Notes: generated by a model not told the origin, from the letters alone. A stretch of 64,000 bases of DNA from Candidatus Tepidifontimicrobium thermophilum (GCA_031459915.1 JAVKHO010000004.1:32001-96000); one strand, 5' to 3'. Counted from the stretch's first letter, positions 1-64,000 are shown. A program made the numbers and translations.

Positions 1-407
1 TCCCACTGGTAGGCCAGCTCGATGATGTGCTGGCTGCTGGGGATCTCTACCACCACGCCCTTGACCCCGCAGTCCACCGCCTGCTGCACGTCCGACACCA
101 GGCACCGGCTGAAGGCGTACACCTTCGGACCCAGGTCCCGCCTGGCGATGGCCTCCACCGCGGCCCGGTCCGCCCGCGACACCATGGGCAGCCCCGCCTC
201 GATCCGGTGGACCCCCGCCTCCGCCAGCTTCTCCGCGATCCGGATCTTGTCGTCGGTGGTGAACACCACCCCCGCCTGCTGTTCCCCGTCCCGCAGGGTC
301 ACGTCGTGGAACTCCACCTTCGGCGGGAAATGCAGCTGCGCGCGGACCTCCGGCGCGTAGTTGTGGGGGCTGGTGAACCAGCGTTCCGTCATCCACGGGG
401 TCGTCAT
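1..407 (-). CDS. DRE-TIM metallolyase (isopropylmalate/homocitrate synthase, HMGL-like), 5' part only; runs off the window edge
   Basis: Manual translation from ATG at 407 (GGAGG RBS upstream) gives MTTPW...FHDVTLRDGEQQAGVVF...GVHRIEAGLP, with the LRDGEQ DRE motif. Not listed in the ORF track. Confidence 0.85.
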   Translation of the reverse strand, partial: MTTPWMTERWFTSPHNYAPEVRAQLHFPPKVEFHDVTLRDGEQQAGVVFTTDDKIRIAEKLAEAGVHRIEAGLPMVSRADRAAVEAIARRDLGPKVYAFSRCLVSDVQQAVDCGVKGVVVEIPSSQHIIELAYQW

Positions 408-416
408 CTCGCCCTC

Positions 417-1415
417 CTACGCGGGGACTCCCGCCACCCGGTTCACCGGGTAGCGGGGCGCTTGTCCGGTCAGTACCCGTACCACCTCCTCCGCAGCCTT
501 GCGCTGCAGCTCCTGCAGCGACTCCTCGGAGTAGAAGGCCACGTGGGGCGTGAGGATCACGCGGTCCAGTCGGAGCAGGGGATCCTCGGGCGGAGGGGGC
601 TCCGTGGGGAGCACATCCAACGCGGCCCCCGCGATCCACCCCCGCTCCAGGGCCCGCACCAGGGCGCCCTCGTCCACGATCCGGCCCCGGGCGGTGTTCA
701 CGAGGTACGCGGTGGGCTTCATCCACCGCAGCGCCGCCTCGTCGATCAGCCCCTCCGTTTGGGGTGTGAGGGGCGCGTGCACCGACACGTAGTCCGACCG
801 CTGCAGCAGGTCCCTTAGCCCCGCGGGCTCCACTCCCAGCTCCCGCATGACCGCCGGGTCCACGTACGGGTCGAAGCTCAACACCCGCATTCCGAAGGCC
901 TGCGCCTTGCGGGCCACCAGGCGCGGGATCTTGCCGAACCCCACCAGGCCCAGGACCTGACCCGACAGCCTGTGGACGGGGACCGCGTCCCGGGCGTCCC
1001 AACGCCCCGCCCGCACGTTGCGATCCAGCCACACCACCTTCCGGGCGCACGCCAGGACCAGGGCCAGGGCGTGGTCGCTCACCTCGTCCACGCAGTAGTC
1101 CGGGACGTTGGTCACCACGATGCCGCGCGCGGTGGCGGTGCGCACGTCCACGTTATCGACGCCGATCCCGTACCGGGCGATGATGCGGCACCGCCGCGCG
1201 GCCTCCACCACCCGCGCGGTGACTGGGGCGAAGCACACGAGGAGGGCGTCCGCGTCTGCGACGGGTTCCAGGAGCTCGTCGTCCCGGTGCGCCTGCAGGG
1301 CGACCAGGTCGGCCCCGATCTCCCCCAGGATCCTCCGCTCCACCTCCAGATGGGGAAAGACGGAGTCCGTGACAACGACCTTGAACCGACCGCTACCCAC
1401 CGCGCTCCCGCTCAT
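417..1415 (-). CDS. D-isomer-specific 2-hydroxyacid dehydrogenase (CtBP/SerA-like)
   Basis: GIGVDNVD, GLVGFGKI Rossmann motif, NTARG, AALDV, TPHVAF. Confidence 0.9.
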   Translation of the reverse strand: MSGSAVGSGRFKVVVTDSVFPHLEVERRILGEIGADLVALQAHRDDELLEPVADADALLVCFAPVTARVVEAARRCRIIARYGIGVDNVDVRTATARGIVVTNVPDYCVDEVSDHALALVLACARKVVWLDRNVRAGRWDARDAVPVHRLSGQVLGLVGFGKIPRLVARKAQAFGMRVLSFDPYVDPAVMRELGVEPAGLRDLLQRSDYVSVHAPLTPQTEGLIDEAALRWMKPTAYLVNTARGRIVDEGALVRALERGWIAGAALDVLPTEPPPPEDPLLRLDRVILTPHVAFYSEESLQELQRKAAEEVVRVLTGQAPRYPVNRVAGVPA

Positions 1416-2103
1416 CCGCCTTGCGCTCCCGGCGCAGGTAGTCCACCAGCATGCGGCACGCGATCCCCAGGTGCTCCTCCAGCGCGGCCACCGCGCCGGC
1501 GGCGTCCCGGCGGCGGACCGCCTCCAGGATCTTTCGGTGCTCCCGCTGCGAGTACTGCTTGCGCTGCATCACGGAGATGTACAGGCGCAGGTAGCGGTCC
1601 ACGTTCGTCCGCAGGGTACGGATGAGGTTCAGCAGGCGCTGCCGTCGGGATGGGGCGTACAGCACCGCGTGGAACTCCGTGTTCAGCTCGCTCCAGGCGG
1701 AGGGGTCGCCCTCTGCGTCGATGGCATCCAGGATCCGCTCCGCACGCTCCAGGTCCTCGTCCGTGAGGTGGGGAAAGGCCAGCCGGAGGGCCTGGCACTC
1801 CAGGGGGATCCGGATCTCGTACAGCTCCTCCACTTCCTCGGGGCTGAGTTCCGATACTTCGAAACCCCGGTAGGGCCGCAGACGCACGAGGCCCTCCGCC
1901 TCCAGCTGGCGCAGGGCCTCTCGGACGGGGATGTGGCTGACGCCCAGCTCGCGTGCGATCTCGTCCTGTCGAAGCTGCTGGCCGGCTAGTAAGATGCCGC
2001 GGAGGATGGCCTCGCGGAGGACGTCGGCCACCATCGCGGGGGTGCTCCTGGGCCCAGGGGAGTTGGCCTCCACCAGCGACCGAAGGTCCCCTCTGGACGT
2101 CAC
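1393..2103 (-). CDS. GntR-family regulator (FCD domain)
   Basis: wHTH LGVSHIPVREAL; FCD motifs NTEFH and REHRKIL. Confidence 0.9.
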   Translation of the reverse strand: MTSRGDLRSLVEANSPGPRSTPAMVADVLREAILRGILLAGQQLRQDEIARELGVSHIPVREALRQLEAEGLVRLRPYRGFEVSELSPEEVEELYEIRIPLECQALRLAFPHLTDEDLERAERILDAIDAEGDPSAWSELNTEFHAVLYAPSRRQRLLNLIRTLRTNVDRYLRLYISVMQRKQYSQREHRKILEAVRRRDAAGAVAALEEHLGIACRMLVDYLRRERKADERERGG

Positions 2104-2107
2104 GCCG

Positions 2108-2138
2108 ATATGCTATAGCATATACCCCACAGCGTCAA
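2108..2138 (-). promoter_or_regulatory. Sigma70-type promoter of gntR with an overlapping palindromic operator
   Basis: Minus strand TTGACG (2138-2133), 17 nt, TAGCAT (2115-2110), 6 nt, GTG. Perfect palindrome ATATGCTATAGCATAT at 2108-2123. Confidence 0.7.
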
Positions 2139-2172
2139 CGGATTCAGCCCGGCAGGAGCCGGACCAGCGCAG

Positions 2173-3417
2173 GTGGAACGGGTGGTGACCGTGGACGGTC
2201 GGGACTCTCACACCCCTTTCCGCACCAAGCTGGCGCTCCCTACTCTGGCTCTGGCCTGGCTGGCGGCCGTCAACGGCCGAGCACCCCAGCTCAGCGTGGG
2301 GCCGACCCTCCCCCTGGTGACGCGGGACCTGGGTCTGCCTTCGACTCTGGCGGGTCTGGCGGTGGGGCTGCCGTTGTTGCTCATGGGACTGCTGGCCCTC
2401 CCCGGCGGCTGGTTGGTAGACCGCGTGGGAGCTGGACGGGCGCTGGCAGTCGCGCTTGCCGCGGTGGCCGCAGGAGGGGCAGGACGCGGGTTCGCTACCA
2501 GCCCGGAGGCCTTCGTCCTGGCCACCGCGGTTCTCGGGACCGGCATCGCCGCCATGCAGCCCGCACTGCCCGCCCTGGCCAGGGCGGCCCTCCCCCACCG
2601 GCCCGCCCTGGCCACCGCGGTGTACTTCAACGGGCTCATCCTGGGCGTGTTCGCAGGAGCTGCCTTGGTCCCTGCCTTCCTGCGCCTCAGCGGAGCGGCC
2701 AGCTGGCGGGGAGTTTACTGGATCTGGGGCGCGTACGGGCTGGCCTGCGCTCTGCTGTGGTGGGGATTCTCCAACCGGTCCGGCGCAGGCGTGGCCCCCC
2801 GCTTCAACCCTCGCCCGCCGCACCTGGTCCACGCGGTACGGGAGTCCTTCCGCATCCCTGGCTTCACCGCCACGGCCGTGGCCTTCGGAGCGCAGAGCGC
2901 GATCTTCTACGGCTTCGTGGGCTGGCTGCCCACCGAGCTCGTGCGGGCGGGCTGGACCGTGGGGCAGGCGAGCGGACCCGCGTCCCTGGTGGCGGTGGGT
3001 GCGCTGGTGGCGGGCTTCGGGACCCCCGCCCTGGTGGACGTGGCAGGTCGCAGGCCGGTATTCGTAGGTGCCGGGCTGGTGTGCACCCTGGCCGCCACCG
3101 GCGTCCTGGTGGCCGCGACCTCGGCCCCGTGGTTGTGGGCGTTTCTCGCAGGTTTCGGTACCACCGTGGCCTTCGGTGCGGCCCTGGCCGTCCCTGCAGA
3201 GGTGGCACCCACCGACCGCGTGGGCGTGGTGGCTGGTAGCCTGCTCACCCTGGGGTACGTGATGTCCGCCCTCGGACCGGTGCCCATGGGGGCTCTGCTG
3301 GATCTCACAGGGGCCACCGGGCCCAGCTGGGCGTACATGGTCCTGGTGGGCCTGCTCCTGACCGCGGCGGGCAGTCGGGTGCCGGCGCGGCCTGCTCCCC
3401 CTTCCGGCCCCGCGTAA
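2173..3417 (+). CDS. MFS transporter (CynX/NimT-like)
   Basis: About 12 hydrophobic segments; motif A GWLVDRVGAGR; AQSAIFYG..GWLP. Confidence 0.8.
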   Translation: MERVVTVDGRDSHTPFRTKLALPTLALAWLAAVNGRAPQLSVGPTLPLVTRDLGLPSTLAGLAVGLPLLLMGLLALPGGWLVDRVGAGRALAVALAAVAAGGAGRGFATSPEAFVLATAVLGTGIAAMQPALPALARAALPHRPALATAVYFNGLILGVFAGAALVPAFLRLSGAASWRGVYWIWGAYGLACALLWWGFSNRSGAGVAPRFNPRPPHLVHAVRESFRIPGFTATAVAFGAQSAIFYGFVGWLPTELVRAGWTVGQASGPASLVAVGALVAGFGTPALVDVAGRRPVFVGAGLVCTLAATGVLVAATSAPWLWAFLAGFGTTVAFGAALAVPAEVAPTDRVGVVAGSLLTLGYVMSALGPVPMGALLDLTGATGPSWAYMVLVGLLLTAAGSRVPARPAPPSGPA

Positions 3418-3459
3418 GCCGTCCGCGACGGACCCAAAACCCGTTTTGCCCGGCCGGGT

Positions 3460-5358
3460 CTACCCGCCCGACCCCGGCAGCTGCGGTTCCGCAGAGGCCT
3501 GCCCGTGCGGCAGGCCGACGGTCCTCCTGTTCGCCAGCAGCCGGCGGCCGTATACCGCCCCGCACACCAGCAGTCCGGCCGCGGACCACGCTGCGGAAGG
3601 GTGGAACAGGCCTGCGGCTCCTACGGCCAGCAGAACCCGCTCTGCCGGGCCCAGGGGGCCCGCCAGGTAGCCCATCACCGCCGCGGAGAGGAAGCACAGG
3701 CCCACTGCCGCCGTGCCCACGTGCAGGGCCACGTCCCACGTGCTGCCCCGCAGCAGCAGCGAGGGGATGAACACGAACCCGAACGGGACCAGGTAGCCGG
3801 ACAGGGTGAGCCGCATGCCCTTCAGCCCGGTCTCCATCCAGTTGGACCCCGCGATGGCGGACGTGGTGAACAGCGCCATCCCCTCCGGCGGGGTGATGGT
3901 GGCCAGGACCGAGTAGTAGAAGATGAACAGGTGCGCGGCCAGGGTGGGGATCCCCACGGACTCCAGCGCGGGCGCCACGGTGGCCGCGGCGATGAGGTAG
4001 CTGGCGGTGGTGGGCAGCGCCAGCCCCAGGACCAGGGTGGCTACGATGGCCAGCAGCAGCAGCACGACCACGTTGCCGCCCGCGGCCTGTACCGCCAGGG
4101 AGGAGAACTTCACCCCCAGGCCCGTGAACACGATCATGGAGTAGATCAGGGCGGAGCACGCGGTCCCCATGGCGGCCTCCAGGCTGCGCAGCCCGCCCTG
4201 CGCCAGCCCTTCCGCGATCGCCCTCGGGCCCATCCGGGTCTGCGGCTGCAGCGCCGCCACCAGGACCGTGACCCCGGCCACCACCACGGCGGCGCGCGGG
4301 GCGTGCCACCCACCCAGGACCAGCACCACCAAAAGCACCAGCGGGGCCAACAGGTGGCCGCGACTCCGCAGGACCGCGGGGACCGTGGGGAAGTCGCGCT
4401 CCACCTCCGTCCGGGTCAACCCCCGAAGGCCCAAGGCACCTGCGGCCAGGTAGATGGAGGCGCCCACCCCGAAGTAGTACAGGACAGCCGGCACCAGGGC
4501 CGCCTTCGCGATCTCCACGTACGGGGTGCGGATGAGCTCGGCCATGATGAAGGCCGCAGCGCCCATCACAGGAGGCATGAGCTGGCCGCCCGCAGAGGCG
4601 GCCAGCTCCACTGCGGCCGCCAGGGCCGCGGGGAAGCCGTAGCGCTTCATCAGGGGAATGGTGACGGAACCGATCACCGCGGCGTTGGCGGGCGCGGAAC
4701 CAGAGACCATCCCGAACGCCATGCTCCCCAGCACGGAAACCTGAGCCGGCCCGCCCCGGATGCGGCCGGCCACCCGCATGGCGAAGGCACTGAGCAGGTC
4801 CCCGATGCCCGCCCGCATCAGGAACTCGCCCAGGACCACGAACACCAGGATGTACGTGGCCGCCACGCCCACCGGAAGGCTCCACAGCCCGTCCGGGGTC
4901 AGGTACAGGTAGCCGAGCACGTCCCTCAGGCTGAAGCCCGCGTGGCCCCAGCCTCCTGGGATGAAGCGCCCGCCCAGGGCGTACGCCACCATGGCCAGGG
5001 CCAGCACGGGGAGGGCCCATCCTGTAAGCCGTCGGGTGGCCTCCAGGACCAGCAGCACTGTCACCGCTGCCAGGACCAGCTGGAAGCCCACCGCGATCCC
5101 TGCCTGGTAGGCCACCTGCTCGTGGAATACCAGGACGTACCCAGTCCCCACCACGGAACCCGTCGCGAGCAGGAGGTCCAAGAGCCCCAGCCGGCCTTCC
5201 CGCTCCGCCCGCTGGGCGAACACCAGCAGCAGGACGAACAACAGGAACCCAGACCGTTGTACGAACAGGTCCACCGCCCCGCGCCAGGCGCCCCACAGGA
5301 ACACGAGGCTGAACACGGCGGCCACAGCCCGGTATGCGGTCCGCAGGACGCGGTCCAA
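3460..5358 (-). CDS. TRAP transporter fused 4TM/12TM permease
   Basis: GGPAQVSV, GSAPANA, ASAGGQLMPPVMG, ITPP motifs. Confidence 0.92.
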   Translation of the reverse strand: MDRVLRTAYRAVAAVFSLVFLWGAWRGAVDLFVQRSGFLLFVLLLVFAQRAEREGRLGLLDLLLATGSVVGTGYVLVFHEQVAYQAGIAVGFQLVLAAVTVLLVLEATRRLTGWALPVLALAMVAYALGGRFIPGGWGHAGFSLRDVLGYLYLTPDGLWSLPVGVAATYILVFVVLGEFLMRAGIGDLLSAFAMRVAGRIRGGPAQVSVLGSMAFGMVSGSAPANAAVIGSVTIPLMKRYGFPAALAAAVELAASAGGQLMPPVMGAAAFIMAELIRTPYVEIAKAALVPAVLYYFGVGASIYLAAGALGLRGLTRTEVERDFPTVPAVLRSRGHLLAPLVLLVVLVLGGWHAPRAAVVVAGVTVLVAALQPQTRMGPRAIAEGLAQGGLRSLEAAMGTACSALIYSMIVFTGLGVKFSSLAVQAAGGNVVVLLLLAIVATLVLGLALPTTASYLIAAATVAPALESVGIPTLAAHLFIFYYSVLATITPPEGMALFTTSAIAGSNWMETGLKGMRLTLSGYLVPFGFVFIPSLLLRGSTWDVALHVGTAAVGLCFLSAAVMGYLAGPLGPAERVLLAVGAAGLFHPSAAWSAAGLLVCGAVYGRRLLANRRTVGLPHGQASAEPQLPGSGG

Positions 5359-5368
5359 GTCCGCCCTC

Positions 5369-6337
5369 CTACCGCGGCAACTGCGGCGGCACCATGGATG
5401 CCGGGATGCGCACCCGCGCCTCCCGGTAGAAGCGCACGGCTCCGGGGTGCAGGGGGTAGCGGGTCTCCACGACGCTGGCCGGCTGGAGCCCTTCCGCCTC
5501 CCGGTACACCTGCACGATCATCCGGTAGTTGTCGAACACCGCCTTGGTGATCCGGTACACGAGGTCCGCGTCCAGGTCGTGGCGGGCCGCCATCACCGCC
5601 CACGGCGCCAGCACCCGGGCCTTGCCCGCTCCGCGGTACGACCGCGAGAAGTCCGCCTCCGCCACGGGGATCTGCGGCATCCGCTCGTTCACCAGGGCCA
5701 CCTCGTCGTCGGTGAGGGACAGCACCCGCAGGGGCTCGCGGAGGGAAACCTCGCCGTAGGCGGGGGCGATCCCGCCCGCCACCACCGCGTCCACCTCACC
5801 CGCCTGCAGGGCGTTGGCGGCGTCCGCGTGCGGGTAGTGGAACAGCCGCGCGGGCTTGACGCGCAGCGCCACCAAAAGCTGAGTCCCCACTTTCTCCGCC
5901 AGGGAGCCGCGCGTCAGGACGTTGATCCGTTTGCCGTCCAGGTCGCGGAACCGACGGATCCCCGAGGACTCCTTCACGATAAAGTGCACGTACTGGGGCG
6001 GATTCGTGGGGTACATCTGCAGGGGGAACTTGGCCGCGTCCTTGAACTCGTCCCGTCGGGCCAGGACGTCGTAGCCGTCCACGGTCACCACCACCGCCAG
6101 GTCCACCAGCCCCGCAGCGAGCCGCGCGGCGTTGGCCCGCAGGCCTGGGGTACCCTGGACGGTGGCGGACACGTCCCGCAGCGCGGCGCTCAACACCTGG
6201 CCCAGCCCCACCGCCTGCAGGTAGGGGCCTCCGCCCACCACGCCGCCCGCGATGGTGAGCCGCACTTGGCCCAGCGCCGCCGCTCCCAGCGCCAGGACCA
6301 ACAGGAACGCCAGACTGCCCGTCCGCCAGCTCCGCAT
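5369..6337 (-). CDS. TAXI-family TRAP solute receptor
   Basis: Signal peptide; DLDGKRIN; C-terminal PLHPGAVRFYRE. Confidence 0.9.
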   Translation of the reverse strand: MRSWRTGSLAFLLVLALGAAALGQVRLTIAGGVVGGGPYLQAVGLGQVLSAALRDVSATVQGTPGLRANAARLAAGLVDLAVVVTVDGYDVLARRDEFKDAAKFPLQMYPTNPPQYVHFIVKESSGIRRFRDLDGKRINVLTRGSLAEKVGTQLLVALRVKPARLFHYPHADAANALQAGEVDAVVAGGIAPAYGEVSLREPLRVLSLTDDEVALVNERMPQIPVAEADFSRSYRGAGKARVLAPWAVMAARHDLDADLVYRITKAVFDNYRMIVQVYREAEGLQPASVVETRYPLHPGAVRFYREARVRIPASMVPPQLPR

Positions 6338-6355
6338 GCTCCTCTCCCTCCCTTC

Positions 6356-7270
6356 TCAGGCCGCTAGCCAGGCCTCTTCCATCACGCGCTTGGCGTTCGC
6401 CACGACCAGCTCCGGCCGCTCGCCCGCCAGCAGCGGCCGCACCTCGGCACTGCACACGGGCCGGTCCTGGGGGTTGAAGAAGTTCAAATCCAGCAGGATC
6501 CGGAAGAACCGCGCCACCAGCTGGACGTCCACCTCGCTGCCGGGCAGGTCGAACCGGGGCTGCATGTCGCCCCACGCTACGCTCCGGCGGTCCTGCACGT
6601 ACGCGTTGCCGAGGTGCACGTGCACCAGGTGCGGGCGCAGGGCCGGCAGGACCTCTTCCAGCTCCTCACGGTTCAGGGGCGCGTGGGACAGGTCGTAAAG
6701 GAGTCCGAACCGGGGGAAGTGTTTGCGGACCTCCTGCACCACGTCCAGGGCGTCCGTGTGGAGCCCCACCAGGGACTCCTTGTCCACGTACCGGTCGAAG
6801 ATCTTCAGGGTGAGCCCGGGGTCCCCGTGCTCCCGGGCGAAGGCACACACCTCCAGCAGGGAGTCCACCAGCAGCTTCTTCGCCTCCTGGCGCCGCTCCG
6901 GGCCAGGGTCCTTCCCCGCGGTCAGCCGGACCCACCGCGCGCCCAGCTGCTCGGCTTCCCGGATGCAGTTCTTGACCTGGTTGATGGCCCGGCGCCGCGC
7001 CTCCGGGTCGAAGGCGTTGAGGCTGAGCCTCTGGCTGAACATGGCGGGCTGGGTCGCGTAGCACACCTCCACGTGGCTCTGCTCCAACACCTGCCGGGCC
7101 TGGTCCCGCACGTGCGGGTCCTTGATCCACCCCACCTCGATGGCGGCGAAGAACGTGTCCTCGCACAACCGGGTGAGGCTCTCCACGATGGGGCCGGTCC
7201 CGTCCTCGATGGGGTAGGCCTTGAAGGCCACGATCCCCGGCCGCATGTACGCTTTCATGGGTGCGTGCAT
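6356..7270 (-). CDS. Xylose-isomerase-like TIM barrel (sugar phosphate isomerase/epimerase)
   Basis: AEQLGA, DLSH, HVHLGN and SAEVRP metal-site-like motifs. Confidence 0.7.
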   Translation of the reverse strand: MHAPMKAYMRPGIVAFKAYPIEDGTGPIVESLTRLCEDTFFAAIEVGWIKDPHVRDQARQVLEQSHVEVCYATQPAMFSQRLSLNAFDPEARRRAINQVKNCIREAEQLGARWVRLTAGKDPGPERRQEAKKLLVDSLLEVCAFAREHGDPGLTLKIFDRYVDKESLVGLHTDALDVVQEVRKHFPRFGLLYDLSHAPLNREELEEVLPALRPHLVHVHLGNAYVQDRRSVAWGDMQPRFDLPGSEVDVQLVARFFRILLDLNFFNPQDRPVCSAEVRPLLAGERPELVVANAKRVMEEAWLAA

Positions 7271-7301
7271 ACCCTCTCCCTCCCCTCCGGTCGCTCCTTA
7301 C

Positions 7302-8330
7302 CTATCCCGCGCGATCCGCCACGGCCGCGTGGCCCTTCCGAGGCGGGGCCGTGGACTCGCGCACGCGTAACTCCGTGGGCAGCACCACATTGGCCGCGCG
7401 ACGGCCCGCCCGGACCGCCAGCAACAGCTCCAGGGTCCTGCGCCCCATCTCGTAGGTGGGGACGGCCACCGTGGTGAGGGCCGGCACGCTCACCGCGGCC
7501 GCGGGTGTGTCGTCGAAGCCCACCACGGACACGTCCTCGGGGACCTGCAGCCCTTCCTCCCACAGGGCCCGCAGGGCGCCCAGGGCCATCTGGTCGTTCG
7601 AGGCGACCACCGCGCTGACCGGACACCGCTCGAGCAGCTCCCGCGCCGCGCGGTAGCCTCCCTCCGCGGTGAACTCCGACCACACGAGCCACCGCTCGTC
7701 CGGCTGGACTCCCGCCTCCCGCAGCGCCGCCAGGTAGCCGCGCACGCGGTCCCGGGCGGTCAGGGAACTGGCCGGCCCTGCCAGACACCCGACCCGCACG
7801 TGGCCCAGCTCCAGCAGGTGACGGCAGGCCTGCCGGGCGGCCTCCACGTTGTCCACCCGGACCGAAGGGACCCGCGCGGGGTGCCGGCCCACGGCCACCA
7901 CGGGCACCCGACCGTCCACCATCCGGAGATCCTCCACGGTCAGGGTGCCGCCCGCGGCCACCACTCCGTCCACCCGGTGCTCCAGCAGGGTGCGCAGGTA
8001 CTGACGCTGCTTGGCCGGGTCCCGGTCGGTGTTGCACAGGATCACCGCCAGCCCGTGCTGGTGCGCCACGTCCTCGATCCCCCGCAGGACTGCAGCGTAG
8101 TAGGGGTTGGACACGTCCGGCACCAGCAGCCCCACCACCGCGGTCTCCCGCCGCAACAGGCTCCGGGCGAGGCGGTTGGGGTAGTACGCGAGCCGCTGCG
8201 CCGCCTCCAGCACCCGCCGCCGGGTATCCTCCCGCACGGGGTGGTTGCTCCCGCTCAGGACCCGGGACACGGTGGCAGGTGAGACCCCGGCCAGCCGGGC
8301 GACCTCGCGGATGGTCACGGGATCCTCCAT
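7302..8330 (-). CDS. LacI-family transcriptional regulator
   Basis: TIREVARLAGVSPATVSRVL; VSVVGFDD; LTTV. Confidence 0.95.
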   Translation of the reverse strand: MEDPVTIREVARLAGVSPATVSRVLSGSNHPVREDTRRRVLEAAQRLAYYPNRLARSLLRRETAVVGLLVPDVSNPYYAAVLRGIEDVAHQHGLAVILCNTDRDPAKQRQYLRTLLEHRVDGVVAAGGTLTVEDLRMVDGRVPVVAVGRHPARVPSVRVDNVEAARQACRHLLELGHVRVGCLAGPASSLTARDRVRGYLAALREAGVQPDERWLVWSEFTAEGGYRAARELLERCPVSAVVASNDQMALGALRALWEEGLQVPEDVSVVGFDDTPAAAVSVPALTTVAVPTYEMGRRTLELLLAVRAGRRAANVVLPTELRVRESTAPPRKGHAAVADRAG

Positions 8331-8334
8331 GGCC

Positions 8335-9441
8335 CTACGGGAACACCACCACCTTGATGGCGTCGCCGATCCTCTTCTCCGCGGTCTCCAGGGCCTTCGG
8401 CAGCTCGTCCAGGGAGAACCGGTGTGTGATGAACGGCCTGCCGGAGATCTTCCCCTGCGCCATCAGGGCCAGCCCGCGCTTCACCGCGCCTTTCCCCTCG
8501 CCCCGGATGCCGTACAGGTAGATGTTGTTGCGGACCATGTAGGCAGCGTCGAAGGGTACCGGTTCCCGGCTGAAAGCCGCCAGACACACCTTCCCGCCCC
8601 GCTTGGTGCTGTACAGGGCCTGGTTGATGGCGTCCGGGGCACCGGAGCACTCCATGACCAGGTCCACGCCCAGGCCCTCCGTCAGGTCCCGTACCCGCTC
8701 CACCAGGTTCTCCTGGCGCACGTCCACCACCCAGTCCGCCCCGAGTTCCTGTCCCAGCCGCAGCCGGCTCTCCCGGGTGCCCGCCAGGACCACGGTGGCG
8801 CCCAGGGCTTTCCCACACGCCACCGCCATGAGCCCGATGGGACCCGGCCCGATCACCAGCAGGGTTTCGCCCGCTACCAGTCCCCCGAGCACGTCCAGGC
8901 CGTACAGCGCGGTGCCCGCGGTGACGATGAGGGTGGCCTCGTCGAAGGGGATGTGGTCCGGCAGCTTGTAGACGGTGTTGATGTGGTTGACGGCGTACTC
9001 GGCAAACCCTCCGTCGGTGGTGAACCCGTTGGCCCGGTGCCCCTTGGACCGGCGCGAGTAGTTCAGGCACGAGGTGTACATCCCGTGCCGGCAGCGCTCG
9101 CAGCGCCCGCATCCCGCGTGCACCTCCACCACGACCCGGTCGCCCACGCGGAACTCGTCCACGGACGGGCCCAGCTCCACGACCGTGCCCACGTACTCGT
9201 GGCCGATCACGTGCTGTCCGTTGAAGGGTAGCTCGCCCTCCACCAGGGCCGGGAGCCCGTTGTGCAGGATCTCGATGTCGGTCCCACAGATGGCCACCGC
9301 CTCCACCTTCACCAGGACCTCCGCGGGCCCGGGCCTGGGGACGGGCTTGACCACCGGCCGTAGGTCCCCAGGCCCGAAAAGGGCCCACGCCCGCATGGTC
9401 TGGGGGATCGTCGCGGTGCTTGCCTGTCCCATCGCATCCAC
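8335..9441 (-). CDS. Zn-dependent medium-chain alcohol/polyol dehydrogenase
   Basis: ICGTD, GHE, CGRCERC..C structural Zn site, GPGPIG. Confidence 0.92.
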   Translation of the reverse strand: MDAMGQASTATIPQTMRAWALFGPGDLRPVVKPVPRPGPAEVLVKVEAVAICGTDIEILHNGLPALVEGELPFNGQHVIGHEYVGTVVELGPSVDEFRVGDRVVVEVHAGCGRCERCRHGMYTSCLNYSRRSKGHRANGFTTDGGFAEYAVNHINTVYKLPDHIPFDEATLIVTAGTALYGLDVLGGLVAGETLLVIGPGPIGLMAVACGKALGATVVLAGTRESRLRLGQELGADWVVDVRQENLVERVRDLTEGLGVDLVMECSGAPDAINQALYSTKRGGKVCLAAFSREPVPFDAAYMVRNNIYLYGIRGEGKGAVKRGLALMAQGKISGRPFITHRFSLDELPKALETAEKRIGDAIKVVVFP

Positions 9442-9453
9442 CTCCCTGCCGGC

Positions 9454-10686
9454 CTAGCGGCACACCTCCTGGAACACCTCCTGTACCGCCTGCACGAACT
9501 CCGGGTGGTTGATGGCCGCGTCCACCTCCAAGTACCGGATGCCTGGCCGCAGCCGCTCCCGCACCGCCTCCCGCAGCGCCTCGGGGATGCGGGGATCCCA
9601 CAGAGGGCCGCCTTGCTCTCCGATGTACGACCACCCGCGGAGGGGGACCACCAGCGCCACCGGCCCCGCAGCCTCGTTCAGCCGCGCCACCAGTTCGTCC
9701 GCCACCCGTCGGACCTCCTCGGGCCGGGCCTGCACGTTGGTGTTGTAGGGGTTGTGGTAGTGGGTCGGCCGGTCCCGGTACCTCTCGGGCACGGCATCCG
9801 GTGCGCCGAAGATGAAGTAGTCCAGGCCTCCCGGGGCCACCACCTGCGGCAGTCCCAGCCGGCCGACCACGCGCAGGCGCCCGGACCGCACGGGCGCGTA
9901 GATGTCCTCGGGGAACACCTCGCCGACCAGCTCGTGGGGGGTGAGGTCCAGGACCGCGCTGAAGGCACCCTGCTCGGCCAGCTGCTCCATGGCGGTACCC
10001 CCCGCTCCAGAAGCGTGGAACGCCACCGGTTCGTAGCCGCGCTGCCGGAGCCACTCCACCAGGGCACTCACCGCGCCGTGGGTGTTGCCCAGCGCGGTCA
10101 GCGCCACCGCGGGACGGCCGTCCACGGGCGTCGGCTGGGACTCCACGGCCCCCAGCAGCATCCCCGCCGCACGAGCCAGCACCGTACGGGTGATCCGGTT
10201 GGGTCCGCCCAGAAAGTCCGCGACGGAGAACATCACCGCGATGTCGCTGGCCTGCAGGTAGGGCCGCAGGTTGCCGGAAGCCACGGTAGACACCACCACT
10301 TTGGGGACCCACAGGGGCAGGCTGCGCAGGGCGAGGCAGGCGGCTGCGGTGCCCTGGTTTCCGCCGATCCCGATGGCCCCCGCCAGCCGTCCTTCCTGCC
10401 ACCACCCCAGCAGGACCCGGGCCGCGCCTTCCCCCGTCACGGCCAGCGCCCGGTCCCTGCGCATGTGCAGGAGGTCTGTGGCGTCCACCCCGGCCAGCCG
10501 GGCCACCTCCTCCCGGGGCACGTCCGCTTCGGGCCAGCCTTCGGGAGGGGGACGCAGGCCCACGTCCACCACCTTCGCCACCCAGCCCCGGTCCCGGAAC
10601 CAGGCGCGCAGAAAGTCCGCCTCCGGCCCCTTGGTGTCCACGGTGGCCAGCACCGCGACCCACCGGTTCGCCGACGTGGCCCCCAA
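9454..10686 (-). CDS. Tm-1-like ATP-binding domain protein (UPF0261)
   Basis: TVDTK..E, GGNQGT, PKVVVST, FHASGAGG, HN, INHPEF. Confidence 0.88.
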   Translation of the reverse strand: MGATSANRWVAVLATVDTKGPEADFLRAWFRDRGWVAKVVDVGLRPPPEGWPEADVPREEVARLAGVDATDLLHMRRDRALAVTGEGAARVLLGWWQEGRLAGAIGIGGNQGTAAACLALRSLPLWVPKVVVSTVASGNLRPYLQASDIAVMFSVADFLGGPNRITRTVLARAAGMLLGAVESQPTPVDGRPAVALTALGNTHGAVSALVEWLRQRGYEPVAFHASGAGGTAMEQLAEQGAFSAVLDLTPHELVGEVFPEDIYAPVRSGRLRVVGRLGLPQVVAPGGLDYFIFGAPDAVPERYRDRPTHYHNPYNTNVQARPEEVRRVADELVARLNEAAGPVALVVPLRGWSYIGEQGGPLWDPRIPEALREAVRERLRPGIRYLEVDAAINHPEFVQAVQEVFQEVCR

Positions 10687-10746
10687 CCCTCGCCTCCCTA
10701 AACCACCGGCCCGTCCCTTCGGGTCACGAGCCCCTCCGACACGGCG

Positions 10747-11361
10747 TCAGCGGGCCTGTCCCAGCAGCCGCAGCCACAGCGCGGTGCGGCACGCGTCCTC
10801 CAGGTACTCGCTCAGATACAGCGCCTCCTCCAGGTCCGCTCCCACGGTGACCGTGCCGTGCTCCGCGAGGATGACCGCCCGCATCCCCGGGCTGCCGAGC
10901 GCCTCACCGACGGCCTCCGCGAGCTCCCGGCTCCCCGAGGGAGCAGGAGGCACCAGACTCAGCCGACCGCCCAGGAAGGTGCGGGCGGCCCCCGTGTGGA
11001 GAGGCGGCAGCTGGCGGGCGGCGGCGAACACCAGGGCGTAAGGGGGGTGCAGGTGCACCACTGCCCCCACGTCCGGCCTGCGGCGGTACACCTCCAGGTG
11101 GAAGAAACGCTCCTTGGAGGGCCGGAGCTCAGACTCCTCTACCAGGTTGCCCTCCAGGTCCATGAGCAGCACGTCCCGGGCAGTGAGCTGTCCCAGGGAC
11201 ATCCCCGTGGCCTTGATCAACACCCGGTCCTGCCCGGGCACCCGGCAGCTCAGGTTCCCGCTGATCCCGGGCGCCAGCCCGAGCCGGTACGCCCGCCGGG
11301 AAACCGCGGCCAGCTTGCGCCGCAGCCGTTCCAGCTCCGCAGGGTCCGTCACGGTTGCCAC
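10747..11361 (-). CDS. Class II aldolase/adducin-family protein
   Basis: SGNLS, PSKE..FH, AVVHLHP, LAEHG. Confidence 0.9.
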   Translation of the reverse strand: MATVTDPAELERLRRKLAAVSRRAYRLGLAPGISGNLSCRVPGQDRVLIKATGMSLGQLTARDVLLMDLEGNLVEESELRPSKERFFHLEVYRRRPDVGAVVHLHPPYALVFAAARQLPPLHTGAARTFLGGRLSLVPPAPSGSRELAEAVGEALGSPGMRAVILAEHGTVTVGADLEEALYLSEYLEDACRTALWLRLLGQAR

Positions 11362-12269
11362 GCCCGCTCCGGGAAGTCCGCGTGGGAGACCTCCACGGGG
11401 AACTTCCGCACCTCCTCCACGAAGTCGGCCAGGTGGCGGGCCATGCGGCGGAAGATCTCCATCCCCTTCTGGGGGTTGGCCCGGAAGGGGTTGCCGATCA
11501 CCGCGGTGTCGGAGTACTCGTGGTGCTCCATGGGCACCCAGATGTTCTCCGACTCCTGGAAGATCACGGTCCCCGTGCCGTCCACCTTCGAGAACTTCTC
11601 GCCCATCCAGCGGGGCGCGTGGGCCCGGTCCGCCACCGCCCGCCGCATGTCCACCAGGGCCTCGTGGACCGCCATCACGCAGGACGTTTCGAGCTCGCTG
11701 CTGTGCCAGCCCGGGGTCTCCTCCGGCGGGTTCTCCAGCACCCCTCGCAGGACGTTCACCTCCCGCTCCGTGGGGGTCTTGTAGAAGGCGAAGAACGCCC
11801 CGGTGCGGTAACGGAGGTACCGCAGGATCTCGTCGATGGGCTTGGTGTTGGAGCCGTGGTGGCTTACGAACACGATCCGGCGGAACCCGTGGAACACGAG
11901 GCTGAGGGCCACGTCGTGCATGACCCGGCGGTAGGTCTCCGCCTGCAGGGTGATGGTGCCCGCCCCCTCCAGAAGCCGGCCCATGTGGTGGGGGGAGTAC
12001 CCGAAGGGCATCAGGGGCGCGTACAGGCAGTCTGCCATCTCCGCGGCCATCACCACCGCGGTCATGGTGATGTAGCTGTCCGTGCCGAGGGGGATGTGGG
12101 CGCCGTGCTTCTCGGTGCTGCCCAGGGGGACCAGCACCACGTCCTGTCCGGGCTCCCGCAGGCGCTCGGCCACCTCCGCGTAGGACATGCTCAGCAGGTT
12201 GCGTTTGCGGCCGTCCGGGGGGACGTCCGCGGCGAAGTACCGGTGGTAAGCGGGCTCGTGGGTTGCCAA
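11349..12269 (-). CDS. Creatininase-family amidohydrolase
   Basis: PLGSTEKHGAHIPLGTD, HHGSN, HSSELETS; TTG start at 12269 follows AGGAGG. Confidence 0.9.
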   Translation of the reverse strand: MATHEPAYHRYFAADVPPDGRKRNLLSMSYAEVAERLREPGQDVVLVPLGSTEKHGAHIPLGTDSYITMTAVVMAAEMADCLYAPLMPFGYSPHHMGRLLEGAGTITLQAETYRRVMHDVALSLVFHGFRRIVFVSHHGSNTKPIDEILRYLRYRTGAFFAFYKTPTEREVNVLRGVLENPPEETPGWHSSELETSCVMAVHEALVDMRRAVADRAHAPRWMGEKFSKVDGTGTVIFQESENIWVPMEHHEYSDTAVIGNPFRANPQKGMEIFRRMARHLADFVEEVRKFPVEVSHADFPERAWQP

Positions 12270-12286
12270 CGCTGCTCCTCCTGTCT

Positions 12287-12314
12287 GCAAAGGTTTGTGG
12301 AAAAGGATTTCCAC
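12287..12314. promoter_or_regulatory. Tandem candidate LacI-type operators
   Basis: GCAAAGGTTTGT (12287-12298) and inverted repeat GTGGAAA-AGGA-TTTCCAC (12297-12314), just upstream of the creatininase RBS. Confidence 0.55.
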
Positions 12315-12393
12315 CTCCGGGGGCTGTTTCCTCCTGGAGGTCCCGTTTTCCTGCCTGGGAAGCGGCTCCTCTGGCGCAGTCCCCTGCGGGGCT

Positions 12394-13263
12394 TCAGCGC
12401 CGCAGCAGGGCGCTACCGTACAGCCCCGTCGGCTTCCACAGGAGGATGAGCAGCATCGCCGCAAACGGCGCCATCTGGGCCAGGGGCGCGTACACCAGGG
12501 ACCCTAAGGAGACCACCTGCCCCACCAGGAAGGCGGACACCAGGGTGCCTTTGAGGCTGCCCAGCCCGCCGATGATTACCACCATGAAGACGAAGGGGAC
12601 CACCTCCAGGCCCATCTGCGGGTCCACCATGACCAGGGGACCGTGCAGCGCGCCTGCCAGCCCGGACAGCACCCCCGCCCCCACGAAGGTCCCGGTGAAC
12701 AGCCGGTACACGTCCACGCCCAGGCCCTCCACCTGGTCCACGTCCTCCACCGCGGCCCGGATGGCGGTGCCCACGATGGTGCGGTTCAGCAGCCACTGGA
12801 TGGCGCCGTAGACCGCGCCCGCGATACCGATCACGATGATCCGGTACACGGGGACGTTCACCCCCAGCAGGGCCACCTGGGCCTCCACGGGGATCCCCAT
12901 GGGGCGGGGCACTAGGCCCCACACGTACTTGATGGCGCCCACCCCCGCCACCAGGATCCCGAAGGAGGTGATCATGGTGAAGGTAATCTCCCGGGCGTAG
13001 ATGCGGTCGAACACCCACCGCTCCACCACCCAGCTCAACGCGCCCGCGGCCAGGGCCCCGCACAGCATGGCGGGCCAGGTGAGCCCCGTACTCACGTTGA
13101 CCTGATAGGCCACGTAGGCCCCCAGGGAGTAGTACAGGAGCTGGTCCAGGCTGATGATGCGCATCAGCCCGAAGCACAGGGACAGGCCCGCGGCCAGCAG
13201 GAAGAAGATGCTCCCCATGCTGAGCCCGTAGACCACGCCGGAGATCCACAGGTGCGCGTCCAC
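12394..13263 (-). CDS. Branched-chain-amino-acid-type ABC permease (LivH-like)
   Basis: AAGLSLCFGLM; GTAIRA; VIIGGLGS; KPTGLYG. Confidence 0.9.
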   Translation of the reverse strand: MDAHLWISGVVYGLSMGSIFFLLAAGLSLCFGLMRIISLDQLLYYSLGAYVAYQVNVSTGLTWPAMLCGALAAGALSWVVERWVFDRIYAREITFTMITSFGILVAGVGAIKYVWGLVPRPMGIPVEAQVALLGVNVPVYRIIVIGIAGAVYGAIQWLLNRTIVGTAIRAAVEDVDQVEGLGVDVYRLFTGTFVGAGVLSGLAGALHGPLVMVDPQMGLEVVPFVFMVVIIGGLGSLKGTLVSAFLVGQVVSLGSLVYAPLAQMAPFAAMLLILLWKPTGLYGSALLRR

Positions 13264-13273
13264 GCGCGGCCTC

Positions 13274-14242
13274 CTACTCCTGCAGCGCCGGGGCCGGCCG
13301 GCGCCACGCCCACCGCCGGCGCAACCACGGCTCCAGGGTGCCCCAGATCCCCCGCTCGCCGGCCAGCATGATCACCACCAGCAGCAGGCCCACGAAGAAC
13401 TCCCAGTTCCCCACGACCCCGCTCACGAGGTCCTTCATACCCACGTAGGCCAGCGCTCCCACCAGGGGCCCGTACAGGGTGCCCGTGCCTCCGAGGATGG
13501 TGACCACCACGGGGTCTGCGGCCCGGGCGGCGCTGGCCATCTCCGGGCTCACGAATCCGAAGTACACCCCGTACAGGCTGCCGGCCAGCGCCGCGGTGGT
13601 ATTGGCGAGGACGAAGGCCGTCCACCGGATCTTGAAGTCGTGGTAGCCGAGGAACTTCACCTTGTCCTCGTTGGTCTTGGTCGCCAGGCAGCACGCCCCG
13701 AACACCGTGTCGTCCAGGGCTTTGTACAGGGCCCACACCGCCACCGCCACCAGCCAGGCGAACCACACGAAGCCGTCCGGCCGGGTCAGGTCCAGCACGG
13801 GCGTGGAGGTCATCCGGTCCAGGAACCACAGGCCGTTGTCGCCTTTGGTGATGGGGGCCAGGACCTTCTGCATCAGGTGGTAAACGATCACCGCCAGGGC
13901 CAGGTTCACGAGGGCGAAGTAGTCGCTCCGCAGCCGGACGAACACCAGGCCTACCACCGCGGAAAAGAGCAAGCCACTCGCGAGGCCGGCCAGGATGCCC
14001 AGTAGGGGGTCACGCCCGAAGTAGTAGAGGTAGAAGGCCGTTCCGTACGCGCCCGCGGCCAGGTACGCGGGCTGGCCGAACGAGATGAACCCCACGCGCC
14101 CCAGGAGGAAGTTGCAGGCCATGGTGTACACGGAGAAGATGAGGACCTCCACCAGAAAGGGCAGGGGGAGGACCCACCGCGCCACGGCCAGGACCCCGAA
14201 GGGGATGAGGATCCCTGCCCACCAACGCAGCCGACGGCTCAC
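13274..14242 (-). CDS. Branched-chain-amino-acid-type ABC permease (LivM-like)
   Basis: GFISFGQ; RLRSDYFAL; ILGGTGTLYGP. Confidence 0.9.
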   Translation of the reverse strand: MSRRLRWWAGILIPFGVLAVARWVLPLPFLVEVLIFSVYTMACNFLLGRVGFISFGQPAYLAAGAYGTAFYLYYFGRDPLLGILAGLASGLLFSAVVGLVFVRLRSDYFALVNLALAVIVYHLMQKVLAPITKGDNGLWFLDRMTSTPVLDLTRPDGFVWFAWLVAVAVWALYKALDDTVFGACCLATKTNEDKVKFLGYHDFKIRWTAFVLANTTAALAGSLYGVYFGFVSPEMASAARAADPVVVTILGGTGTLYGPLVGALAYVGMKDLVSGVVGNWEFFVGLLLVVIMLAGERGIWGTLEPWLRRRWAWRRPAPALQE

Positions 14243-14934
14243 AGGTACGCCTCCACCGCGCCGGAGCGGATGGCGTCGGGGTCGGTGATCTCCGCCACCA
14301 CCCGCCCCTCCTTGACCGCGTACACCACATCTGCCACGCGGCCCACCAGGGGCAGGTTCTGCTCCACCATGAGGAGGGTCGCCTGACCCTTCAGCTCCTC
14401 GAACACACGCCCCAGCTGCTCCACCACCGCAGGAGCCAAGCCCTCGGTGGGCTCGTCGATGAGCAGGACCTTCGGCCGGCCCAGCAGGGCCCGGCCGATC
14501 ATCAGCATCTGGCGCTCCCCGCCGCTCAGGTACCCGCCCTTTCGGTCCAGCAGCCCCTTCAGCCGGGGGAAGTACTTGAACACCACGTCCCAGTCCCAGT
14601 CCCCGGTGGCGTAGCTGGCCAGGCGCAGGTTCTCCCGCACGGTGAGGTCCGCGAACACCCGCTTGTCCTGCTGGACGTAGCGGATCCCCATCCGCGCCAC
14701 CTCGTAGGGCTTCCGGCCCACCAGGTCTACGCTCCCGTAGCGCACCGACCCGGCCCGCGGGCGGAGGAAGCCTGCGATGGTCCGCAGCAGGGTGGTCTTG
14801 CCGGCACCGTTTCGTCCTACGCAGGCCGCCAGCCGGCCGCGGGGCACCGCCAGGTGCACGTCGAACAGCACCTGGGCTTCGCCGTACCCCACGTGCAGGC
14901 CCTCCACCACCAACGCTCCGTCGGGGTGGCTCAT
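14239..14934 (-). CDS. ABC ATPase (LivF-like)
   Basis: GRNGAGKTT, LSGGE, IDEPTEGLAP, VEQN; ATG at 14934 overlaps the upstream stop. Confidence 0.9.
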   Translation of the reverse strand: MSHPDGALVVEGLHVGYGEAQVLFDVHLAVPRGRLAACVGRNGAGKTTLLRTIAGFLRPRAGSVRYGSVDLVGRKPYEVARMGIRYVQQDKRVFADLTVRENLRLASYATGDWDWDVVFKYFPRLKGLLDRKGGYLSGGERQMLMIGRALLGRPKVLLIDEPTEGLAPAVVEQLGRVFEELKGQATLLMVEQNLPLVGRVADVVYAVKEGRVVAEITDPDAIRSGAVEAYL

Positions 14935-15713
14935 GCGGACTCCGCCCCCACCCGCCAGTAGCTGCGCCGCACCTCGGGGTCCTGCAGGCACTCCTCCGGC
15001 CTGCCCTCGGCGATCACCCGGCCCTCGTGCAGGACCACCAGCCGCTCCACGAACCCCAGCAGGTGCGACACCTTGTGCTCCACCACCACCATGGATCGCT
15101 GCCCCACTTGAGACCGCAGCACGTCCATCACTTGGTGGATCTCCGCCTCGCTGAGGCCTGCCAGGGGCTCGTCCAGCATCAGTACCCGGGGCTCCGACAG
15201 GATGGCCATGGCGATCTCCAGCCGCCGTTTCTCTCCGAGGCTGAGGTGGCGGACGAGCCGGTCCCGCTGGCTGACCAACTGGAAGCGCTCCAGCACCTCC
15301 TGCACCCGAGGGTCGTCGTAGTACCGACGTCGCGGCGCCGTCAGCAGCACCCGCACGTTCGCACCGGAGTGCAGCCGGCTGAAGCGTGCCAGGACGAGGT
15401 TGTCCAGGACGGACAGGGCGTCGAAGGTGGAGGCCAGCTGGAAGGTGCGCACCAATCCGAGGCCCACGCGATGCTGCGGCGGGGCGTGGGTCACATCCTG
15501 GCCCAGGTAGACCACCCGGCCCTCGTCCGGGGGGTGGTAACCGGTCACCAGGTTGAAGAAAGTGGTCTTCCCGGCGCCGTTGGGCCCCACGATGCCGGCC
15601 ACCTCTCCCTCGCGGAGGGAGAAGTTCACGTGGTCCACGGCCACGAAGGACCCGAACCGCTTCGTGAGGTCCACGGTGCGTAGGATCTCCGCGCTCAAGT
15701 CTAGCTCCGGCAC
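14931..15713 (-). CDS. ABC ATPase (LivG-like)
   Basis: GPNGAGKTT, RTFQ, LDEPLAGL, VEH; start codon approximate. Confidence 0.88.
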   Translation of the reverse strand: MPELDLSAEILRTVDLTKRFGSFVAVDHVNFSLREGEVAGIVGPNGAGKTTFFNLVTGYHPPDEGRVVYLGQDVTHAPPQHRVGLGLVRTFQLASTFDALSVLDNLVLARFSRLHSGANVRVLLTAPRRRYYDDPRVQEVLERFQLVSQRDRLVRHLSLGEKRRLEIAMAILSEPRVLMLDEPLAGLSEAEIHQVMDVLRSQVGQRSMVVVEHKVSHLLGFVERLVVLHEGRVIAEGRPEECLQDPEVRRSYWRVGAESA

Positions 15714-15766
15714 GCCGCGGGCCCGCCCCGCGGCGGGCCCGCGGTTCCCTCCGGGTACGGGGCGGC

Positions 15767-17011
15767 TCAGTACCCGAGCGCCTTCAGGGGCGGCAGCACC
15801 TCCTCGCCCCCCTGGGCGCCCACCACCTGGAACAGGTCCCACTCGTGTCTCTGCTCGCCAGGCCCCTTGCCCTTCACCAGGAACGCGGCGAAGCGGTAGA
15901 TCACCGAGTGATCCTTCCGCCACTGGGCCGGCCCCTTCACGGTCTGGAAGATGGGCTTGGCCATGAGGGCTGCCGCAACCTTCCCGGGCTCCAGGGAGCC
16001 AGACTGTTCGAACCCGCGGAACATCTCCTGCATGGCGGTGTACGCGATGGTGGCGTAGGCGTCGGGCGGGGTGCGGTAGCGCGCCTGGTACTGCTGCGTG
16101 TATGTCTGCGCGCTCTTCGCCACGGGCGAACCGCCCAGGAAGCGGTCGAGGTCGTAGTAGAAGTAGTGCATGGCGTACACGTCCTTCAGGGCCTCCGGCG
16201 GAAGCCCCTTGGCCACCACGTTGGTGATGAAGGCGTTGAAGATGGTCATCTCCCGGTTCAGGCCCATCTGGTAAGTCTGCTTCAGGAGGGCCACCGCGTC
16301 CGCGGCGAACTGGGCGGAGATGAACACGTCCGGCCGGGCTGCCCGCACCTTCTGGAGGACCGTGGTGAAGTCCGTGGTCCCCAAGGGCACCTCATCATAC
16401 CCCACGATCTGCGCCCCGAACTTCTCCGCGGCCGCCCGGGTCCCGTCCCGCATGTCCCAGCCCCAGCTGTCCGCGCGGGCCAGGAAGAAGATCCGCTTCT
16501 TGCCCAGCACCTGGATCGCCGCGGACCCGGCCATGTAGCCTACGGTCCAGGGGCTGAAGGTCACCGCGAAGGTGGTGTCCGCGAGCTTGCCCCGCTCGAA
16601 GGCCTCCTTGGCCATCACGCACACCGGGAAGTACGGCATAGGCTCCCGCTTGACCACCGCGTTGATGGCGTAGGCGAGAGGGGCCCACGTCTGTCCCACG
16701 ACCCCCACCACACCCTGCTCGACAAGGTAGCGGTACCGGCGGACGCCCACGTCCAGCTTCGCTTCGTCGTCCGCCACCACCCCTTCCACGCGGACTCGGC
16801 CCCACGGCATGCGCAGGCCGCCCTTCTCGTTGACCTGCTCGATGGCCAGCATCGCACCGTTCCGCTGGGTCTCCGCCACCGCGGCGAACGGCCCTGTGAG
16901 GGGAAGCAGGATCCCGATCTTGACCGTGCTCGGGTTGGCCGCCCCTGCCAGCGCGGAAGCCGCCAGGGCAGCGCACACCAACAGCGCCAGCACGACTACA
17001 GCTCCTCTCAT
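15767..17011 (-). CDS. ABC substrate-binding protein (LivJ/K type-1 periplasmic fold)
   Basis: Signal peptide; KIGILLPLTGPFA; TTDFTTVLQKV. Confidence 0.88.
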   Translation of the reverse strand: MRGAVVVLALLVCAALAASALAGAANPSTVKIGILLPLTGPFAAVAETQRNGAMLAIEQVNEKGGLRMPWGRVRVEGVVADDEAKLDVGVRRYRYLVEQGVVGVVGQTWAPLAYAINAVVKREPMPYFPVCVMAKEAFERGKLADTTFAVTFSPWTVGYMAGSAAIQVLGKKRIFFLARADSWGWDMRDGTRAAAEKFGAQIVGYDEVPLGTTDFTTVLQKVRAARPDVFISAQFAADAVALLKQTYQMGLNREMTIFNAFITNVVAKGLPPEALKDVYAMHYFYYDLDRFLGGSPVAKSAQTYTQQYQARYRTPPDAYATIAYTAMQEMFRGFEQSGSLEPGKVAAALMAKPIFQTVKGPAQWRKDHSVIYRFAAFLVKGKGPGEQRHEWDLFQVVGAQGGEEVLPPLKALGY

Positions 17012-17044
17012 CGCACACCCCCAGCCAGCGTGCTGCCGTGCCCT

Positions 17045-17060
17045 ATATCGTATATCATAG
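17045..17060. promoter_or_regulatory. Candidate operator and -10 element of the LIV-type operon
   Basis: AT-rich ATATCGTATATCATAG, 12/16 identical to the palindrome at 2108; TATGAT on the minus strand. Confidence 0.55.
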
Positions 17061-17120
17061 AAGCGCCACCAGCGCCAGACGGTCCGCGACACGTCCAGCT
17101 CCTCCGCGGCGGAGGAAAGG

Positions 17121-17582
17121 CTACAGCCGGACGCTGAACACCACGGTGAGGTTGGGGGCCTGCGGCCCTGTCAGGATCACCGTCAGCCTCGAGCCCTCCT
17201 CCTCCACCCGGAGGGGCACGACCACCAGAGTCCCCACCGGGATGGCCACCACCGTCTGGACCGGCACCAGGTAGAAGATCCGGCCCCGCAGCTTGGCTCC
17301 CGCGGGCGTGCTCAGCCGCACCAGCTGGCCGGGCGGGATGCGCACCTCGGGGTCCAGGAACGCCAGGAACGTGCCCTCGCGGTCGCGCACCAGCCCCACC
17401 ACGTAGCAACGATCCCGCACCACCACCGCGCCAGTCCCCCACACCAGAGCCCGACTGGTGCAGAAGACTTCCCCTGCCCGGTACAGCTTCACCCGCCGGG
17501 CCTTCGGCCCTGCCACAGCGACCCCGCCCACCAGCAACACGGCCAGCAGGGCAACCCCGACCCTTTGCACGACCCGCATCAT
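17121..17582 (-). CDS. Hypothetical secreted beta-rich protein
   Basis: Signal peptide, two Cys, GGAGG RBS, GC3-biased codons. Confidence 0.6.
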   Translation of the reverse strand: MMRVVQRVGVALLAVLLVGGVAVAGPKARRVKLYRAGEVFCTSRALVWGTGAVVVRDRCYVVGLVRDREGTFLAFLDPEVRIPPGQLVRLSTPAGAKLRGRIFYLVPVQTVVAIPVGTLVVVPLRVEEEGSRLTVILTGPQAPNLTVVFSVRL

Positions 17583-17615
17583 CCCCGCACCTCCAGAAAG
17601 AACTCCCCGGGCAAA

Positions 17616-18698
17616 CTACGTCCGAGTTCGCGTGCGGGTTCTCCTATCCTCCCCGGCCGCCGCGCTCTCTATGAGATCCGCTCCGGCCTCGTCACCGGAA
17701 AAGTCCATCACCCGCGATTTCGGAACCGCCAGCAACACCTGTCCTGGGCGCACCGGCTCCCGCCCGTCCGCCATGACCATGGTGTCCCCGACCCGGACGT
17801 AGGCTCGATACACGGCCCCCAGAAACAGACAGTCCACCACCTCCCCGGGCGTCCAGACCGCGCCTGCCGGAGGAGGGGAACCGGCAGGCAACAGGGCGAC
17901 GTCCTCTGCGCGGAACAGGAGCCGGCCCCGCTCACGCGGCTGGATCCGCCCACCCTCCGCCACCGTGCCCGGGAGCACGTTGGTGGACCCCAGGAACTCC
18001 GCGACGAACGGATCCCGGGGCCTGGCGTACACGTCCTCCGGTCTCCCCGCCTGCACCACCCGACCCCCCTCCATCACGACCAGCACGTCCGCGATGCTCA
18101 GGGCTTCCTCCTGGTCGTGGGTCACGTAGACGGTGGTGATTCCCGTGCGACGCTGCAGGGCCCGGATCTCCACCCGGACCCGGTGGCGGACCTTGGCGTC
18201 CAGGTTGCTCAGGGGTTCGTCGAGCAGCAAAAGCCGCGGCCGGACCGCGATGGCCCGGGCCAGGGCGACCCGCTGCTGCTGGCCCCCGGACAGCTCTCGA
18301 GGCCGGCGGGACTCGATTCCCGGCACGCGATCCAGCTCTACCAAAGCCAGGGCCTCCCGCACCCGGTCCCGGACTTCGTGGGAGGGCAGCCGCCGCAGGC
18401 GAAGCCCGAAGGCCACGTTGTCGAAGACGGTCATGTGAGGCCACAAGGCGTAGTTCTGAAACACCAGGGCGCAGTCGCGCGCCTGAGGGGGGAAGTCCGT
18501 GACGTCTCGCCCGTCCATCCACACCCGCCCCTGGTCCGGACGCACGAACCCCGCGAGAACCCTCAACAGCGTGGTCTTCCCGCACCCTGACGGGCCCACC
18601 ACCGCGGTCAACGCGCCTTTGGGGAACGTGTGGGTGACGCCCGCGAGGGCGGCGACACGGCCGAACCGTTTCTCGAGCTTCTCGACCCGAACTTCCAC
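17616..18698 (-). CDS. ABC ATPase (PotA/FbpC-like)
   Basis: GPSGCGKTT, FQNYALWPHM, LSGGQQQR, VTHDQEEA; GTG start after GGAGG. Confidence 0.92.
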   Translation of the reverse strand: MEVRVEKLEKRFGRVAALAGVTHTFPKGALTAVVGPSGCGKTTLLRVLAGFVRPDQGRVWMDGRDVTDFPPQARDCALVFQNYALWPHMTVFDNVAFGLRLRRLPSHEVRDRVREALALVELDRVPGIESRRPRELSGGQQQRVALARAIAVRPRLLLLDEPLSNLDAKVRHRVRVEIRALQRRTGITTVYVTHDQEEALSIADVLVVMEGGRVVQAGRPEDVYARPRDPFVAEFLGSTNVLPGTVAEGGRIQPRERGRLLFRAEDVALLPAGSPPPAGAVWTPGEVVDCLFLGAVYRAYVRVGDTMVMADGREPVRPGQVLLAVPKSRVMDFSGDEAGADLIESAAAGEDRRTRTRTRT

Positions 18699-18709
18699 GC
18701 GGCGACCTC

Positions 18710-19525
18710 CTACAGGTGGCCGAAGAACGCCAGGTACTCCGCCCGCAGGAACCGCTCCAGCAGCAGCAGCAGGACGACCCCCGGCGCCATCAAGATGAGG
18801 GCCGTCACCGACGCGATCTGAAGCTCGTACCCCAGGCTCGCCGTGTACATGTACACGGGCAAGGTCGTCACGTACGGGGCGCCCACCAGTAGCGTCCCGT
18901 TGAACTCGTCCAGGGAGTGAAGGAACACCAGAATTGCGCTGGCCGCCACACCGGGCAGGGCGAGCGGCAACGCGATGCGGAAGAAGGTCCGCGTTGCGGA
19001 AGCTCCCAGGTTCAGAGCCGCTTCCTCCAGTTCGGGGCCGACGGCCCGGAACGCGGCCGTGAGGGTCCACACCGCGTACACCAGACCCCCCACCAGGTGG
19101 ATCAAGACGACGCCGGGGACGGTGCCCGCGAGGTTCCACCGGTAGAACAGCACGGTGGCGCTGGCGAACACCGGGAGCTGGGGAAACGCCTGAGGGAGGA
19201 CGAACAGCGTCAGCACCGCGGCCCCGGCAGGCAGGCGCCTGCGGGCGGCCAGGTAACTGACGGGCAGCGCCGCTACCAGGGCGAGCACCGTGGTGATGGT
19301 GGCGATGGTCACCCCCCGGGTGAGTGCCCGGAGTGGGTCTCCCTGCAGCATCCGCAGCCAGTACTTCAAGCCCAACTGCTGCGGGAAGGGCGCGGGCCAG
19401 TGCCACCGCTCGGCCAGCGACCAGACCACCAGGCTGAGCAGCGGGCCCAGGATCACGACCAGCACGAGTGTCCCGAGGGCGGCCCGCAGCGTCACCGCCA
19501 ACAGACTCCGGCCCGCCACGCTCAT
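18710..19525 (-). CDS. ABC permease (PotC-like)
   Basis: EAA loop LEEAALNLGA; TLPV. Confidence 0.9.
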   Translation of the reverse strand: MSVAGRSLLAVTLRAALGTLVLVVILGPLLSLVVWSLAERWHWPAPFPQQLGLKYWLRMLQGDPLRALTRGVTIATITTVLALVAALPVSYLAARRRLPAGAAVLTLFVLPQAFPQLPVFASATVLFYRWNLAGTVPGVVLIHLVGGLVYAVWTLTAAFRAVGPELEEAALNLGASATRTFFRIALPLALPGVAASAILVFLHSLDEFNGTLLVGAPYVTTLPVYMYTASLGYELQIASVTALILMAPGVVLLLLLERFLRAEYLAFFGHL

Positions 19526-20352
19526 CGGGCCACCGAACGTAGGTAAGCGTAGACGGCGCCTGAAGCCATTACGTAGGACACCACCCCCAGGGCGCTCGCC
19601 ACGCCGAAGTCACCGTGCTGGCCGAAGCGGTAGTAGAGGTCGACCATCAGCATCTGGGGCCCCGAGCCACGACTCATGAGCAAAGGGATCGAGAACGAGG
19701 CCAGCATCGAGGTCAGGGTGAGGACCGTCGCGAGAGCGAGGGAGGTCGCGGACATGGGGACCAGCACCGCCCAGATCTGGCGCAGGATGCCGGCCCCGAA
19801 TCCCTGGGCCGCCTCCAGGTAGCTGTCGTCCACCCCGCGGAAGGCGCCGACGAGAAGCAGAACCACCAGGGCCAAGTGCTTCCAGGTGAGGGCTAGGACT
19901 AGCCCCAACCAGCCTTCTCCGATTCCCAGCCGGGCACCTGAAGGCACCAGTCCCACCGCGGAGAGCGCCAGGGCCAGCGTGCCGCTGGGCTGGAGGAACA
20001 CCCGCATGGCGTGCCCCGTCACGACGAACGGCACGAACAGGGGGACCTTGAGGAGGAACTCCACCCACGGCCACGCGCGTAGCCGCAGGTACCCCGCCAG
20101 GTGGATCCCAGCGCCGAAGGTGAGGGTGACGCCCGCGCCGGCGACTCCCAAGGTATAGAGGACGTCCCGTCCGTACAGTCGGGCCACGATGGCGTAGTTC
20201 TCCAGCGTCACGCGCCCCTCCCGGACGAAGGAGGCCACCAGGGACTGCAGGAGCGGCAGGCCGAACGCCACGCCGAGCACCGCCACCGCGGGCAGGGTGG
20301 CAAGGACCCAAGCCCACCGCTCCCACCGGTGCGCCTCGGTGGCCAGGCTCAC
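19522..20352 (-). CDS. ABC permease (PotB-like)
   Basis: YLEAAQGFGA EAA loop; hydrophobic segments. Confidence 0.88.
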   Translation of the reverse strand: MSLATEAHRWERWAWVLATLPAVAVLGVAFGLPLLQSLVASFVREGRVTLENYAIVARLYGRDVLYTLGVAGAGVTLTFGAGIHLAGYLRLRAWPWVEFLLKVPLFVPFVVTGHAMRVFLQPSGTLALALSAVGLVPSGARLGIGEGWLGLVLALTWKHLALVVLLLVGAFRGVDDSYLEAAQGFGAGILRQIWAVLVPMSATSLALATVLTLTSMLASFSIPLLMSRGSGPQMLMVDLYYRFGQHGDFGVASALGVVSYVMASGAVYAYLRSVAR

Positions 20353-21494
20353 CGCACGATCTCCTCGTAGGCGAGCAAAATGGCGTCGTAGTAGTCGCCA
20401 AGGGGCATCTGCAGGGAGTACCGCGCCAGATCCTCCGGCGTGACGCCCTTGAACAGCAGCGCCCGCGCCTGCGGGGAGACTAGCGGCATCACCCGGTTCG
20501 GATCGATGCCCGGGTACCACCCGAACTGCTCCACGATCACCTTCGCCTGGACCTGCGGGTTCGCCACGAAGTCCACATACCGCGCACCCCAATCCCGGTT
20601 GGCCGCCTCCCGCGGAACCACCAGGTAGAGGGGGTAGATCGGCAGACCGGGGGCGATGAGGACGGGCGTGATGTCCGGGTTCATCCGGCCCTCGTTCTTC
20701 CACGCCACCAGCTGGTCCACCCACACCGCTCCCATCCAGATCTCGCCGCGGTTCAGCGCGTCCAGGGTCCCCGCGTTGCCCGAGGTGATGACCACGTTCC
20801 GGTTGAACTCCCGTAGCTGCTCGATCGCCTGGCGGATCAGGGGATCGTACTTGCGGTCGTAGGGACCCTGGGTGAACAGGTCATACCGCCCCGTCTTGTA
20901 GTAGACCCACGCCATGACGAAGCCGATGCCGGAGACGCCCCCCTTGATGCCGTTGTAGCCGAACCGGCGAGGGTTGGCCCGCACCCACGCCTCCAACTCC
21001 GCAAAGGTGCGCGGCGGCTTCTGGACGTAGGCCGGGTTGTACGCGATGGCGATCTGGTTCTTGAACATGGGCACCACGTAGCCCTTTACCTCCACCCCGA
21101 AAGCCCGCTCGGTGTCGGGTCCAACCACGTACCGGCCGAACTGCATCTGCGGGACGAACCGGTGCAGGAGGCGCTCTCGCACCATCTGGGCCGCGTACCG
21201 CATGGATATCAGCGCCACGTCCAGGTCCCAGGGCTTCCGTCCTGCGTCCGCCTGCGCCTTGATCTTCGTGTAGACAGCCCGGCTGGCTGCCTCGCCGGTA
21301 CCGGTGCCCACCGCGTGCACGGTCACGCCCGGATGGTTCTTGGCGAAGGCGACACCCAGGTAGTTGTTGTGGGCCTCCACCACGTTCACGTCCGCCGCAA
21401 TCGCCACCTGGATCGTGACCCGGGACTGCGCGAACCCGGCTGCCGCAAGGCCCCCTACGAGGACGACCGCCGCCGCCAGAGGTTTCCAACGCAT
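20349..21494 (-). CDS. ABC extracellular solute-binding protein (PotD/AfuA/YnjB-like)
   Basis: Signal peptide; IAYNP..V..PPRTFAEL; LNRGE. Confidence 0.85.
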   Translation of the reverse strand: MRWKPLAAAVVLVGGLAAAGFAQSRVTIQVAIAADVNVVEAHNNYLGVAFAKNHPGVTVHAVGTGTGEAASRAVYTKIKAQADAGRKPWDLDVALISMRYAAQMVRERLLHRFVPQMQFGRYVVGPDTERAFGVEVKGYVVPMFKNQIAIAYNPAYVQKPPRTFAELEAWVRANPRRFGYNGIKGGVSGIGFVMAWVYYKTGRYDLFTQGPYDRKYDPLIRQAIEQLREFNRNVVITSGNAGTLDALNRGEIWMGAVWVDQLVAWKNEGRMNPDITPVLIAPGLPIYPLYLVVPREAANRDWGARYVDFVANPQVQAKVIVEQFGWYPGIDPNRVMPLVSPQARALLFKGVTPEDLARYSLQMPLGDYYDAILLAYEEIVR

Positions 21495-21500
21495 GGTTGC

Positions 21501-22019
21501 TCACCCCTTTCCGGTTCGTGTGGACTTGTCGCCGCGCACCCGACCGTGCGCCAACTCCCAGGCCAGGGCCACCGCCTCTGCCGCGTCCCGCGCCCGCACG
21601 ATGGGGTCACCCTGTAGCCCGGGTCGGGAAAGCTCCCAGGTCCCCAGCCCGACCACGGGGACACCCAGCTTCAGCGCGTAGGCGATCTCCGAAAGCGTCC
21701 CGTAGCTTCCACCCACCGCCACCACGGCATCGGAGGTGCGCACCACGATCACGTTGCGCGCCTCGCCGAGCCCCGTCACCACGGGTACGCCTACGTAGGG
21801 GTTGGCCTCCTCTGCCCGCGTCCCGGGCAGGATCCCCACCACCAGGCCACCCTCCTCCACAGCCCCCCGGGCGGCTGCCTCCATCACCCCTCCGAGCCCC
21901 CCGCACACCAACACCCCGCCGCGGCGGGCGATCTCACGCCCGACCTGCTCCGCCATCCGGCACATCTCCGGCCGGGCGTCCTGCTCGCCGATCACCCCGA
22001 TGTGCAGGCGCCTACTCAC
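21501..22019 (-). CDS. TIGR00725-family LOG/SLOG-like protein
   Basis: CGGLGGVMEA, GEARN, GGSYGTLSE. Confidence 0.88.
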   Translation of the reverse strand: MSRRLHIGVIGEQDARPEMCRMAEQVGREIARRGGVLVCGGLGGVMEAAARGAVEEGGLVVGILPGTRAEEANPYVGVPVVTGLGEARNVIVVRTSDAVVAVGGSYGTLSEIAYALKLGVPVVGLGTWELSRPGLQGDPIVRARDAAEAVALAWELAHGRVRGDKSTRTGKG

Positions 22020-22707
22020 GGTACACCTCGTAGCAGGCGTCCACAGGGAGGCCCGCGTCCACGAAGGCCACTCCCTCCACCAGCAACAGCGGCGTGCCAG
22101 GAGGCACCTCCAGGAGCCGTGCTTCGGGAGCCGTCGCTCTCACCGGCCGGTACACTCGCTCACAACGAGTGAACCGGTAGCCGTAGTGCTCCTCCACGAG
22201 GCGGTACAGGGAGTCGGACGCAAGGTCCAGCCCGTCCAGGCCGGGGCAGATGCGCACCGGGATGCACGACACGTGGTACGCAACCGGGTGGCCAGCCACG
22301 AGGCGAAGCCGCCGGATCCGGTACACCAGCTCCCCGGGGGCGAGTGCCAGGGCCCTACGCACCGCCTCCGAGGGCCGCTCGCGTCGCACGCTCAGGAGGT
22401 GGTTCTGCACTTCCACGCCGTGGGCCCGCATCTCCTCGGTGAAGGACAGCACGGTCCAGAAACGGCGCAGCGCTCTGGGTCGGCTGGCAAAGGTGCCCAC
22501 GCCATGGCGGCGCTGGACCAAGCCTTCTGCGGCCAGCGCGGCGATGGCCTGTCGCACCGTCATCCGGCTGCACCCGAACCGACGGGCCAGCTCCCCCTCG
22601 GAGGGCAGCCGTGCGCCTTCGGGGAACTGCCCCTGGCGGATCCACCGTTCCACGGCGCGGCGGACCGCCAGGTATCTGGGCCCTGTCTGGACGTCTAGAC
22701 GTCCCAC
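22012..22707 (-). CDS. GntR-family regulator, HutC/UTRA type
   Basis: LPSEGELARRFGCSRMTVRQA, GVGTF, SFTEEM, SLYRLV; probable leaderless GTG at 22707. Confidence 0.9.
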   Translation of the reverse strand: MGRLDVQTGPRYLAVRRAVERWIRQGQFPEGARLPSEGELARRFGCSRMTVRQAIAALAAEGLVQRRHGVGTFASRPRALRRFWTVLSFTEEMRAHGVEVQNHLLSVRRERPSEAVRRALALAPGELVYRIRRLRLVAGHPVAYHVSCIPVRICPGLDGLDLASDSLYRLVEEHYGYRFTRCERVYRPVRATAPEARLLEVPPGTPLLLVEGVAFVDAGLPVDACYEVYRE

Positions 22708-22742
22708 GGGCGCAGGATAGCTCGCGGGGACCCGCGGGTCAA
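22689..22742 (-). promoter_or_regulatory. Promoter and palindromic operator of the UTRA-GntR gene
   Basis: TTGACC (22742-22737), 17 nt, TATCCT (22719-22714), 6 nt, GTG. Perfect palindrome GGACGTCTAGACGTCC at 22689-22704. Confidence 0.7.
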
Positions 22743-22756
22743 GGGAAAAAACCCAG

Positions 22757-22831
22757 TGGTCGGGGCGGCCGGATTCGAACCGGCGACCTTCGGCTCCCAA
22801 AGCCGATGCGCTTCCGCTGCGCCACACCCCG
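22757..22831 (-). tRNA. tRNA-Pro (anticodon TGG)
   Basis: Cloverleaf CGGGGTG...TCGGC-TTTGGGA-GCCGA...GCCGG-TTCGAAT-CCGGC-CGCCCCG-ACCA; CCA is encoded. Confidence 0.96.
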
Positions 22832-22838
22832 CGCCTCC

Positions 22839-22867
22839 ACTGTACGGAGGCGCCCCCGGACCGTCAA
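22839..22867 (-). promoter_or_regulatory. tRNA-Pro promoter
   Basis: TTGACG (22867-22862), 17 nt, TACAGT (22844-22839), then a GC-rich discriminator. Confidence 0.65.
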
Positions 22868-22916
22868 CCGCAAGGAGAACCCCAGGGCCACCCCGAAGAT
22901 CCCTGTGAGGGACGCG

Positions 22917-24557
22917 GTGGACACACGGTTCGAACGGCTCAGCGACGAGATCCTGACGGCAGCGTTCGACTTCTACCCCACCTGGGCGGCGCGGCTCGGG
23001 CTGCACGCCTACGACGGCCGGCTGGGTTCCTTCAACCTGTCGGCCCTGGACGCACGGCTGCGGACGATCCGGGAACACGAGCGGGCCCTGCGGGAGGCCC
23101 CTAGCGAGGACCTCTCTCCCCGGCAGCGGGTGGACCGTGAACTCCTCCTCGCCTTCCTCGAGCGCGAACGGTTCGACCTGGAGGACCTGCGGAGCTTCCA
23201 GCGCAACCCGCTGGCGTACGCAGACGCCCTGGACGTGACCCTGTACGTGAAGCGAGAGTATGCGCCCCTCGAACAGCGTGCCGCGGCGCTGACGGAGCAC
23301 CTCCGCCAGCTGCCGGCGTTCCTTACCGAGGCGCGCAGGAACCTCGAGCCGCACTGCCCCCGGCCCTTTGTGACCACCGCGCTGGAGATGTTCACGGGGG
23401 GCCTGGACTTCCTCCGGGACCAGCTCCCGACTGCGGTGCGGGAGGTCTCCCCACCGGTCCGGGCGCGGCTGGAGGACGCCTGGAGCGCCGCAGTCAAGGC
23501 GGTGGCCGCGTTCGTGGGATTCCTGCGGGACGAGCTGTTGACGCGCGCCACCGACGAGTTCGCCCTGGGCCCGGACCTGTACCGCCGCATGCTGTGGGCA
23601 GGCGAGCGGATCGATGTGGACCTGGAGTCCCTCCGCAGGCGGGCTGAGGAGGAGCTGGGGCGGCTACAGGGGGAGCTGGAGGAGGCGACCCGTCGCGTGG
23701 ATCCCCACCGGCCGCCCGGGGACGTTGTCCGCAGCCTGTGCCGGGAGCACCCCGCGGAGGGGGAGCTTGTTGGCTGCGTGCAGTCCATCCTCGCGGAGCT
23801 GCGCGAGTTCCTCTACCGCAACCCCGTGGTCACGGTGCCGGAGCCGTCTGACTGCCGCGTGGAACCCACGCCCCCGTTCCTGCGCTGGGCCTTCGCCATG
23901 ATGGACACCGCGGGCCCCTTCGAGGAGCAAGAGGTGGCGTCCTTTTTCTACGTCACGCTGCCAGACCCCGCCTGGTCCCCGGAGGAGAAGGAAGCGTGGC
24001 TGTCCCGCTTCGACGTGCACACCCTCCGGAACACCAGCGTCCACGAGGCGTACCCGGGCCACCACGTGCACTTCCTGCGGCTGCGCCAGGTACCCTCCCG
24101 GGTCGGCAAGGCCCTCACCTCCTACGCCTTCGTGGAGGGGTGGGCCCACTACTGCGAGGAGATGATGCTGGAGTGTGGGTACGGGGAGGGAGATCCCAAG
24201 CTCCGGGTCGCGCAGCTGGTAGACGCCCTGGTCCGCGCGGTGCGTTTCCGGGCCTCCCTGGGGCTCCACACGGAGGGCTGGACCCTCGACCAGTCCGCGC
24301 GCCGGTTCGTGGAGGACGCTTACCTGGAACCCCTGCCGGCCCTGAAGGAGGCTGAACGTGGGACCTTCGACCCCGGGTACCTTTCCTACACCCTCGGTAA
24401 GCAGCTCGTCAAAGAGCTGCGGGCGGAGTGGGAGCGCCGGCTCGGGAACGCCTTCCGGCTGCGGGACTTCCACGACCGGCTGCTGGACCTGGGCGCTCCG
24501 CCCGTGCCTGTTGCCCGTCGGGTGCTGCTGGGTGAAGCCGGGCCGCAGGCGCCCTGA
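22917..24557 (+). CDS. DUF885-family protein (metallopeptidase-like)
   Basis: HEAYPGHH, FVEGWAHY.E, YLSYTLGK, LRDFHDRLL; GTG start chosen after GAGG. Confidence 0.88.
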   Translation: MDTRFERLSDEILTAAFDFYPTWAARLGLHAYDGRLGSFNLSALDARLRTIREHERALREAPSEDLSPRQRVDRELLLAFLERERFDLEDLRSFQRNPLAYADALDVTLYVKREYAPLEQRAAALTEHLRQLPAFLTEARRNLEPHCPRPFVTTALEMFTGGLDFLRDQLPTAVREVSPPVRARLEDAWSAAVKAVAAFVGFLRDELLTRATDEFALGPDLYRRMLWAGERIDVDLESLRRRAEEELGRLQGELEEATRRVDPHRPPGDVVRSLCREHPAEGELVGCVQSILAELREFLYRNPVVTVPEPSDCRVEPTPPFLRWAFAMMDTAGPFEEQEVASFFYVTLPDPAWSPEEKEAWLSRFDVHTLRNTSVHEAYPGHHVHFLRLRQVPSRVGKALTSYAFVEGWAHYCEEMMLECGYGEGDPKLRVAQLVDALVRAVRFRASLGLHTEGWTLDQSARRFVEDAYLEPLPALKEAERGTFDPGYLSYTLGKQLVKELRAEWERRLGNAFRLRDFHDRLLDLGAPPVPVARRVLLGEAGPQAP

Positions 24558-24570
24558 AGGCCTGACCCAG

Positions 24571-25275
24571 CTAGGCCCCGGACCCCTGCCCCTGCTGTTG
24601 CGCCTTTCGGGCCGCGGCCCGGGCCTTCGCTTCCTCGATGAGCCGCTGTCGCTCCGCCGCTTTGGGGTCCGTGGCTGCGGGCGGCTGCCGCGAAGCCGCC
24701 GCAGCGGGTGTGGGTGCCTCCTCCGGAGGTGCGGCCTCGCCCTTGGCCTTCGCCTCCTTGGCCAGCTCGGTGGTGCGCTGCATGGCCGTGCTGTCCCCCA
24801 ACCACTCCAGACGCAGGAACGCCTCCACCCGCCGGCGCGCCTCCTCCAGGGACTGGGGGTTTCCGGCCTGAGCTTCCTCCGCCAGGGTCCGATCCAGGCG
24901 GTAGCTCACCAGGCGCTGGCCGTCCGTGACGTGGACCAGGGGGTGCCCTTTGGAGTCCTGGTAGACCAAAATCCGCGCCTGGATCCCCAGGCGCTGCGCG
25001 ATGGGAGCTACCTCCTCGTACACCCACTGAAGGAAGGGCGGCAGCTGGCGGTTCGCCCCAGGGTCCAGTGTGGCCGCCACGCTGCGGCCCGTCAGCGGGT
25101 CCTCAAAGCGCGGTCTGTGCCGCGCCCGGCGCTGCTCGGCCTTCCGGAGCTGCTCCGCGATCTCCTCACGCACGTCCAGGGCCGCCACCAGGAAGGAGGC
25201 CGCGTAGATGAGGAACACTGCGAAGGTCAGCGCCCAGTACGTCCAGAAGGGGTTGTTGAAGAACACGTTGGACAC
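24571..25275 (-). CDS. Hypothetical membrane-anchored protein
   Basis: N-terminal TM helix, charged helical segment, Ala/Pro linker; GGAGG RBS. Confidence 0.65.
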   Translation of the reverse strand: MSNVFFNNPFWTYWALTFAVFLIYAASFLVAALDVREEIAEQLRKAEQRRARHRPRFEDPLTGRSVAATLDPGANRQLPPFLQWVYEEVAPIAQRLGIQARILVYQDSKGHPLVHVTDGQRLVSYRLDRTLAEEAQAGNPQSLEEARRRVEAFLRLEWLGDSTAMQRTTELAKEAKAKGEAAPPEEAPTPAAAASRQPPAATDPKAAERQRLIEEAKARAAARKAQQQGQGSGA

Positions 25276-25317
25276 GGCAACCCTCCCGACCGTCCTGGTG
25301 TCAGTGTACCAGCGGCT

Positions 25318-25929
25318 TCAAGGGTCGCGCTGCTCCCGCACCAGGGTCAGGAGGAACTCCCGCGCCTTGCGCACGGCCTGGCCGCGGTGGCTGATGAGGT
25401 CCTTCTCCTGCGGGTTGAGCTCCGCCACGGTCCGATCCAGCTCCGGGAGGTAAAAGATAGGGTCGTACCCGAATCCCCCGGTGCCGCGGGGCTCCAGCGC
25501 GATGGCTCCCTCGCAGGTCCCCTCGAACGTGTGCACACGGCCGTCCGGGAAGGCCACCGCCACCACGGCCCGGTACCTCGCGGTGCGGTTCTCAGGTGGC
25601 ACCCCTTCCAGGCGTCGGAGGATCTCCCGGTTCCGGTCCTCGTCCGTGGCGTCGTCTCCCAGGAACCGGGCGGACCGCGCGCCCGGCTGGCCCTCCAGGT
25701 AGTCCACCTCCAGGCCCGAGTCGTCCGCCAGGGCGACCTCGTTGAGCCAGCGGGCCACCGCCAGGGCCTTGGAGCGGGCGTTGGCCTCGTAGGTCCCCCC
25801 CTCCTCCGGCAGCGGGGGGACTTGCGGGTAGTCGCGGAGGGTCCGGACCTCCAGGGGCAGGTCGGCCAGCATGCGCTGCAGCTCCGCGCTCTTGGCCTCG
25901 TTGCGGGTGGCGAGGACGATGCGCTTCAC
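25318..25929 (-). CDS. rdgB: XTP/dITP diphosphatase
   Basis: [23 protein letters not shown]; directly follows rph. Confidence 0.95.
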
Positions 25930-26648
25930 GAGCCCTGCAGGGTCCGCTTCTGGAGCTCGATGAGCTGTCGGATGCCCGCCTCGCCCAGGGCCAGGAGCTG
26001 CCGGAGTTCCTCGCGGGTGAAAGGGCGCCCCTCCGCGGTCCCCTGGACTTCCACCAGCTCGCCCGCGTCCGTCATCACGAGGTTCATGTCCACGTCGGCG
26101 CGGGCGTCCTCCTCGTAGGCGAGGTCCAGCATGGGCACCCCGCCCACGATCCCCACGCTGGTGGCGGCCACGAAGTTGCGCACGGGCCACCCCGAGAGCG
26201 CCTGGGTCCTGTGCAGCAGGCTCAGCGCGTCCACCAGGGCCACGAAGGCACCGGTCACCGCCGCGGTGCGGGTTCCCCCGTCCGCCTGCAGGACGTCGCA
26301 GTCCAGCCACACGGTGCGCTCGCCCAGCTTCTTCAGGTCCACCGCGGCCCGCAGGGATCTCCCGATGAGCCGCTGGATCTCCGCGGCCCGGCCGCCCGGT
26401 TTGCCGGTGGGGTCCCTGGGGATGCGTTCGCGGGAGGACCGGGGCAGCATCCCGTACTCAGCGGTGATCCAGCCCTGGCCCGAGCCCCGCAGCCAGGCGG
26501 GCACCCGCTCTTCGATGGTGGCCGCGCACACCACCCGGGTGTCCCCGAGCTCGATGAGCACCGACCCCTCCGCGTACTTCAGGTAGCCCCGCACCATCCG
26601 GCACGGCCGCAGCTCGTCCGGCGCACGACCGTCGGCCCGTCGGACCAA
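25926..26648 (-). CDS. rph: Ribonuclease PH
   Basis: [35 protein letters not shown]. Confidence 0.97.
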
Positions 26649-26655
26649 GCCTCTT

Positions 26656-27405
26656 TCAGACCTCGTAGGCTCCTCCCTCCTCCACGGCCCCCACCGGACC
26701 GCCGAACGCCTTCTGCGCGGCCGCCACGGACTCCTGGGGGTCGGTGGTGGGGAAGAAGTGGGTGAGCAACAGCCGCCGGACCCCCGCCTCCTGGGCCAGG
26801 GCTCCAGCCAGGGAGCCCGTCAGGTGGCCCGCGGCGTCCGCGCGGTCCCGGTACGCCTCGGACAGCGTGGCCTCGGCCAGCAACACGTCGGCCCCCCGGC
26901 TCAGCTCGCGCACCGCGTCTGAGGGCGCGGTGTCCGCGGTGTACACCAGCACGGCACCCTGCGACTCCAGCCGCACCGCGTAGGTCTCCACGGGGTGCCG
27001 GGTCCTGCGAAACCGCACCCGCAGCCCGTCCAGCTCCACGGGCTCGGCCTCCGCGATGGCGTAGAAGTCGAACTCCTCGAGGACCGGCTCGCCCACCACG
27101 TGCGCGAGGTACTCCGCGGCCTGCGCGGGACCCAGCACCGCCAGGCGGCCGGCCCAGCTGGCCGGCCGCCGGCCCCACCGGAGGGCCACCCGCAGGGCCG
27201 GGAGGTCCGCCACGTGGTCCGGGTGCAGGTGCGACACCACCACAGCGTCCAGGTCGTACGGGCTCACCCGGAGGAGCAGCCGGGACAGCGCGCCGTGCCC
27301 CAGGTCCAGGAGCACGCGCCGGCCTGCGGCCTCCACCAGGTAGCCCGAGCATGCCTCCCCCGGCCGTGGGTAGCCTCCGCATCGCCCCAGCACCCAGACC
27401 CGCAT
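26656..27405 (-). CDS. MBL-fold metallo-hydrolase (RNase Z-like)
   Basis: SHLHPDH, YTADT, GHLT, LLTH. Confidence 0.9.
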
Positions 27406-27424
27406 GGACACCTCCTCCAAGCCG

Positions 27425-29209
27425 CTAGGGTTGCAGCGCGGGGACGTGGCGGATGAAGCGCACCACGCCCCGCGCGATGGCCTCTGCGACCCGCTGGCGG
27501 AAGGCCGCGGTGCGCAGCAGGGCCTCGTCCTCCAGATTGGTAAGGTAACCCACCTCCACCAGCACCGCGGGTATGGGGCTGTCGCGCAGGACCTTGAAGT
27601 TGGCGGTTCGGATCCCACGGTCCGGGATCCCCAACCGGCCCAGCTCCTCCTGGATCCACGTGGCCAGCTGCACGCTGTTCGGTTTCAGGTAGTACGTCTC
27701 CAAGCCTCGGATCACTCCGCGGGTGGTGGCGTTCGCGTGCACGCTGACGAACACGGTCGCCCCCGCCCGCAGGGCGATGGGGACTCGGTCCGCGAGGTCC
27801 ACGAACACGTCCGCCTCGCGGGTCATGACCGTACGGACACCCTGGCCCCGCAGGACGTCCCGCAGCCGCAGCCCGATGTCCAGCACCACGTCCTTCTCCA
27901 CCAGGCCTGTGGCCCCGATGGCGCCGGGGTCCTTGCCTCCGTGGCCGGGGTCAATCGCCACCACGTGGCCGGTCCGTGGCGGGGGTGCCGGCAGTTCGTC
28001 CACCACGACCACCAGCCGACTCCCCCCGTCTTCCAGTTGCACCTCGTAGCGGGTCCTGGCCTGCCACTGCACCACCACCCGAGCGACGTCCGGGTCCGTC
28101 TGGAACTGCGCCGCCCGCACCACTTCCACGGGGCCTCCCACCGCGAGCTCCTGCTTCACGGGCACGAAGACCCCGGGGATGTCGAGGACCAACCGGTCCG
28201 GGTCCGGTAGCTCCTTGACCTGGAATTCCAGCGGACGGTCGGCCTGCACCACGACCCGCACGCGGCCAACCTGCCGCTCCAGGCTCAGTCCCAGGATACG
28301 GGGTACGTCGGGTCCAGCGGGCGGTGCGGGTGAGCTGACGGGCGGGACGGTCTGGGGATCAGGGGAGGTGGCGGCCGGGTCCGGACTCGCGGCCGGAGGC
28401 GAAAAGGCAGGAGGAGACGCCGGCGGTCCGGTGGCCGCAGCCGACGGTGCCCTCGGGAGCAACCGCAACACCACCTCGGGCGGCCCTGAGACCACTTCCA
28501 CGTCCAGCGGCGCGTCCAGGTCCAGGACCACCCGGGTCACGTACGGCTTGACCTGGAACTGCGCCACCCGCACGCGCCGCACGCCGAACTCCCCGAGGCT
28601 CACCTCGCGGGTCTCGATGCGGGAAGCCGCGTTCACGAGGTCCACCACGAGGCGGTCCGGCTGGGACAGCACCGCCGTGCGGACTTCCACCGGCCCCGTG
28701 GCTTCCACCTGTAACCGCAGGCCGCCCGGTGCCCGATCCAGCACCAGCCGGAGCACCTGACTGACCACGTGCAGGGTCCCCTCTGTGGGCTCCCACTTCA
28801 CCCACGCGCCCAGGGCCCGGAACAGGAACTCCGCGGGGACCAGCAGCTTGCCGCCTGCAAGCTCAGGGGCCACAGGCAACACGCGGGGCTCGCCGTCCAC
28901 CAGCGCCACGCGGTCGCCCGCCCGGAACACAAGCCGTGTGCCCCGAGGGCCGACCACCTGCGCCGTCCGGGTTAGGGGATCCCACCGGCTGCTCGCGCCG
29001 TAGGGCTCCACCAGCCCCTCCAGCGGGGCCAGCAACACGCCGGCCCGGAACACGGGCGGGGGGTCCAGGCTCGGGGTGCGGCCGTTCACCACCACCGCGG
29101 GCGACGCGGGCTGCGCCCCCGCGGGCAGGCTCAGGCACAGGACCACCAGACCGACCCACAAGGCTGGCCGGCTTGAGGGTCGGCCGGGTCGGGCTGTCTG
29201 TCGGGCCAT
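27425..29209 (-). CDS. N-acetylmuramoyl-L-alanine amidase (stalk domain + two AMIN + Amidase_3)
   Basis: PDRLVVD/RVVLDL AMIN repeats; IDPGHGGKDPGA, EKD, SVHAN, LVEVGY. Confidence 0.92.
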   Translation of the reverse strand: MARQTARPGRPSSRPALWVGLVVLCLSLPAGAQPASPAVVVNGRTPSLDPPPVFRAGVLLAPLEGLVEPYGASSRWDPLTRTAQVVGPRGTRLVFRAGDRVALVDGEPRVLPVAPELAGGKLLVPAEFLFRALGAWVKWEPTEGTLHVVSQVLRLVLDRAPGGLRLQVEATGPVEVRTAVLSQPDRLVVDLVNAASRIETREVSLGEFGVRRVRVAQFQVKPYVTRVVLDLDAPLDVEVVSGPPEVVLRLLPRAPSAAATGPPASPPAFSPPAASPDPAATSPDPQTVPPVSSPAPPAGPDVPRILGLSLERQVGRVRVVVQADRPLEFQVKELPDPDRLVLDIPGVFVPVKQELAVGGPVEVVRAAQFQTDPDVARVVVQWQARTRYEVQLEDGGSRLVVVVDELPAPPPRTGHVVAIDPGHGGKDPGAIGATGLVEKDVVLDIGLRLRDVLRGQGVRTVMTREADVFVDLADRVPIALRAGATVFVSVHANATTRGVIRGLETYYLKPNSVQLATWIQEELGRLGIPDRGIRTANFKVLRDSPIPAVLVEVGYLTNLEDEALLRTAAFRQRVAEAIARGVVRFIRHVPALQP

Positions 29210-29306
29210 GGCTGCGTCCGCGCTCCCTCGCGTGCCCTCCGCGGGCAAGGCTCCGTCCGATCTCCGTGGGCCCGGCTCAGTGTTCGAGCTCGCGGTCTGT
29301 GTTCCC

Positions 29307-29336
29307 TGCCCCGGGCTCCCGACGGAGCCCGGGGCA
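29307..29336 (-). terminator. GC-rich hairpin downstream of the ferritin-like gene
   Basis: TGCCCCGGGCTCC-CGAC-GGAGCCCGGGGCA, a 13-bp perfect stem; no clear U-tract. Confidence 0.5.
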
Positions 29337-29356
29337 ATCGCCGTGCCAGAAGCCCC

Positions 29357-29851
29357 TCAGCCTCTCCTGTGGCGACGACCCAGGAGATTCTCCAGGAACT
29401 CCTCGTGCCGCACCTCGTCCGCCAGCAGCTCCGTGGCCAGCTGGTAGGTCACGGGGTCTTTGCCGAAGGTGAGCTTGGCCAATCGGTTGTACGCCTCGAT
29501 GGCGTTGCGCTCCGCCCGGATCTGGTCCTCCACCATTCCGTCCGCGTCACTCCAGTCCGCCCGCGGGGCGGTCCACGGCCCGTTGGCACCGGCTTCCCAG
29601 TCCCTGGGGTGCACCACCGGGTCCCCTCCCAGCTCCACGATGCGGCGGGCCAGCTTGCCCGCGTGCCCCAGCTCCTCCTTGGCCTCCTCCTCGAAGTGCT
29701 CCACCAGCTCCTCCCCGTGCCAGCCCTCCGCCACCTGGGCGGTGATCCAGTAGGAGTAGAAGGCGAGCAGCTCGTCCAGGTAGGCCTTCCGCAGCTCGCC
29801 CACCAGCTCGTCCACGTTCAGGTCCACGATGCTCCTGCCCTTCTCACCCAT
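29357..29851 (-). CDS. Ferritin-like di-iron protein (Dps-like/bacterioferritin-related)
   Basis: DE..A.YSY, EE.GHA..LARRI.ELGG, AER.AI, DE.RHE. Confidence 0.85.
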   Translation of the reverse strand: MGEKGRSIVDLNVDELVGELRKAYLDELLAFYSYWITAQVAEGWHGEELVEHFEEEAKEELGHAGKLARRIVELGGDPVVHPRDWEAGANGPWTAPRADWSDADGMVEDQIRAERNAIEAYNRLAKLTFGKDPVTYQLATELLADEVRHEEFLENLLGRRHRRG

Positions 29852-30326
29852 GTCGCCTCCTCCCTTCGTGGGGTTTCGAGTCCGTCCGCCCGCGTCGCCC
29901 GTCCCCGGTCCCGCACCGTGCGCAGGTACCCTGCACCACGACACCCCGGTCCGCGCGGAACCTCCTCCGCCTCGCCACCCGACTTACGGAGGCGAGGAGC
30001 TGGGGGTCCTGGACGTCCTCGATCCGACCGCAACGCACGCACTCCAGATTGACGTGCGGCGCGCCCGGGTCGAACCGGGTGACTCCGTCCGCCGCCGGCA
30101 GGGGTGTGACGAGCCCGACGCGGGCCAAAATGTCCAGGGTCTTGTACACGGTGGCACGGCTGACCATGGGATGGCTGGCCCGTACCCGGCGGTAGAGCCG
30201 GTCCGCGGTGGGGTGATCCCCGACCTCGCAAAGGGCCGCCCACACGGTCCAGCGCTGCGGGGTGAGGCGGTACCCGGCCCGGGCCAGGCGGCGTCGCAGG
30301 TCAGCGAACCCGATTTGGAGATTCAT
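29844..30326 (-). CDS. Fur/PerR-family regulator
   Basis: RLTPQR, HPTAD, SRATVYKTL, two CxxC motifs; start codon uncertain. Confidence 0.9.
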   Translation of the reverse strand: MNLQIGFADLRRRLARAGYRLTPQRWTVWAALCEVGDHPTADRLYRRVRASHPMVSRATVYKTLDILARVGLVTPLPAADGVTRFDPGAPHVNLECVRCGRIEDVQDPQLLASVSRVARRRRFRADRGVVVQGTCARCGTGDGRRGRTDSKPHEGRRRHG

Positions 30327-30331
30327 TCTCA
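30317..30331. promoter_or_regulatory. Fur/Per-box-like 7-1-7 site
   Basis: GGAGATT-C-ATTCTCA, an imperfect inverted repeat over the regulator's ATG. Confidence 0.5.
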
Positions 30332-30354
30332 GGTAGTATCTTATATAGAGCCTC

Positions 30355-31029
30355 GTGGGTGCAACCAGGCGTCGGCGGACCCCACCCCTGGAACGGCTGA
30401 CGCCCCGGGAGCGGGCGGTGGTGCGGTCGTGCGCCACGCCGGAGCGGGTCCAGCGGTGGCTCCGCCAGCTGCCGTACAACTGGGAGACCCGGCGCCCGAC
30501 CCTGCGGTCGTTCCGGGGCGTGGTTCGCGTGGGGCAGGCCCACTGCCTGGAGGCGGTACTGGCCGCGGCGGCGGTGCTGGACCACCACGGGTACCCTCCC
30601 TGGGTCCTGGACCTGGAGTCGGAGGACGGACTGGACCACGTGGTGTTCGTGTTCCGGAAGGACGGGCGCTGGGGCGCGGTGGCCAAGTCCCGGGACGCGG
30701 GGCTGCACGGGCGCCGGCCGGTGTTCCGTACCCTCCGGGACCTGGTCTACAGCTACGTGGATCCCTACGTGGACGGCTCCGGCCGCATCGTGGGCTACGG
30801 GCTCGCGGACCTAGACGAACTGGTGCGGGTAGACTGGCGGCTTTCGGAGGACGACGTCTGGGAGGTGGAGCGGGCACTGTTGCGCATGCCCCACAAGCGG
30901 CTGCACACCTCCGACCGGCGACACCGGGAGGTGCTGCAGCGCTACCTCCGTTGGAAAGAGCGTGGCGGACCGCTGGACCGCCGGGCCCTCCGTGAGCTGT
31001 ACGGGCAGGCGGTGGACGCCTGGTGGTGA
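30355..31029 (+). CDS. Hypothetical protein, possibly transglutaminase/papain-like
   Basis: AHCLEAV (Cys at helix start), DHVVFVF..WGAVAKS. Confidence 0.65.
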   Translation: MGATRRRRTPPLERLTPRERAVVRSCATPERVQRWLRQLPYNWETRRPTLRSFRGVVRVGQAHCLEAVLAAAAVLDHHGYPPWVLDLESEDGLDHVVFVFRKDGRWGAVAKSRDAGLHGRRPVFRTLRDLVYSYVDPYVDGSGRIVGYGLADLDELVRVDWRLSEDDVWEVERALLRMPHKRLHTSDRRHREVLQRYLRWKERGGPLDRRALRELYGQAVDAWW

Positions 31030-31054
31030 GCCGATCCGGGTGCCGCCTAGCTAG

Positions 31055-32863
31055 CTAGTACCCCCGCAGGTTCAGCTGCACGAACACCGGGTACGCGCTG
31101 ATCCCCGCAGGCAGGGCGAGGTCGTGGATGGGCGCGTGCAGGACGATCCACGTGATCACCTGCTGCCCCTGGATGGGCTCCCCGTCGGCGTACTGGCCCG
31201 GGTGGTAGAAACGGGTCTCCGCGGCCTCGTCCAGCACCCGCTTGGACCTGCCGATCTCCCCCCGCTTTGCCCGCACCACCGCCACTTCCACGTTCTCGTC
31301 CAGGGGGATCTCCACCGCCTCCGACCCCCTGGGGTTCTTGACCCGCACCACCATGCCGGGCCGCCCGACCACGTAGAACTCAGCCCGAGGGGAGGTCCAC
31401 CGCCTCCCGTCGAACAGCTCCACCCGGACGCCCTGCGTCGTCCCGGGGGTGAGATCCAGGCCCCACACGGACAGGTAGCACTGGTACACGGAGGTGGGGC
31501 GGCGCACCCGCAGGAACTCCGTGACGTAACCGGGCCCGTTCCGCCGCCACTCCAGCCTCACCACACCGTCCGCGAAGAAGTCGTAGGCCACGTCGTAGTT
31601 GTAGGGGCCGAAACGGTGACCGGCGTGGAAGTCCTGCGCGTGGGGCAGCGCCCCGGTGTGGTAGTGCGAGCGCATCCGGAAGCCGCCGGGGTGATCCGCG
31701 GTGGCAGGGATCGGGATCTTCCCCAGCAAGCCCGGACCTCCGAAGTCTGCGCTGTGGATGTCCCAGTAGAGGAGTTCCCCCGCGAAGTACTTCGCTCCCT
31801 CGGGGAAGTACCAGCGGAGGGTGGGCCGTCCGTTCTGCGGCGGGAGGTTGTACCCGGTAAAGGTGAACTGCAGCAGGCTCCGGAGTACTGGCTTTCCCCG
31901 GAACCACGCGGAGACGTCCACCCCTTGCGTCTCGGGTGGGCTCCACCGGACCCTCCAGCGGTCCTGGGCGAACTCCCGGGGCGGCAGCTCCTGCCGGTGG
32001 AAGCCCTCCGGGGCAGTGTACCAAGGCCGCTTCGCGAAGGGGACCTCCGGCACCCTACCCAGCACGGACCTCGCCCTCGGCACGATCGCCCGCGCGAGCT
32101 CCTCGGAAGGATATTCCGTGAAGCGCCGGATGACGTTGACGTCCACGACTTTCATGTTCTTCGGGTCCCGCACGTCCAGGAACACGCTCAGGACCGCCAG
32201 TTTCCCGTTCTCCTTGAAGTAGTAAATCGCGGGGGTGACCGTCCGCAGAGGCCGCTTCTTGTACGCGGTGATGACCTCCGCCACCTTCACCATGGGGTAC
32301 CACGGCTTGCCCTCCAGCACCGCCTTGACCCTCGCGTCCTGCAGCACGACCCGGTGCCGAGCCACCGCGTCCGGACCCTCGTTCTTCGGAATCCGCTTCC
32401 ACGTGACGTCCTTCGGTCTCGTGACCGTCAACGCCACGATCTGGTCATAGCGGCGGTCCACCAGGGCGTACACCACCTGGTGGCCGGCCGCGGTGATTTC
32501 GAACCCGTTCTCCAGGTCCCCTTGCACCCGCATGTCCGTGGATCCCTGCAGGCTCACTGAGTCCAGGTCGTTGGTGAGCGGGTCGTAGGCTTCGAACGAC
32601 GCGATCCAGCCGCGCGCGATACGGTTCACCTCGGGGTCCGCCAGCACCACCTCGACGGCCCTCCGCTGGCGGTAGAAGAAGAGGGACTTGTACGCGTCCC
32701 GCCCCACGTCCCGGGACGTGAGCAGGCGGGCGGTGGCGATGCGCGGGGAGACCGCTTGGGCTTCCCCAGCGGGCGGGGACGCAGCGTGCACGCCCGCTAC
32801 CACCAACCCCGAGGCCAGCAGCAGAAACGAACGGATCCCCCGCAAGAGTCCCCCCATTCCCAT
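31055..32863 (-). CDS. Secreted protein with a divergent copper-amine-oxidase-like fold
   Basis: Signal peptide; GPYNYDVAYDFFADG, LDL, VVRAKRGE and GEPIQGQQVITW occur in the same order as CuAO catalytic-domain motifs. Confidence 0.6.
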   Translation of the reverse strand: MGMGGLLRGIRSFLLLASGLVVAGVHAASPPAGEAQAVSPRIATARLLTSRDVGRDAYKSLFFYRQRRAVEVVLADPEVNRIARGWIASFEAYDPLTNDLDSVSLQGSTDMRVQGDLENGFEITAAGHQVVYALVDRRYDQIVALTVTRPKDVTWKRIPKNEGPDAVARHRVVLQDARVKAVLEGKPWYPMVKVAEVITAYKKRPLRTVTPAIYYFKENGKLAVLSVFLDVRDPKNMKVVDVNVIRRFTEYPSEELARAIVPRARSVLGRVPEVPFAKRPWYTAPEGFHRQELPPREFAQDRWRVRWSPPETQGVDVSAWFRGKPVLRSLLQFTFTGYNLPPQNGRPTLRWYFPEGAKYFAGELLYWDIHSADFGGPGLLGKIPIPATADHPGGFRMRSHYHTGALPHAQDFHAGHRFGPYNYDVAYDFFADGVVRLEWRRNGPGYVTEFLRVRRPTSVYQCYLSVWGLDLTPGTTQGVRVELFDGRRWTSPRAEFYVVGRPGMVVRVKNPRGSEAVEIPLDENVEVAVVRAKRGEIGRSKRVLDEAAETRFYHPGQYADGEPIQGQQVITWIVLHAPIHDLALPAGISAYPVFVQLNLRGY

Positions 32864-33007
32864 CACCCCTCTTCGCTTCGGAAGCCCCCCGGCACAGCCG
32901 GCAGTCAAAGTCTTCTGTTAATTCTCCCCACGGCCCGGAGGGTTCCTGCGCCCCTTCCAGGATCCCGCCCGGGCACCCGGGTAAGCACTGCCGGTGCGAC
33001 CGGCCTA

Positions 33008-34138
33008 CTAAGGCCGTAAGCCCCGCGGGCCCTCGTACAGCACCCGGGGCCGGAACAGGCGGTTGTTCGCGTGTTGCTCCGTCACGTGGGCCACCAAGCC
33101 CGCGGTGCGCGCCACCAGGAAGATGGGGGTGTACAGCTCGATAGGGATGCCGAGGAGGTAGTAGATCAACCCCGCGGGGTAGTCCGCGTTCGGGTACAGC
33201 CCCTTCTCCCGTTGCATCACGCGCTCCACCACCCCGTGGATCCGCACCAGCTCCCCGCCCTCCGGCCGCCGCGACGCCAGGGCGGGGAGGAACTCCCGCA
33301 TGAGGAGGGCCCGGGGGTCGTACCGGCGCATGTACACCCGGTGCCCGAAGCCCATGATCCGCTCGCCGCGGCGCAGCCGCTCCAGTATGTAGGCCTCCGC
33401 GGCCTCCGCCCCCCCGTGCTGGAGGATGTCCAGCAGCATGTGGGCCACGGCCTCGTTGGCACCCCCGTGCAACGGCCCCTTCAGGGAGGCGGCCGCCCCC
33501 ACCAGGGCCCCGTACAGGTCGGAGAGGGTGGACGCGATGACCCGGGCCGCGAAGGTGGAGTTGGGCATCTCGTGCTCGATGTAGCAGGTCAGGGTGAGGT
33601 CGAACACCCGCACCGCCTCGGCGTCCGGCCGGCCGCCCGTGAGCATGTACAGGAAGCCCTCGGCAAAACCCAGGGACGGGTCCGGCCGGACCCTAGGCAG
33701 CCCGCGCAGGGCGCGGTAGGCGTTGGCGGTGATGGCGGGCATGCGGGCCAGCACCCGGACCCCCTTGCGGAGGTTGGCTTCCGGGGAGGAGTCCCGGAGT
33801 TCGTCGGGGTCCTCCAGCCCGGCCAGGAACGACAGCGCGGTGCGCTGCGCGTCCATCACGTGCATCCGGGGCGGCAGCAGCTCCAGCAGCCGGTACACCT
33901 CCTCCGGGAGCTCCGCTTCCGCCTTCAACTGCCCTTCGAAACCAACTAGCTCCTCTGCAGACGGCAGGTGACCGTACAGGGTCAGGTAGGCGACCTCGGT
34001 GTAGCGCCTGGTCCGCGCCAGCTCGATGAGGTCGTAACCCCGCAGCACGATCTGCTCGTGTTCCACGTCCAGGTAGGAGATGCCGGTGGCGGCGGCGATG
34101 ACCCCTTCCAACCCCGGGCTGTAGCTCGCCTGCGTCAT
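33008..34138 (-). CDS. prpC: 2-methylcitrate synthase / citrate synthase
   Basis: GLEGV, EHE..NSTF, GPLHGGANE, GFGHRVY, PNAD; next to prpB and prpD. Confidence 0.88.
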   Translation of the reverse strand: MTQASYSPGLEGVIAAATGISYLDVEHEQIVLRGYDLIELARTRRYTEVAYLTLYGHLPSAEELVGFEGQLKAEAELPEEVYRLLELLPPRMHVMDAQRTALSFLAGLEDPDELRDSSPEANLRKGVRVLARMPAITANAYRALRGLPRVRPDPSLGFAEGFLYMLTGGRPDAEAVRVFDLTLTCYIEHEMPNSTFAARVIASTLSDLYGALVGAAASLKGPLHGGANEAVAHMLLDILQHGGAEAAEAYILERLRRGERIMGFGHRVYMRRYDPRALLMREFLPALASRRPEGGELVRIHGVVERVMQREKGLYPNADYPAGLIYYLLGIPIELYTPIFLVARTAGLVAHVTEQHANNRLFRPRVLYEGPRGLRP

Positions 34139-35046
34139 CCCTGTCCTCCTTCCCGGAACCGCTGCGCCAGCTCGGCGTCCCACTCCTCGTAGGCGGCGTA
34201 GCCGATGCGGTCGTACAGCTCCGCGCGTGTCTGCAACCGGTCCAGAACCGCGACCTGCGTTCCGTCCCGGCGCAGCACCTCGAGGACCTCCTCCGCGGCC
34301 TTCATGGCCGCCCGCAGCGCGGTGACGGGGAAGATCACCACCCGGTAGCCGAGCTCCGCGAAGCGCTGGGCGGTCAGGTACGGGCTGCGGCCGAACTCCG
34401 TCATGTTGGCCAGCAGCCACCCGCCCACGCGTCGGGCGAACTCCGCGAACTCCGCCTCCGACTCCAGGGCCTCGGGGAAGAGAATGTCCGCCCCGGCCTC
34501 CCGGTACAGCAGGGCCCGCCTCACCGCGCCGTCCAACCCCTCCACCGCGCGCGCGTCCGTGCGGGCCACGATCAGGGCGTGTCTGCGGGCGGACGCCGCG
34601 GCCGCCACCTTCCGGGCCATCTCCTCGGACGGGACCACGGACTTTCCGGACAGGTGCCCGCACTTCTTCGGCAGCGGCTGGTCCTCCAGCTGGATCGCAG
34701 CCGCACCCGCCCACTCCAGCTCTCGCACCGCAGCGAGGACGTTCAGCGCTTCCCCGAAGCCGGTGTCCGCGTCCACCACCAGGGGAAGCCCGCACGCCCG
34801 GTAAACGCGCCGCACGAAATCCGCGAGCTCCGTCAGCGTGAACAAACCGAGGTCCGGCAGCGCCAGGCTCGCGGAGAAGGCGGCCCCGGACACGTACAGA
34901 GCCGTAAACCCCGCGCGCCGGGCCACCACCGCGCTCAGGGCGTTGAACACGCCAGGTGCCACCACCACGGGCTCGCGCTCCAGCAGCCGCCGCAGCACGA
35001 CTCCCGGCGGCTCCTCCGGACCCGGTCGCAGGAGCCAGGCGCTCAA
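34135..35046 (-). CDS. prpB: 2-methylisocitrate lyase
   Basis: DADTGFG, KKCGHL, ARTDA, ANMTEFG. Confidence 0.93.
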   Translation of the reverse strand: MSAWLLRPGPEEPPGVVLRRLLEREPVVVAPGVFNALSAVVARRAGFTALYVSGAAFSASLALPDLGLFTLTELADFVRRVYRACGLPLVVDADTGFGEALNVLAAVRELEWAGAAAIQLEDQPLPKKCGHLSGKSVVPSEEMARKVAAAASARRHALIVARTDARAVEGLDGAVRRALLYREAGADILFPEALESEAEFAEFARRVGGWLLANMTEFGRSPYLTAQRFAELGYRVVIFPVTALRAAMKAAEEVLEVLRRDGTQVAVLDRLQTRAELYDRIGYAAYEEWDAELAQRFREGGQG

Positions 35047-35071
35047 GGCGAACCCGCACCCTCCCTCATCC

Positions 35072-36448
35072 CTACAGCCGCACCAGCCCGCCCAGCTCCC
35101 GCAGGCTCCGGTCCTCCAGGGTCCACACCGCCTCCACCACCCGCTGCGCCTGGGCCGGCGACAGCACCCCCTCCACGTTGGCCCGGAACTTGTTCACCAC
35201 CTCCGCGTCGCTGAGGGGGTTTTTGGCATGACCGCGGGGATACCGGACTTCCCGGGTGAACACCTGGCCCTCGTGGGTGCGGACCTCGATGCGGTTGGGG
35301 ATGCCGTCCGGATAACCCGCGGTGAGCTCGGGGTCCTCCTCCAGCTCCGTCCGCTCCTTCAGCATCCGCCGCACCTCCGGGTCGGTGAACCGCGCGGGGG
35401 AGAAGGAGGACCGGTCCACCCGGCCGTCCAGCAGCGCCACCACCACGATGTACGGCAGCGAGTGGTCCGCGGTCTCCCGGGTCTTGGGCTCCCACTTCTC
35501 GGGGTCCTTGGCGATGATCTCGTAGGCCGCGCGGAAGGTGGCGATGCGGACCGAGGCGATCCGGCCGGGGTCGTGCAGCTCCGCACGGAGCTGCAGCGCG
35601 GCGTCCACCGCGCTCTGGGCGTGGTACTCCACCGGCCAGTACTTAATGTACGTATCGAGGATCCGCCGGGGCGGCCGTTTGTCCCGTAGACCTCGCAGGG
35701 CCTGCTCCGCAAAGCCCTGCCCGCCCAGCAGCTGGCGGAAGAACCCCATCTCCCCCTCGAAGGGCTGGAAGGGCCCCGTCATCCCGGCCTCCGCCAGCAG
35801 CGCCCCGAACAGCGCGTGCCGGGCGGCGTTGGCCGCCGCGGCGCCTTTCCACATGGAGAGCTCCCCGGCCCGGGTCTGCCGCATGGCCGCGTGGGGCACG
35901 CACGCCAGGCTGATGGCGTGCTCGATGGCCTCCACGGGAAGGCCCAGCAGCCGTCCGGCCGCGGCCGCGGTAGCGACCCCGATGTAGTTCACGTGGTCCC
36001 AGCCCCACCGCCGCAGGCTCGCGGCGTCGCACAGGTTCACCCCCACCTCGTAGGCCACGGCCACCGACAGCAGAAAGTCGCGCGCGGGCAGGTCCCGCCA
36101 CTCCGCCAGGGCCCACAGGGCGGCGATGGTGTCGCTGGGGTGCAGGGGCTCTTGGGACAGGTACGTGTCGTTGAAGTCCAGGTAGCGGACCATCACACCG
36201 TTGCACAGCGCCGCGGCTTCCACGGGAGCCGTAAAGTTGGTGCCCCACAGGGTCGCGCCCCCGACCAGCGGCCAGTGGTAGGCGTACGCCCGCGCCGCCT
36301 TCGGCGCGGGCTCCGCGAAGGCTGCCAGCGCCACTCCCAGACTGTCCAGCACCCGTCGCTTGACCTCGTGCACCGTGGGTTCGGGCAGCTGCTCCCACTC
36401 CACGGCCGCCGCGTACTCCGCCAGCATCCGGCTGAACCGGTCGCTCAC
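35072..36448 (-). CDS. prpD: 2-methylcitrate dehydratase (MmgE/PrpD)
   Basis: RYLDFNDT, HPSD, SMWKG, RETADHSLPY, YPRGH. Confidence 0.92.
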   Translation of the reverse strand: MSDRFSRMLAEYAAAVEWEQLPEPTVHEVKRRVLDSLGVALAAFAEPAPKAARAYAYHWPLVGGATLWGTNFTAPVEAAALCNGVMVRYLDFNDTYLSQEPLHPSDTIAALWALAEWRDLPARDFLLSVAVAYEVGVNLCDAASLRRWGWDHVNYIGVATAAAAGRLLGLPVEAIEHAISLACVPHAAMRQTRAGELSMWKGAAAANAARHALFGALLAEAGMTGPFQPFEGEMGFFRQLLGGQGFAEQALRGLRDKRPPRRILDTYIKYWPVEYHAQSAVDAALQLRAELHDPGRIASVRIATFRAAYEIIAKDPEKWEPKTRETADHSLPYIVVVALLDGRVDRSSFSPARFTDPEVRRMLKERTELEEDPELTAGYPDGIPNRIEVRTHEGQVFTREVRYPRGHAKNPLSDAEVVNKFRANVEGVLSPAQAQRVVEAVWTLEDRSLRELGGLVRL

Positions 36449-36494
36449 GCTCCCTCCCTCGCGCGGTTCTGTGAGGGCTCCCTGCCGCCTGGTT

Positions 36495-37142
36495 CTACTT
36501 TGCCGACTCCGCTCGCCCCTCCTGCCCGTCCGGCGGCAGCAGTACCACGTGCACGATCCCCGGCCCGTGCACGCCTACCGCCAGGCTCATCTCGATGTCC
36601 GCGGACCGGCTGGGACCGCTGGCCAGCACCAGCGCGCTCGGCAGCCCTCCCAGCCGCTCCAACAGGTCGAAGAGGTCTGCGAGCACCCGGTCCTCCCGCA
36701 ACACCGCCACGTGCACAGGCGGGAGCAGGGACGCGGAACGGGGTCGGTTCGGGCGGGCCACCAGCACCAGGGTGGCGGACTCCGCGATCCCGTAGTCCGC
36801 GCCTGTGACGCCCACCTCCGCCTCCGACAACCGGTCCCAGTCCACGAGGGGCAGGCGCAGCTTCCGCAGCGAGACCCCGAGATCCCGCAGGGCCGGTTCC
36901 ACGTAGGTCCGCCTGCCGTCGCACAGCTGCGCCACGGCCGCGGCCAGCTCTCTAGGGTCCTCCAGGCGGTGCACACGGACGCCCAGCTCCTCCGCACGCC
37001 GGACGAACACGCCCACCGGGTCCGCTTGGAGCTGCCGACGGTAGCCCGCGGCCTCCGCGGGCGCCTCCGGGGAAGCCAGCTCGAGGGCCTCGCCGGACCG
37101 CGCGGACCGGACTGCCCGCAGGATCTCCTCGCGGCTGCTCAC
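36495..37142 (-). CDS. lutC: Lactate utilization protein C (LUD domain)
   Basis: IAESATLV, SLLPPVH, SGPSRSADIE, GVHGP. Confidence 0.88.
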   Translation of the reverse strand: MSSREEILRAVRSARSGEALELASPEAPAEAAGYRRQLQADPVGVFVRRAEELGVRVHRLEDPRELAAAVAQLCDGRRTYVEPALRDLGVSLRKLRLPLVDWDRLSEAEVGVTGADYGIAESATLVLVARPNRPRSASLLPPVHVAVLREDRVLADLFDLLERLGGLPSALVLASGPSRSADIEMSLAVGVHGPGIVHVVLLPPDGQEGRAESAK

Positions 37143-38518
37143 CTTCTGGCGGCCCGGTGGAAGGGTGTGGGGCTGAGGCGCGGCAGGTCCCGGCCGCGGG
37201 CCCAACGCCGCAAAGCGCCTACCGGGACGCGCCGGACCACGGGTTCCAGCACCCGCGCAGCCACGGAGGCCCAGCGGTACAGGCGCGGACGGCACAGCAG
37301 CCAGGCGGCCACACGTGCGGCCCTTCGCTCCCACCTGGCTTCCGCCGTCTGGCCGGCCCGCGCCCGCAGGGCCACCAGCATGCCGGGGATGTCGATGCGC
37401 ACCGGGCACACGTCCCTGCACGCCCCGCACAGGCTCGACGCGAAGGGTAGGTCCACTAGCCCCCGGCCGCCGGTGAGCGCGGGGGTCAGCACCGCGCCGA
37501 TAGGCCCCGAGTACACGGAGCCGTACGCGTGTCCGCCAGCCCGTTCGTACACCGGGCAGACGTTGAGGCAGGCGCTGCAGCGCACACACTGCAGGGCCTC
37601 CCGCAGCTCCGGGTCCGCCAGCACCCGGCTCCGCCCGTTGTCCACCAGCACCAAGTGGAAGGCGTCCGGCCCGTCCCGTTCCCCAGGCCCCCGCGGCCCC
37701 GTCAGCAACGACACGTACGCGGAAAGCCGCTGTCCGGTGGCGCTGCGGACCAGCAGGGGCAGGAACACCGCCAGGTCCGCCAGGCGGGGGAGGACCTTCT
37801 CGATCCCCGCCACCGCCACGTGGACCCGCGGAAGGCTGGTGACCATGCGGGCGTTGCCCTCGTTCTCCACCAGCACCACGGTACCGGTCTCCGCCACCAG
37901 GAAGTTGGCGCCCGTGATCCCCACGTCCGCCTGCAGGAACGCCTGGCGCAGGTGGGCGCGGGCCGCTGCGGTGAGGACCGGGACAGGGGCGTCCGCTGGG
38001 GTGCCCAGGTGGCGGCGGAACAGCTCGGCCACGTCCTCCCGCCGTTTGTGGATGATGGGCGCGATCAGGTGTGACGGGCGGTCGCCGCTGATCTGGACCA
38101 CGAACTCACCCAGGTCCGTCTCCACAGGCTCGATCCCGGCCTCCAGCAGGGCCCGGTTGAGCTCCACCTCCTCGGTGACCATGGACTTGCTCTTGACCAC
38201 CCGCCGGGCTCCCGCCTCGCGGCAGATCCGCACCACGCAGGCCGCCGCCTCCTCCGCGTCCCGGGCCCAGTGCACGTGTCCGCCTCGGGCGCGGACGGCT
38301 GCCTCCAGCTGCTCGAGGTACCGGTCCAGGTTTGCCAGGGTGTGCTCCTTGATGCGCTTGGCCCGGTCCCGCAGCACGTCGAAGTGGGGCAGTTCCGCGG
38401 TCACCTGCACCCGGCGGACGGCGAGGTTGTCGGTCACCCTCCGGATGGCCTCCCGCAACGCGGGATCCAGCACCGCGCGGGCGCTCGCTTCCCGGAAGCC
38501 GGCCGCGCTCGGGCTCAC
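37139..38518 (-). CDS. lutB: Lactate utilization iron-sulfur protein B
   Basis: KSKSM, ETDLGE, ENEGN, CVRCSACLNVCP, SSLCGAC..VCP. Confidence 0.93.
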   Translation of the reverse strand: MSPSAAGFREASARAVLDPALREAIRRVTDNLAVRRVQVTAELPHFDVLRDRAKRIKEHTLANLDRYLEQLEAAVRARGGHVHWARDAEEAAACVVRICREAGARRVVKSKSMVTEEVELNRALLEAGIEPVETDLGEFVVQISGDRPSHLIAPIIHKRREDVAELFRRHLGTPADAPVPVLTAAARAHLRQAFLQADVGITGANFLVAETGTVVLVENEGNARMVTSLPRVHVAVAGIEKVLPRLADLAVFLPLLVRSATGQRLSAYVSLLTGPRGPGERDGPDAFHLVLVDNGRSRVLADPELREALQCVRCSACLNVCPVYERAGGHAYGSVYSGPIGAVLTPALTGGRGLVDLPFASSLCGACRDVCPVRIDIPGMLVALRARAGQTAEARWERRAARVAAWLLCRPRLYRWASVAARVLEPVVRRVPVGALRRWARGRDLPRLSPTPFHRAARR

Positions 38519-39246
38519 GACCCGCCCAGTACCTCCGCCAGGTGCAGACACCGCAGCCGGACTCCCTTCCGGCTCAGCCCACCCGCCAGGTGCAGCAGGC
38601 AGCCCAGGTCGGTGGACACCAGCACCTCCGCTGTGGTGGCGCTGACGTCCTGCAGTTTGTCCCGGAGCATGGCCTCGGACACCTCCGGAAACTTGACGGA
38701 GAAGACCCCTCCGAACCCGCAGCACGCTTCCGGGTGGGCCAGGTCCACGAGCTCCAGACCCGCCACCCGCCGTAGGACAGCCCGCGCGCAGTCTGCGGCG
38801 CCGAGGCTCCTCAGCTGGTGGCAGGAGGCGTGAAGGGCCACGCGGTGAGGGAAACGGGCGCCGACGTCCTCCACCCCCAGCACCCGGACCAGGAACTCCG
38901 ACAGCTCGTAGGTGCGCTGGGCCACGGCCCGCGCGCGCCCCTCCCAGGGGCTTCCGGCCAACACCCGCGGGTAGAACTCCCGCACGGTGGCCACGCAGGA
39001 TCCCGAGGGAGCCACCACCGCGTCGAAGGGCTCGAACGTCTCCACCCACCGCCGGGCGAGCCGGGCCGCCTGGTCCGGGAAGCCGTCGTTCAGCAGGGGC
39101 TGGCCGCAGCAGGTCTGCCCCCCGGGGACTTCCGCGCGCAGCCCCACGCGCTCCAGCACCTGCAGCGTGCCCCGGGCGACGCTGGGTGCGAACTGGTCCA
39201 CCAGGCACGTGACGAAAAGGGCCACGCGGTGCGGGCGGTCAGGCAT
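38515..39246 (-). CDS. lutA: Lactate utilization protein A (CCG domains)
   Basis: FVTCLVD, CCGQP, SGSC, CCGFGG.F, DLGCL. Confidence 0.93.
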   Translation of the reverse strand: MPDRPHRVALFVTCLVDQFAPSVARGTLQVLERVGLRAEVPGGQTCCGQPLLNDGFPDQAARLARRWVETFEPFDAVVAPSGSCVATVREFYPRVLAGSPWEGRARAVAQRTYELSEFLVRVLGVEDVGARFPHRVALHASCHQLRSLGAADCARAVLRRVAGLELVDLAHPEACCGFGGVFSVKFPEVSEAMLRDKLQDVSATTAEVLVSTDLGCLLHLAGGLSRKGVRLRCLHLAEVLGGS

Positions 39247-39322
39247 CCCAGGGGAGGTTACGCGCTCCGGGCCCCAGGGTCCTGCGCCCGGCGCTGCCAG
39301 AGGGCCTGTGGATCGGACGTCG

Positions 39323-41638
39323 CTACCGTCCCGCCCGCAGGGCGCGCCACACCCGCTCTGCGGTGAAGGGGAAGTCCAGGTGCCGCACCCCGAAGGGCTC
39401 CAGGGCGTCCAGCACCGCGTTGGCGATGGCGGGCGGTGCGCCGATGGTCCCCGCCTCACCCAGACCCTTCGCTCCCAGCGGGTTCAGGGGAGAGGGTGTC
39501 TCCAGGAACTCGCTGACGAGGGGAGGCGCGTGCACCGCCCGCGGGAGCCCGTACTCCGCCAGGCTGGACGCCAGGGGCTGTCCCTGGTCGTCGTACTCGA
39601 AGGCCTCGGTGAACGCCTGTCCCAGCGCCTGCACCACGCTGCCCGAAATCTGGCCTTCCGCCAGGAGGGGGTTGACGATGCGGCCCGCGTCGTCCACCGC
39701 CACCAGCTTTAACACCTTCACTTCCCCCGTCTCCGGGTCCACCTCCACCACCGCGCCGTACGCGCCGTAGGGGAACACCGGACGCGGGATGGCGAAGTAC
39801 CCCACCGCCTCCAGGCCCATCTCCAGATCCGGCGGCAAGCGGTGCGGCTGGTAGGCCGCGGAGGCCACGTCGCGCCAGGAGACTACGCGCTCGGGCACCC
39901 CCCGAACCCAGATCCGACCGTCCTGCCAGTCCAGGTCGTCGGGAGAAGCCTCCAGCAGGTGCGCGGCGATAAGCTTGGCCTTCGCCCGGATTTTCTCCGC
40001 GGCCACCACGATGGCGGAGCCTCCCAGGGTGGTGGACCGGCTCCCGAACGTGCCGATGCTGCGGCCCAGCAGGTTCGTATCGCCGTACTGCACCAGGACG
40101 TCGTCCGGGTGCACCTGTAACAGGTCCGCGGCGATCTGCGCGAAGGAGGTCTCGTGGCCCTGCCCGTGGGGCACGGAGCCCGTGCGGACCACCACCCGGC
40201 CCGTGGGCTCCACCACCACCGCGGCGCTCTCCCAGAGCTGGCTCGCGGCCCGCTCCACGTAGAACGCCACCCCCACTCCCACGAGCCGGCCGTTGGCCCG
40301 GGCGCGCTCCTGCTCCTCCCGCCAGCGGTCGTACTCCAGCAGCTCCCGCAGCCTTTCCAGGGCCCGCGGGTAGTCGCCGGAGTCGTAGACGAATCCCAGG
40401 GGGTTGCGGTACGGGAACGCGTCGGGTCGGACCAGGTGCCGCATCCGGAATGCCACGGGGTCCTCGTGGAGCTCCCGGGCCACCAGTTCCGCCATCCGCT
40501 CCACCAGGTAAGCGGCCTCGGGCCTTCCGGCACCCCGGTACGGACCCGTGGGCACCTTGTTGGTGGCCACGCCCAGCAAGACCACGTGCGCGTGCGGGAT
40601 GGCGTACGCGCCCGTCATGAGCATGGCGGTGTTCACGGGCGGGACGGGCGTGGAGGGATACAAGTAGGCACCCGCGTCCGCCAGTAGACGGGCCCGCAGC
40701 GCCACCATCCGGTTTCCCCGGACGGCCACCTCTACCTCCGCGACCATTCCTCGCCCCTGGTAGCTGGCCAGAAGGTTCTCCCGGCGATCCTCCACCCACT
40801 TGACCGGGCAGCCCAGCACCAGGGCCGCCCAGGCGGCCAGCACGGTCTCCGGAGAGACCCCGAACTTGCTCCCGAAAGCCCCTCCCACGTCGGGCACGAT
40901 GAAGCGGATGCGCTCCTCCGGCCGCCGCAGGATGCGGCTCAACTGCTCGCGCGGCCGGTGGGTGCCCTGGGCGGACGCCCACACCGTCAGCAGGTCGGAT
41001 CCCGGCTCGTAGACGGCGACCGCGCCCCGGGTCTCCATGGGTACCGCGGCCAAGCGGGGAATCCGGAACTTCTGGCGCACCACCCGGTCCGCACGGGCGA
41101 ACTCGCCGTCCGGGTCTCCTCCCTTGCCTTCCCACCGGAACAGGACGTTGTCCGGAAGCTGCTCGTGCAGCCGCACCGCCCCCGCCAGCGACTCCTCGGG
41201 ATCCACCACGGCGGGTAAGGGATCGTAGTCCACCTCCACCACGGCTGCCGCGTCCTCCGCGGCCGCGCGCGTCTCTGCCACCACTGCGGCCACGGGTTCG
41301 CCCACGTAGCGGACCCGGTCGGTGGCGAGGACGGGGTGGGGGACCTGTTCCACCCGCGTGCCTTCCACTCCGGCCAGCGCGTACTGCCCGAGCCTGCCCG
41401 CTAGGTCCCGGCCGGTGAACACCGCCACCACGCCGGGTGTCGCCCGTGCCGCCTCCACCCGGACCCCGAGGACCCGGGCGTGGGCGTAGGGACTGCGCAC
41501 CACCACCAGGTGCAGCATTCCGGGCAGCTTCAGGTCGTCCACGTACCGCGCCTGGCCCCGCAGGAAGCGGCCGTCTTCCTTGCGCCTCAGGGGACGGCCG
41601 ACCCACCCTCCCGCAGGCGGAGCGTGCTCAACCCTCAC
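39323..41638 (-). CDS. Xanthine-dehydrogenase-family molybdopterin-binding large subunit (CoxL/CutL-like)
   Basis: RKED.RFL.G, VGGAFGSK, PYRGAGRPE, HGQGHET, GTFGSRS, GAKGLGE. Confidence 0.92.
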   Translation of the reverse strand: MRVEHAPPAGGWVGRPLRRKEDGRFLRGQARYVDDLKLPGMLHLVVVRSPYAHARVLGVRVEAARATPGVVAVFTGRDLAGRLGQYALAGVEGTRVEQVPHPVLATDRVRYVGEPVAAVVAETRAAAEDAAAVVEVDYDPLPAVVDPEESLAGAVRLHEQLPDNVLFRWEGKGGDPDGEFARADRVVRQKFRIPRLAAVPMETRGAVAVYEPGSDLLTVWASAQGTHRPREQLSRILRRPEERIRFIVPDVGGAFGSKFGVSPETVLAAWAALVLGCPVKWVEDRRENLLASYQGRGMVAEVEVAVRGNRMVALRARLLADAGAYLYPSTPVPPVNTAMLMTGAYAIPHAHVVLLGVATNKVPTGPYRGAGRPEAAYLVERMAELVARELHEDPVAFRMRHLVRPDAFPYRNPLGFVYDSGDYPRALERLRELLEYDRWREEQERARANGRLVGVGVAFYVERAASQLWESAAVVVEPTGRVVVRTGSVPHGQGHETSFAQIAADLLQVHPDDVLVQYGDTNLLGRSIGTFGSRSTTLGGSAIVVAAEKIRAKAKLIAAHLLEASPDDLDWQDGRIWVRGVPERVVSWRDVASAAYQPHRLPPDLEMGLEAVGYFAIPRPVFPYGAYGAVVEVDPETGEVKVLKLVAVDDAGRIVNPLLAEGQISGSVVQALGQAFTEAFEYDDQGQPLASSLAEYGLPRAVHAPPLVSEFLETPSPLNPLGAKGLGEAGTIGAPPAIANAVLDALEPFGVRHLDFPFTAERVWRALRAGR

Positions 41639-41710
41639 AGACTCGACCTCCTCACCTCGCGCGAACTCCCGAGCACACGCACCAGTATACGCCGGAGCCC
41701 CGGGGTCGCC

Positions 41711-42166
41711 TCAGCCGCGCCACGTGCAGGCCGGGCCCAGGAACACCGTCTCGTGCCGTCCCTGGGAGAAGTACTCCAGGAATGTGAGCTCGGAGTCCGG
41801 GTCCGCCAGGAGCTGGTGGATGTCTCCCTCCGCCACCCACACCACCGAGCCCGCGCGCAGGGGGAATTCGGCGTCCCCGATGCGGATGCGGCCGCGGCCG
41901 GCCAGTACGAGGAAGAAGTGTTCGGTTCCCCTGTGGAGGTGTACGGGGGAGGCCGAGCCAGGGGCCACGGTCACCACGTCCACCAGCAGGGAGCTGCCCG
42001 TGTTGGTGTGGTTGAGCAGGACACGCTTTCTCCGCCCGTCGTGCACGGATACGAGCTCAGGGACCTCCTCCAGGTGGAACACCTTGGAACCCGGACCCCG
42101 GCCCACCACCTGCTCGGCGTCCGCCAGCGCCTCGTGGGGCACGGCGGCCCGCTGGGTCTCCGCCAT
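41711..42166 (-). CDS. Cupin-domain protein
   Basis: PVHLH..TEHFFLVLAG.G, G..VWV..GDIH; ATG after AGGAGG. Confidence 0.82.
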   Translation of the reverse strand: MAETQRAAVPHEALADAEQVVGRGPGSKVFHLEEVPELVSVHDGRRKRVLLNHTNTGSSLLVDVVTVAPGSASPVHLHRGTEHFFLVLAGRGRIRIGDAEFPLRAGSVVWVAEGDIHQLLADPDSELTFLEYFSQGRHETVFLGPACTWRG

Positions 42167-42192
42167 CGCTACGGCCTCCTTTCCGTCCGTCC

Positions 42193-42585
42193 CTAGTGCC
42201 AGCGGGGATCTCCGGACCACTTGCCCAGCTTTGTGAGACAGGCCCGCGTGAACCCCCACTCCACCGCCCGCTCGTAGGTGGGCCGCTCCACCGCCGAAAT
42301 GTTGCCGATCTGCCACACCGTCTTCCAGGGGAGCAGGCCGAAGTGCTGGAACACCATGGCCACCTCGGGTCGCGGACCGCGGACCTGCTCGCCGTCCACC
42401 CACACCCTCCCTTCGTCCGGGGGCACCAGGCCCGCGAGGATCCGTAGCAGGGTGGTCTTCCCGCACCCGCTGGGCCCGATCACGCAGAGGAACTCGTTGG
42501 GCTGCACCTGCACCGAGCACGGCCCCAGCGCGCTGACGTCACCGAAACGCTTGGTCACACCCTCCACGACCATCTTCGCGGTCAT
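42193..42585 (-). pseudogene. Truncated NitT/TauT ABC ATPase fused to an unrelated C-terminal tail
   Basis: Walker A GPSGCGKTT and Q-loop VFQHFGLLPWKTV are present. Signature, Walker B and H-loop are absent, and there is no permease nearby. Confidence 0.75.
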
Positions 42586-43667
42586 CCCGCGCCTCCGGAG
42601 CTCGCCCCCAGCTGCTCGGCCATCCAGTCCGCCACCAGGGGCCGGTACTTGTAGGGGATGTTGTTGCACACGTGGTTGCCCTCGGGGTACAGCACGAACT
42701 CCCCCCGGGGCGCCTCCCGCGCTACCCGCTCCGCGTCCTGCCAGGGGAACAGGGCGTCCTGCTGCCCGAACACCACCAACAGCGGCTGCTGCAGCCTCGG
42801 CAGCACCGGCCCCAGGTCCAGCTCCAGGGCCCGACGCCGTGCCTCCGAGTCGTCAGCCGCGCCCGCGTGGTACCGGAACGTCTCCCTCGTCAGGACCGGC
42901 AGCCGCTCCCACGCGGCCCCGAAGTTGTAGGGCCCTCCGATGGCGGCCACCGCCCGGATCCGCGGCTCAAACGCCGCGGCCCGGGGCGCGTAGTAGCCGC
43001 CCAGGCTGACCCCCACCGCCCCCACCCGGTCCAGGTCCAGGTCGAAGTTTGCCGACAGGTGGTCCAGCACCGCCCGCACCGCCGCCTCGTAGTCGGGCCG
43101 GATGCGGGTGTGGAAACCCGTCTCACCCTGGCCAGGGCCGTCCACGGATACCGTGGCCATCCCCCGCACCAGGAAGGTGTTCTCCCAGTGGAAGAACTCC
43201 TCTTTGGTGGAGTCCAGGCCCGGGATCAGCAGCACCACAGGCGGCCGCTGGCGGCCCTGGGGCCTGCGCAGGTTCGCGAACAGCATCGTGTCCTCGAAGG
43301 GGATCTCCAGACGGCGCGCGGTAGCGTCGAGGTGTCTGTGGGCCGCCCGGAGGGCCTCCACGGACCGCACCGTGGTCTCCCGGTACCGCTGAGGATCCAC
43401 CGTCCACACGAACTTCGCGAAGTGGTAGCACAAGGCCGCCCGCACCCACGCCTCGCCCGCGGTGATCCGCCGTCCCCGGGCCTCCGCCTCGCGGGCCAGC
43501 TCCGCGTGGACGTCTCCGGTCCGCACCCACGCCTCCAGCCACTCCTCCCAGCGCGTGATGGAAGCGGTCGCGCGGACGAAGTCGTTGTAGTCCACCCCCT
43601 GGGCGATCATCCGTGGGGCCCAGTTCTGCACCACCGCCTGAACCCTCGTGTCCCCCCGCCCGCTCAC
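42582..43667 (-). CDS. Alpha/beta hydrolase (2,6-dihydroxypseudooxynicotine hydrolase-like / FrsA-like)
   Basis: PGLDSTKEE, DGPGQGE, GVSLGGYYA nucleophile elbow, G..D, GNHVC. Confidence 0.85.
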   Translation of the reverse strand: MSGRGDTRVQAVVQNWAPRMIAQGVDYNDFVRATASITRWEEWLEAWVRTGDVHAELAREAEARGRRITAGEAWVRAALCYHFAKFVWTVDPQRYRETTVRSVEALRAAHRHLDATARRLEIPFEDTMLFANLRRPQGRQRPPVVLLIPGLDSTKEEFFHWENTFLVRGMATVSVDGPGQGETGFHTRIRPDYEAAVRAVLDHLSANFDLDLDRVGAVGVSLGGYYAPRAAAFEPRIRAVAAIGGPYNFGAAWERLPVLTRETFRYHAGAADDSEARRRALELDLGPVLPRLQQPLLVVFGQQDALFPWQDAERVAREAPRGEFVLYPEGNHVCNNIPYKYRPLVADWMAEQLGASSGGAG

Positions 43668-44653
43668 GTCCGCACCTCCAGGCCCAGGGCCCGGGCCGCG
43701 TTGTCCCGCAAGACCCTGGCTTCCGCCTCCTCCCCCAGCTCTGCCCGGCGGACGAACTCCACCGGCTGCGCCAGTCCCATGTCGAAGGGGTAGTCGGACC
43801 CCAACACCACCTGCTCCGAGCCCACCCACTCCACCAGCTGCCTCAGCAGCACGGGGTCGTGGGTGACGGTGTCGTAGTAGAAGCGCCGCAGGCACACTTC
43901 CACGTCCTCCCGCAGTCTCGCCCGCGCCTTGGGTTGGAAGGTGTGGGCGTGGCGCAACCGGCCCCGCAGGGCGGGCAGAGCACCACCCCCGTGGGCCAGG
44001 ATGACCACAAGCCGCGGATGACGCTCCAGCACCCCGCTCATCACCAGGTGCCCGGCGGTCATGGCGGTCTCCACGGGGTTGCCGACCGTGTTCCACAGGT
44101 AGTACTCGTGCAGTTCGGGGATCCCGAACCCTCGGGTGGTGGGGTGCACGAACACGCCGAGTTTCAAGGCTTCTGCAGCCTCCCATACGGGCTCGAACGC
44201 ATCCTCCCCCAATAACCGGCCTCCGACCCTGGCGGTGACCTCCACGCCCACCAGCCCCGGCCGGCCCCGCACGTCCTCCAGCAACCGCGCGGCCTCCTCC
44301 GGAGCCTGGAGGGGGACCGCCCCGAACGCCCACACCCGGCCTGGGCGGCGCGCACAGACCCGGGACAGCCCCTCGTTCCACGCCTTGCAGACCTCCCGGG
44401 CCAGCCCCACGTCCTGCTCCTCGTACGGCAGCATCGAGACCCAGGGCGAGAGGATCACGGCGTCCACGCCTACCCGGTCCAAGTCCTCCAGGGTCGCCTC
44501 GGGGTCCGCCAGCGCCCCCACCGCGGAGAGAACCCGCTGCCCGCGCCACTCCACGACGTCGCGGTCGCCCTCCCGGACCCGCCGCGCCCGCCAGTCCCCT
44601 TCGCCCACCAGCTCGGGGACGACGACGTGGCAGTGGACGTCGACCGCGTTCAC
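43664..44653 (-). CDS. Amidohydrolase_2 (ACMSD-like decarboxylase/hydratase)
   Basis: DVHCH, VPLQAP, FVHP, AHGGGA, YYDT, GSDYPFDMG. Confidence 0.9.
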   Translation of the reverse strand: MNAVDVHCHVVVPELVGEGDWRARRVREGDRDVVEWRGQRVLSAVGALADPEATLEDLDRVGVDAVILSPWVSMLPYEEQDVGLAREVCKAWNEGLSRVCARRPGRVWAFGAVPLQAPEEAARLLEDVRGRPGLVGVEVTARVGGRLLGEDAFEPVWEAAEALKLGVFVHPTTRGFGIPELHEYYLWNTVGNPVETAMTAGHLVMSGVLERHPRLVVILAHGGGALPALRGRLRHAHTFQPKARARLREDVEVCLRRFYYDTVTHDPVLLRQLVEWVGSEQVVLGSDYPFDMGLAQPVEFVRRAELGEEAEARVLRDNAARALGLEVRT

Positions 44654-45240
44654 CGGCGACCTGCCACCCCCTTGGTGCCGGGCTTCAACCCCACAGCGGT
44701 GTCCGCCAGCACCTCGCCGTGCCGAATGCCCAGGGTTTTGATCCACCGCTGCTGCCCGAGGGTGAGGGCGACGAAGAAGCCCAGTTCCACGATTTCCGGA
44801 ACGGTGAACTGCTCATAGAGCTTCGCCCACAGGGCGTCGTCCGCGATCTCCGCGTTCCACACGATGGCACTGGTGTACCGCAACGCCACCTTCTCCCGCT
44901 CCGTGAAATGTTCGGACTCCTCAAAGTGCAGCAGCTCCTCGTACTTCTCCTCCGTCAGGCCCTTCCGTCCAGCCTGGACGGATCGCTGGACCCCTCAGTA
45001 CTCGCACTCGATGGACTTCGAGACGTAGACGCGACACAGCTCCTTGATGGAGTGGTCCAGCACCCCCTGCCGGAAGGTGAGCTCCCACGCCTGGCTGAAA
45101 GCCCGGATGACGTTGGGGCTGTGGGCCCGGATGGCCTGGCTTTCCGGCCTCGGGGTGCCCTCCCGCCGGGCGCGCTCCAGATACCCCAGAATCTCCGGGT
45201 CCTTTACGGTGTCAGGGTCTACGTACGGAATCCTCGGCAT
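44650..45240 (-). CDS. AhpD/carboxymuconolactone-decarboxylase-like protein, probable selenoprotein (C79-E-Y-U82)
   Basis: ORFs 44995-45240 and 44650-44889 share a frame and are separated only by TGA at 44995-44997. Read-through gives ...IKELCRVYVSKSIECEY(U)GVQRS...FTEREKVAL...FTVPEIVEL. Confidence 0.85.
44958..44994 (-). promoter_or_regulatory. Bacterial SECIS-like hairpin
   Basis: UGA-GG-GGUCC-AGCGA-UCCGUCC-AGGCU-GGACGGA-A-GGGCC: the upper stem starts 12 nt after UGA, the apical loop contains G, and the lower stem is GGUCC/GGGCC. Confidence 0.75.
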
Positions 45241-45254
45241 CCTCCCACCTCCCG

Positions 45255-46430
45255 CTATCCCACACGGCGCAAGCCCCGGGGATACCCGTGCACAGGCTCT
45301 ACGCCGTCCTCCCTCAGCACCACCAGCTCCCCGGTCTGCACGCCGGCTCGGGCGTCCGGGGTCACCACGTTGGGCTGGATCACCAGGGCCATGCCGGGCC
45401 GCAGGATCAGCTCCGCGTCCTGCGGGTTGTCGAATCCCTCAGGCCCCAGCACAGGCGGCAGGTAGCCGCCTCCGTACCCGTGCACGAGGTCGTCATACAC
45501 CGTGAACCCTGCCCGTCGGATCCCCTCCAGCACCCGCAGGAGTTCCCCCGCGCGGATCCCCGGCCGCAGGACGCGCAGCGCGTGCTCAAACGCCTCCTCC
45601 GCCACCCGGTGCAGCTCGCGAAACAGGGGCGTCGGCTCTGCCCCCACCACAAACGTTCGCAGGAGCTGCCCCGCATAGCCCCAGAAGGCCGCGCTGATCT
45701 CACACACCACCACGTCCCCTACCCGCACCCGGCGGCCGGAGGGGTACTGCGCGGGGACGCACCGGTCAGGATCGGTCATGGAAGTGACGGAGAGGAAGTG
45801 GATGTGGGTGCTTCCGCCCAACGGCACGTACGCCCGCTCCACGACGTCCACCAGCTCGAACTCGCTCACCCCGGGGCGGAGGGCTGCCTCCAGGGCCCGT
45901 ACCGCGCGGTCGGTGAGCTCGGCCCCCGCCCGCAACCACGCGAGCTCCTCCTCCGACTTCACCAGCCGCAACGACACGTAGGAGGGGGTCAGGTCCACCA
46001 CCTGCCGCACGCGCGTGGCCAGGGGATGCCACGCAGAACCGGGCAGGGGTCCCACCACACCCACCCGCTGCTGTTCACCCCCTCGCCGGACCAGCTCCTC
46101 GGCCACGGTTCGGGCGGTTGCTGGCCCTGCCCAGACCACCTGGACGTCCGAGGCCACGGCGCGCCGGGCCGTAGGCACGTGGTTCCGGTACTGGACGAAC
46201 AGCTTCACGGCCTCCCCGGGGGCCCACACCACCGCTGCCTCCCGCGTCACCGGCCATCCGGTGAACCACTGGACGGCGTCGCCGCTGCCCGCATTCCCGT
46301 ACAGCACGAGCCGGTCCACCCCGCTCCGCTCCACCAGTTGCGCCAGCTGCGCCCGACGGCGGCGCACCTCGTCGTCGGAGAAAAGCGGGTAGCCATCCTC
46401 TGCCCACACTGCCCGCCAGGAGGACCCCAT
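45255..46430 (-). CDS. M24 (creatinase/aminopeptidase-P fold) hydrolase with non-canonical ligands
   Basis: LRLVKSEEE, LRPG, GYAGQLLRTF, VHGYG, LRPGM..VIQPN. Confidence 0.82.
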   Translation of the reverse strand: MGSSWRAVWAEDGYPLFSDDEVRRRRAQLAQLVERSGVDRLVLYGNAGSGDAVQWFTGWPVTREAAVVWAPGEAVKLFVQYRNHVPTARRAVASDVQVVWAGPATARTVAEELVRRGGEQQRVGVVGPLPGSAWHPLATRVRQVVDLTPSYVSLRLVKSEEELAWLRAGAELTDRAVRALEAALRPGVSEFELVDVVERAYVPLGGSTHIHFLSVTSMTDPDRCVPAQYPSGRRVRVGDVVVCEISAAFWGYAGQLLRTFVVGAEPTPLFRELHRVAEEAFEHALRVLRPGIRAGELLRVLEGIRRAGFTVYDDLVHGYGGGYLPPVLGPEGFDNPQDAELILRPGMALVIQPNVVTPDARAGVQTGELVVLREDGVEPVHGYPRGLRRVG

Positions 46431-46432
46431 CC

Positions 46433-47875
46433 CTAGCCGTCCGCGGGATTGAGCACCACGATCCGCAGGTCCGTCATCTCCTCGATGGCGTATCGGGGTC
46501 CCTCCCGGCCGATCCCGCTCCGCCGGATCCCACCGTAGGGCATAAGGTCCACGCGGAACCCCGACGTGTCGTTGACGATCACCCCGCCCATGCGGAGAGT
46601 CCGGGCCGCCTTCATGGCACGGTCCAGGTTCCGGGTGAACACCCCCGCCTGCAACCCGTACTCCGTGTCGTTGGCCTGCCGCAGGGCCTCCTCGAAGCTC
46701 GAGCAGGCCACCACGGACGCCACGGGCCCGAACACCTCCTGGCAGACCACCTTCATCTCCGGCCGCACGTCGGTCAGCACCGTGGCCGGGTAGAGGACCC
46801 CCTGCCGCGGCCCGCCCAGCGCGCGCCGGGCGCCTCCCTGCACCGCTTCCTCCACCCAGGCCTCCACGCGCCGCGCGTCGTCCTCAGAGATCAGGGGCCC
46901 GATGTCCGTGTCGGGATCCTCGGGGTCGCCCAGCTTCATGGCCCGCGCGGCCGCCACGAACTTCTCGAGAAACGGCTCGTAGGCCGGCTCCTCCACGTAG
47001 ATGCGCTGCACGGAGATGCAGAACTGACCCGCGTAGAGATACGCGAACCGGGCCAGCAGCTGCGCCGCCTGGTCCAGGTTCGCGTCCTGGGCGACGATGT
47101 TCGGGGAGTTGTTCCCCAGCTCCAGGATCACCCGCCGCAGGCCTGTGGCGGCCTTGATGCGCTCCCCCACCTCGGGGCTGCCGGTGAAGGTGTACAGGGC
47201 GATCCCGGGGTGACGCAGCAGGGCCTCGCCCACGGTCCGCCCGCCGCCGACGACCACGTTGAGGTACCCCGGGGGAAGCCCGGCCTCTTCCAGGAGCTGG
47301 GCCAGCATCAGGCTCGTGAGGGGCGTGTAGGTGGCCGGTTTCAGGACGACGGCGTTCCCTGCGGCCAGGGCGGGCCCCACCTTGTGCGCCACCAGGTTCA
47401 GGGGGAAGTTGAAGGGGGAGATGGCGCACACCACACCTACTGGAACCCGGAGGGTGAAAGCCAGGCGTCCTTCGCCGCCCGGGGCGGCTTCCACGGGCAC
47501 CTGCTCCCCGTGGATCCGCTTGGCCTCCTCCCCGCTGAGGGAAATGGTCTGGAGCGCGCGGTCCACTTCCACCCGTGCGTACTTCAGGGGTTTGCCGGCC
47601 TCCCGGGCGATGGTCAGCGCGAACTCCTCGCGCCGCTGGCTCAACAGGTCCGCGGCGCGGCGCAGGATCTCGAACCGTCGGTACGGGGAAAGCGGACGCT
47701 CCTCCAGGGCCCGCTGCGCCGCCTGCACCGCCTCGTCCACGAGGGCCTCGTCCGCCTCCACCACCTCCGCCAGGACCTCCTGCCGGTACTTGTGCAGCAC
47801 CGGCACGGTACGCGGGCCGTCGCGCCACCTGCCGTCGATGTACAAGCCCCATCGGGGTACTGTCACCGTGGCCAC
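46433..47875 (-). CDS. NAD(P)-dependent aldehyde dehydrogenase
   Basis: PFNFP, LKPA, FTGS, LELG, GQFCIS, EVFGP. Confidence 0.95.
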   Translation of the reverse strand: MATVTVPRWGLYIDGRWRDGPRTVPVLHKYRQEVLAEVVEADEALVDEAVQAAQRALEERPLSPYRRFEILRRAADLLSQRREEFALTIAREAGKPLKYARVEVDRALQTISLSGEEAKRIHGEQVPVEAAPGGEGRLAFTLRVPVGVVCAISPFNFPLNLVAHKVGPALAAGNAVVLKPATYTPLTSLMLAQLLEEAGLPPGYLNVVVGGGRTVGEALLRHPGIALYTFTGSPEVGERIKAATGLRRVILELGNNSPNIVAQDANLDQAAQLLARFAYLYAGQFCISVQRIYVEEPAYEPFLEKFVAAARAMKLGDPEDPDTDIGPLISEDDARRVEAWVEEAVQGGARRALGGPRQGVLYPATVLTDVRPEMKVVCQEVFGPVASVVACSSFEEALRQANDTEYGLQAGVFTRNLDRAMKAARTLRMGGVIVNDTSGFRVDLMPYGGIRRSGIGREGPRYAIEEMTDLRIVVLNPADG

Positions 47876-47882
47876 GTCCTCC

Positions 47883-48920
47883 TCACCTCCCCTCGGCTCC
47901 CTCTCCCTCACCTTCCCGGACGTAGATCCGGGGTGCCGAAGCGTTCACCCGGAGCTGGAAGACGTCCGGCCGGTTGTAGTGGCCCGCGAAGTCGTGGCGG
48001 ACCTTCTCTGCCACGCACTCGTTCAGGTCCGCCTGGAACACCAGGACGCCCTCCTCCGCGCCCATGGGGCCCGCCACCACAGATCCGCCCGGGCCCACAA
48101 TGTTGGAGCCTCCCGTGCTGCGGTCGTCCCACAGGATCGCCCGGTCCTCCTCCGTGTACACCAGCAGCTCCCGCATCTCGTCCGTCAGGGTCCCGCACGC
48201 GTTCACCACGAACGCTTTGGTGGCGAGTGCCAGGGCCCGGCCCACCACGAGGGCCCGTTCCGGGCACGACATTCCCCGTTTCGGGAACCGGTTCGGCCAG
48301 CTGACGGCCAGCACGTGCGGGTACTCGGCCATGAGGGCGAACACCGCCAGCGGGTTGGAGCTCTCCCCACAGATCAACCCGCCCACGCGGCCGAAGTCCG
48401 TGGGGAAGGTCCTCAGGGTGTCCCCGAACCCGCCGGTGTGCACCAGACGCTCCCCCACGGTGGGGACGAGCTTCCGGTGCTTGCCGAGGAGCGTCCCGTC
48501 GGGGGCGATGAACAGCTGCGTGTTGTACAGGGTCCCGAACGTGCCCGGCCGACGCTCGCACAGGCCCATGATCACGTACACCCCGGCCTCCCGGGCGGAC
48601 TCGCACAGGGCCTCGGTGGTCCGGCTGGGAATCTCCACGGAGTTCAGGAACAGCCGTGTGGCCAGCTCGCCGCTCCTGGGGTCGGTGGCGGGGTAGAAGT
48701 GGTACCACAAGGGATGGCCCGGGATGAACCCCTCGGGGAAAACCACGAGCTTCGCGCCCCGGCGCCCGGCTTCCAGGATCCACTCGCAGGCACGCTCCGT
48801 GGTGCGCTCGCGGTTCAGGAACACCGGAGCTGCCTGCACCGCGGCCAGCTTCACCCGCGGGAGGCGGTCACCACCCCCCGGCTCGGCCTCCACCACGCTC
48901 TCCAGCTCCACCAGACGCAT
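47883..48920 (-). CDS. Nitrilase / carbon-nitrogen hydrolase
   Basis: FPE, HRKLVPT, LICGE (E-K-C triad), DFAGHYNRPDVF. Confidence 0.92.
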   Translation of the reverse strand: MRLVELESVVEAEPGGGDRLPRVKLAAVQAAPVFLNRERTTERACEWILEAGRRGAKLVVFPEGFIPGHPLWYHFYPATDPRSGELATRLFLNSVEIPSRTTEALCESAREAGVYVIMGLCERRPGTFGTLYNTQLFIAPDGTLLGKHRKLVPTVGERLVHTGGFGDTLRTFPTDFGRVGGLICGESSNPLAVFALMAEYPHVLAVSWPNRFPKRGMSCPERALVVGRALALATKAFVVNACGTLTDEMRELLVYTEEDRAILWDDRSTGGSNIVGPGGSVVAGPMGAEEGVLVFQADLNECVAEKVRHDFAGHYNRPDVFQLRVNASAPRIYVREGEGEGAEGR

Positions 48921-48933
48921 CTCCGCCTCCCGT

Positions 48934-49647
48934 TCACGGTTGCTCCCCGCTCAAACCGACCACCACCCGTCCGAGTCCTGCAAGCTCGAACTCCACGGAT
49001 CGGTCCGCAGGGTCCAGGGACAGGGGAGGGATCACGGACCCGCAGATGACCAAGTCTCCGGCCCGCAGACGCTCCCCCACGGAGGCCAGCACCCGCGCCA
49101 TCTCCCCCAGCACGTCCACCACCCGCCCCGGAAAAGCCTCCAGGTCTTCCACCCCCGCGGACTCCCCGCCGTTGCGGAACACCCGTCCCACCGTGCCCGC
49201 CAGGCTGCCCGTGAAGGGCACGGTCCGCATGTCCCCGACGACCGCGTATCGGTGGAAGATGTTTCCGGCCAGCACCGCCTCCAGGTCCTCCTCGGGTGCG
49301 CGGTCTGGGTCGACCAGCTCGATGGCGGGCGCCACCCCGGTCACCGCGGCGGCCACCGCCTCCGGCGAGCTGTCGGGCAGCACGTCCTGTCCCAGCCGCA
49401 CCGCCACCTCCGGTTCTGCCACCGGCCGGCGCCACCCTCGCACGGACACGGTAACACCGGAGGGCAGCACCGTCCGGTCGGTGAGGAAGCCCGCCAGAAG
49501 GTGGGGAAGCCCGAGTCGCTGCTTCGCCTGCGAAGAACCGAAGGCGGCTTTCCAGCCCAAAGGCCTTGCCCCCGACCCCACCAGCTCCCGCCTCTTTTCC
49601 AGCAGCCGCTGGAGGCCGCTGCGCACCGCGGGATGGACCTCCGTCAC
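48934..49647 (-). CDS. 2-keto-4-pentenoate hydratase-like protein (FAH superfamily)
   Basis: GWK, EPEVA, PAIELVD, LRAGDLVICGS. Confidence 0.8.
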   Translation of the reverse strand: MTEVHPAVRSGLQRLLEKRRELVGSGARPLGWKAAFGSSQAKQRLGLPHLLAGFLTDRTVLPSGVTVSVRGWRRPVAEPEVAVRLGQDVLPDSSPEAVAAAVTGVAPAIELVDPDRAPEEDLEAVLAGNIFHRYAVVGDMRTVPFTGSLAGTVGRVFRNGGESAGVEDLEAFPGRVVDVLGEMARVLASVGERLRAGDLVICGSVIPPLSLDPADRSVEFELAGLGRVVVGLSGEQP

Positions 49648-49660
49648 CTTGCACCTCCGG

Positions 49661-50062
49661 CTAGGTCCGCTCCGGAGCCACCTCGTAACCCGAGGCCTCC
49701 AGGGAGCCCGCTCCGATCCAGCCCCAGACCAGCACCGCGTCCTCTGGGCCGGTGTTCACGAAGCCGTGCCAGCCGCCGCGGGGGATGTACACCACGTCCC
49801 CTTCTGCGGCGGGCTCGCGGCCCGCGTCGGTGTAGATCTCGCCCCGCCCCTTCAGCACCACGAAGAACTCGTCGCAGTTGCGGTGCAGGTGCCGTTCGTG
49901 CCGGGCGCCCGGCCGGAACACCGTCCAGCCCAGGGTGAAGTCCTTCGCCCCCGCGGTCGCCTCGTCCACCAGGAACCGCACCACCATGTCCACCCAGCCA
50001 TCCTCCCGCGCCAGGCCTCCGCGCGGCGCCACCTTCTCCACGTGGGTCCGGTACAGCTTCAC
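49661..50062 (-). CDS. Cupin-domain protein
   Basis: HERHLH.NCDEFF, GDVVYIPRG.WH. Confidence 0.85.
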   Translation of the reverse strand: MKLYRTHVEKVAPRGGLAREDGWVDMVVRFLVDEATAGAKDFTLGWTVFRPGARHERHLHRNCDEFFVVLKGRGEIYTDAGREPAAEGDVVYIPRGGWHGFVNTGPEDAVLVWGWIGAGSLEASGYEVAPERT

Positions 50063-50946
50063 GCTCCTCCACCTCCCAGCTTGCGGTAGACCCGGTGCGT
50101 GGCCACGAAGTCCAGGCGGTCGAGCCCCAGGCCCCGGCAGGCGTTCATCATCTCGTTGGCCGCCGCGGCCAGGGGCACCGGGCTGCCCAGCCTGCGCGCC
50201 AGGTCCAGGACCAGCAGCATGTCCTTCTGCTGCAGGTTCACGTCCGCCAGCGGGGTCTCCGGCATCTTCCCCTCCAGGATGAAGGGGCCACGGTAGGCCA
50301 GCACCGGGGAGGCCGCCACGCTGTTCAGGATCGCCTCCACCGCCACCGCGCGGTCCACCCCGGCCTTCTCCGCCAGCGCCACTGCCTCGCCGAAGGCGAT
50401 GACCTCCACCATGAGCAGCAGGTTCACGGCCAGCTTCATGGCGCACGCCGTACCGTTGGGCCCCACGTAGAGCACCCTGGGGCCGATGGCGAGGAGCACG
50501 GGCCGGACCCGCTCGTACACCCGCGGGTCCCCGCCCACCATCAAGGACGCCTTTCCGTCCCGTACCGTGGGCGGCGCCCCGGAGATGGGGGCGTCGAGCA
50601 TGAACCGGCCTGCCCTGTGGAATTCCTCGGCCACGGCGCGGCTCGTGTCGGGGTCGATGGTGCTCATGTCCACGTAGACGCCTCCCGGCGGCAGCCCGTG
50701 CAGGACGCCTTTCGGTCCGAGGGCTACCTCCCGCACCGCCTGGCCGTCGGTCACGATGCTGAACACCACCTCGCTCTGCTCCGCCACCGCGCGGGGACTG
50801 CTGGCCCACCGCATGCCCGCCTCCACCAGGGGCTGGGCTTTTGACTGCGTGCGGTTCCAGCCCACCACGGAGTAACCTGCCTGCAGCAGGCGCGGCACGA
50901 TCACCGCCCCCATGGCCCCCAGTCCGACAAACCCTACGCGCTCCAT
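50059..50946 (-). CDS. Beta-hydroxyacid dehydrogenase (3-hydroxyisobutyrate/tartronate-semialdehyde family)
   Basis: GFVGLGAMG, DMSTI, DAPISG, MKLAVN, QKD. Confidence 0.92.
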   Translation of the reverse strand: MERVGFVGLGAMGAVIVPRLLQAGYSVVGWNRTQSKAQPLVEAGMRWASSPRAVAEQSEVVFSIVTDGQAVREVALGPKGVLHGLPPGGVYVDMSTIDPDTSRAVAEEFHRAGRFMLDAPISGAPPTVRDGKASLMVGGDPRVYERVRPVLLAIGPRVLYVGPNGTACAMKLAVNLLLMVEVIAFGEAVALAEKAGVDRAVAVEAILNSVAASPVLAYRGPFILEGKMPETPLADVNLQQKDMLLVLDLARRLGSPVPLAAAANEMMNACRGLGLDRLDFVATHRVYRKLGGGGA

Positions 50947-50969
50947 GTACACGCTCCCCTGGTCTGTGC

Positions 50970-52133
50970 TCAGCGCCCGAAGTCCAAAAGGGCCAGCGGC
51001 TCCTCCACCCACGCCGCCAGGGTTTCCAGGAAACGGGCCGCCCGGGCGCCGTCCAGGACCCGGTGGTCGCACGCGAGCCCCAGGCTCAAAGTCGGGCGCA
51101 CCACGGGCCGGCCCTCCTCCGCCACCACCCGGTCTGCCAGCCGTCCCACGCTGAGGATGGCCGCCTGCGGCGCGTTCACCACGGCCAGGAACCGGTCCAC
51201 CCCGTACATGCCGAGGTTCGAGATCGTGAACGTCCCGCCGTCCACGTCCTCCGGGCGCAGCCGGCCCGCACGGGCACGGTCCACGAGCTCCGCGCGGCGC
51301 TGCGCGATCCGCTCCACAGGTAGCTCGTCGGCGCGATGCACCACGGGCACCACCAGCCCGTGTTCCGTGGCCACCGCGATCCCCACGTTGACGTCCGGGA
51401 GACGCCGGATCCGGCCGTCCTCCCAGCGCGCGTTGACCTCCGGGTGAGCTCGCAGCGCCGTGGCTACCAGCTTCACCAACAGGTCGGTGTAAGTCAGCTC
51501 GACCTGCAGGCGCTGCCGCAGGGCCTGGTGCCAGGCCACGAGCCGGTCCGCCCGTACGTCCCGCTGGAGGAAGAAGTGGGGGACGGTGCTCCAGGCCCGC
51601 GCGGTGCGCTCCGCCATGAGCTTCCACACGTGCGGGAGCTCGGAGGCGGGGGCGGCCTCAGTCAGCCGCTGTAAGTCCGAGGCGAGGATGGCGCCCCCGG
51701 GGCCCGATCCCTGGACCGACCGCAGGTCCACTCCCATCTCTCGGGCGAGCCGGCGGGCTTTGGGAGAGGCCCGGGGCCTCACGGGTGCCGGCTCCGCCAC
51801 CGTCGGCGGCCCGAGGACCTCCTCCGTGGACACGGCTGCAGCCGCCGCTGCGGGCGCACTCACCGGCGCGGCCGGCAGCTCGGAGGGTTCCTCCCCGGGG
51901 AGGAGGATCCAGCCGATCACCTGGCCCACGGGGACTTCGTCTCCCTCGCGAGCCAGCACCCGCGCCAGGACGCCGGAGGCGGGGGACTCGATCTCCACGT
52001 TGGCCTTGTCGGTCTCCACCTCCAGCAGCGGCTCGCCCTGCCGGACTTCCTCGCCCTCCGAGCGCCACCACCGCAGGACTTTGCCCGTTTCCTGGGCCAT
52101 GCCCAGGGCGGGCATGATCACCTCCCTCGGCAC
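50970..52133 (-). CDS. Dihydrolipoamide acyltransferase (E2)
   Basis: Lipoyl motif ETDKA; ASPKARRLA..GSGPGG; TISNLG; DHRVLDG. Confidence 0.93.
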   Translation of the reverse strand: MPREVIMPALGMAQETGKVLRWWRSEGEEVRQGEPLLEVETDKANVEIESPASGVLARVLAREGDEVPVGQVIGWILLPGEEPSELPAAPVSAPAAAAAAVSTEEVLGPPTVAEPAPVRPRASPKARRLAREMGVDLRSVQGSGPGGAILASDLQRLTEAAPASELPHVWKLMAERTARAWSTVPHFFLQRDVRADRLVAWHQALRQRLQVELTYTDLLVKLVATALRAHPEVNARWEDGRIRRLPDVNVGIAVATEHGLVVPVVHRADELPVERIAQRRAELVDRARAGRLRPEDVDGGTFTISNLGMYGVDRFLAVVNAPQAAILSVGRLADRVVAEEGRPVVRPTLSLGLACDHRVLDGARAARFLETLAAWVEEPLALLDFGR

Positions 52134-52143
52134 CGCTCCCTCC

Positions 52144-53481
52144 TCAGGGACGTATGCCTTCTACCGCCGCGGACGCCACCACCGCCTCCAGGGGCGGGGT
52201 CGTGCGGTTCAGCTGCGACTGCACCTCCCGGGTGGTGGGAAGCGGCCCGTCCACGGTCCAGTACCGGGTGCCCGCCACCAGCAGCGTCTCCGCCGGGAAG
52301 CGGGTGATCACCTCGCAGCCGTCCTTGGTCACCACCAGCTGCTCCTCGATGCGGGCCGCGGACCACCCGTCCCGGGCCGGCCAGAAGGTCTCCAGGGCGA
52401 ATACCATCCCCTCCTCGATGACCTCCGGGTGGTCGAAGGACACCAGGCGGCTGAAGATGGGTTTCTCCCAGATCGAGAGCCCTACCCCGTGGCCGTACTG
52501 AAGGGCGAAGGCGGCTTCCTCGTTGGCAAACCCGAACTCCTCCGCCCTGGGCCACACCTTCACCACGTCCGCGGTGGTCACCCCCGGCCTGATGAGGCTG
52601 ATGGCCGCGTCCAGGTAGTCCCGGCAGCGCTTGTAGGCGTCCACCATGGCCGGGGAGGCGCTCCCCACCACGAAGGTGCGGTAGTAACAGGTCCGGTAGC
52701 CGTTGAAGCTGTGGAGGATGTCAAAGTACACGGGGTCCCCGGGCCGCAGCACGCGGTCCGTGTACACGTGCGGGTGCGGATTGCACCGCTCCCCGCTGAT
52801 GGCGTTGACGCCCTCCACGTGCTCGGAGCCCAGGTCGTAGAGGATCTTGGCCACCAGCCCCACGCACTCGTTCTCCCGTACGCCCGGGCGCAGGAACTTG
52901 TACAGTTCCTCGTACGCCGCGTCCACCATCATGCAGGCGGTCGCCAGCAGGGTGATCTCGTCCTGGGTCTTGATCTTGCGGGCCTCCTGCATGAGGGGCT
53001 GGCCGTCCACCACCCGCAACCCCTCCTCCTGCAGGGCGAACAGCACGGGCGGCTCCACCACGTCCACGCCCACGGGTTCCCGGTGCAGCCCGCGGGCCTC
53101 CAGCTCCACCCGGATCTTGCGGGCCACGTCCCTGGCCCGCTCGGGGTAGGCGCCCCGGAGGGTGGAGATCCCCGCCCTCGACCGCTCGCCCAGCCACGGG
53201 CAGTACAGCTGGTGGTGGCGCGCCGCGGAGCCGAAGTCCCACAGGAGAGGCTCGTCGTCCTGCGGCAGCAGGCAGAAGCGCACCAGCTTGTCCATGGCCC
53301 AGGTGCCGATGTGGGTGGCGGTGATGTACCGGATGTTGTTCATGTCGAAACACAGCAGGGAGCCCAGCTCGGACTGCTTCAGCAGCCCCTTGACCCGTGC
53401 CAGCCGCTCCCGGCGCAGGCGCTCGTAATCCACTCGCGCCTCCCAGTCCACCCCCATGAGGCCGTACGTCTTGATTCCCAT
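52144..53481 (-). CDS. M24 (Xaa-Pro peptidase/creatinase fold) hydrolase
   Basis: ARKIKT.DEI, FDI...GYRTCYYRTF, GHGVG, ALET, RIEE. Confidence 0.85.
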   Translation of the reverse strand: MGIKTYGLMGVDWEARVDYERLRRERLARVKGLLKQSELGSLLCFDMNNIRYITATHIGTWAMDKLVRFCLLPQDDEPLLWDFGSAARHHQLYCPWLGERSRAGISTLRGAYPERARDVARKIRVELEARGLHREPVGVDVVEPPVLFALQEEGLRVVDGQPLMQEARKIKTQDEITLLATACMMVDAAYEELYKFLRPGVRENECVGLVAKILYDLGSEHVEGVNAISGERCNPHPHVYTDRVLRPGDPVYFDILHSFNGYRTCYYRTFVVGSASPAMVDAYKRCRDYLDAAISLIRPGVTTADVVKVWPRAEEFGFANEEAAFALQYGHGVGLSIWEKPIFSRLVSFDHPEVIEEGMVFALETFWPARDGWSAARIEEQLVVTKDGCEVITRFPAETLLVAGTRYWTVDGPLPTTREVQSQLNRTTPPLEAVVASAAVEGIRP

Positions 53482-53508
53482 CGCCCGCACCTCCTTTCCA
53501 CGCCCGGC

Positions 53509-54534
53509 CTAGTTCCGGCCACAGAGCTCCCGCGCCACCGACGCCACCTGCTCCGGGGTGGGCACCGTCTGGTCCTCCAGGACCGGCGAGAACGGGACCG
53601 GCACGTCCAGGGCCCCGACCCGGCGCACAGGGGCCTCCAGGTCGTAAAAGGCCTCCTCCGCGATGGTCGCCGCCAGCTCCGCGGTGACCCCGTACCGGCG
53701 GTGCCCCTCGTCCACCACCACCACCCTTCCCGTCTTCCGCGCGCTCCGCACCAGGGTCTCCACGTCCAGGGGGAAGATCGTACGGGGGTCCACCACCTCT
53801 GCGGAGATCCCGTCCTGCTCCAGCAGCTCGGCGGCCTCCAGGGCCACGTACACCATGCTGCTGGTGGCCACCAGGGTGACGTCCCGCCCCGGCCGCTTCA
53901 CGTCCGCCACCCCGAAGGGGATGGTGTACTCCTCCTCCGGGACCGGACCCTTGACCTGGTACATCATCTTGTCCTCGAAGAACAGCACCGGGTTGTCGTC
54001 ACGGATGGCGGTCTTCAGCAGGCCCTTGGCGTCGTAAGGGGTGGAGGGGACCGCTACCTTCAAACCCGGGATGTGGGCGAACCAGGCGTGCAGGCTCTGG
54101 CTGTGTTGCGCCGCGGAACGCCGGGTGGCCCCCAGGGTGGTTCGGATCACCAGCGGGACTTTCAGCTTGCCGCCGGACATGTAGTGCACCTTGGCCGCCT
54201 GGTTCACGATCTGGTCCATAGCCAGGGTCAGGAAGTCCCCGAACATGATGTCCACCACGGGGCGCATGCCGGTCATGGCGGCACCGACCGCGATCCCCAC
54301 GAAGCCCGCCTCGGAGATGGGGGTATCGATCACCCGCTGCGGCCCGAACTCGTCCACGAGTCCTGAAAGGACCTTAAAGGGGGTGCCGGCTTCTGCCACG
54401 TCCTCGCCCAGGAGGAACACCCGGGGGTCCCGGCGCATCTCCTCGGCCAACGCCTCTCGGATCGCCTGGGCCAGGGTGATCTCCCGGACCGTACCGACTG
54501 CGGGCCCGCGCGCCGCCGCGCTAGGCGTAGACAT
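53509..54534 (-). CDS. TPP-dependent 2-oxoacid/acetoin dehydrogenase E1 beta
   Basis: GEDV, DTPISE, AQHSQS, DAKGLL. Confidence 0.93.
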   Translation of the reverse strand: MSTPSAAARGPAVGTVREITLAQAIREALAEEMRRDPRVFLLGEDVAEAGTPFKVLSGLVDEFGPQRVIDTPISEAGFVGIAVGAAMTGMRPVVDIMFGDFLTLAMDQIVNQAAKVHYMSGGKLKVPLVIRTTLGATRRSAAQHSQSLHAWFAHIPGLKVAVPSTPYDAKGLLKTAIRDDNPVLFFEDKMMYQVKGPVPEEEYTIPFGVADVKRPGRDVTLVATSSMVYVALEAAELLEQDGISAEVVDPRTIFPLDVETLVRSARKTGRVVVVDEGHRRYGVTAELAATIAEEAFYDLEAPVRRVGALDVPVPFSPVLEDQTVPTPEQVASVARELCGRN

Positions 54535-55534
54535 GCTGCGTCACCTCGCTGGGGTCCGGGTAGGGCGCTTGCAGGGCGTAGGCCACGCCCTGGGCCACCT
54601 CCTCCCGGGCTGCGCGTTCTGCGGCTTCGAACTCCTCCGGGGACGCTAGCCCGGCTGCGGTCATCCAGCCCCTCAGCAGCTTCAGGGGGTCGCGTTGCGC
54701 CTTCCAGGTCTCCTCCTCCTCCCGGCTCCGGTAGTAGGAGCGGTCCACGTCGCCCACGTGATGCCCGAAGTACCGGTAGGTGTTGCACAGGAGGAAGCTG
54801 GGGCCGTCCCCCCGACGCGCCCGGGCCACCGCGCGCCGCGCCGCCGCCAGCACCTGGCGCACGTCCTGTCCGTCCACTTCCTCCGCGGGGATGCCGAACG
54901 CCCGCGGCCGCGCTAGGATGTCCCCCGCGGTGGTCTCCCGGTAGTGGGTGTACTCGTTGTACAGGTTGTTCTCGCAGACGTACACCACGGGCAGCTTCCA
55001 CAGGGAGGCCATGTTCATGACCTCGTACAGCAACCCCTGACCCAGGGCTCCTTCCCCGAAGAAGCACACCGACACCTGGTCCGTGCCGCGCAGCTTCGCC
55101 GACAGGGCCGCCCCCGTGGCGATGCCCGCGCTCCCGCCCACGATGGCGTTGGCGCCCAGGTTGCCGGACTCTGGGTCTGCGATGTGCATGGACCCGCCCT
55201 TCCCCCGGCAGTACCCCTCCGCCTTGCCCAACAGCTCGCAGAACATGCGGTCCACCCGGGCGCCCTTGGCCAGGCAGTGGCCGTGGCCGCGGTGGGTGCT
55301 GGTGATGGTGTCCTCAGGACGCAGGGCCTCACACACCCCCACCGCTACGGCTTCCTCACCGATGTACAGGTGCGCCAGCCCGGGCATCCGCCGGCTCAGG
55401 TACAGCTCGTTGACCTGCTCCTCGAAGGCCCGGATGGTGGCCATCAGTCGGTACATCCGCAGCCAGTCCACGGCGGAGAGGTCCTGGACCTCTTCGGGCA
55501 GCTCCGCTTGGTTCACGGTGACCGGTGTGTGCAT
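54521..55534 (-). CDS. TPP-dependent 2-oxoacid/acetoin dehydrogenase E1 alpha
   Basis: THRGHGH, GKGGSMH, GEGA...ENN TPP motif, TYRYFGH. Confidence 0.93.
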   Translation of the reverse strand: MHTPVTVNQAELPEEVQDLSAVDWLRMYRLMATIRAFEEQVNELYLSRRMPGLAHLYIGEEAVAVGVCEALRPEDTITSTHRGHGHCLAKGARVDRMFCELLGKAEGYCRGKGGSMHIADPESGNLGANAIVGGSAGIATGAALSAKLRGTDQVSVCFFGEGALGQGLLYEVMNMASLWKLPVVYVCENNLYNEYTHYRETTAGDILARPRAFGIPAEEVDGQDVRQVLAAARRAVARARRGDGPSFLLCNTYRYFGHHVGDVDRSYYRSREEEETWKAQRDPLKLLRGWMTAAGLASPEEFEAAERAAREEVAQGVAYALQAPYPDPSEVTQHVYA

Positions 55535-55546
55535 CCCTTCCCCTCC

Positions 55547-56437
55547 TCACCGGAGCTCTGGGTCACGGCCTGCCAGCCGAGAGAGCACCTCGAACAGCAC
55601 CGCGAAGTCGTAGCCCGCCAGCCCGAGCCCGCGGGCCGCGGTCAGGTACTCGTTGGTGGTGGCGGTGGTGGGCAGGGGGACGTTGAGCTCCCGGCCCATC
55701 TCCAGCGCCAGCAGGAGGTCCTTCTGCATCATGTTGACGTCGAACCACGCCTCCTCCGGCATCCGCAGCACGAAGGGACCTCGGTACTTCAGCATGGGCG
55801 AGGCGGCGACGCTGTTCAGCAGCACGTGCACCGCGGTCTCCCGGGGAATCCCGCCGCGCTCGGCCAACAGCAGCCCCTCGCTGAAGGCCAGCATCTGCAC
55901 CGCGAGGCTCAGGTTCGTGGCCACCTTCATGAGCACCGCCTGGCCGTTGCCGCCCACGTGGGTCACCACGGGCCCGATGTCCTGCAGGATAGGGCGGACG
56001 CGCTCGAAGGCGTCGCGGTCTCCGCCCACCATGATGGACAGGCGCCCCTCCTCCAGGGTCACCACGCTGCCCGACACCGGAGCGTCCAGCATCTGCGCAC
56101 CCCGCTGGCGGACCCGCTCCGCCAGGGCCCGGCTGGCCGCGGGGCTCACGGTGCTCATGTCCACGTACACCTTGCCCGGGCCCAGCCCCGCCAGGATCCC
56201 GTCCGGCCCCTCCGTGACCGCCTGCAGGGCCTTCGTGTCGGTGACCATGGAGAACACCACGTCCGCGGCCTCCGCCACCTGTCGGGGGCTTCCGGCCCAC
56301 TCCATCCCGAGATCCACCAGCCACTGGGCCTTGGCCCGGGTCCGGTTGTAGCCCACCACGCGCCGGCCCGCGTCCAGCAGGCGTTTCACCATACGGCTGC
56401 CCATGACCCCCAGGCCCACGAACCCGATCCTGTCCAA
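55547..56437 (-). CDS. Beta-hydroxyacid dehydrogenase (second paralog)
   Basis: GFVGLGVMG, DMST, DAPVSG, MKVATN, QKD. Confidence 0.92.
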   Translation of the reverse strand: MDRIGFVGLGVMGSRMVKRLLDAGRRVVGYNRTRAKAQWLVDLGMEWAGSPRQVAEAADVVFSMVTDTKALQAVTEGPDGILAGLGPGKVYVDMSTVSPAASRALAERVRQRGAQMLDAPVSGSVVTLEEGRLSIMVGGDRDAFERVRPILQDIGPVVTHVGGNGQAVLMKVATNLSLAVQMLAFSEGLLLAERGGIPRETAVHVLLNSVAASPMLKYRGPFVLRMPEEAWFDVNMMQKDLLLALEMGRELNVPLPTTATTNEYLTAARGLGLAGYDFAVLFEVLSRLAGRDPELR

Positions 56438-56440
56438 GTC

Positions 56441-57163
56441 TCACCCTCCTCCCGTGCGGCCGTCGCTGCCGTCGGTGTGCAGGACCCTGCGGATGTCCTC
56501 GTGAACCCGCCCCAGGTGCTCCGCCATGCGCAGCCGCGCTGCGCCCGGATCCCCCGCCCGCACCGCCTCCAGGATCGACCGGTGCTGCGCCAGGGACTTC
56601 TGGGGACTTCCGGGGATGTAGTAGACGCTGGCCAGCGCCCGGTGAAGGGGATCCCGGATGGCCCGCATCACGTATACCGCCACCCGGTTGCGGGTCGCCT
56701 CGGCCACCGTGAGGTGGAACCGCAGGTCCGCCTCGATGTAGTGCGTCTGCGAACTCAAGCCCGCTTCCATCTGGCGGATGGCCTCCTCCATCCGGAGGAG
56801 GTGGCCGTCCGTGCGGCGGGCCGCCGCCAGGGCCGCGAACTCCGTCTCCAGCACCTTCCGGATCTCGTACAGCTCCTCCAGGTCGAAGGCCTCCAAGGTG
56901 AGCAGGAAACGGACCGAGTCCACCAGGGCGTTGCCGTACTCCGCCACCACGAAGGAGCCGTGCCCCGCGGACCGGATCACGCCCTTGGACTCCAGCAGCC
57001 GTAGCGCCTCCCGCACGGAGGACCGCCCGACCCCGTACCGCCGGGCCAGCTCGTGCTCCGGAGGGAGGCTGTCGCCCGGGCTCAGACGGCGCTGGCGGAT
57101 CTGGTGCAGCAGGCGTTCCGCCACCAGCTGGTATACCTTCGGGCGCTGGACGGGCTCGTACAC
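56441..57163 (-). CDS. FadR/GntR-family regulator
   Basis: PEHELARRYGVGRSSVREAL; DLRFH; HRSIL. Confidence 0.92.
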   Translation of the reverse strand: MYEPVQRPKVYQLVAERLLHQIRQRRLSPGDSLPPEHELARRYGVGRSSVREALRLLESKGVIRSAGHGSFVVAEYGNALVDSVRFLLTLEAFDLEELYEIRKVLETEFAALAAARRTDGHLLRMEEAIRQMEAGLSSQTHYIEADLRFHLTVAEATRNRVAVYVMRAIRDPLHRALASVYYIPGSPQKSLAQHRSILEAVRAGDPGAARLRMAEHLGRVHEDIRRVLHTDGSDGRTGGG

Positions 57164-57164
57164 G

Positions 57165-59063
57165 TCAGTCCACCACCGGTTTTCCGGTTAGCTCCACGGG
57201 TTGCGGGACCAGCGGAGGACGCTTCAGGAGCCTGTGGCGCTGCCACAGGTAGACCAGGACGAACAGCCCGATGCCGGCGAGGTCCGTTCCCAGGGTGGGG
57301 ATGAAGCACAGGACCGTGGCCGCGGCCAGCACCAGCCACTCCAGCAGGTTGGTCCGGACCAGGAAGTACGCTGTGCTCATGATGGAAAACGCCACCGTGC
57401 CCACTACGGAGGAGATGGCGGCCCACAGGTTCTCCTGCCACGTGCCCGTCATGAGGACGTGGGTGTACGCGAACAGGACCGGCATGACGTAGATCATCTT
57501 CGCGAAACGGAAGCTATTCCAGCCGGTCCTCCACGGGTCCGCCTGGGCCAGGGCCGCTGCGGTGTACGCCCCCAGGGCCACGGGCGGGGTGATGTTGGAG
57601 TCCAGACTCAGCCAGAAGATGATCATGTGAGCCGACAGCAACGGGATGCCCATCTGCACCAGGGCGGGTGCCGCCACCACCGCCAGCACGAGGTAGGCGG
57701 CCGTGATGGGCATACCCATTCCCAGCACGAAACTCGCGGCGGCCACCAGCAGCAGCGCCACCGGTAGACTCCCTCCGGACACCTCCAGCACCAGCTGGCT
57801 GAACCGCACCCCGATCCCCGTAAGGGTCACCACGGCCACCACGATCCCGATGGCTCCCGTGGCCGCCGCCACATAGGTGCTGTTGCGGCCCGCGTCCACC
57901 AACGCCTCCCACAGCTCCCGGGGGCCCATGCGGGTCTCCCGCCGCAGCCAGCTGACCGCCACGGTGCTCAGGATGCTGGCGATCACCGCCAGGGACGCGG
58001 ACGTGGTGCGCACGAGAACCGCCACGAGAACCACCACGGGAAGCAGCAGGTACCAGCCCCCCTTCAGCACGTCCCGCAACCGGGGGATCTGCTCCGGCGG
58101 GAGCCCTTCCAGCCCGAGCTTGCGCGCCTCGCAGTACACCATCACCCCCACCCCGAGGAAATAGAGGAGGCCGGGGAGCATGGCGATGGCCGCGATGCGG
58201 GCGTACGGGGTCTGGGTGAGCTCCGCCATGATGAAGGCCCCCGCACCCATGACGGGAGGCAGGATCATCCCGCCCGTGGACGCCGCGGCCTCCACGGCTG
58301 CAGCGATGTGCGGGGGAAACCCACACCGCTTCATCAGGGGGATGGTGAAGGCGCCGGTCGTGGCGGTGTTGGCCACGGGACTGCCGTTGATGGACCCGAA
58401 CAGGGCGCTGCTGACCACCGCGACCTGGGCGGGCCCCCCCCGCATCCGCCCTACCAGGGCTACGGACAGGTCCATGAAGAACTTGGCCACCCCTGCCCGC
58501 ATGAGGAACGCGCCGAAGGCCACGAAGGGCAGGATGTAGGTCCCCAGGATGTCCGGCATGACGCCGAACAGACCCTCCGGGGTCAGGTAGAAGTACTCGA
58601 CCACCCTCCGCAGGCTGAAGCCGCGGTGGCCCACCACCGACGGCAGGTAATTCCCCCACAGGGCATAGGCCACGAGGAGCAGCGCCACCACCGTCATGGA
58701 CGCCCCCAGGACCCGGCGGGTGGTCTCCACCGCCAGGGCTAGGGCTACCACCCCCATGGCCACGTCCACGGCACTGAAGCTGCCCGCACGGTAGGCGAGG
58801 CCCTCGTACTGGACGATCCAGTAACCGGCCACCACGCAGCCCGCCGCAGCCAGCAGCACGTCCGCCCAGCTGGGCCGGTCCGCAGGCGAGCGCCGGGTGC
58901 CCCGGTGGAGGAGGAAGGCGGCTGCGAAGGCGTAGGCCACCGCCACCCCGCGGTGGTACTGAAGGCTGGTGACCCCGAAGGCGGCGGTCCACAGGTAGTA
59001 CACGACCGCGGCCGCCAGCCCCAGCTGGACGAACCGGTCCCAGGGGGGTGTCAGGTTACGCAT
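57165..59063 (-). CDS. TRAP transporter fused 4TM/12TM permease
   Basis: GGPAQ, GSPVAN, ASTGG.ILPPVMG, GMGMP, ITPPV. Confidence 0.93.
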   Translation of the reverse strand: MRNLTPPWDRFVQLGLAAAVVYYLWTAAFGVTSLQYHRGVAVAYAFAAAFLLHRGTRRSPADRPSWADVLLAAAGCVVAGYWIVQYEGLAYRAGSFSAVDVAMGVVALALAVETTRRVLGASMTVVALLLVAYALWGNYLPSVVGHRGFSLRRVVEYFYLTPEGLFGVMPDILGTYILPFVAFGAFLMRAGVAKFFMDLSVALVGRMRGGPAQVAVVSSALFGSINGSPVANTATTGAFTIPLMKRCGFPPHIAAAVEAAASTGGMILPPVMGAGAFIMAELTQTPYARIAAIAMLPGLLYFLGVGVMVYCEARKLGLEGLPPEQIPRLRDVLKGGWYLLLPVVVLVAVLVRTTSASLAVIASILSTVAVSWLRRETRMGPRELWEALVDAGRNSTYVAAATGAIGIVVAVVTLTGIGVRFSQLVLEVSGGSLPVALLLVAAASFVLGMGMPITAAYLVLAVVAAPALVQMGIPLLSAHMIIFWLSLDSNITPPVALGAYTAAALAQADPWRTGWNSFRFAKMIYVMPVLFAYTHVLMTGTWQENLWAAISSVVGTVAFSIMSTAYFLVRTNLLEWLVLAAATVLCFIPTLGTDLAGIGLFVLVYLWQRHRLLKRPPLVPQPVELTGKPVVD

Positions 59064-59069
59064 CCGGGA

Positions 59070-60071
59070 TTAGCGGGCCCGGATGGACTCCGGGATGTCC
59101 AACCCGACCGACCGCCAGTGGGCTTCCGCACCGGGGTGCAGCGGGATGCTCACCCCGAGGAGCGCCCGGCGGCTGGTCATGTCCGCCGAGGCGCCGTGGA
59201 CCTGCAACATGTGCGCGTGGCCCTCTCGGCTGTAGGCGGCGGCCACCAGCCGTCGTACCAGGTCTGCGGGCACGTCCTTGTGGACGAACCACAGACCCGG
59301 CAGCCCGACCGTGGTAACGGAGTCGGTGAGGCCGTTGTAGCCGCGGGCCGGTACCACGTACCGGGTGAAGTACGGGTACTTACGGAAGAAGTCGGTCCGG
59401 GAAAGCGGCCCGTACAGGTCCAGGAGCTGGACTTCCTTGGCGATGGCGGCCTCGATGGTGGCCCGGTCCGGGTAGGGGCCGGTGTAGTAGAAGGCCTCCA
59501 CGCGCCCGTCCCGCAGGGCTCCGGCGGCCGCAGAGCCAAGCAGGGGAACCCGCTGGATGCGGTCCCACAGGCCGAGCTCGCCAAAGATCCGCTGGGCGTT
59601 GCTGAACGTTCCAGAGCCGGGAGAGCCCACGGCCACCCGCTTACCGGCCAGGTCTGCCACCGCGCGGATGCCGCTGTCCCTGTACGTCACCAGGTGCCCC
59701 ACTCCCACGAACAACAGGCCGACGGCCCGGATGTTCCGCTGGGGACTGCCCTGGAAGGCCTCTACCCCGAAGTACCCCTCGTGGACGTCGCTGGCGAAGG
59801 CCACGGCCATCTCCGCGTCCCCGGCGTTCACGCGGCGCACGTTCTCCACGGAGCCGCCGGTGGCCGCCACGCTCACCTCCACCCCGGGCACGTTGCGGGA
59901 CAGGAATGTGGCCAGGCCAGTGGCGAACACGTTGAAGATCCCTGCAGCAGGGCCCCCGAGGATGGTGACCCGGGCCGTGGCGGGCCCGGCGAGGGCCCCA
60001 CCGGACGAGGAGGCCACCAGCATCAGCACACACGTCAAGCCCAGGACCCTGGCCCAGCTCCACCGCCGCAT
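59070..60071 (-). CDS. TAXI-family TRAP solute receptor
   Basis: Signal peptide; TGGSVENV, DLAGKRV..GSGT, PLHPGA. Confidence 0.93.
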   Translation of the reverse strand: MRRWSWARVLGLTCVLMLVASSSGGALAGPATARVTILGGPAAGIFNVFATGLATFLSRNVPGVEVSVAATGGSVENVRRVNAGDAEMAVAFASDVHEGYFGVEAFQGSPQRNIRAVGLLFVGVGHLVTYRDSGIRAVADLAGKRVAVGSPGSGTFSNAQRIFGELGLWDRIQRVPLLGSAAAGALRDGRVEAFYYTGPYPDRATIEAAIAKEVQLLDLYGPLSRTDFFRKYPYFTRYVVPARGYNGLTDSVTTVGLPGLWFVHKDVPADLVRRLVAAAYSREGHAHMLQVHGASADMTSRRALLGVSIPLHPGAEAHWRSVGLDIPESIRAR

Positions 60072-60096
60072 AGGACGTCCCCCCTTCTCCACCGGT

Positions 60097-60120
60097 CGGT
60101 CTGATTGTCAGACAGTCTTA
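60097..60120. promoter_or_regulatory. Candidate FadR-type operator at the head of the catabolic cluster
   Basis: TGTC-A-GACA palindrome (60106-60114) within GGTCTGATTGTCAGACAG. Confidence 0.5.
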
Positions 60121-60165
60121 TTCGCGCATCCTGGGGGAGACTCCTTCCGCGTTGACAGGGAAAGT

Positions 60166-60522
60166 TGGTGGAGGCGGCGGGAATCGAACCCGCGTCCTGA
60201 ACAGGTGAGGGCGAGGCGTCTACGCGCGTAGCCTGCGATTTGCTCTCGCCTGGGGCTCTCCCGCAGGCGGGATAGCCCGAGGCCCAGCTCCTTGGTTCTT
60301 AGCCCGGCCGCCCGGAGCGCGGCGACCGGGAGCAGCCGGCCTGGTCACGCCCCCTCCGGGCTCGCCGGCGGAGCCCAGGGAGACGGCCGCGGGGCTTAGG
60401 CCGCGGCAGCGAGAACAGGCTGGTTGACGCTTATTCGCGTCCGGTAGGTTGTTTTACGAGGATCCTACCAACCTCGGCGCGCAGCCCCGCTGCTTCCTGC
60501 CCAGTCGAGACCGTTCGCCCCC
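60166..60522 (-). ncRNA. ssrA: tmRNA
   Basis: 5' GGGGGCG pairs with 3' CGCCTCC-ACCA; T-arm GCGGG-TTCGATT-CCCGC; internal tag ORF at 60428-60396; lies directly downstream of smpB. Confidence 0.95.
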
Positions 60523-60552
60523 ACGGGAGAAACGGCCCACAGGGCCAGTTTC

Positions 60553-60561
60553 ATTCTATCA
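60553..60561 (-). promoter_or_regulatory. Extended -10 promoter of ssrA, overlapping the smpB stop codon
   Basis: TGA-TAGAAT (TGnTAnnnT) about 30 nt before the tmRNA 5' end. Confidence 0.55.
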
Positions 60562-61035
60562 CGCCCTGGCAGGCCGCCGCCGGCCCGCCAGGGCCCGGGC
60601 GATCTGTCGCTGCGCCTCCCGCTTCCGGATGTCCGCGCGCTTGTCGTACTGCTTCTTGCCCCGCGCCAGGGCCAGCTCCACCTTGGCGAGCCCCCTGCGG
60701 AAGTACACCCGCAGGGGGACCAGGGTGTAGCCACGCTCCTTGACCTTGCCCACCAGCCGCCGGATCTCCGCTCGGTGCAGCAGGAGCTTCCTGGGCCTCA
60801 GGGGGTCGTGGTTGAAGGGGCCCGCCTGCTCGTACGGCGCGATGTGCATGTTGACCAGCCACACCTCCCCGCCCCGCACCTTCGCGTACGCGTCCTGCAA
60901 CGAGGCGCGGCCGGCCCGCAGGCTCTTCACCTCACTGCCCAAAAGCTGCAGCCCGGCCTCGTACGTCTCCTCCAAGTGGTAGTCGTGGCGGGCCCGGCGG
61001 TTGGCGACTACCGTGCGCTCCCCTTCAGCGGGCAT
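60559..61035 (-). CDS. smpB: SsrA-binding protein
   Basis: NRRARHDY, EAG..L.GSEVKS, RKLLLH, GKKQYDKR. Confidence 0.98.
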   Translation of the reverse strand: MPAEGERTVVANRRARHDYHLEETYEAGLQLLGSEVKSLRAGRASLQDAYAKVRGGEVWLVNMHIAPYEQAGPFNHDPLRPRKLLLHRAEIRRLVGKVKERGYTLVPLRVYFRRGLAKVELALARGKKQYDKRADIRKREAQRQIARALAGRRRPARA

Positions 61036-61432
61036 CAGCCACCTCCCGGAGGGAGCCGCGCACGAAAACCCCCAGTCCGCTGCACACCACCTCGCCGTCC
61101 CGGACCAGCTCCGCGCGGGTCGTGATGGTCCGGCTGTCCTCCGAGGCGACCCACGCGCGCACCTGTAGCCGCTCGCCCGGGCGGACGGGCCTGCGGAAGC
61201 GTACCTCCATGCGGGCGGTGAGGGCCTGGTACCCCTGCAGGTAGAACACGTTGCCCATGGCGTCGTCCAGTACCGCCGCCAGGATCCCGCCGTGGACGAT
61301 CCCTTCCCAGCCCACGTGCTCCTCCCTGGGGACGAACTCCGCGGTCACCGCCTCGCCGTCCCGGGTGAAGCGCAGCCGCAGCCCCACGGGGTTGTCCGGG
61401 CCGCACACGAAACAGCGGTTCGCCACCGTCAC
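61025..61432 (-). CDS. PaaI-family hotdog thioesterase
   Basis: CFVCGPDNP.GL, HGG...AVLDD. Confidence 0.88.
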   Translation of the reverse strand: MTVANRCFVCGPDNPVGLRLRFTRDGEAVTAEFVPREEHVGWEGIVHGGILAAVLDDAMGNVFYLQGYQALTARMEVRFRRPVRPGERLQVRAWVASEDSRTITTRAELVRDGEVVCSGLGVFVRGSLREVADAR

Positions 61433-61917
61433 TCGCTTCCCGGTCTGCGGTACTCCCCTGAACGACCGCCCGCCTTGTGCTCCAGCCACACGTCGGTGAT
61501 CACCATGTCCCGGTCTGCGGCCTTGCACATGTCGTACACGCACAGGCAGGCGGAGACCACCGCGCACAGCGCCTCCATCTCCACGCCGGTCCGCGCCACG
61601 GCCCGCACCGTGGCGCGGACCTCTACCGCAGGAGGCTCGTCCCGCAGGTGGAACTCCACGTCCACTCCCGAGAGGGGAATCGGGTGGCAGAGGGGCACCA
61701 GCTCCCAGGTGCGCTTGGCGCCCTGGATCGCTGCCAGCTGGGCGCTAGCCAGCACGTCGCCCTTGGCCACCTGTCCGGCCCGGATGAGAGCCAGGGTCTC
61801 GGGCCGCACGCGGACCTCGCCGCGGGCGGTGGCCACCCGCAGGGTCTCCCCCTTTTCAGACACGTCCACCATGCGGGGGCGGCCCGCTGGGTCCAGGTGG
61901 GTGAGGGGCTCGGTCAC
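61429..61917 (-). CDS. moaC: Cyclic pyranopterin monophosphate synthase
   Basis: MVDVSEK, KGDVL, PLCHP, TGVEMEAL, YDMCKA. Confidence 0.96.
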   Translation of the reverse strand: MTEPLTHLDPAGRPRMVDVSEKGETLRVATARGEVRVRPETLALIRAGQVAKGDVLASAQLAAIQGAKRTWELVPLCHPIPLSGVDVEFHLRDEPPAVEVRATVRAVARTGVEMEALCAVVSACLCVYDMCKAADRDMVITDVWLEHKAGGRSGEYRRPGSE

Positions 61918-62297
61918 CAGTCCTCCCAGTCCCGGAGGGGGGCGTTCCAGTCCGTGGGCCCCGGAGGTTTGATGGACAGGTGGCAACAGGACCGGCCCTT
62001 GTTGGCGCCATGCCAGTGCCAGGTGCCCGCGGGCACCCACACCACCTCGCCCGCTTGCACCACCCGGCGCTCGGTCTCCGTGGCCACCACGCCCTCGCCC
62101 TCCAGGAACACCAGGACCTGGTCGGTGCTGTGCACGTGCGGCCGGGTGCGGGCGCCCTCCTCGAAGAACACCGCCACCACCTCCACGGCCCCCGGTTGGT
62201 CGGTCCGCCGCAGAGCTTGCATCCACACCGGGCCCGCGAAGTCCTGAGGCCGCTCGGGCGCGCCTGCCTTGCCCCTCTCGGGTTTCAGCAGCAGCAT
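61914..62297 (-). CDS. Cupin-domain protein
   Basis: GART.PHVH..DQ, PAG.WHWHGA. Confidence 0.85.
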   Translation of the reverse strand: MLLLKPERGKAGAPERPQDFAGPVWMQALRRTDQPGAVEVVAVFFEEGARTRPHVHSTDQVLVFLEGEGVVATETERRVVQAGEVVWVPAGTWHWHGANKGRSCCHLSIKPPGPTDWNAPLRDWEDW

Positions 62298-62323
62298 GGT
62301 TCCTCCTTAAAAACTTAAGACTC

Positions 62324-63559
62324 TCAGTCGAACAGGCGGACCTGCACCTGGGTGCCGGCCTCGACCCGGGTCCCCATAGGCACCCGCACGTAGCCGTCCG
62401 CGCGGGTCATGGTGGTGATCATCCCCGACTTGCCCAGGACCGGCTCTGCGGCCAGCACGTCCTCCTGCCAGCGCACCCGGACCCGGACGAACTCGTCCCG
62501 GTCCTGCGGGGCAACCAGCGGCGCCACTAGGTTGGCGGGGACTGTGCGGGGCCCGCGCAGCTCCGGCCGCAGCCCCAGCATGGCCTCCAGCACCGGGCGT
62601 ACGAGGAGATCGAACACCACCATGGCGGAGACGGGGTGTCCCGGCAGCCCCACCACCACCCTCCCGTCGCAGAAGGCCAGGATCGTGGGCTTGCCAGGCT
62701 TGATGGCCACTCCGTGCACCACCACCCCGGGGTCGCCCAGCCGGGGCACCACCTCACCGAGGACATCCAGCGTGCCCACAGAGCTACCTCCTGAAGCCAA
62801 CACCACGTCCGCGGTCCGCATGGCGTCCCGCAGGGCAGCCTCCACGGCGCCTGCCTGGTCGGGCAGGATCCCCCCGAATCTGGGGACCGCGCCCAGCCGG
62901 GCGACCTGCGCGGTGAGCGTGTACGCGTTCATATCCCGGATCTGGCCCGGCCGCGGCTGGTGATCCGGGGGTACGAGCTCGTCGCCCGTGGAGAAGACCG
63001 CCACTCTGGGCGGCAGGTAACAGGGGACGTCCACCACCCCCAGACCCGCCAGCAGGCCCAGCTCCTGCGGGCGCAGGCGCGTGCCCCGGGGGATGACCAC
63101 CTCCCCCCGGCGGGCGTCCTCGCCCTGGTGCAACACGTTCTCGCCCGGAGGCACCGGACGGAGGACGTAAACGGACTCGCCGTCGACGCGCGTGTGCTCC
63201 TGCATGACCACGGCGTCGGCCCCCGCGGGCACCATGCCGCCCGTGGGAACCCGGGCGCACTGGCCGGGTTCTACCCGCACTTCCGTGCGCTCCCCCATGC
63301 GCACCGCTCCCACCAGCTGCAGGCCCACGGGGTCGCGCGGGGATGCGTGCAGCAGGTCCTGCGACCGGACCGCGTAGCCGTCCACGGTCGACCGGTGGAA
63401 GGGCGGCAGGTCCTCCCCGGCCCGGACGTCCGCCGAGCAGACCCGGTCCAGGGCCCGCTCGAGGGGGGCTACCTCCTCCCCCCGTGGCCGTGGCCGCACC
63501 ACGCTGAGGTAGCGGTCCAGGGCCTCCTCCAGCGTGAGGATCTCCCCGAACGCCTTCAC
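62324..63559 (-). CDS. moeA: Molybdopterin molybdotransferase
   Basis: STVDGYA, GADAVVM.E, STGDEL, SGGSSVG, KPGKP, LPGHP. Confidence 0.96.
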   Translation of the reverse strand: MKAFGEILTLEEALDRYLSVVRPRPRGEEVAPLERALDRVCSADVRAGEDLPPFHRSTVDGYAVRSQDLLHASPRDPVGLQLVGAVRMGERTEVRVEPGQCARVPTGGMVPAGADAVVMQEHTRVDGESVYVLRPVPPGENVLHQGEDARRGEVVIPRGTRLRPQELGLLAGLGVVDVPCYLPPRVAVFSTGDELVPPDHQPRPGQIRDMNAYTLTAQVARLGAVPRFGGILPDQAGAVEAALRDAMRTADVVLASGGSSVGTLDVLGEVVPRLGDPGVVVHGVAIKPGKPTILAFCDGRVVVGLPGHPVSAMVVFDLLVRPVLEAMLGLRPELRGPRTVPANLVAPLVAPQDRDEFVRVRVRWQEDVLAAEPVLGKSGMITTMTRADGYVRVPMGTRVEAGTQVQVRLFD

Positions 63560-63598
63560 CCCGACCCCCGCGCTCCTGGCTTCCCGGCAACCCCCGCA

Positions 63599-63946
63599 CT
63601 AGGGGGACGGAGAGGGCGAGGGGAGCAGCTCAATGGGAACCAGGCGCGAGGGCTCCCCCCGGCGCTGTACGATCTCCCACTTCCTGCCGTCGTAGCGGAC
63701 CTTGTCCCCGACCTTCACGTCCTGGTAGAAGGGGTAAGGCACGTAGTACGGGGCCCGGTCCACCACGATCACGTACAGGGTCCCGGCCTCGCTCTCGATG
63801 TACTTGTCCTCCACCCAGCCCAGCACCACCCGGCTCTGAGACTCACAGGAGGGGATGAGGTCGGCGAACACCACGAGCAGCAGCGACGCTACCACCGCCA
63901 AGCCTTTCAAGGTTACCACCTCCAGGTGTCGGACGCCTTCCATCAT
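63599..63946 (-). CDS. Hypothetical small membrane/secreted protein
   Basis: Hydrophobic N-terminus followed by a beta-rich V.DK...Y..VKVGDKV segment. Confidence 0.5.
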   Translation of the reverse strand: MMEGVRHLEVVTLKGLAVVASLLLVVFADLIPSCESQSRVVLGWVEDKYIESEAGTLYVIVVDRAPYYVPYPFYQDVKVGDKVRYDGRKWEIVQRRGEPSRLVPIELLPSPSPSP

Positions 63947-64000
63947 AGGGTCCGCAGGCCGTGGGCGTCCATCTCACCTGTGCTATGCTGCCCGTAGACC

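Follow-up and report, generated by a model that had tools for sequence, protein, structure and literature searches.

The locus analysed here raises two questions: whether two short open reading frames that are separated only by a TGA triplet are in reality a single selenoprotein gene, and what such a selenoprotein would do inside a catabolic gene cluster. The window, which is the whole stretch of DNA that was analysed, comprises 64,000 nucleotides of Candidatus Tepidifontimicrobium thermophilum (GCA_031459915.1, JAVKHO010000004.1:32001-96000), and its features are listed in Table 1. On the minus strand, from 45240 to 44650, the frame is uninterrupted except for the TGA at 44997-44995, directly after Cys-Glu-Tyr, and read-through results in a protein of 196 amino acids, the final TGA of which overlaps with the GTG start of the next gene. 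A standard gene caller yields two pieces (44995-45240, 81 aa, and 44650-44889, 79 aa), and 12 of 150 database representatives are fragments that end at CxY, in line with the earlier note, which had joined both pieces into one AhpD/CMD gene and had expected gene callers to split or miss it. The PF02627 domain matches residues 42-123 and spans the UGA (E 5.8e-7; 29.8 bits vs a cut-off of 23), and the structural model of the read-through protein (pLDDT 88.9) has AhpD-like proteins as its top Foldseek matches, with TM scores of 0.6-0.74 to AhpD-like chains.

Table 1. Features of the selenoprotein gene and the surrounding cluster, with positions counted from the first nucleotide of the window.
Feature	Position	Strand	Basis
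AhpD/CMD-fold gene, 196 codons, in-frame UGA82	44650..45240	minus	translation, PF02627, model, Foldseek
Purine-rich, ribosome-binding-like stretch between upstream stop and ATG (putative function)	45241..45253	minus	sequence
Glu67 (relay Glu, PA0269 Glu36) and extra invariant Cys69	45034..45042	minus	each in 119/120 homologs
Cys79, first residue of CxxU	45004..45006	minus	119/120 homologs; alignment with PA0269 Cys48
UGA82, putative selenocysteine, second Cys position of the AhpD CxxC	44995..44997	minus	TGA/TGC loci; alignment with PA0269 Cys51
Arg86, invariant, at the AhpD relay His position (PA0269 His55)	44983..44985	minus	119/120 homologs, gap-free alignment
SECIS-like upper stem-loop (6 bp conserved; loop of 5 nt with G as its second nucleotide, 19 nt away from the UGA)	44965..44981	minus	pairing, synonymous sites
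Lower, variable SECIS stem (44992-44988 with 44962-44958)	44958..44992	minus	RNAfold
Alpha/beta hydrolase, nearest to 2,6-dihydroxy-pseudo-oxynicotine hydrolase	42582..43640 (start approximate)	minus	PDB 2jbw, E 3.5e-49
ACMSD-like amidohydrolase-2, downstream neighbour, start overlaps selenoprotein stop	43664..44653	minus	PF04909; human ACMSD best solved relative, E 6e-42
M24/creatinase-like hydrolase (M24b), upstream neighbour	45255..46430	minus	PF00557, PF01321
Aldehyde dehydrogenase, nitrilase-family, FAA-hydrolase-family and cupin genes	46433..50065	minus	Pfam; NCBIfam below cut-offs
Lipoyl-bearing E2 (lipoyl, E3-binding and acyltransferase domains), candidate electron donor	50970..52133	minus	PF00364, PF02817, PF00198
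Core of the recurring module: M24a, E1 beta, E1 alpha, HIBADH-like dehydrogenase	52144..56437	minus	
GntR-like regulator and TRAP/TAXI-like transporter, cluster head	56441..60092	minus	named from translations

At position 82, the best 120 of 5,030 protein homologs have Cys in 108 cases, Trp in 11, and a gap in one. On the DNA level, codon 82 is TGA in all 80 nearest loci, which come from several phyla and are the best 80 of 215 related genome loci (72-95% identity, the remaining 135 lying outside the count), and it is TGA in 78 of 78 loci when the unpublished genomes L030 and L033 are left out; as the query used for the ranking carried Cys at this codon, the ranking gave TGA no advantage. A Cys-type query found 65 loci, 59 of which could be mapped at the codon, all with TGC, including 49 close family members (TGC in 49/49). 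The family is present in 15 of 401 Actinomycetota genomes, with six matches having TGA and 11 having TGC or TGT. No TGG occurs at codon 82 in any mapped DNA locus, be it among the 80 TGA loci, the Cys-type loci, or the actinobacterial set, and TGA ends 14 of the 23 correctly placed cluster genes and is the commonest stop of the host, which is why a recoding to Trp is rejected. The Trp-bearing proteins all derive from one source and their hairpin-coded peptide is identical to that of the TGA genes, and, judged from the proteins rather than from their DNA, they are likely TGA genes that were translated under another code by the gene caller. In assembled contigs from four runs of four studies, the codon has TGA as its single reading, and one RNA-library contig that spans the codon does not differ; these are contigs and not raw reads, and some of them may be the source of the window DNA. 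A crude count of pN/pS (median of 80 pairs) gives about 0.17 downstream of the UGA vs 0.11 upstream, by which measure the sequence after codon 82 is under purifying selection. Cys and TGA forms are interleaved in a weakly supported tree from a quick search, and several switches between Sec and Cys, in either direction, are possible within the family.

The UGA is followed, 12 nt further on, by a hairpin with the stem UCCGUCC/GGACGGA and the loop AGGCU, to which a lower stem GGUCC/GGGCC is added, and RNAfold recovers both stems. The stability alone was discarded as evidence, as it is not clearly beyond chance in GC-rich DNA: the z-score against shuffled sequences is -1.77, 12 of 200 shuffles fold equally well, and 194 of the 39,072 open-flanked TGA triplets in the host genome pass a similar filter for a 6-bp stem. 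The evidential weight of the hairpin is its conservation. Its inner six base pairs are formed in all 80 TGA genes (6-7 of 7 pairs), whereas the 49 Cys genes have a mean of 2.6 of 7 pairs, and synonymous diversity at codons 87-92 is only 0-0.6 bits, while 57 comparable codons average 1.52 bits, the lowest value outside the stem being 0.34. In 37 sequences picked for diversity, all stem cells are paired, two of the six pairs show double changes, and sliding the stem partner drops pairing to 18-50%, values that do not amount to a probability, as the sequences are related. Of the 80 relatives, 41 lack the outermost U-A pair, and the lower stem varies and is not conserved in register, so that of the hairpin described in the earlier note both stems exist, but only the inner six pairs are also conserved. 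Three more distant TGA genes (L173, L178, L180) have different stems at identical spacing. The bSECIS criteria in the accessible text of PMC13188914 include a loop of 3-9 nt, an upper stem of 4-16 bp, a G in the first two loop positions, a distance of 16-37 nt from the UGA, and a minimum free energy of at most -7.5, and the hairpin agrees with all of them (5-nt loop, 6-7 bp, G at position 2, 19 nt, -20.7 kcal/mol). At window position 44960, a strain from a sludge metagenome (run X9) has a variant that, on the coding strand, changes a lower-stem G-U to A-U and Gly94 to Asp, which is a single observation.

The host genome encodes selA, selB, a well-formed tRNA-Sec (selC) and selD together on contig C16, and the host selD itself carries an in-frame TGA and a hairpin. 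A second tRNA-SeC reported by ARAGORN (G000:C5:39873-39964) has mismatched acceptor and T stems and is likely spurious, in contrast to the properly structured gene on C16. Between selC and an FdhD-like gene on the latter contig (L243:8200-8907; G000:C16), there is an open reading frame of 235 aa with a 66-nt (22-aa) tandem repeat, likely for an ordinary coiled-coil membrane-anchored protein. In a survey of 50 of the genomes behind the 80 TGA loci, 46 had a selB-like match, 44 of them over the cut-off and two of the positives unpublished. SelB over the cut-off was found also in 7 of 9 Cys-type genomes, and its presence alone thus fails to discriminate Sec from Cys genomes. In five genomes with Cys forms (G155, G254, G345, G177, G467), the over-cut-off actinobacterial SelB matches cover only the N-terminal 340-360 model positions.

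Within the genus, G006 has an intact gene together with selA, selB, and selD, and G001 has an intact TGA gene and selD, with an apparent absence of selA and selB that is due to a contig end inside the tRNA-Sec gene. In G004 (95% complete), no selA, over-cut-off selB, or selD was found, and the copy of the gene in that genome (L096/L194, G004:C61:96667-96993) has lost about 140 nt across codons 40-86, including the active site, and carries frameshifts, with the operon otherwise largely intact. In G007 (96% complete), the search found no copy of the gene, no selA or selD, and no full selB. G003 contains the gene and its machinery was not found at a completeness of 72%, which is too low to inform, and G008, G010, and G011 contain selA and the gene was not found. 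In the genus, the gene is thus broken or not found in two sister genomes in which the Sec machinery was not found. The pairing of Cys and TGA, the conservation of the SECIS element, the presence of the machinery, and the gene decay where the machinery was not found strongly support Sec82, as the earlier note had claimed, and it is nearly certain from these comparisons that UGA82 is decoded as selenocysteine, with SelB predicted to bind the stem-loop and to insert Sec.

Concerning the active site, a gap-free alignment matches Glu67, Cys79, Tyr81, Sec82, and Arg86 to Glu36, Cys48, Tyr50, Cys51, and His55 of PA0269, which constitute the relay of that protein (PMC3141380). Arg86 is thereby found in place of a relay His that is termed invariant in the accessible text of PMC3141380. 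Arg86, Gln85, Ser87, and Cys69 are each present in 119/120 homologs, Cys forms included, and Arg86 also in 81 of 87 motif-bearing wider representatives; as the Cys forms carry the Arg too, it is not a compensation for selenium. About 40 positions are invariant, and they extend well beyond the CxxC helix. The protein has the relay Glu of AhpD peroxidases twelve residues before the CxxC (Glu67) and a Tyr/His inside the motif (Tyr81), and with Arg86 it lacks the His four residues after the second Cys, so that peroxidase chemistry cannot be assumed. The Bmp8-type debrominases have a His three residues after the second Cys, and Gln85 is in that column. PcaC-type gamma-carboxymuconolactone decarboxylases are described as being without a CxxC motif (PMC3141380), whereas CxxU is present here and the structural match, found only to 2q0t, is weak. 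What the protein does have is the combination of a PF02627 domain/AhpD fold with CxxU that marks CxxU selenoproteins, at scores far below the cut-offs of the named NCBIfam families (TIGR01926, 23 vs 81.8 bits; NF041047, 16 vs 110; NF053654, 58 vs 310). A second, distant group of TGA-bearing AhpD-like genes (seven loci, L097-L103 of family f4 genomes, such as L098:1495-2010; about 30% identity; CxYU-S-x-V-R-S) has its own conserved hairpin, Arg at position 86, and Met or another residue at position 69; it scores 80 bits to NF053654, which is below the cut-off, and G040 carries both groups. In L197 and L198 (G454:C88, G399:C44), the TGA gene is immediately followed by a second, weaker AhpD-like match, the aligned part of which shows no recognisable CxxC.

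The cluster starts with the TRAP-like transporter and the GntR-like regulator, followed by HIBADH-like dehydrogenases, E1 alpha/beta, M24a, lipoyl-E2, cupins, FAA hydrolase, nitrilase, aldehyde dehydrogenase, M24b, and the selenoprotein, and continues with the ACMSD-like amidohydrolase, the DHPON-like hydrolase, and a xanthine-dehydrogenase-family subunit. None of these genes reaches a specific family cut-off; going by the nearest relatives of the enzymes, the substrate would be an N-heteroaromatic compound. No peroxiredoxin was found among the scanned neighbours, and an E3 is encoded by the host genome. RNA-library contigs cover parts of the cluster, which as contigs cannot show transcription, no matching read turned up in the roughly 3% of one raw-read run that was covered, which does not bear on expression, and a scan of the locus for promoters and terminators was uninformative. 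A short ABC-ATPase-like open reading frame inside the cluster (42193-42585, about 130 aa) looks truncated.

M24a, E1 alpha/beta, and the HIBADH-like dehydrogenase, often together with E2, the DHPON-like hydrolase, and the xanthine-dehydrogenase family, make up a widespread catabolic module (window 34135-60092, minus strand; L187-L194, L202-L241) that is apparently uncharacterised. M24a is 75-85% identical across phyla and is present in 51 of the 401 actinobacterial genomes and in 37 of the 61 genomes from the order of the host, and the catabolic pathway itself may merit more attention than the selenoprotein. Among the 401 sampled actinobacterial genomes, M24a is present in 14 of the 15 with the family vs 37 of the 386 others (three of these 37 unpublished), counts that are inflated by kinship, as related genomes are not independent. 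In the order of the host, M24a is frequent in any case (37 of 61). In six of the 14 genomes with both, family gene and M24a lie within 27 kb, in two they are far apart on one contig, and in six they are on different contigs. Directly behind E1 beta, the gene is found in six loci from two tree branches, in Sec as well as in Cys forms. The module adjoins the Sec gene in Actinomycetota and Chloroflexota (L071, L078, L084) and Cys forms in L138 and L148, and Cys-type orthologs hold the same cluster position (G155, G254, G342, G467, G117, L138, L148). The family thus recurs, in its Sec or Cys form, with the M24/E1/E2/hydrolase module in three phyla.

This association is not obligatory. No family member is present in 37 of the 51 sampled actinobacterial genomes with M24a, and 40 chosen stretches around M24a (26 of them in genomes that lack a close member, 14 in genomes that carry one at another place) contained none, which is not to be taken as a rate. 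Most of the operon persists in G004 and G007, where the gene is broken or was not found. The fetched flanks of the nearest 80 Sec loci contain M24a at >=50% identity in only two cases and E2 only in the same-genus L007, and the immediate neighbours are 156 genes in 88 groups, so that there is no fixed partner gene. Same-strand neighbours in these 80 loci include glyoxalase/VOC (10), 2-hydroxyacid dehydrogenase (8), and amidohydrolase-2 genes (13), and MmgE/PrpD is also frequent; in one Cys lineage, 22 loci have a divergent LysR-like gene (identified by its translation) in front of the family gene, and nine have a cupin gene behind it. The fetched stretches of the linked clusters L189 and L191-L193 contain no E2. 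The idea that the AhpD-like protein substitutes for a missing E2 or E3 was rejected, as many clusters lack both E2 and the gene, and the host has an E3. Since Cys forms occupy the same slot, 37 of 51 genomes with M24a have no family member, the operon of G004 exists with a deleted active site, and most of the 80 nearest Sec genes are outside the module, an obligate selenium-dependent step is unsupported. Of the selenium-dependent step in an undescribed degradation pathway that had been proposed in the earlier note, the link to the catabolic module is real and recurs beyond the genus, but the step is not supported as an obligate one.

What role may then be assigned to the protein? It is very likely an AhpD-fold selenoprotein with a conserved UGA82 that is read via the stem-loop, and its probable function, with redox cycling of Cys79/Sec82, is that of an optional helper in the redox chemistry of the catabolic cluster. 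Several traits of the gene favour this reading: modules exist without it, Cys forms can take its place, its association is with a catabolic module and not with peroxiredoxins, and it is found time and again beside E1/E2. The predicted cycle leads from reduced Cys79/Sec82 to a selenylsulfide and back. By analogy to the positions in the AhpD motif, it is quite likely that Sec82 would be the nucleophile, which Cys79 would resolve, and that Arg86 would stabilise the selenolate or bind an anionic substrate rather than act as a base. The protein may, with a slight preference for this option, reduce an oxidant or an oxidised thiol that arises during the degradation of the N-heteroaromatic-type compound. 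More tentative, and rather doubtful, is the source of the electrons, which might be a dihydrolipoyl-E2 charged by the cluster E1 or the host E3, as in the case of M. tuberculosis AhpD and DlaT; such a lipoyl partner would not be general, because the module is outside the fetched flanks of most nearest Sec loci, with their 88 neighbour groups. Selenium would speed up the enzyme, and the pathway would not require it.

The main rival to such a redox helper is likewise a selenoprotein, but an enzyme of the pathway itself for one feeder substrate, in which Sec82 (or Cys) would act on a carbon or halogen atom of a ring-derived intermediate, for instance by isomerisation or reductive dehalogenation. 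Arg86, Gln85, and further invariant residues would then form the substrate pocket, in the manner of Bmp8, an AhpD-fold debrominase that acts on bromopyrroles. This is unlikely, and what speaks for it is the rewired and highly conserved active site, as seen in the exchange of His for Arg and in invariant positions well beyond the CxxC helix. Also the catabolic same-strand neighbours and the genes flanking the Cys lineage would fit to a pathway enzyme, and Bmp8 is among the closest solved relatives (PDB 6ohi, 6ohj; E 1.3e-10, TM 0.67, 17% identity). In Bmp8, the His three residues after the second Cys is catalytic, and its counterpart in the protein is Gln85, which speaks against such a chemistry, as do the lack of a constant partner enzyme and the persistence of the module where the gene is absent. 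Less likely still is the more far-reaching version, according to which a rewired AhpD-fold selenoenzyme family (CxxU-xx-Gln-Arg plus a third Cys), fed by a dedicated E1/lipoyl-E2, would reduce or isomerise a ring-cleavage intermediate within a widespread, undescribed pathway for N-heteroaromatic degradation in uncultured soil, groundwater, and hot-spring bacteria. If true, this would be selenium chemistry in organic catabolism and not in peroxide defence.

It is improbable that the protein has a general antioxidant function as an AhpD, with a peroxiredoxin from elsewhere in the genome as its substrate, and that its position in the cluster is incidental: the AhpD fold with CxxU, seven AhpC/TSA-family matches elsewhere in the host genome, and the many relatives that are unlinked to the module would be compatible with this, but the relay His is missing, co-occurrence and co-location with the module are non-random in three phyla, the gene is translationally coupled inside the operon here, and the distribution is patchy, with 15 of 401 actinobacterial genomes. 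There is practically no chance that the TGA arose from a sequencing error, marks a decaying gene hit by a nonsense mutation, or stands for Trp under another genetic code, as the Trp in 11 of 120 homologs and the unexceptional stability of the single hairpin are outweighed by the TGA in contigs of four studies and in all 80 relatives, by the purifying selection downstream, and by the absence of TGG from mapped loci.

The optional redox helper remains the preferred reading. For annotation, the analysis mends a gene that appears in pieces in many genomes of Binatia, Rokubacteria, Sysuimicrobiota/CSP1-3, Actinomycetota, Chloroflexota, and Burkholderiales, and no NCBIfam model captures the family defined here. 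The branch offers testable handles, which are natural Sec/Cys pairs, the His-to-Arg site, the lipoyl-E2 as candidate donor, and a candidate pathway. In open-access text, no paper was found on the His-to-Arg branch of AhpD or on the gene cluster of the window, and no relevant paper on selenoproteins in these phyla.

As the earlier note states, AhpD-like selenoproteins have been reported before. CxxU forms are described for the AhpD-like type of COG2128/TIGR01926 ("AhpD-like 1") and for the CMD-domain type of PF02627 ("AhpD-like 2") (PMC1088965, PMC2398784), and they are also listed in PMC13188914 and in BSepDB (PMC13326102), which may already contain the gene of the window. The type is known since 2005, and there is neither a new recoding mechanism nor a new selenoprotein class. 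In the accessible parts of PMC1088965, PMC2398784, and PMC13188914, these proteins, listed for 20 years, are given only a presumed redox role. According to these descriptions, the protein of the window shares with the catalogued families the AhpD/CMD fold, the CxxU with Sec for the second Cys, the existence of Cys homologs, and a SECIS element right behind the UGA, whereas it is far below the NCBIfam cut-offs, with the members compared by description and not by sequence. The best family model is NF053654, "YciW-related (seleno)protein", an AhpD-like family with Sec and Cys forms that matches in full length (residues 1-163); as the protein scores 58 bits against a cut-off of 310 and its Cys homologs 54-69 bits, the family is, judged by these scores, a sister family and not a member of NF053654.

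With PA0269 (2o4d/2ijc) and M. tuberculosis AhpD, as far as their descriptions extend, the protein shares the helical hairpin and the relay residues that match Glu67, Cys79, Tyr81, and Sec82, and it differs from them in the invariant Arg86 vs their His55/His137, in the extra Cys69, and in that no ahpC neighbour was found here. Bmp8 is alike in having an AhpD fold that acts on a small organic substrate and in its CxYC that aligns with CEYU, and is unlike in the His that aligns with Gln85. The debrominase relies on the first Cys, whereas the Sec in the protein of the window replaces the second. In M. tuberculosis, E1/E3, DlaT, AhpD, and AhpC form one system, in which the lipoyl-E2 DlaT reduces AhpD (accessible text of PMC12995895 and PMC12028322). 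An AhpD-fold protein is also encoded alongside E1 and lipoyl-E2 genes here, and directly behind E1 beta in six loci, but the acceptor described for M. tuberculosis is AhpC, and the E2 is not always in the cluster here. What is distinctive in comparison to these systems is the invariant Arg in place of the relay His, the extra invariant Cys, and the recurrence with a catabolic module.
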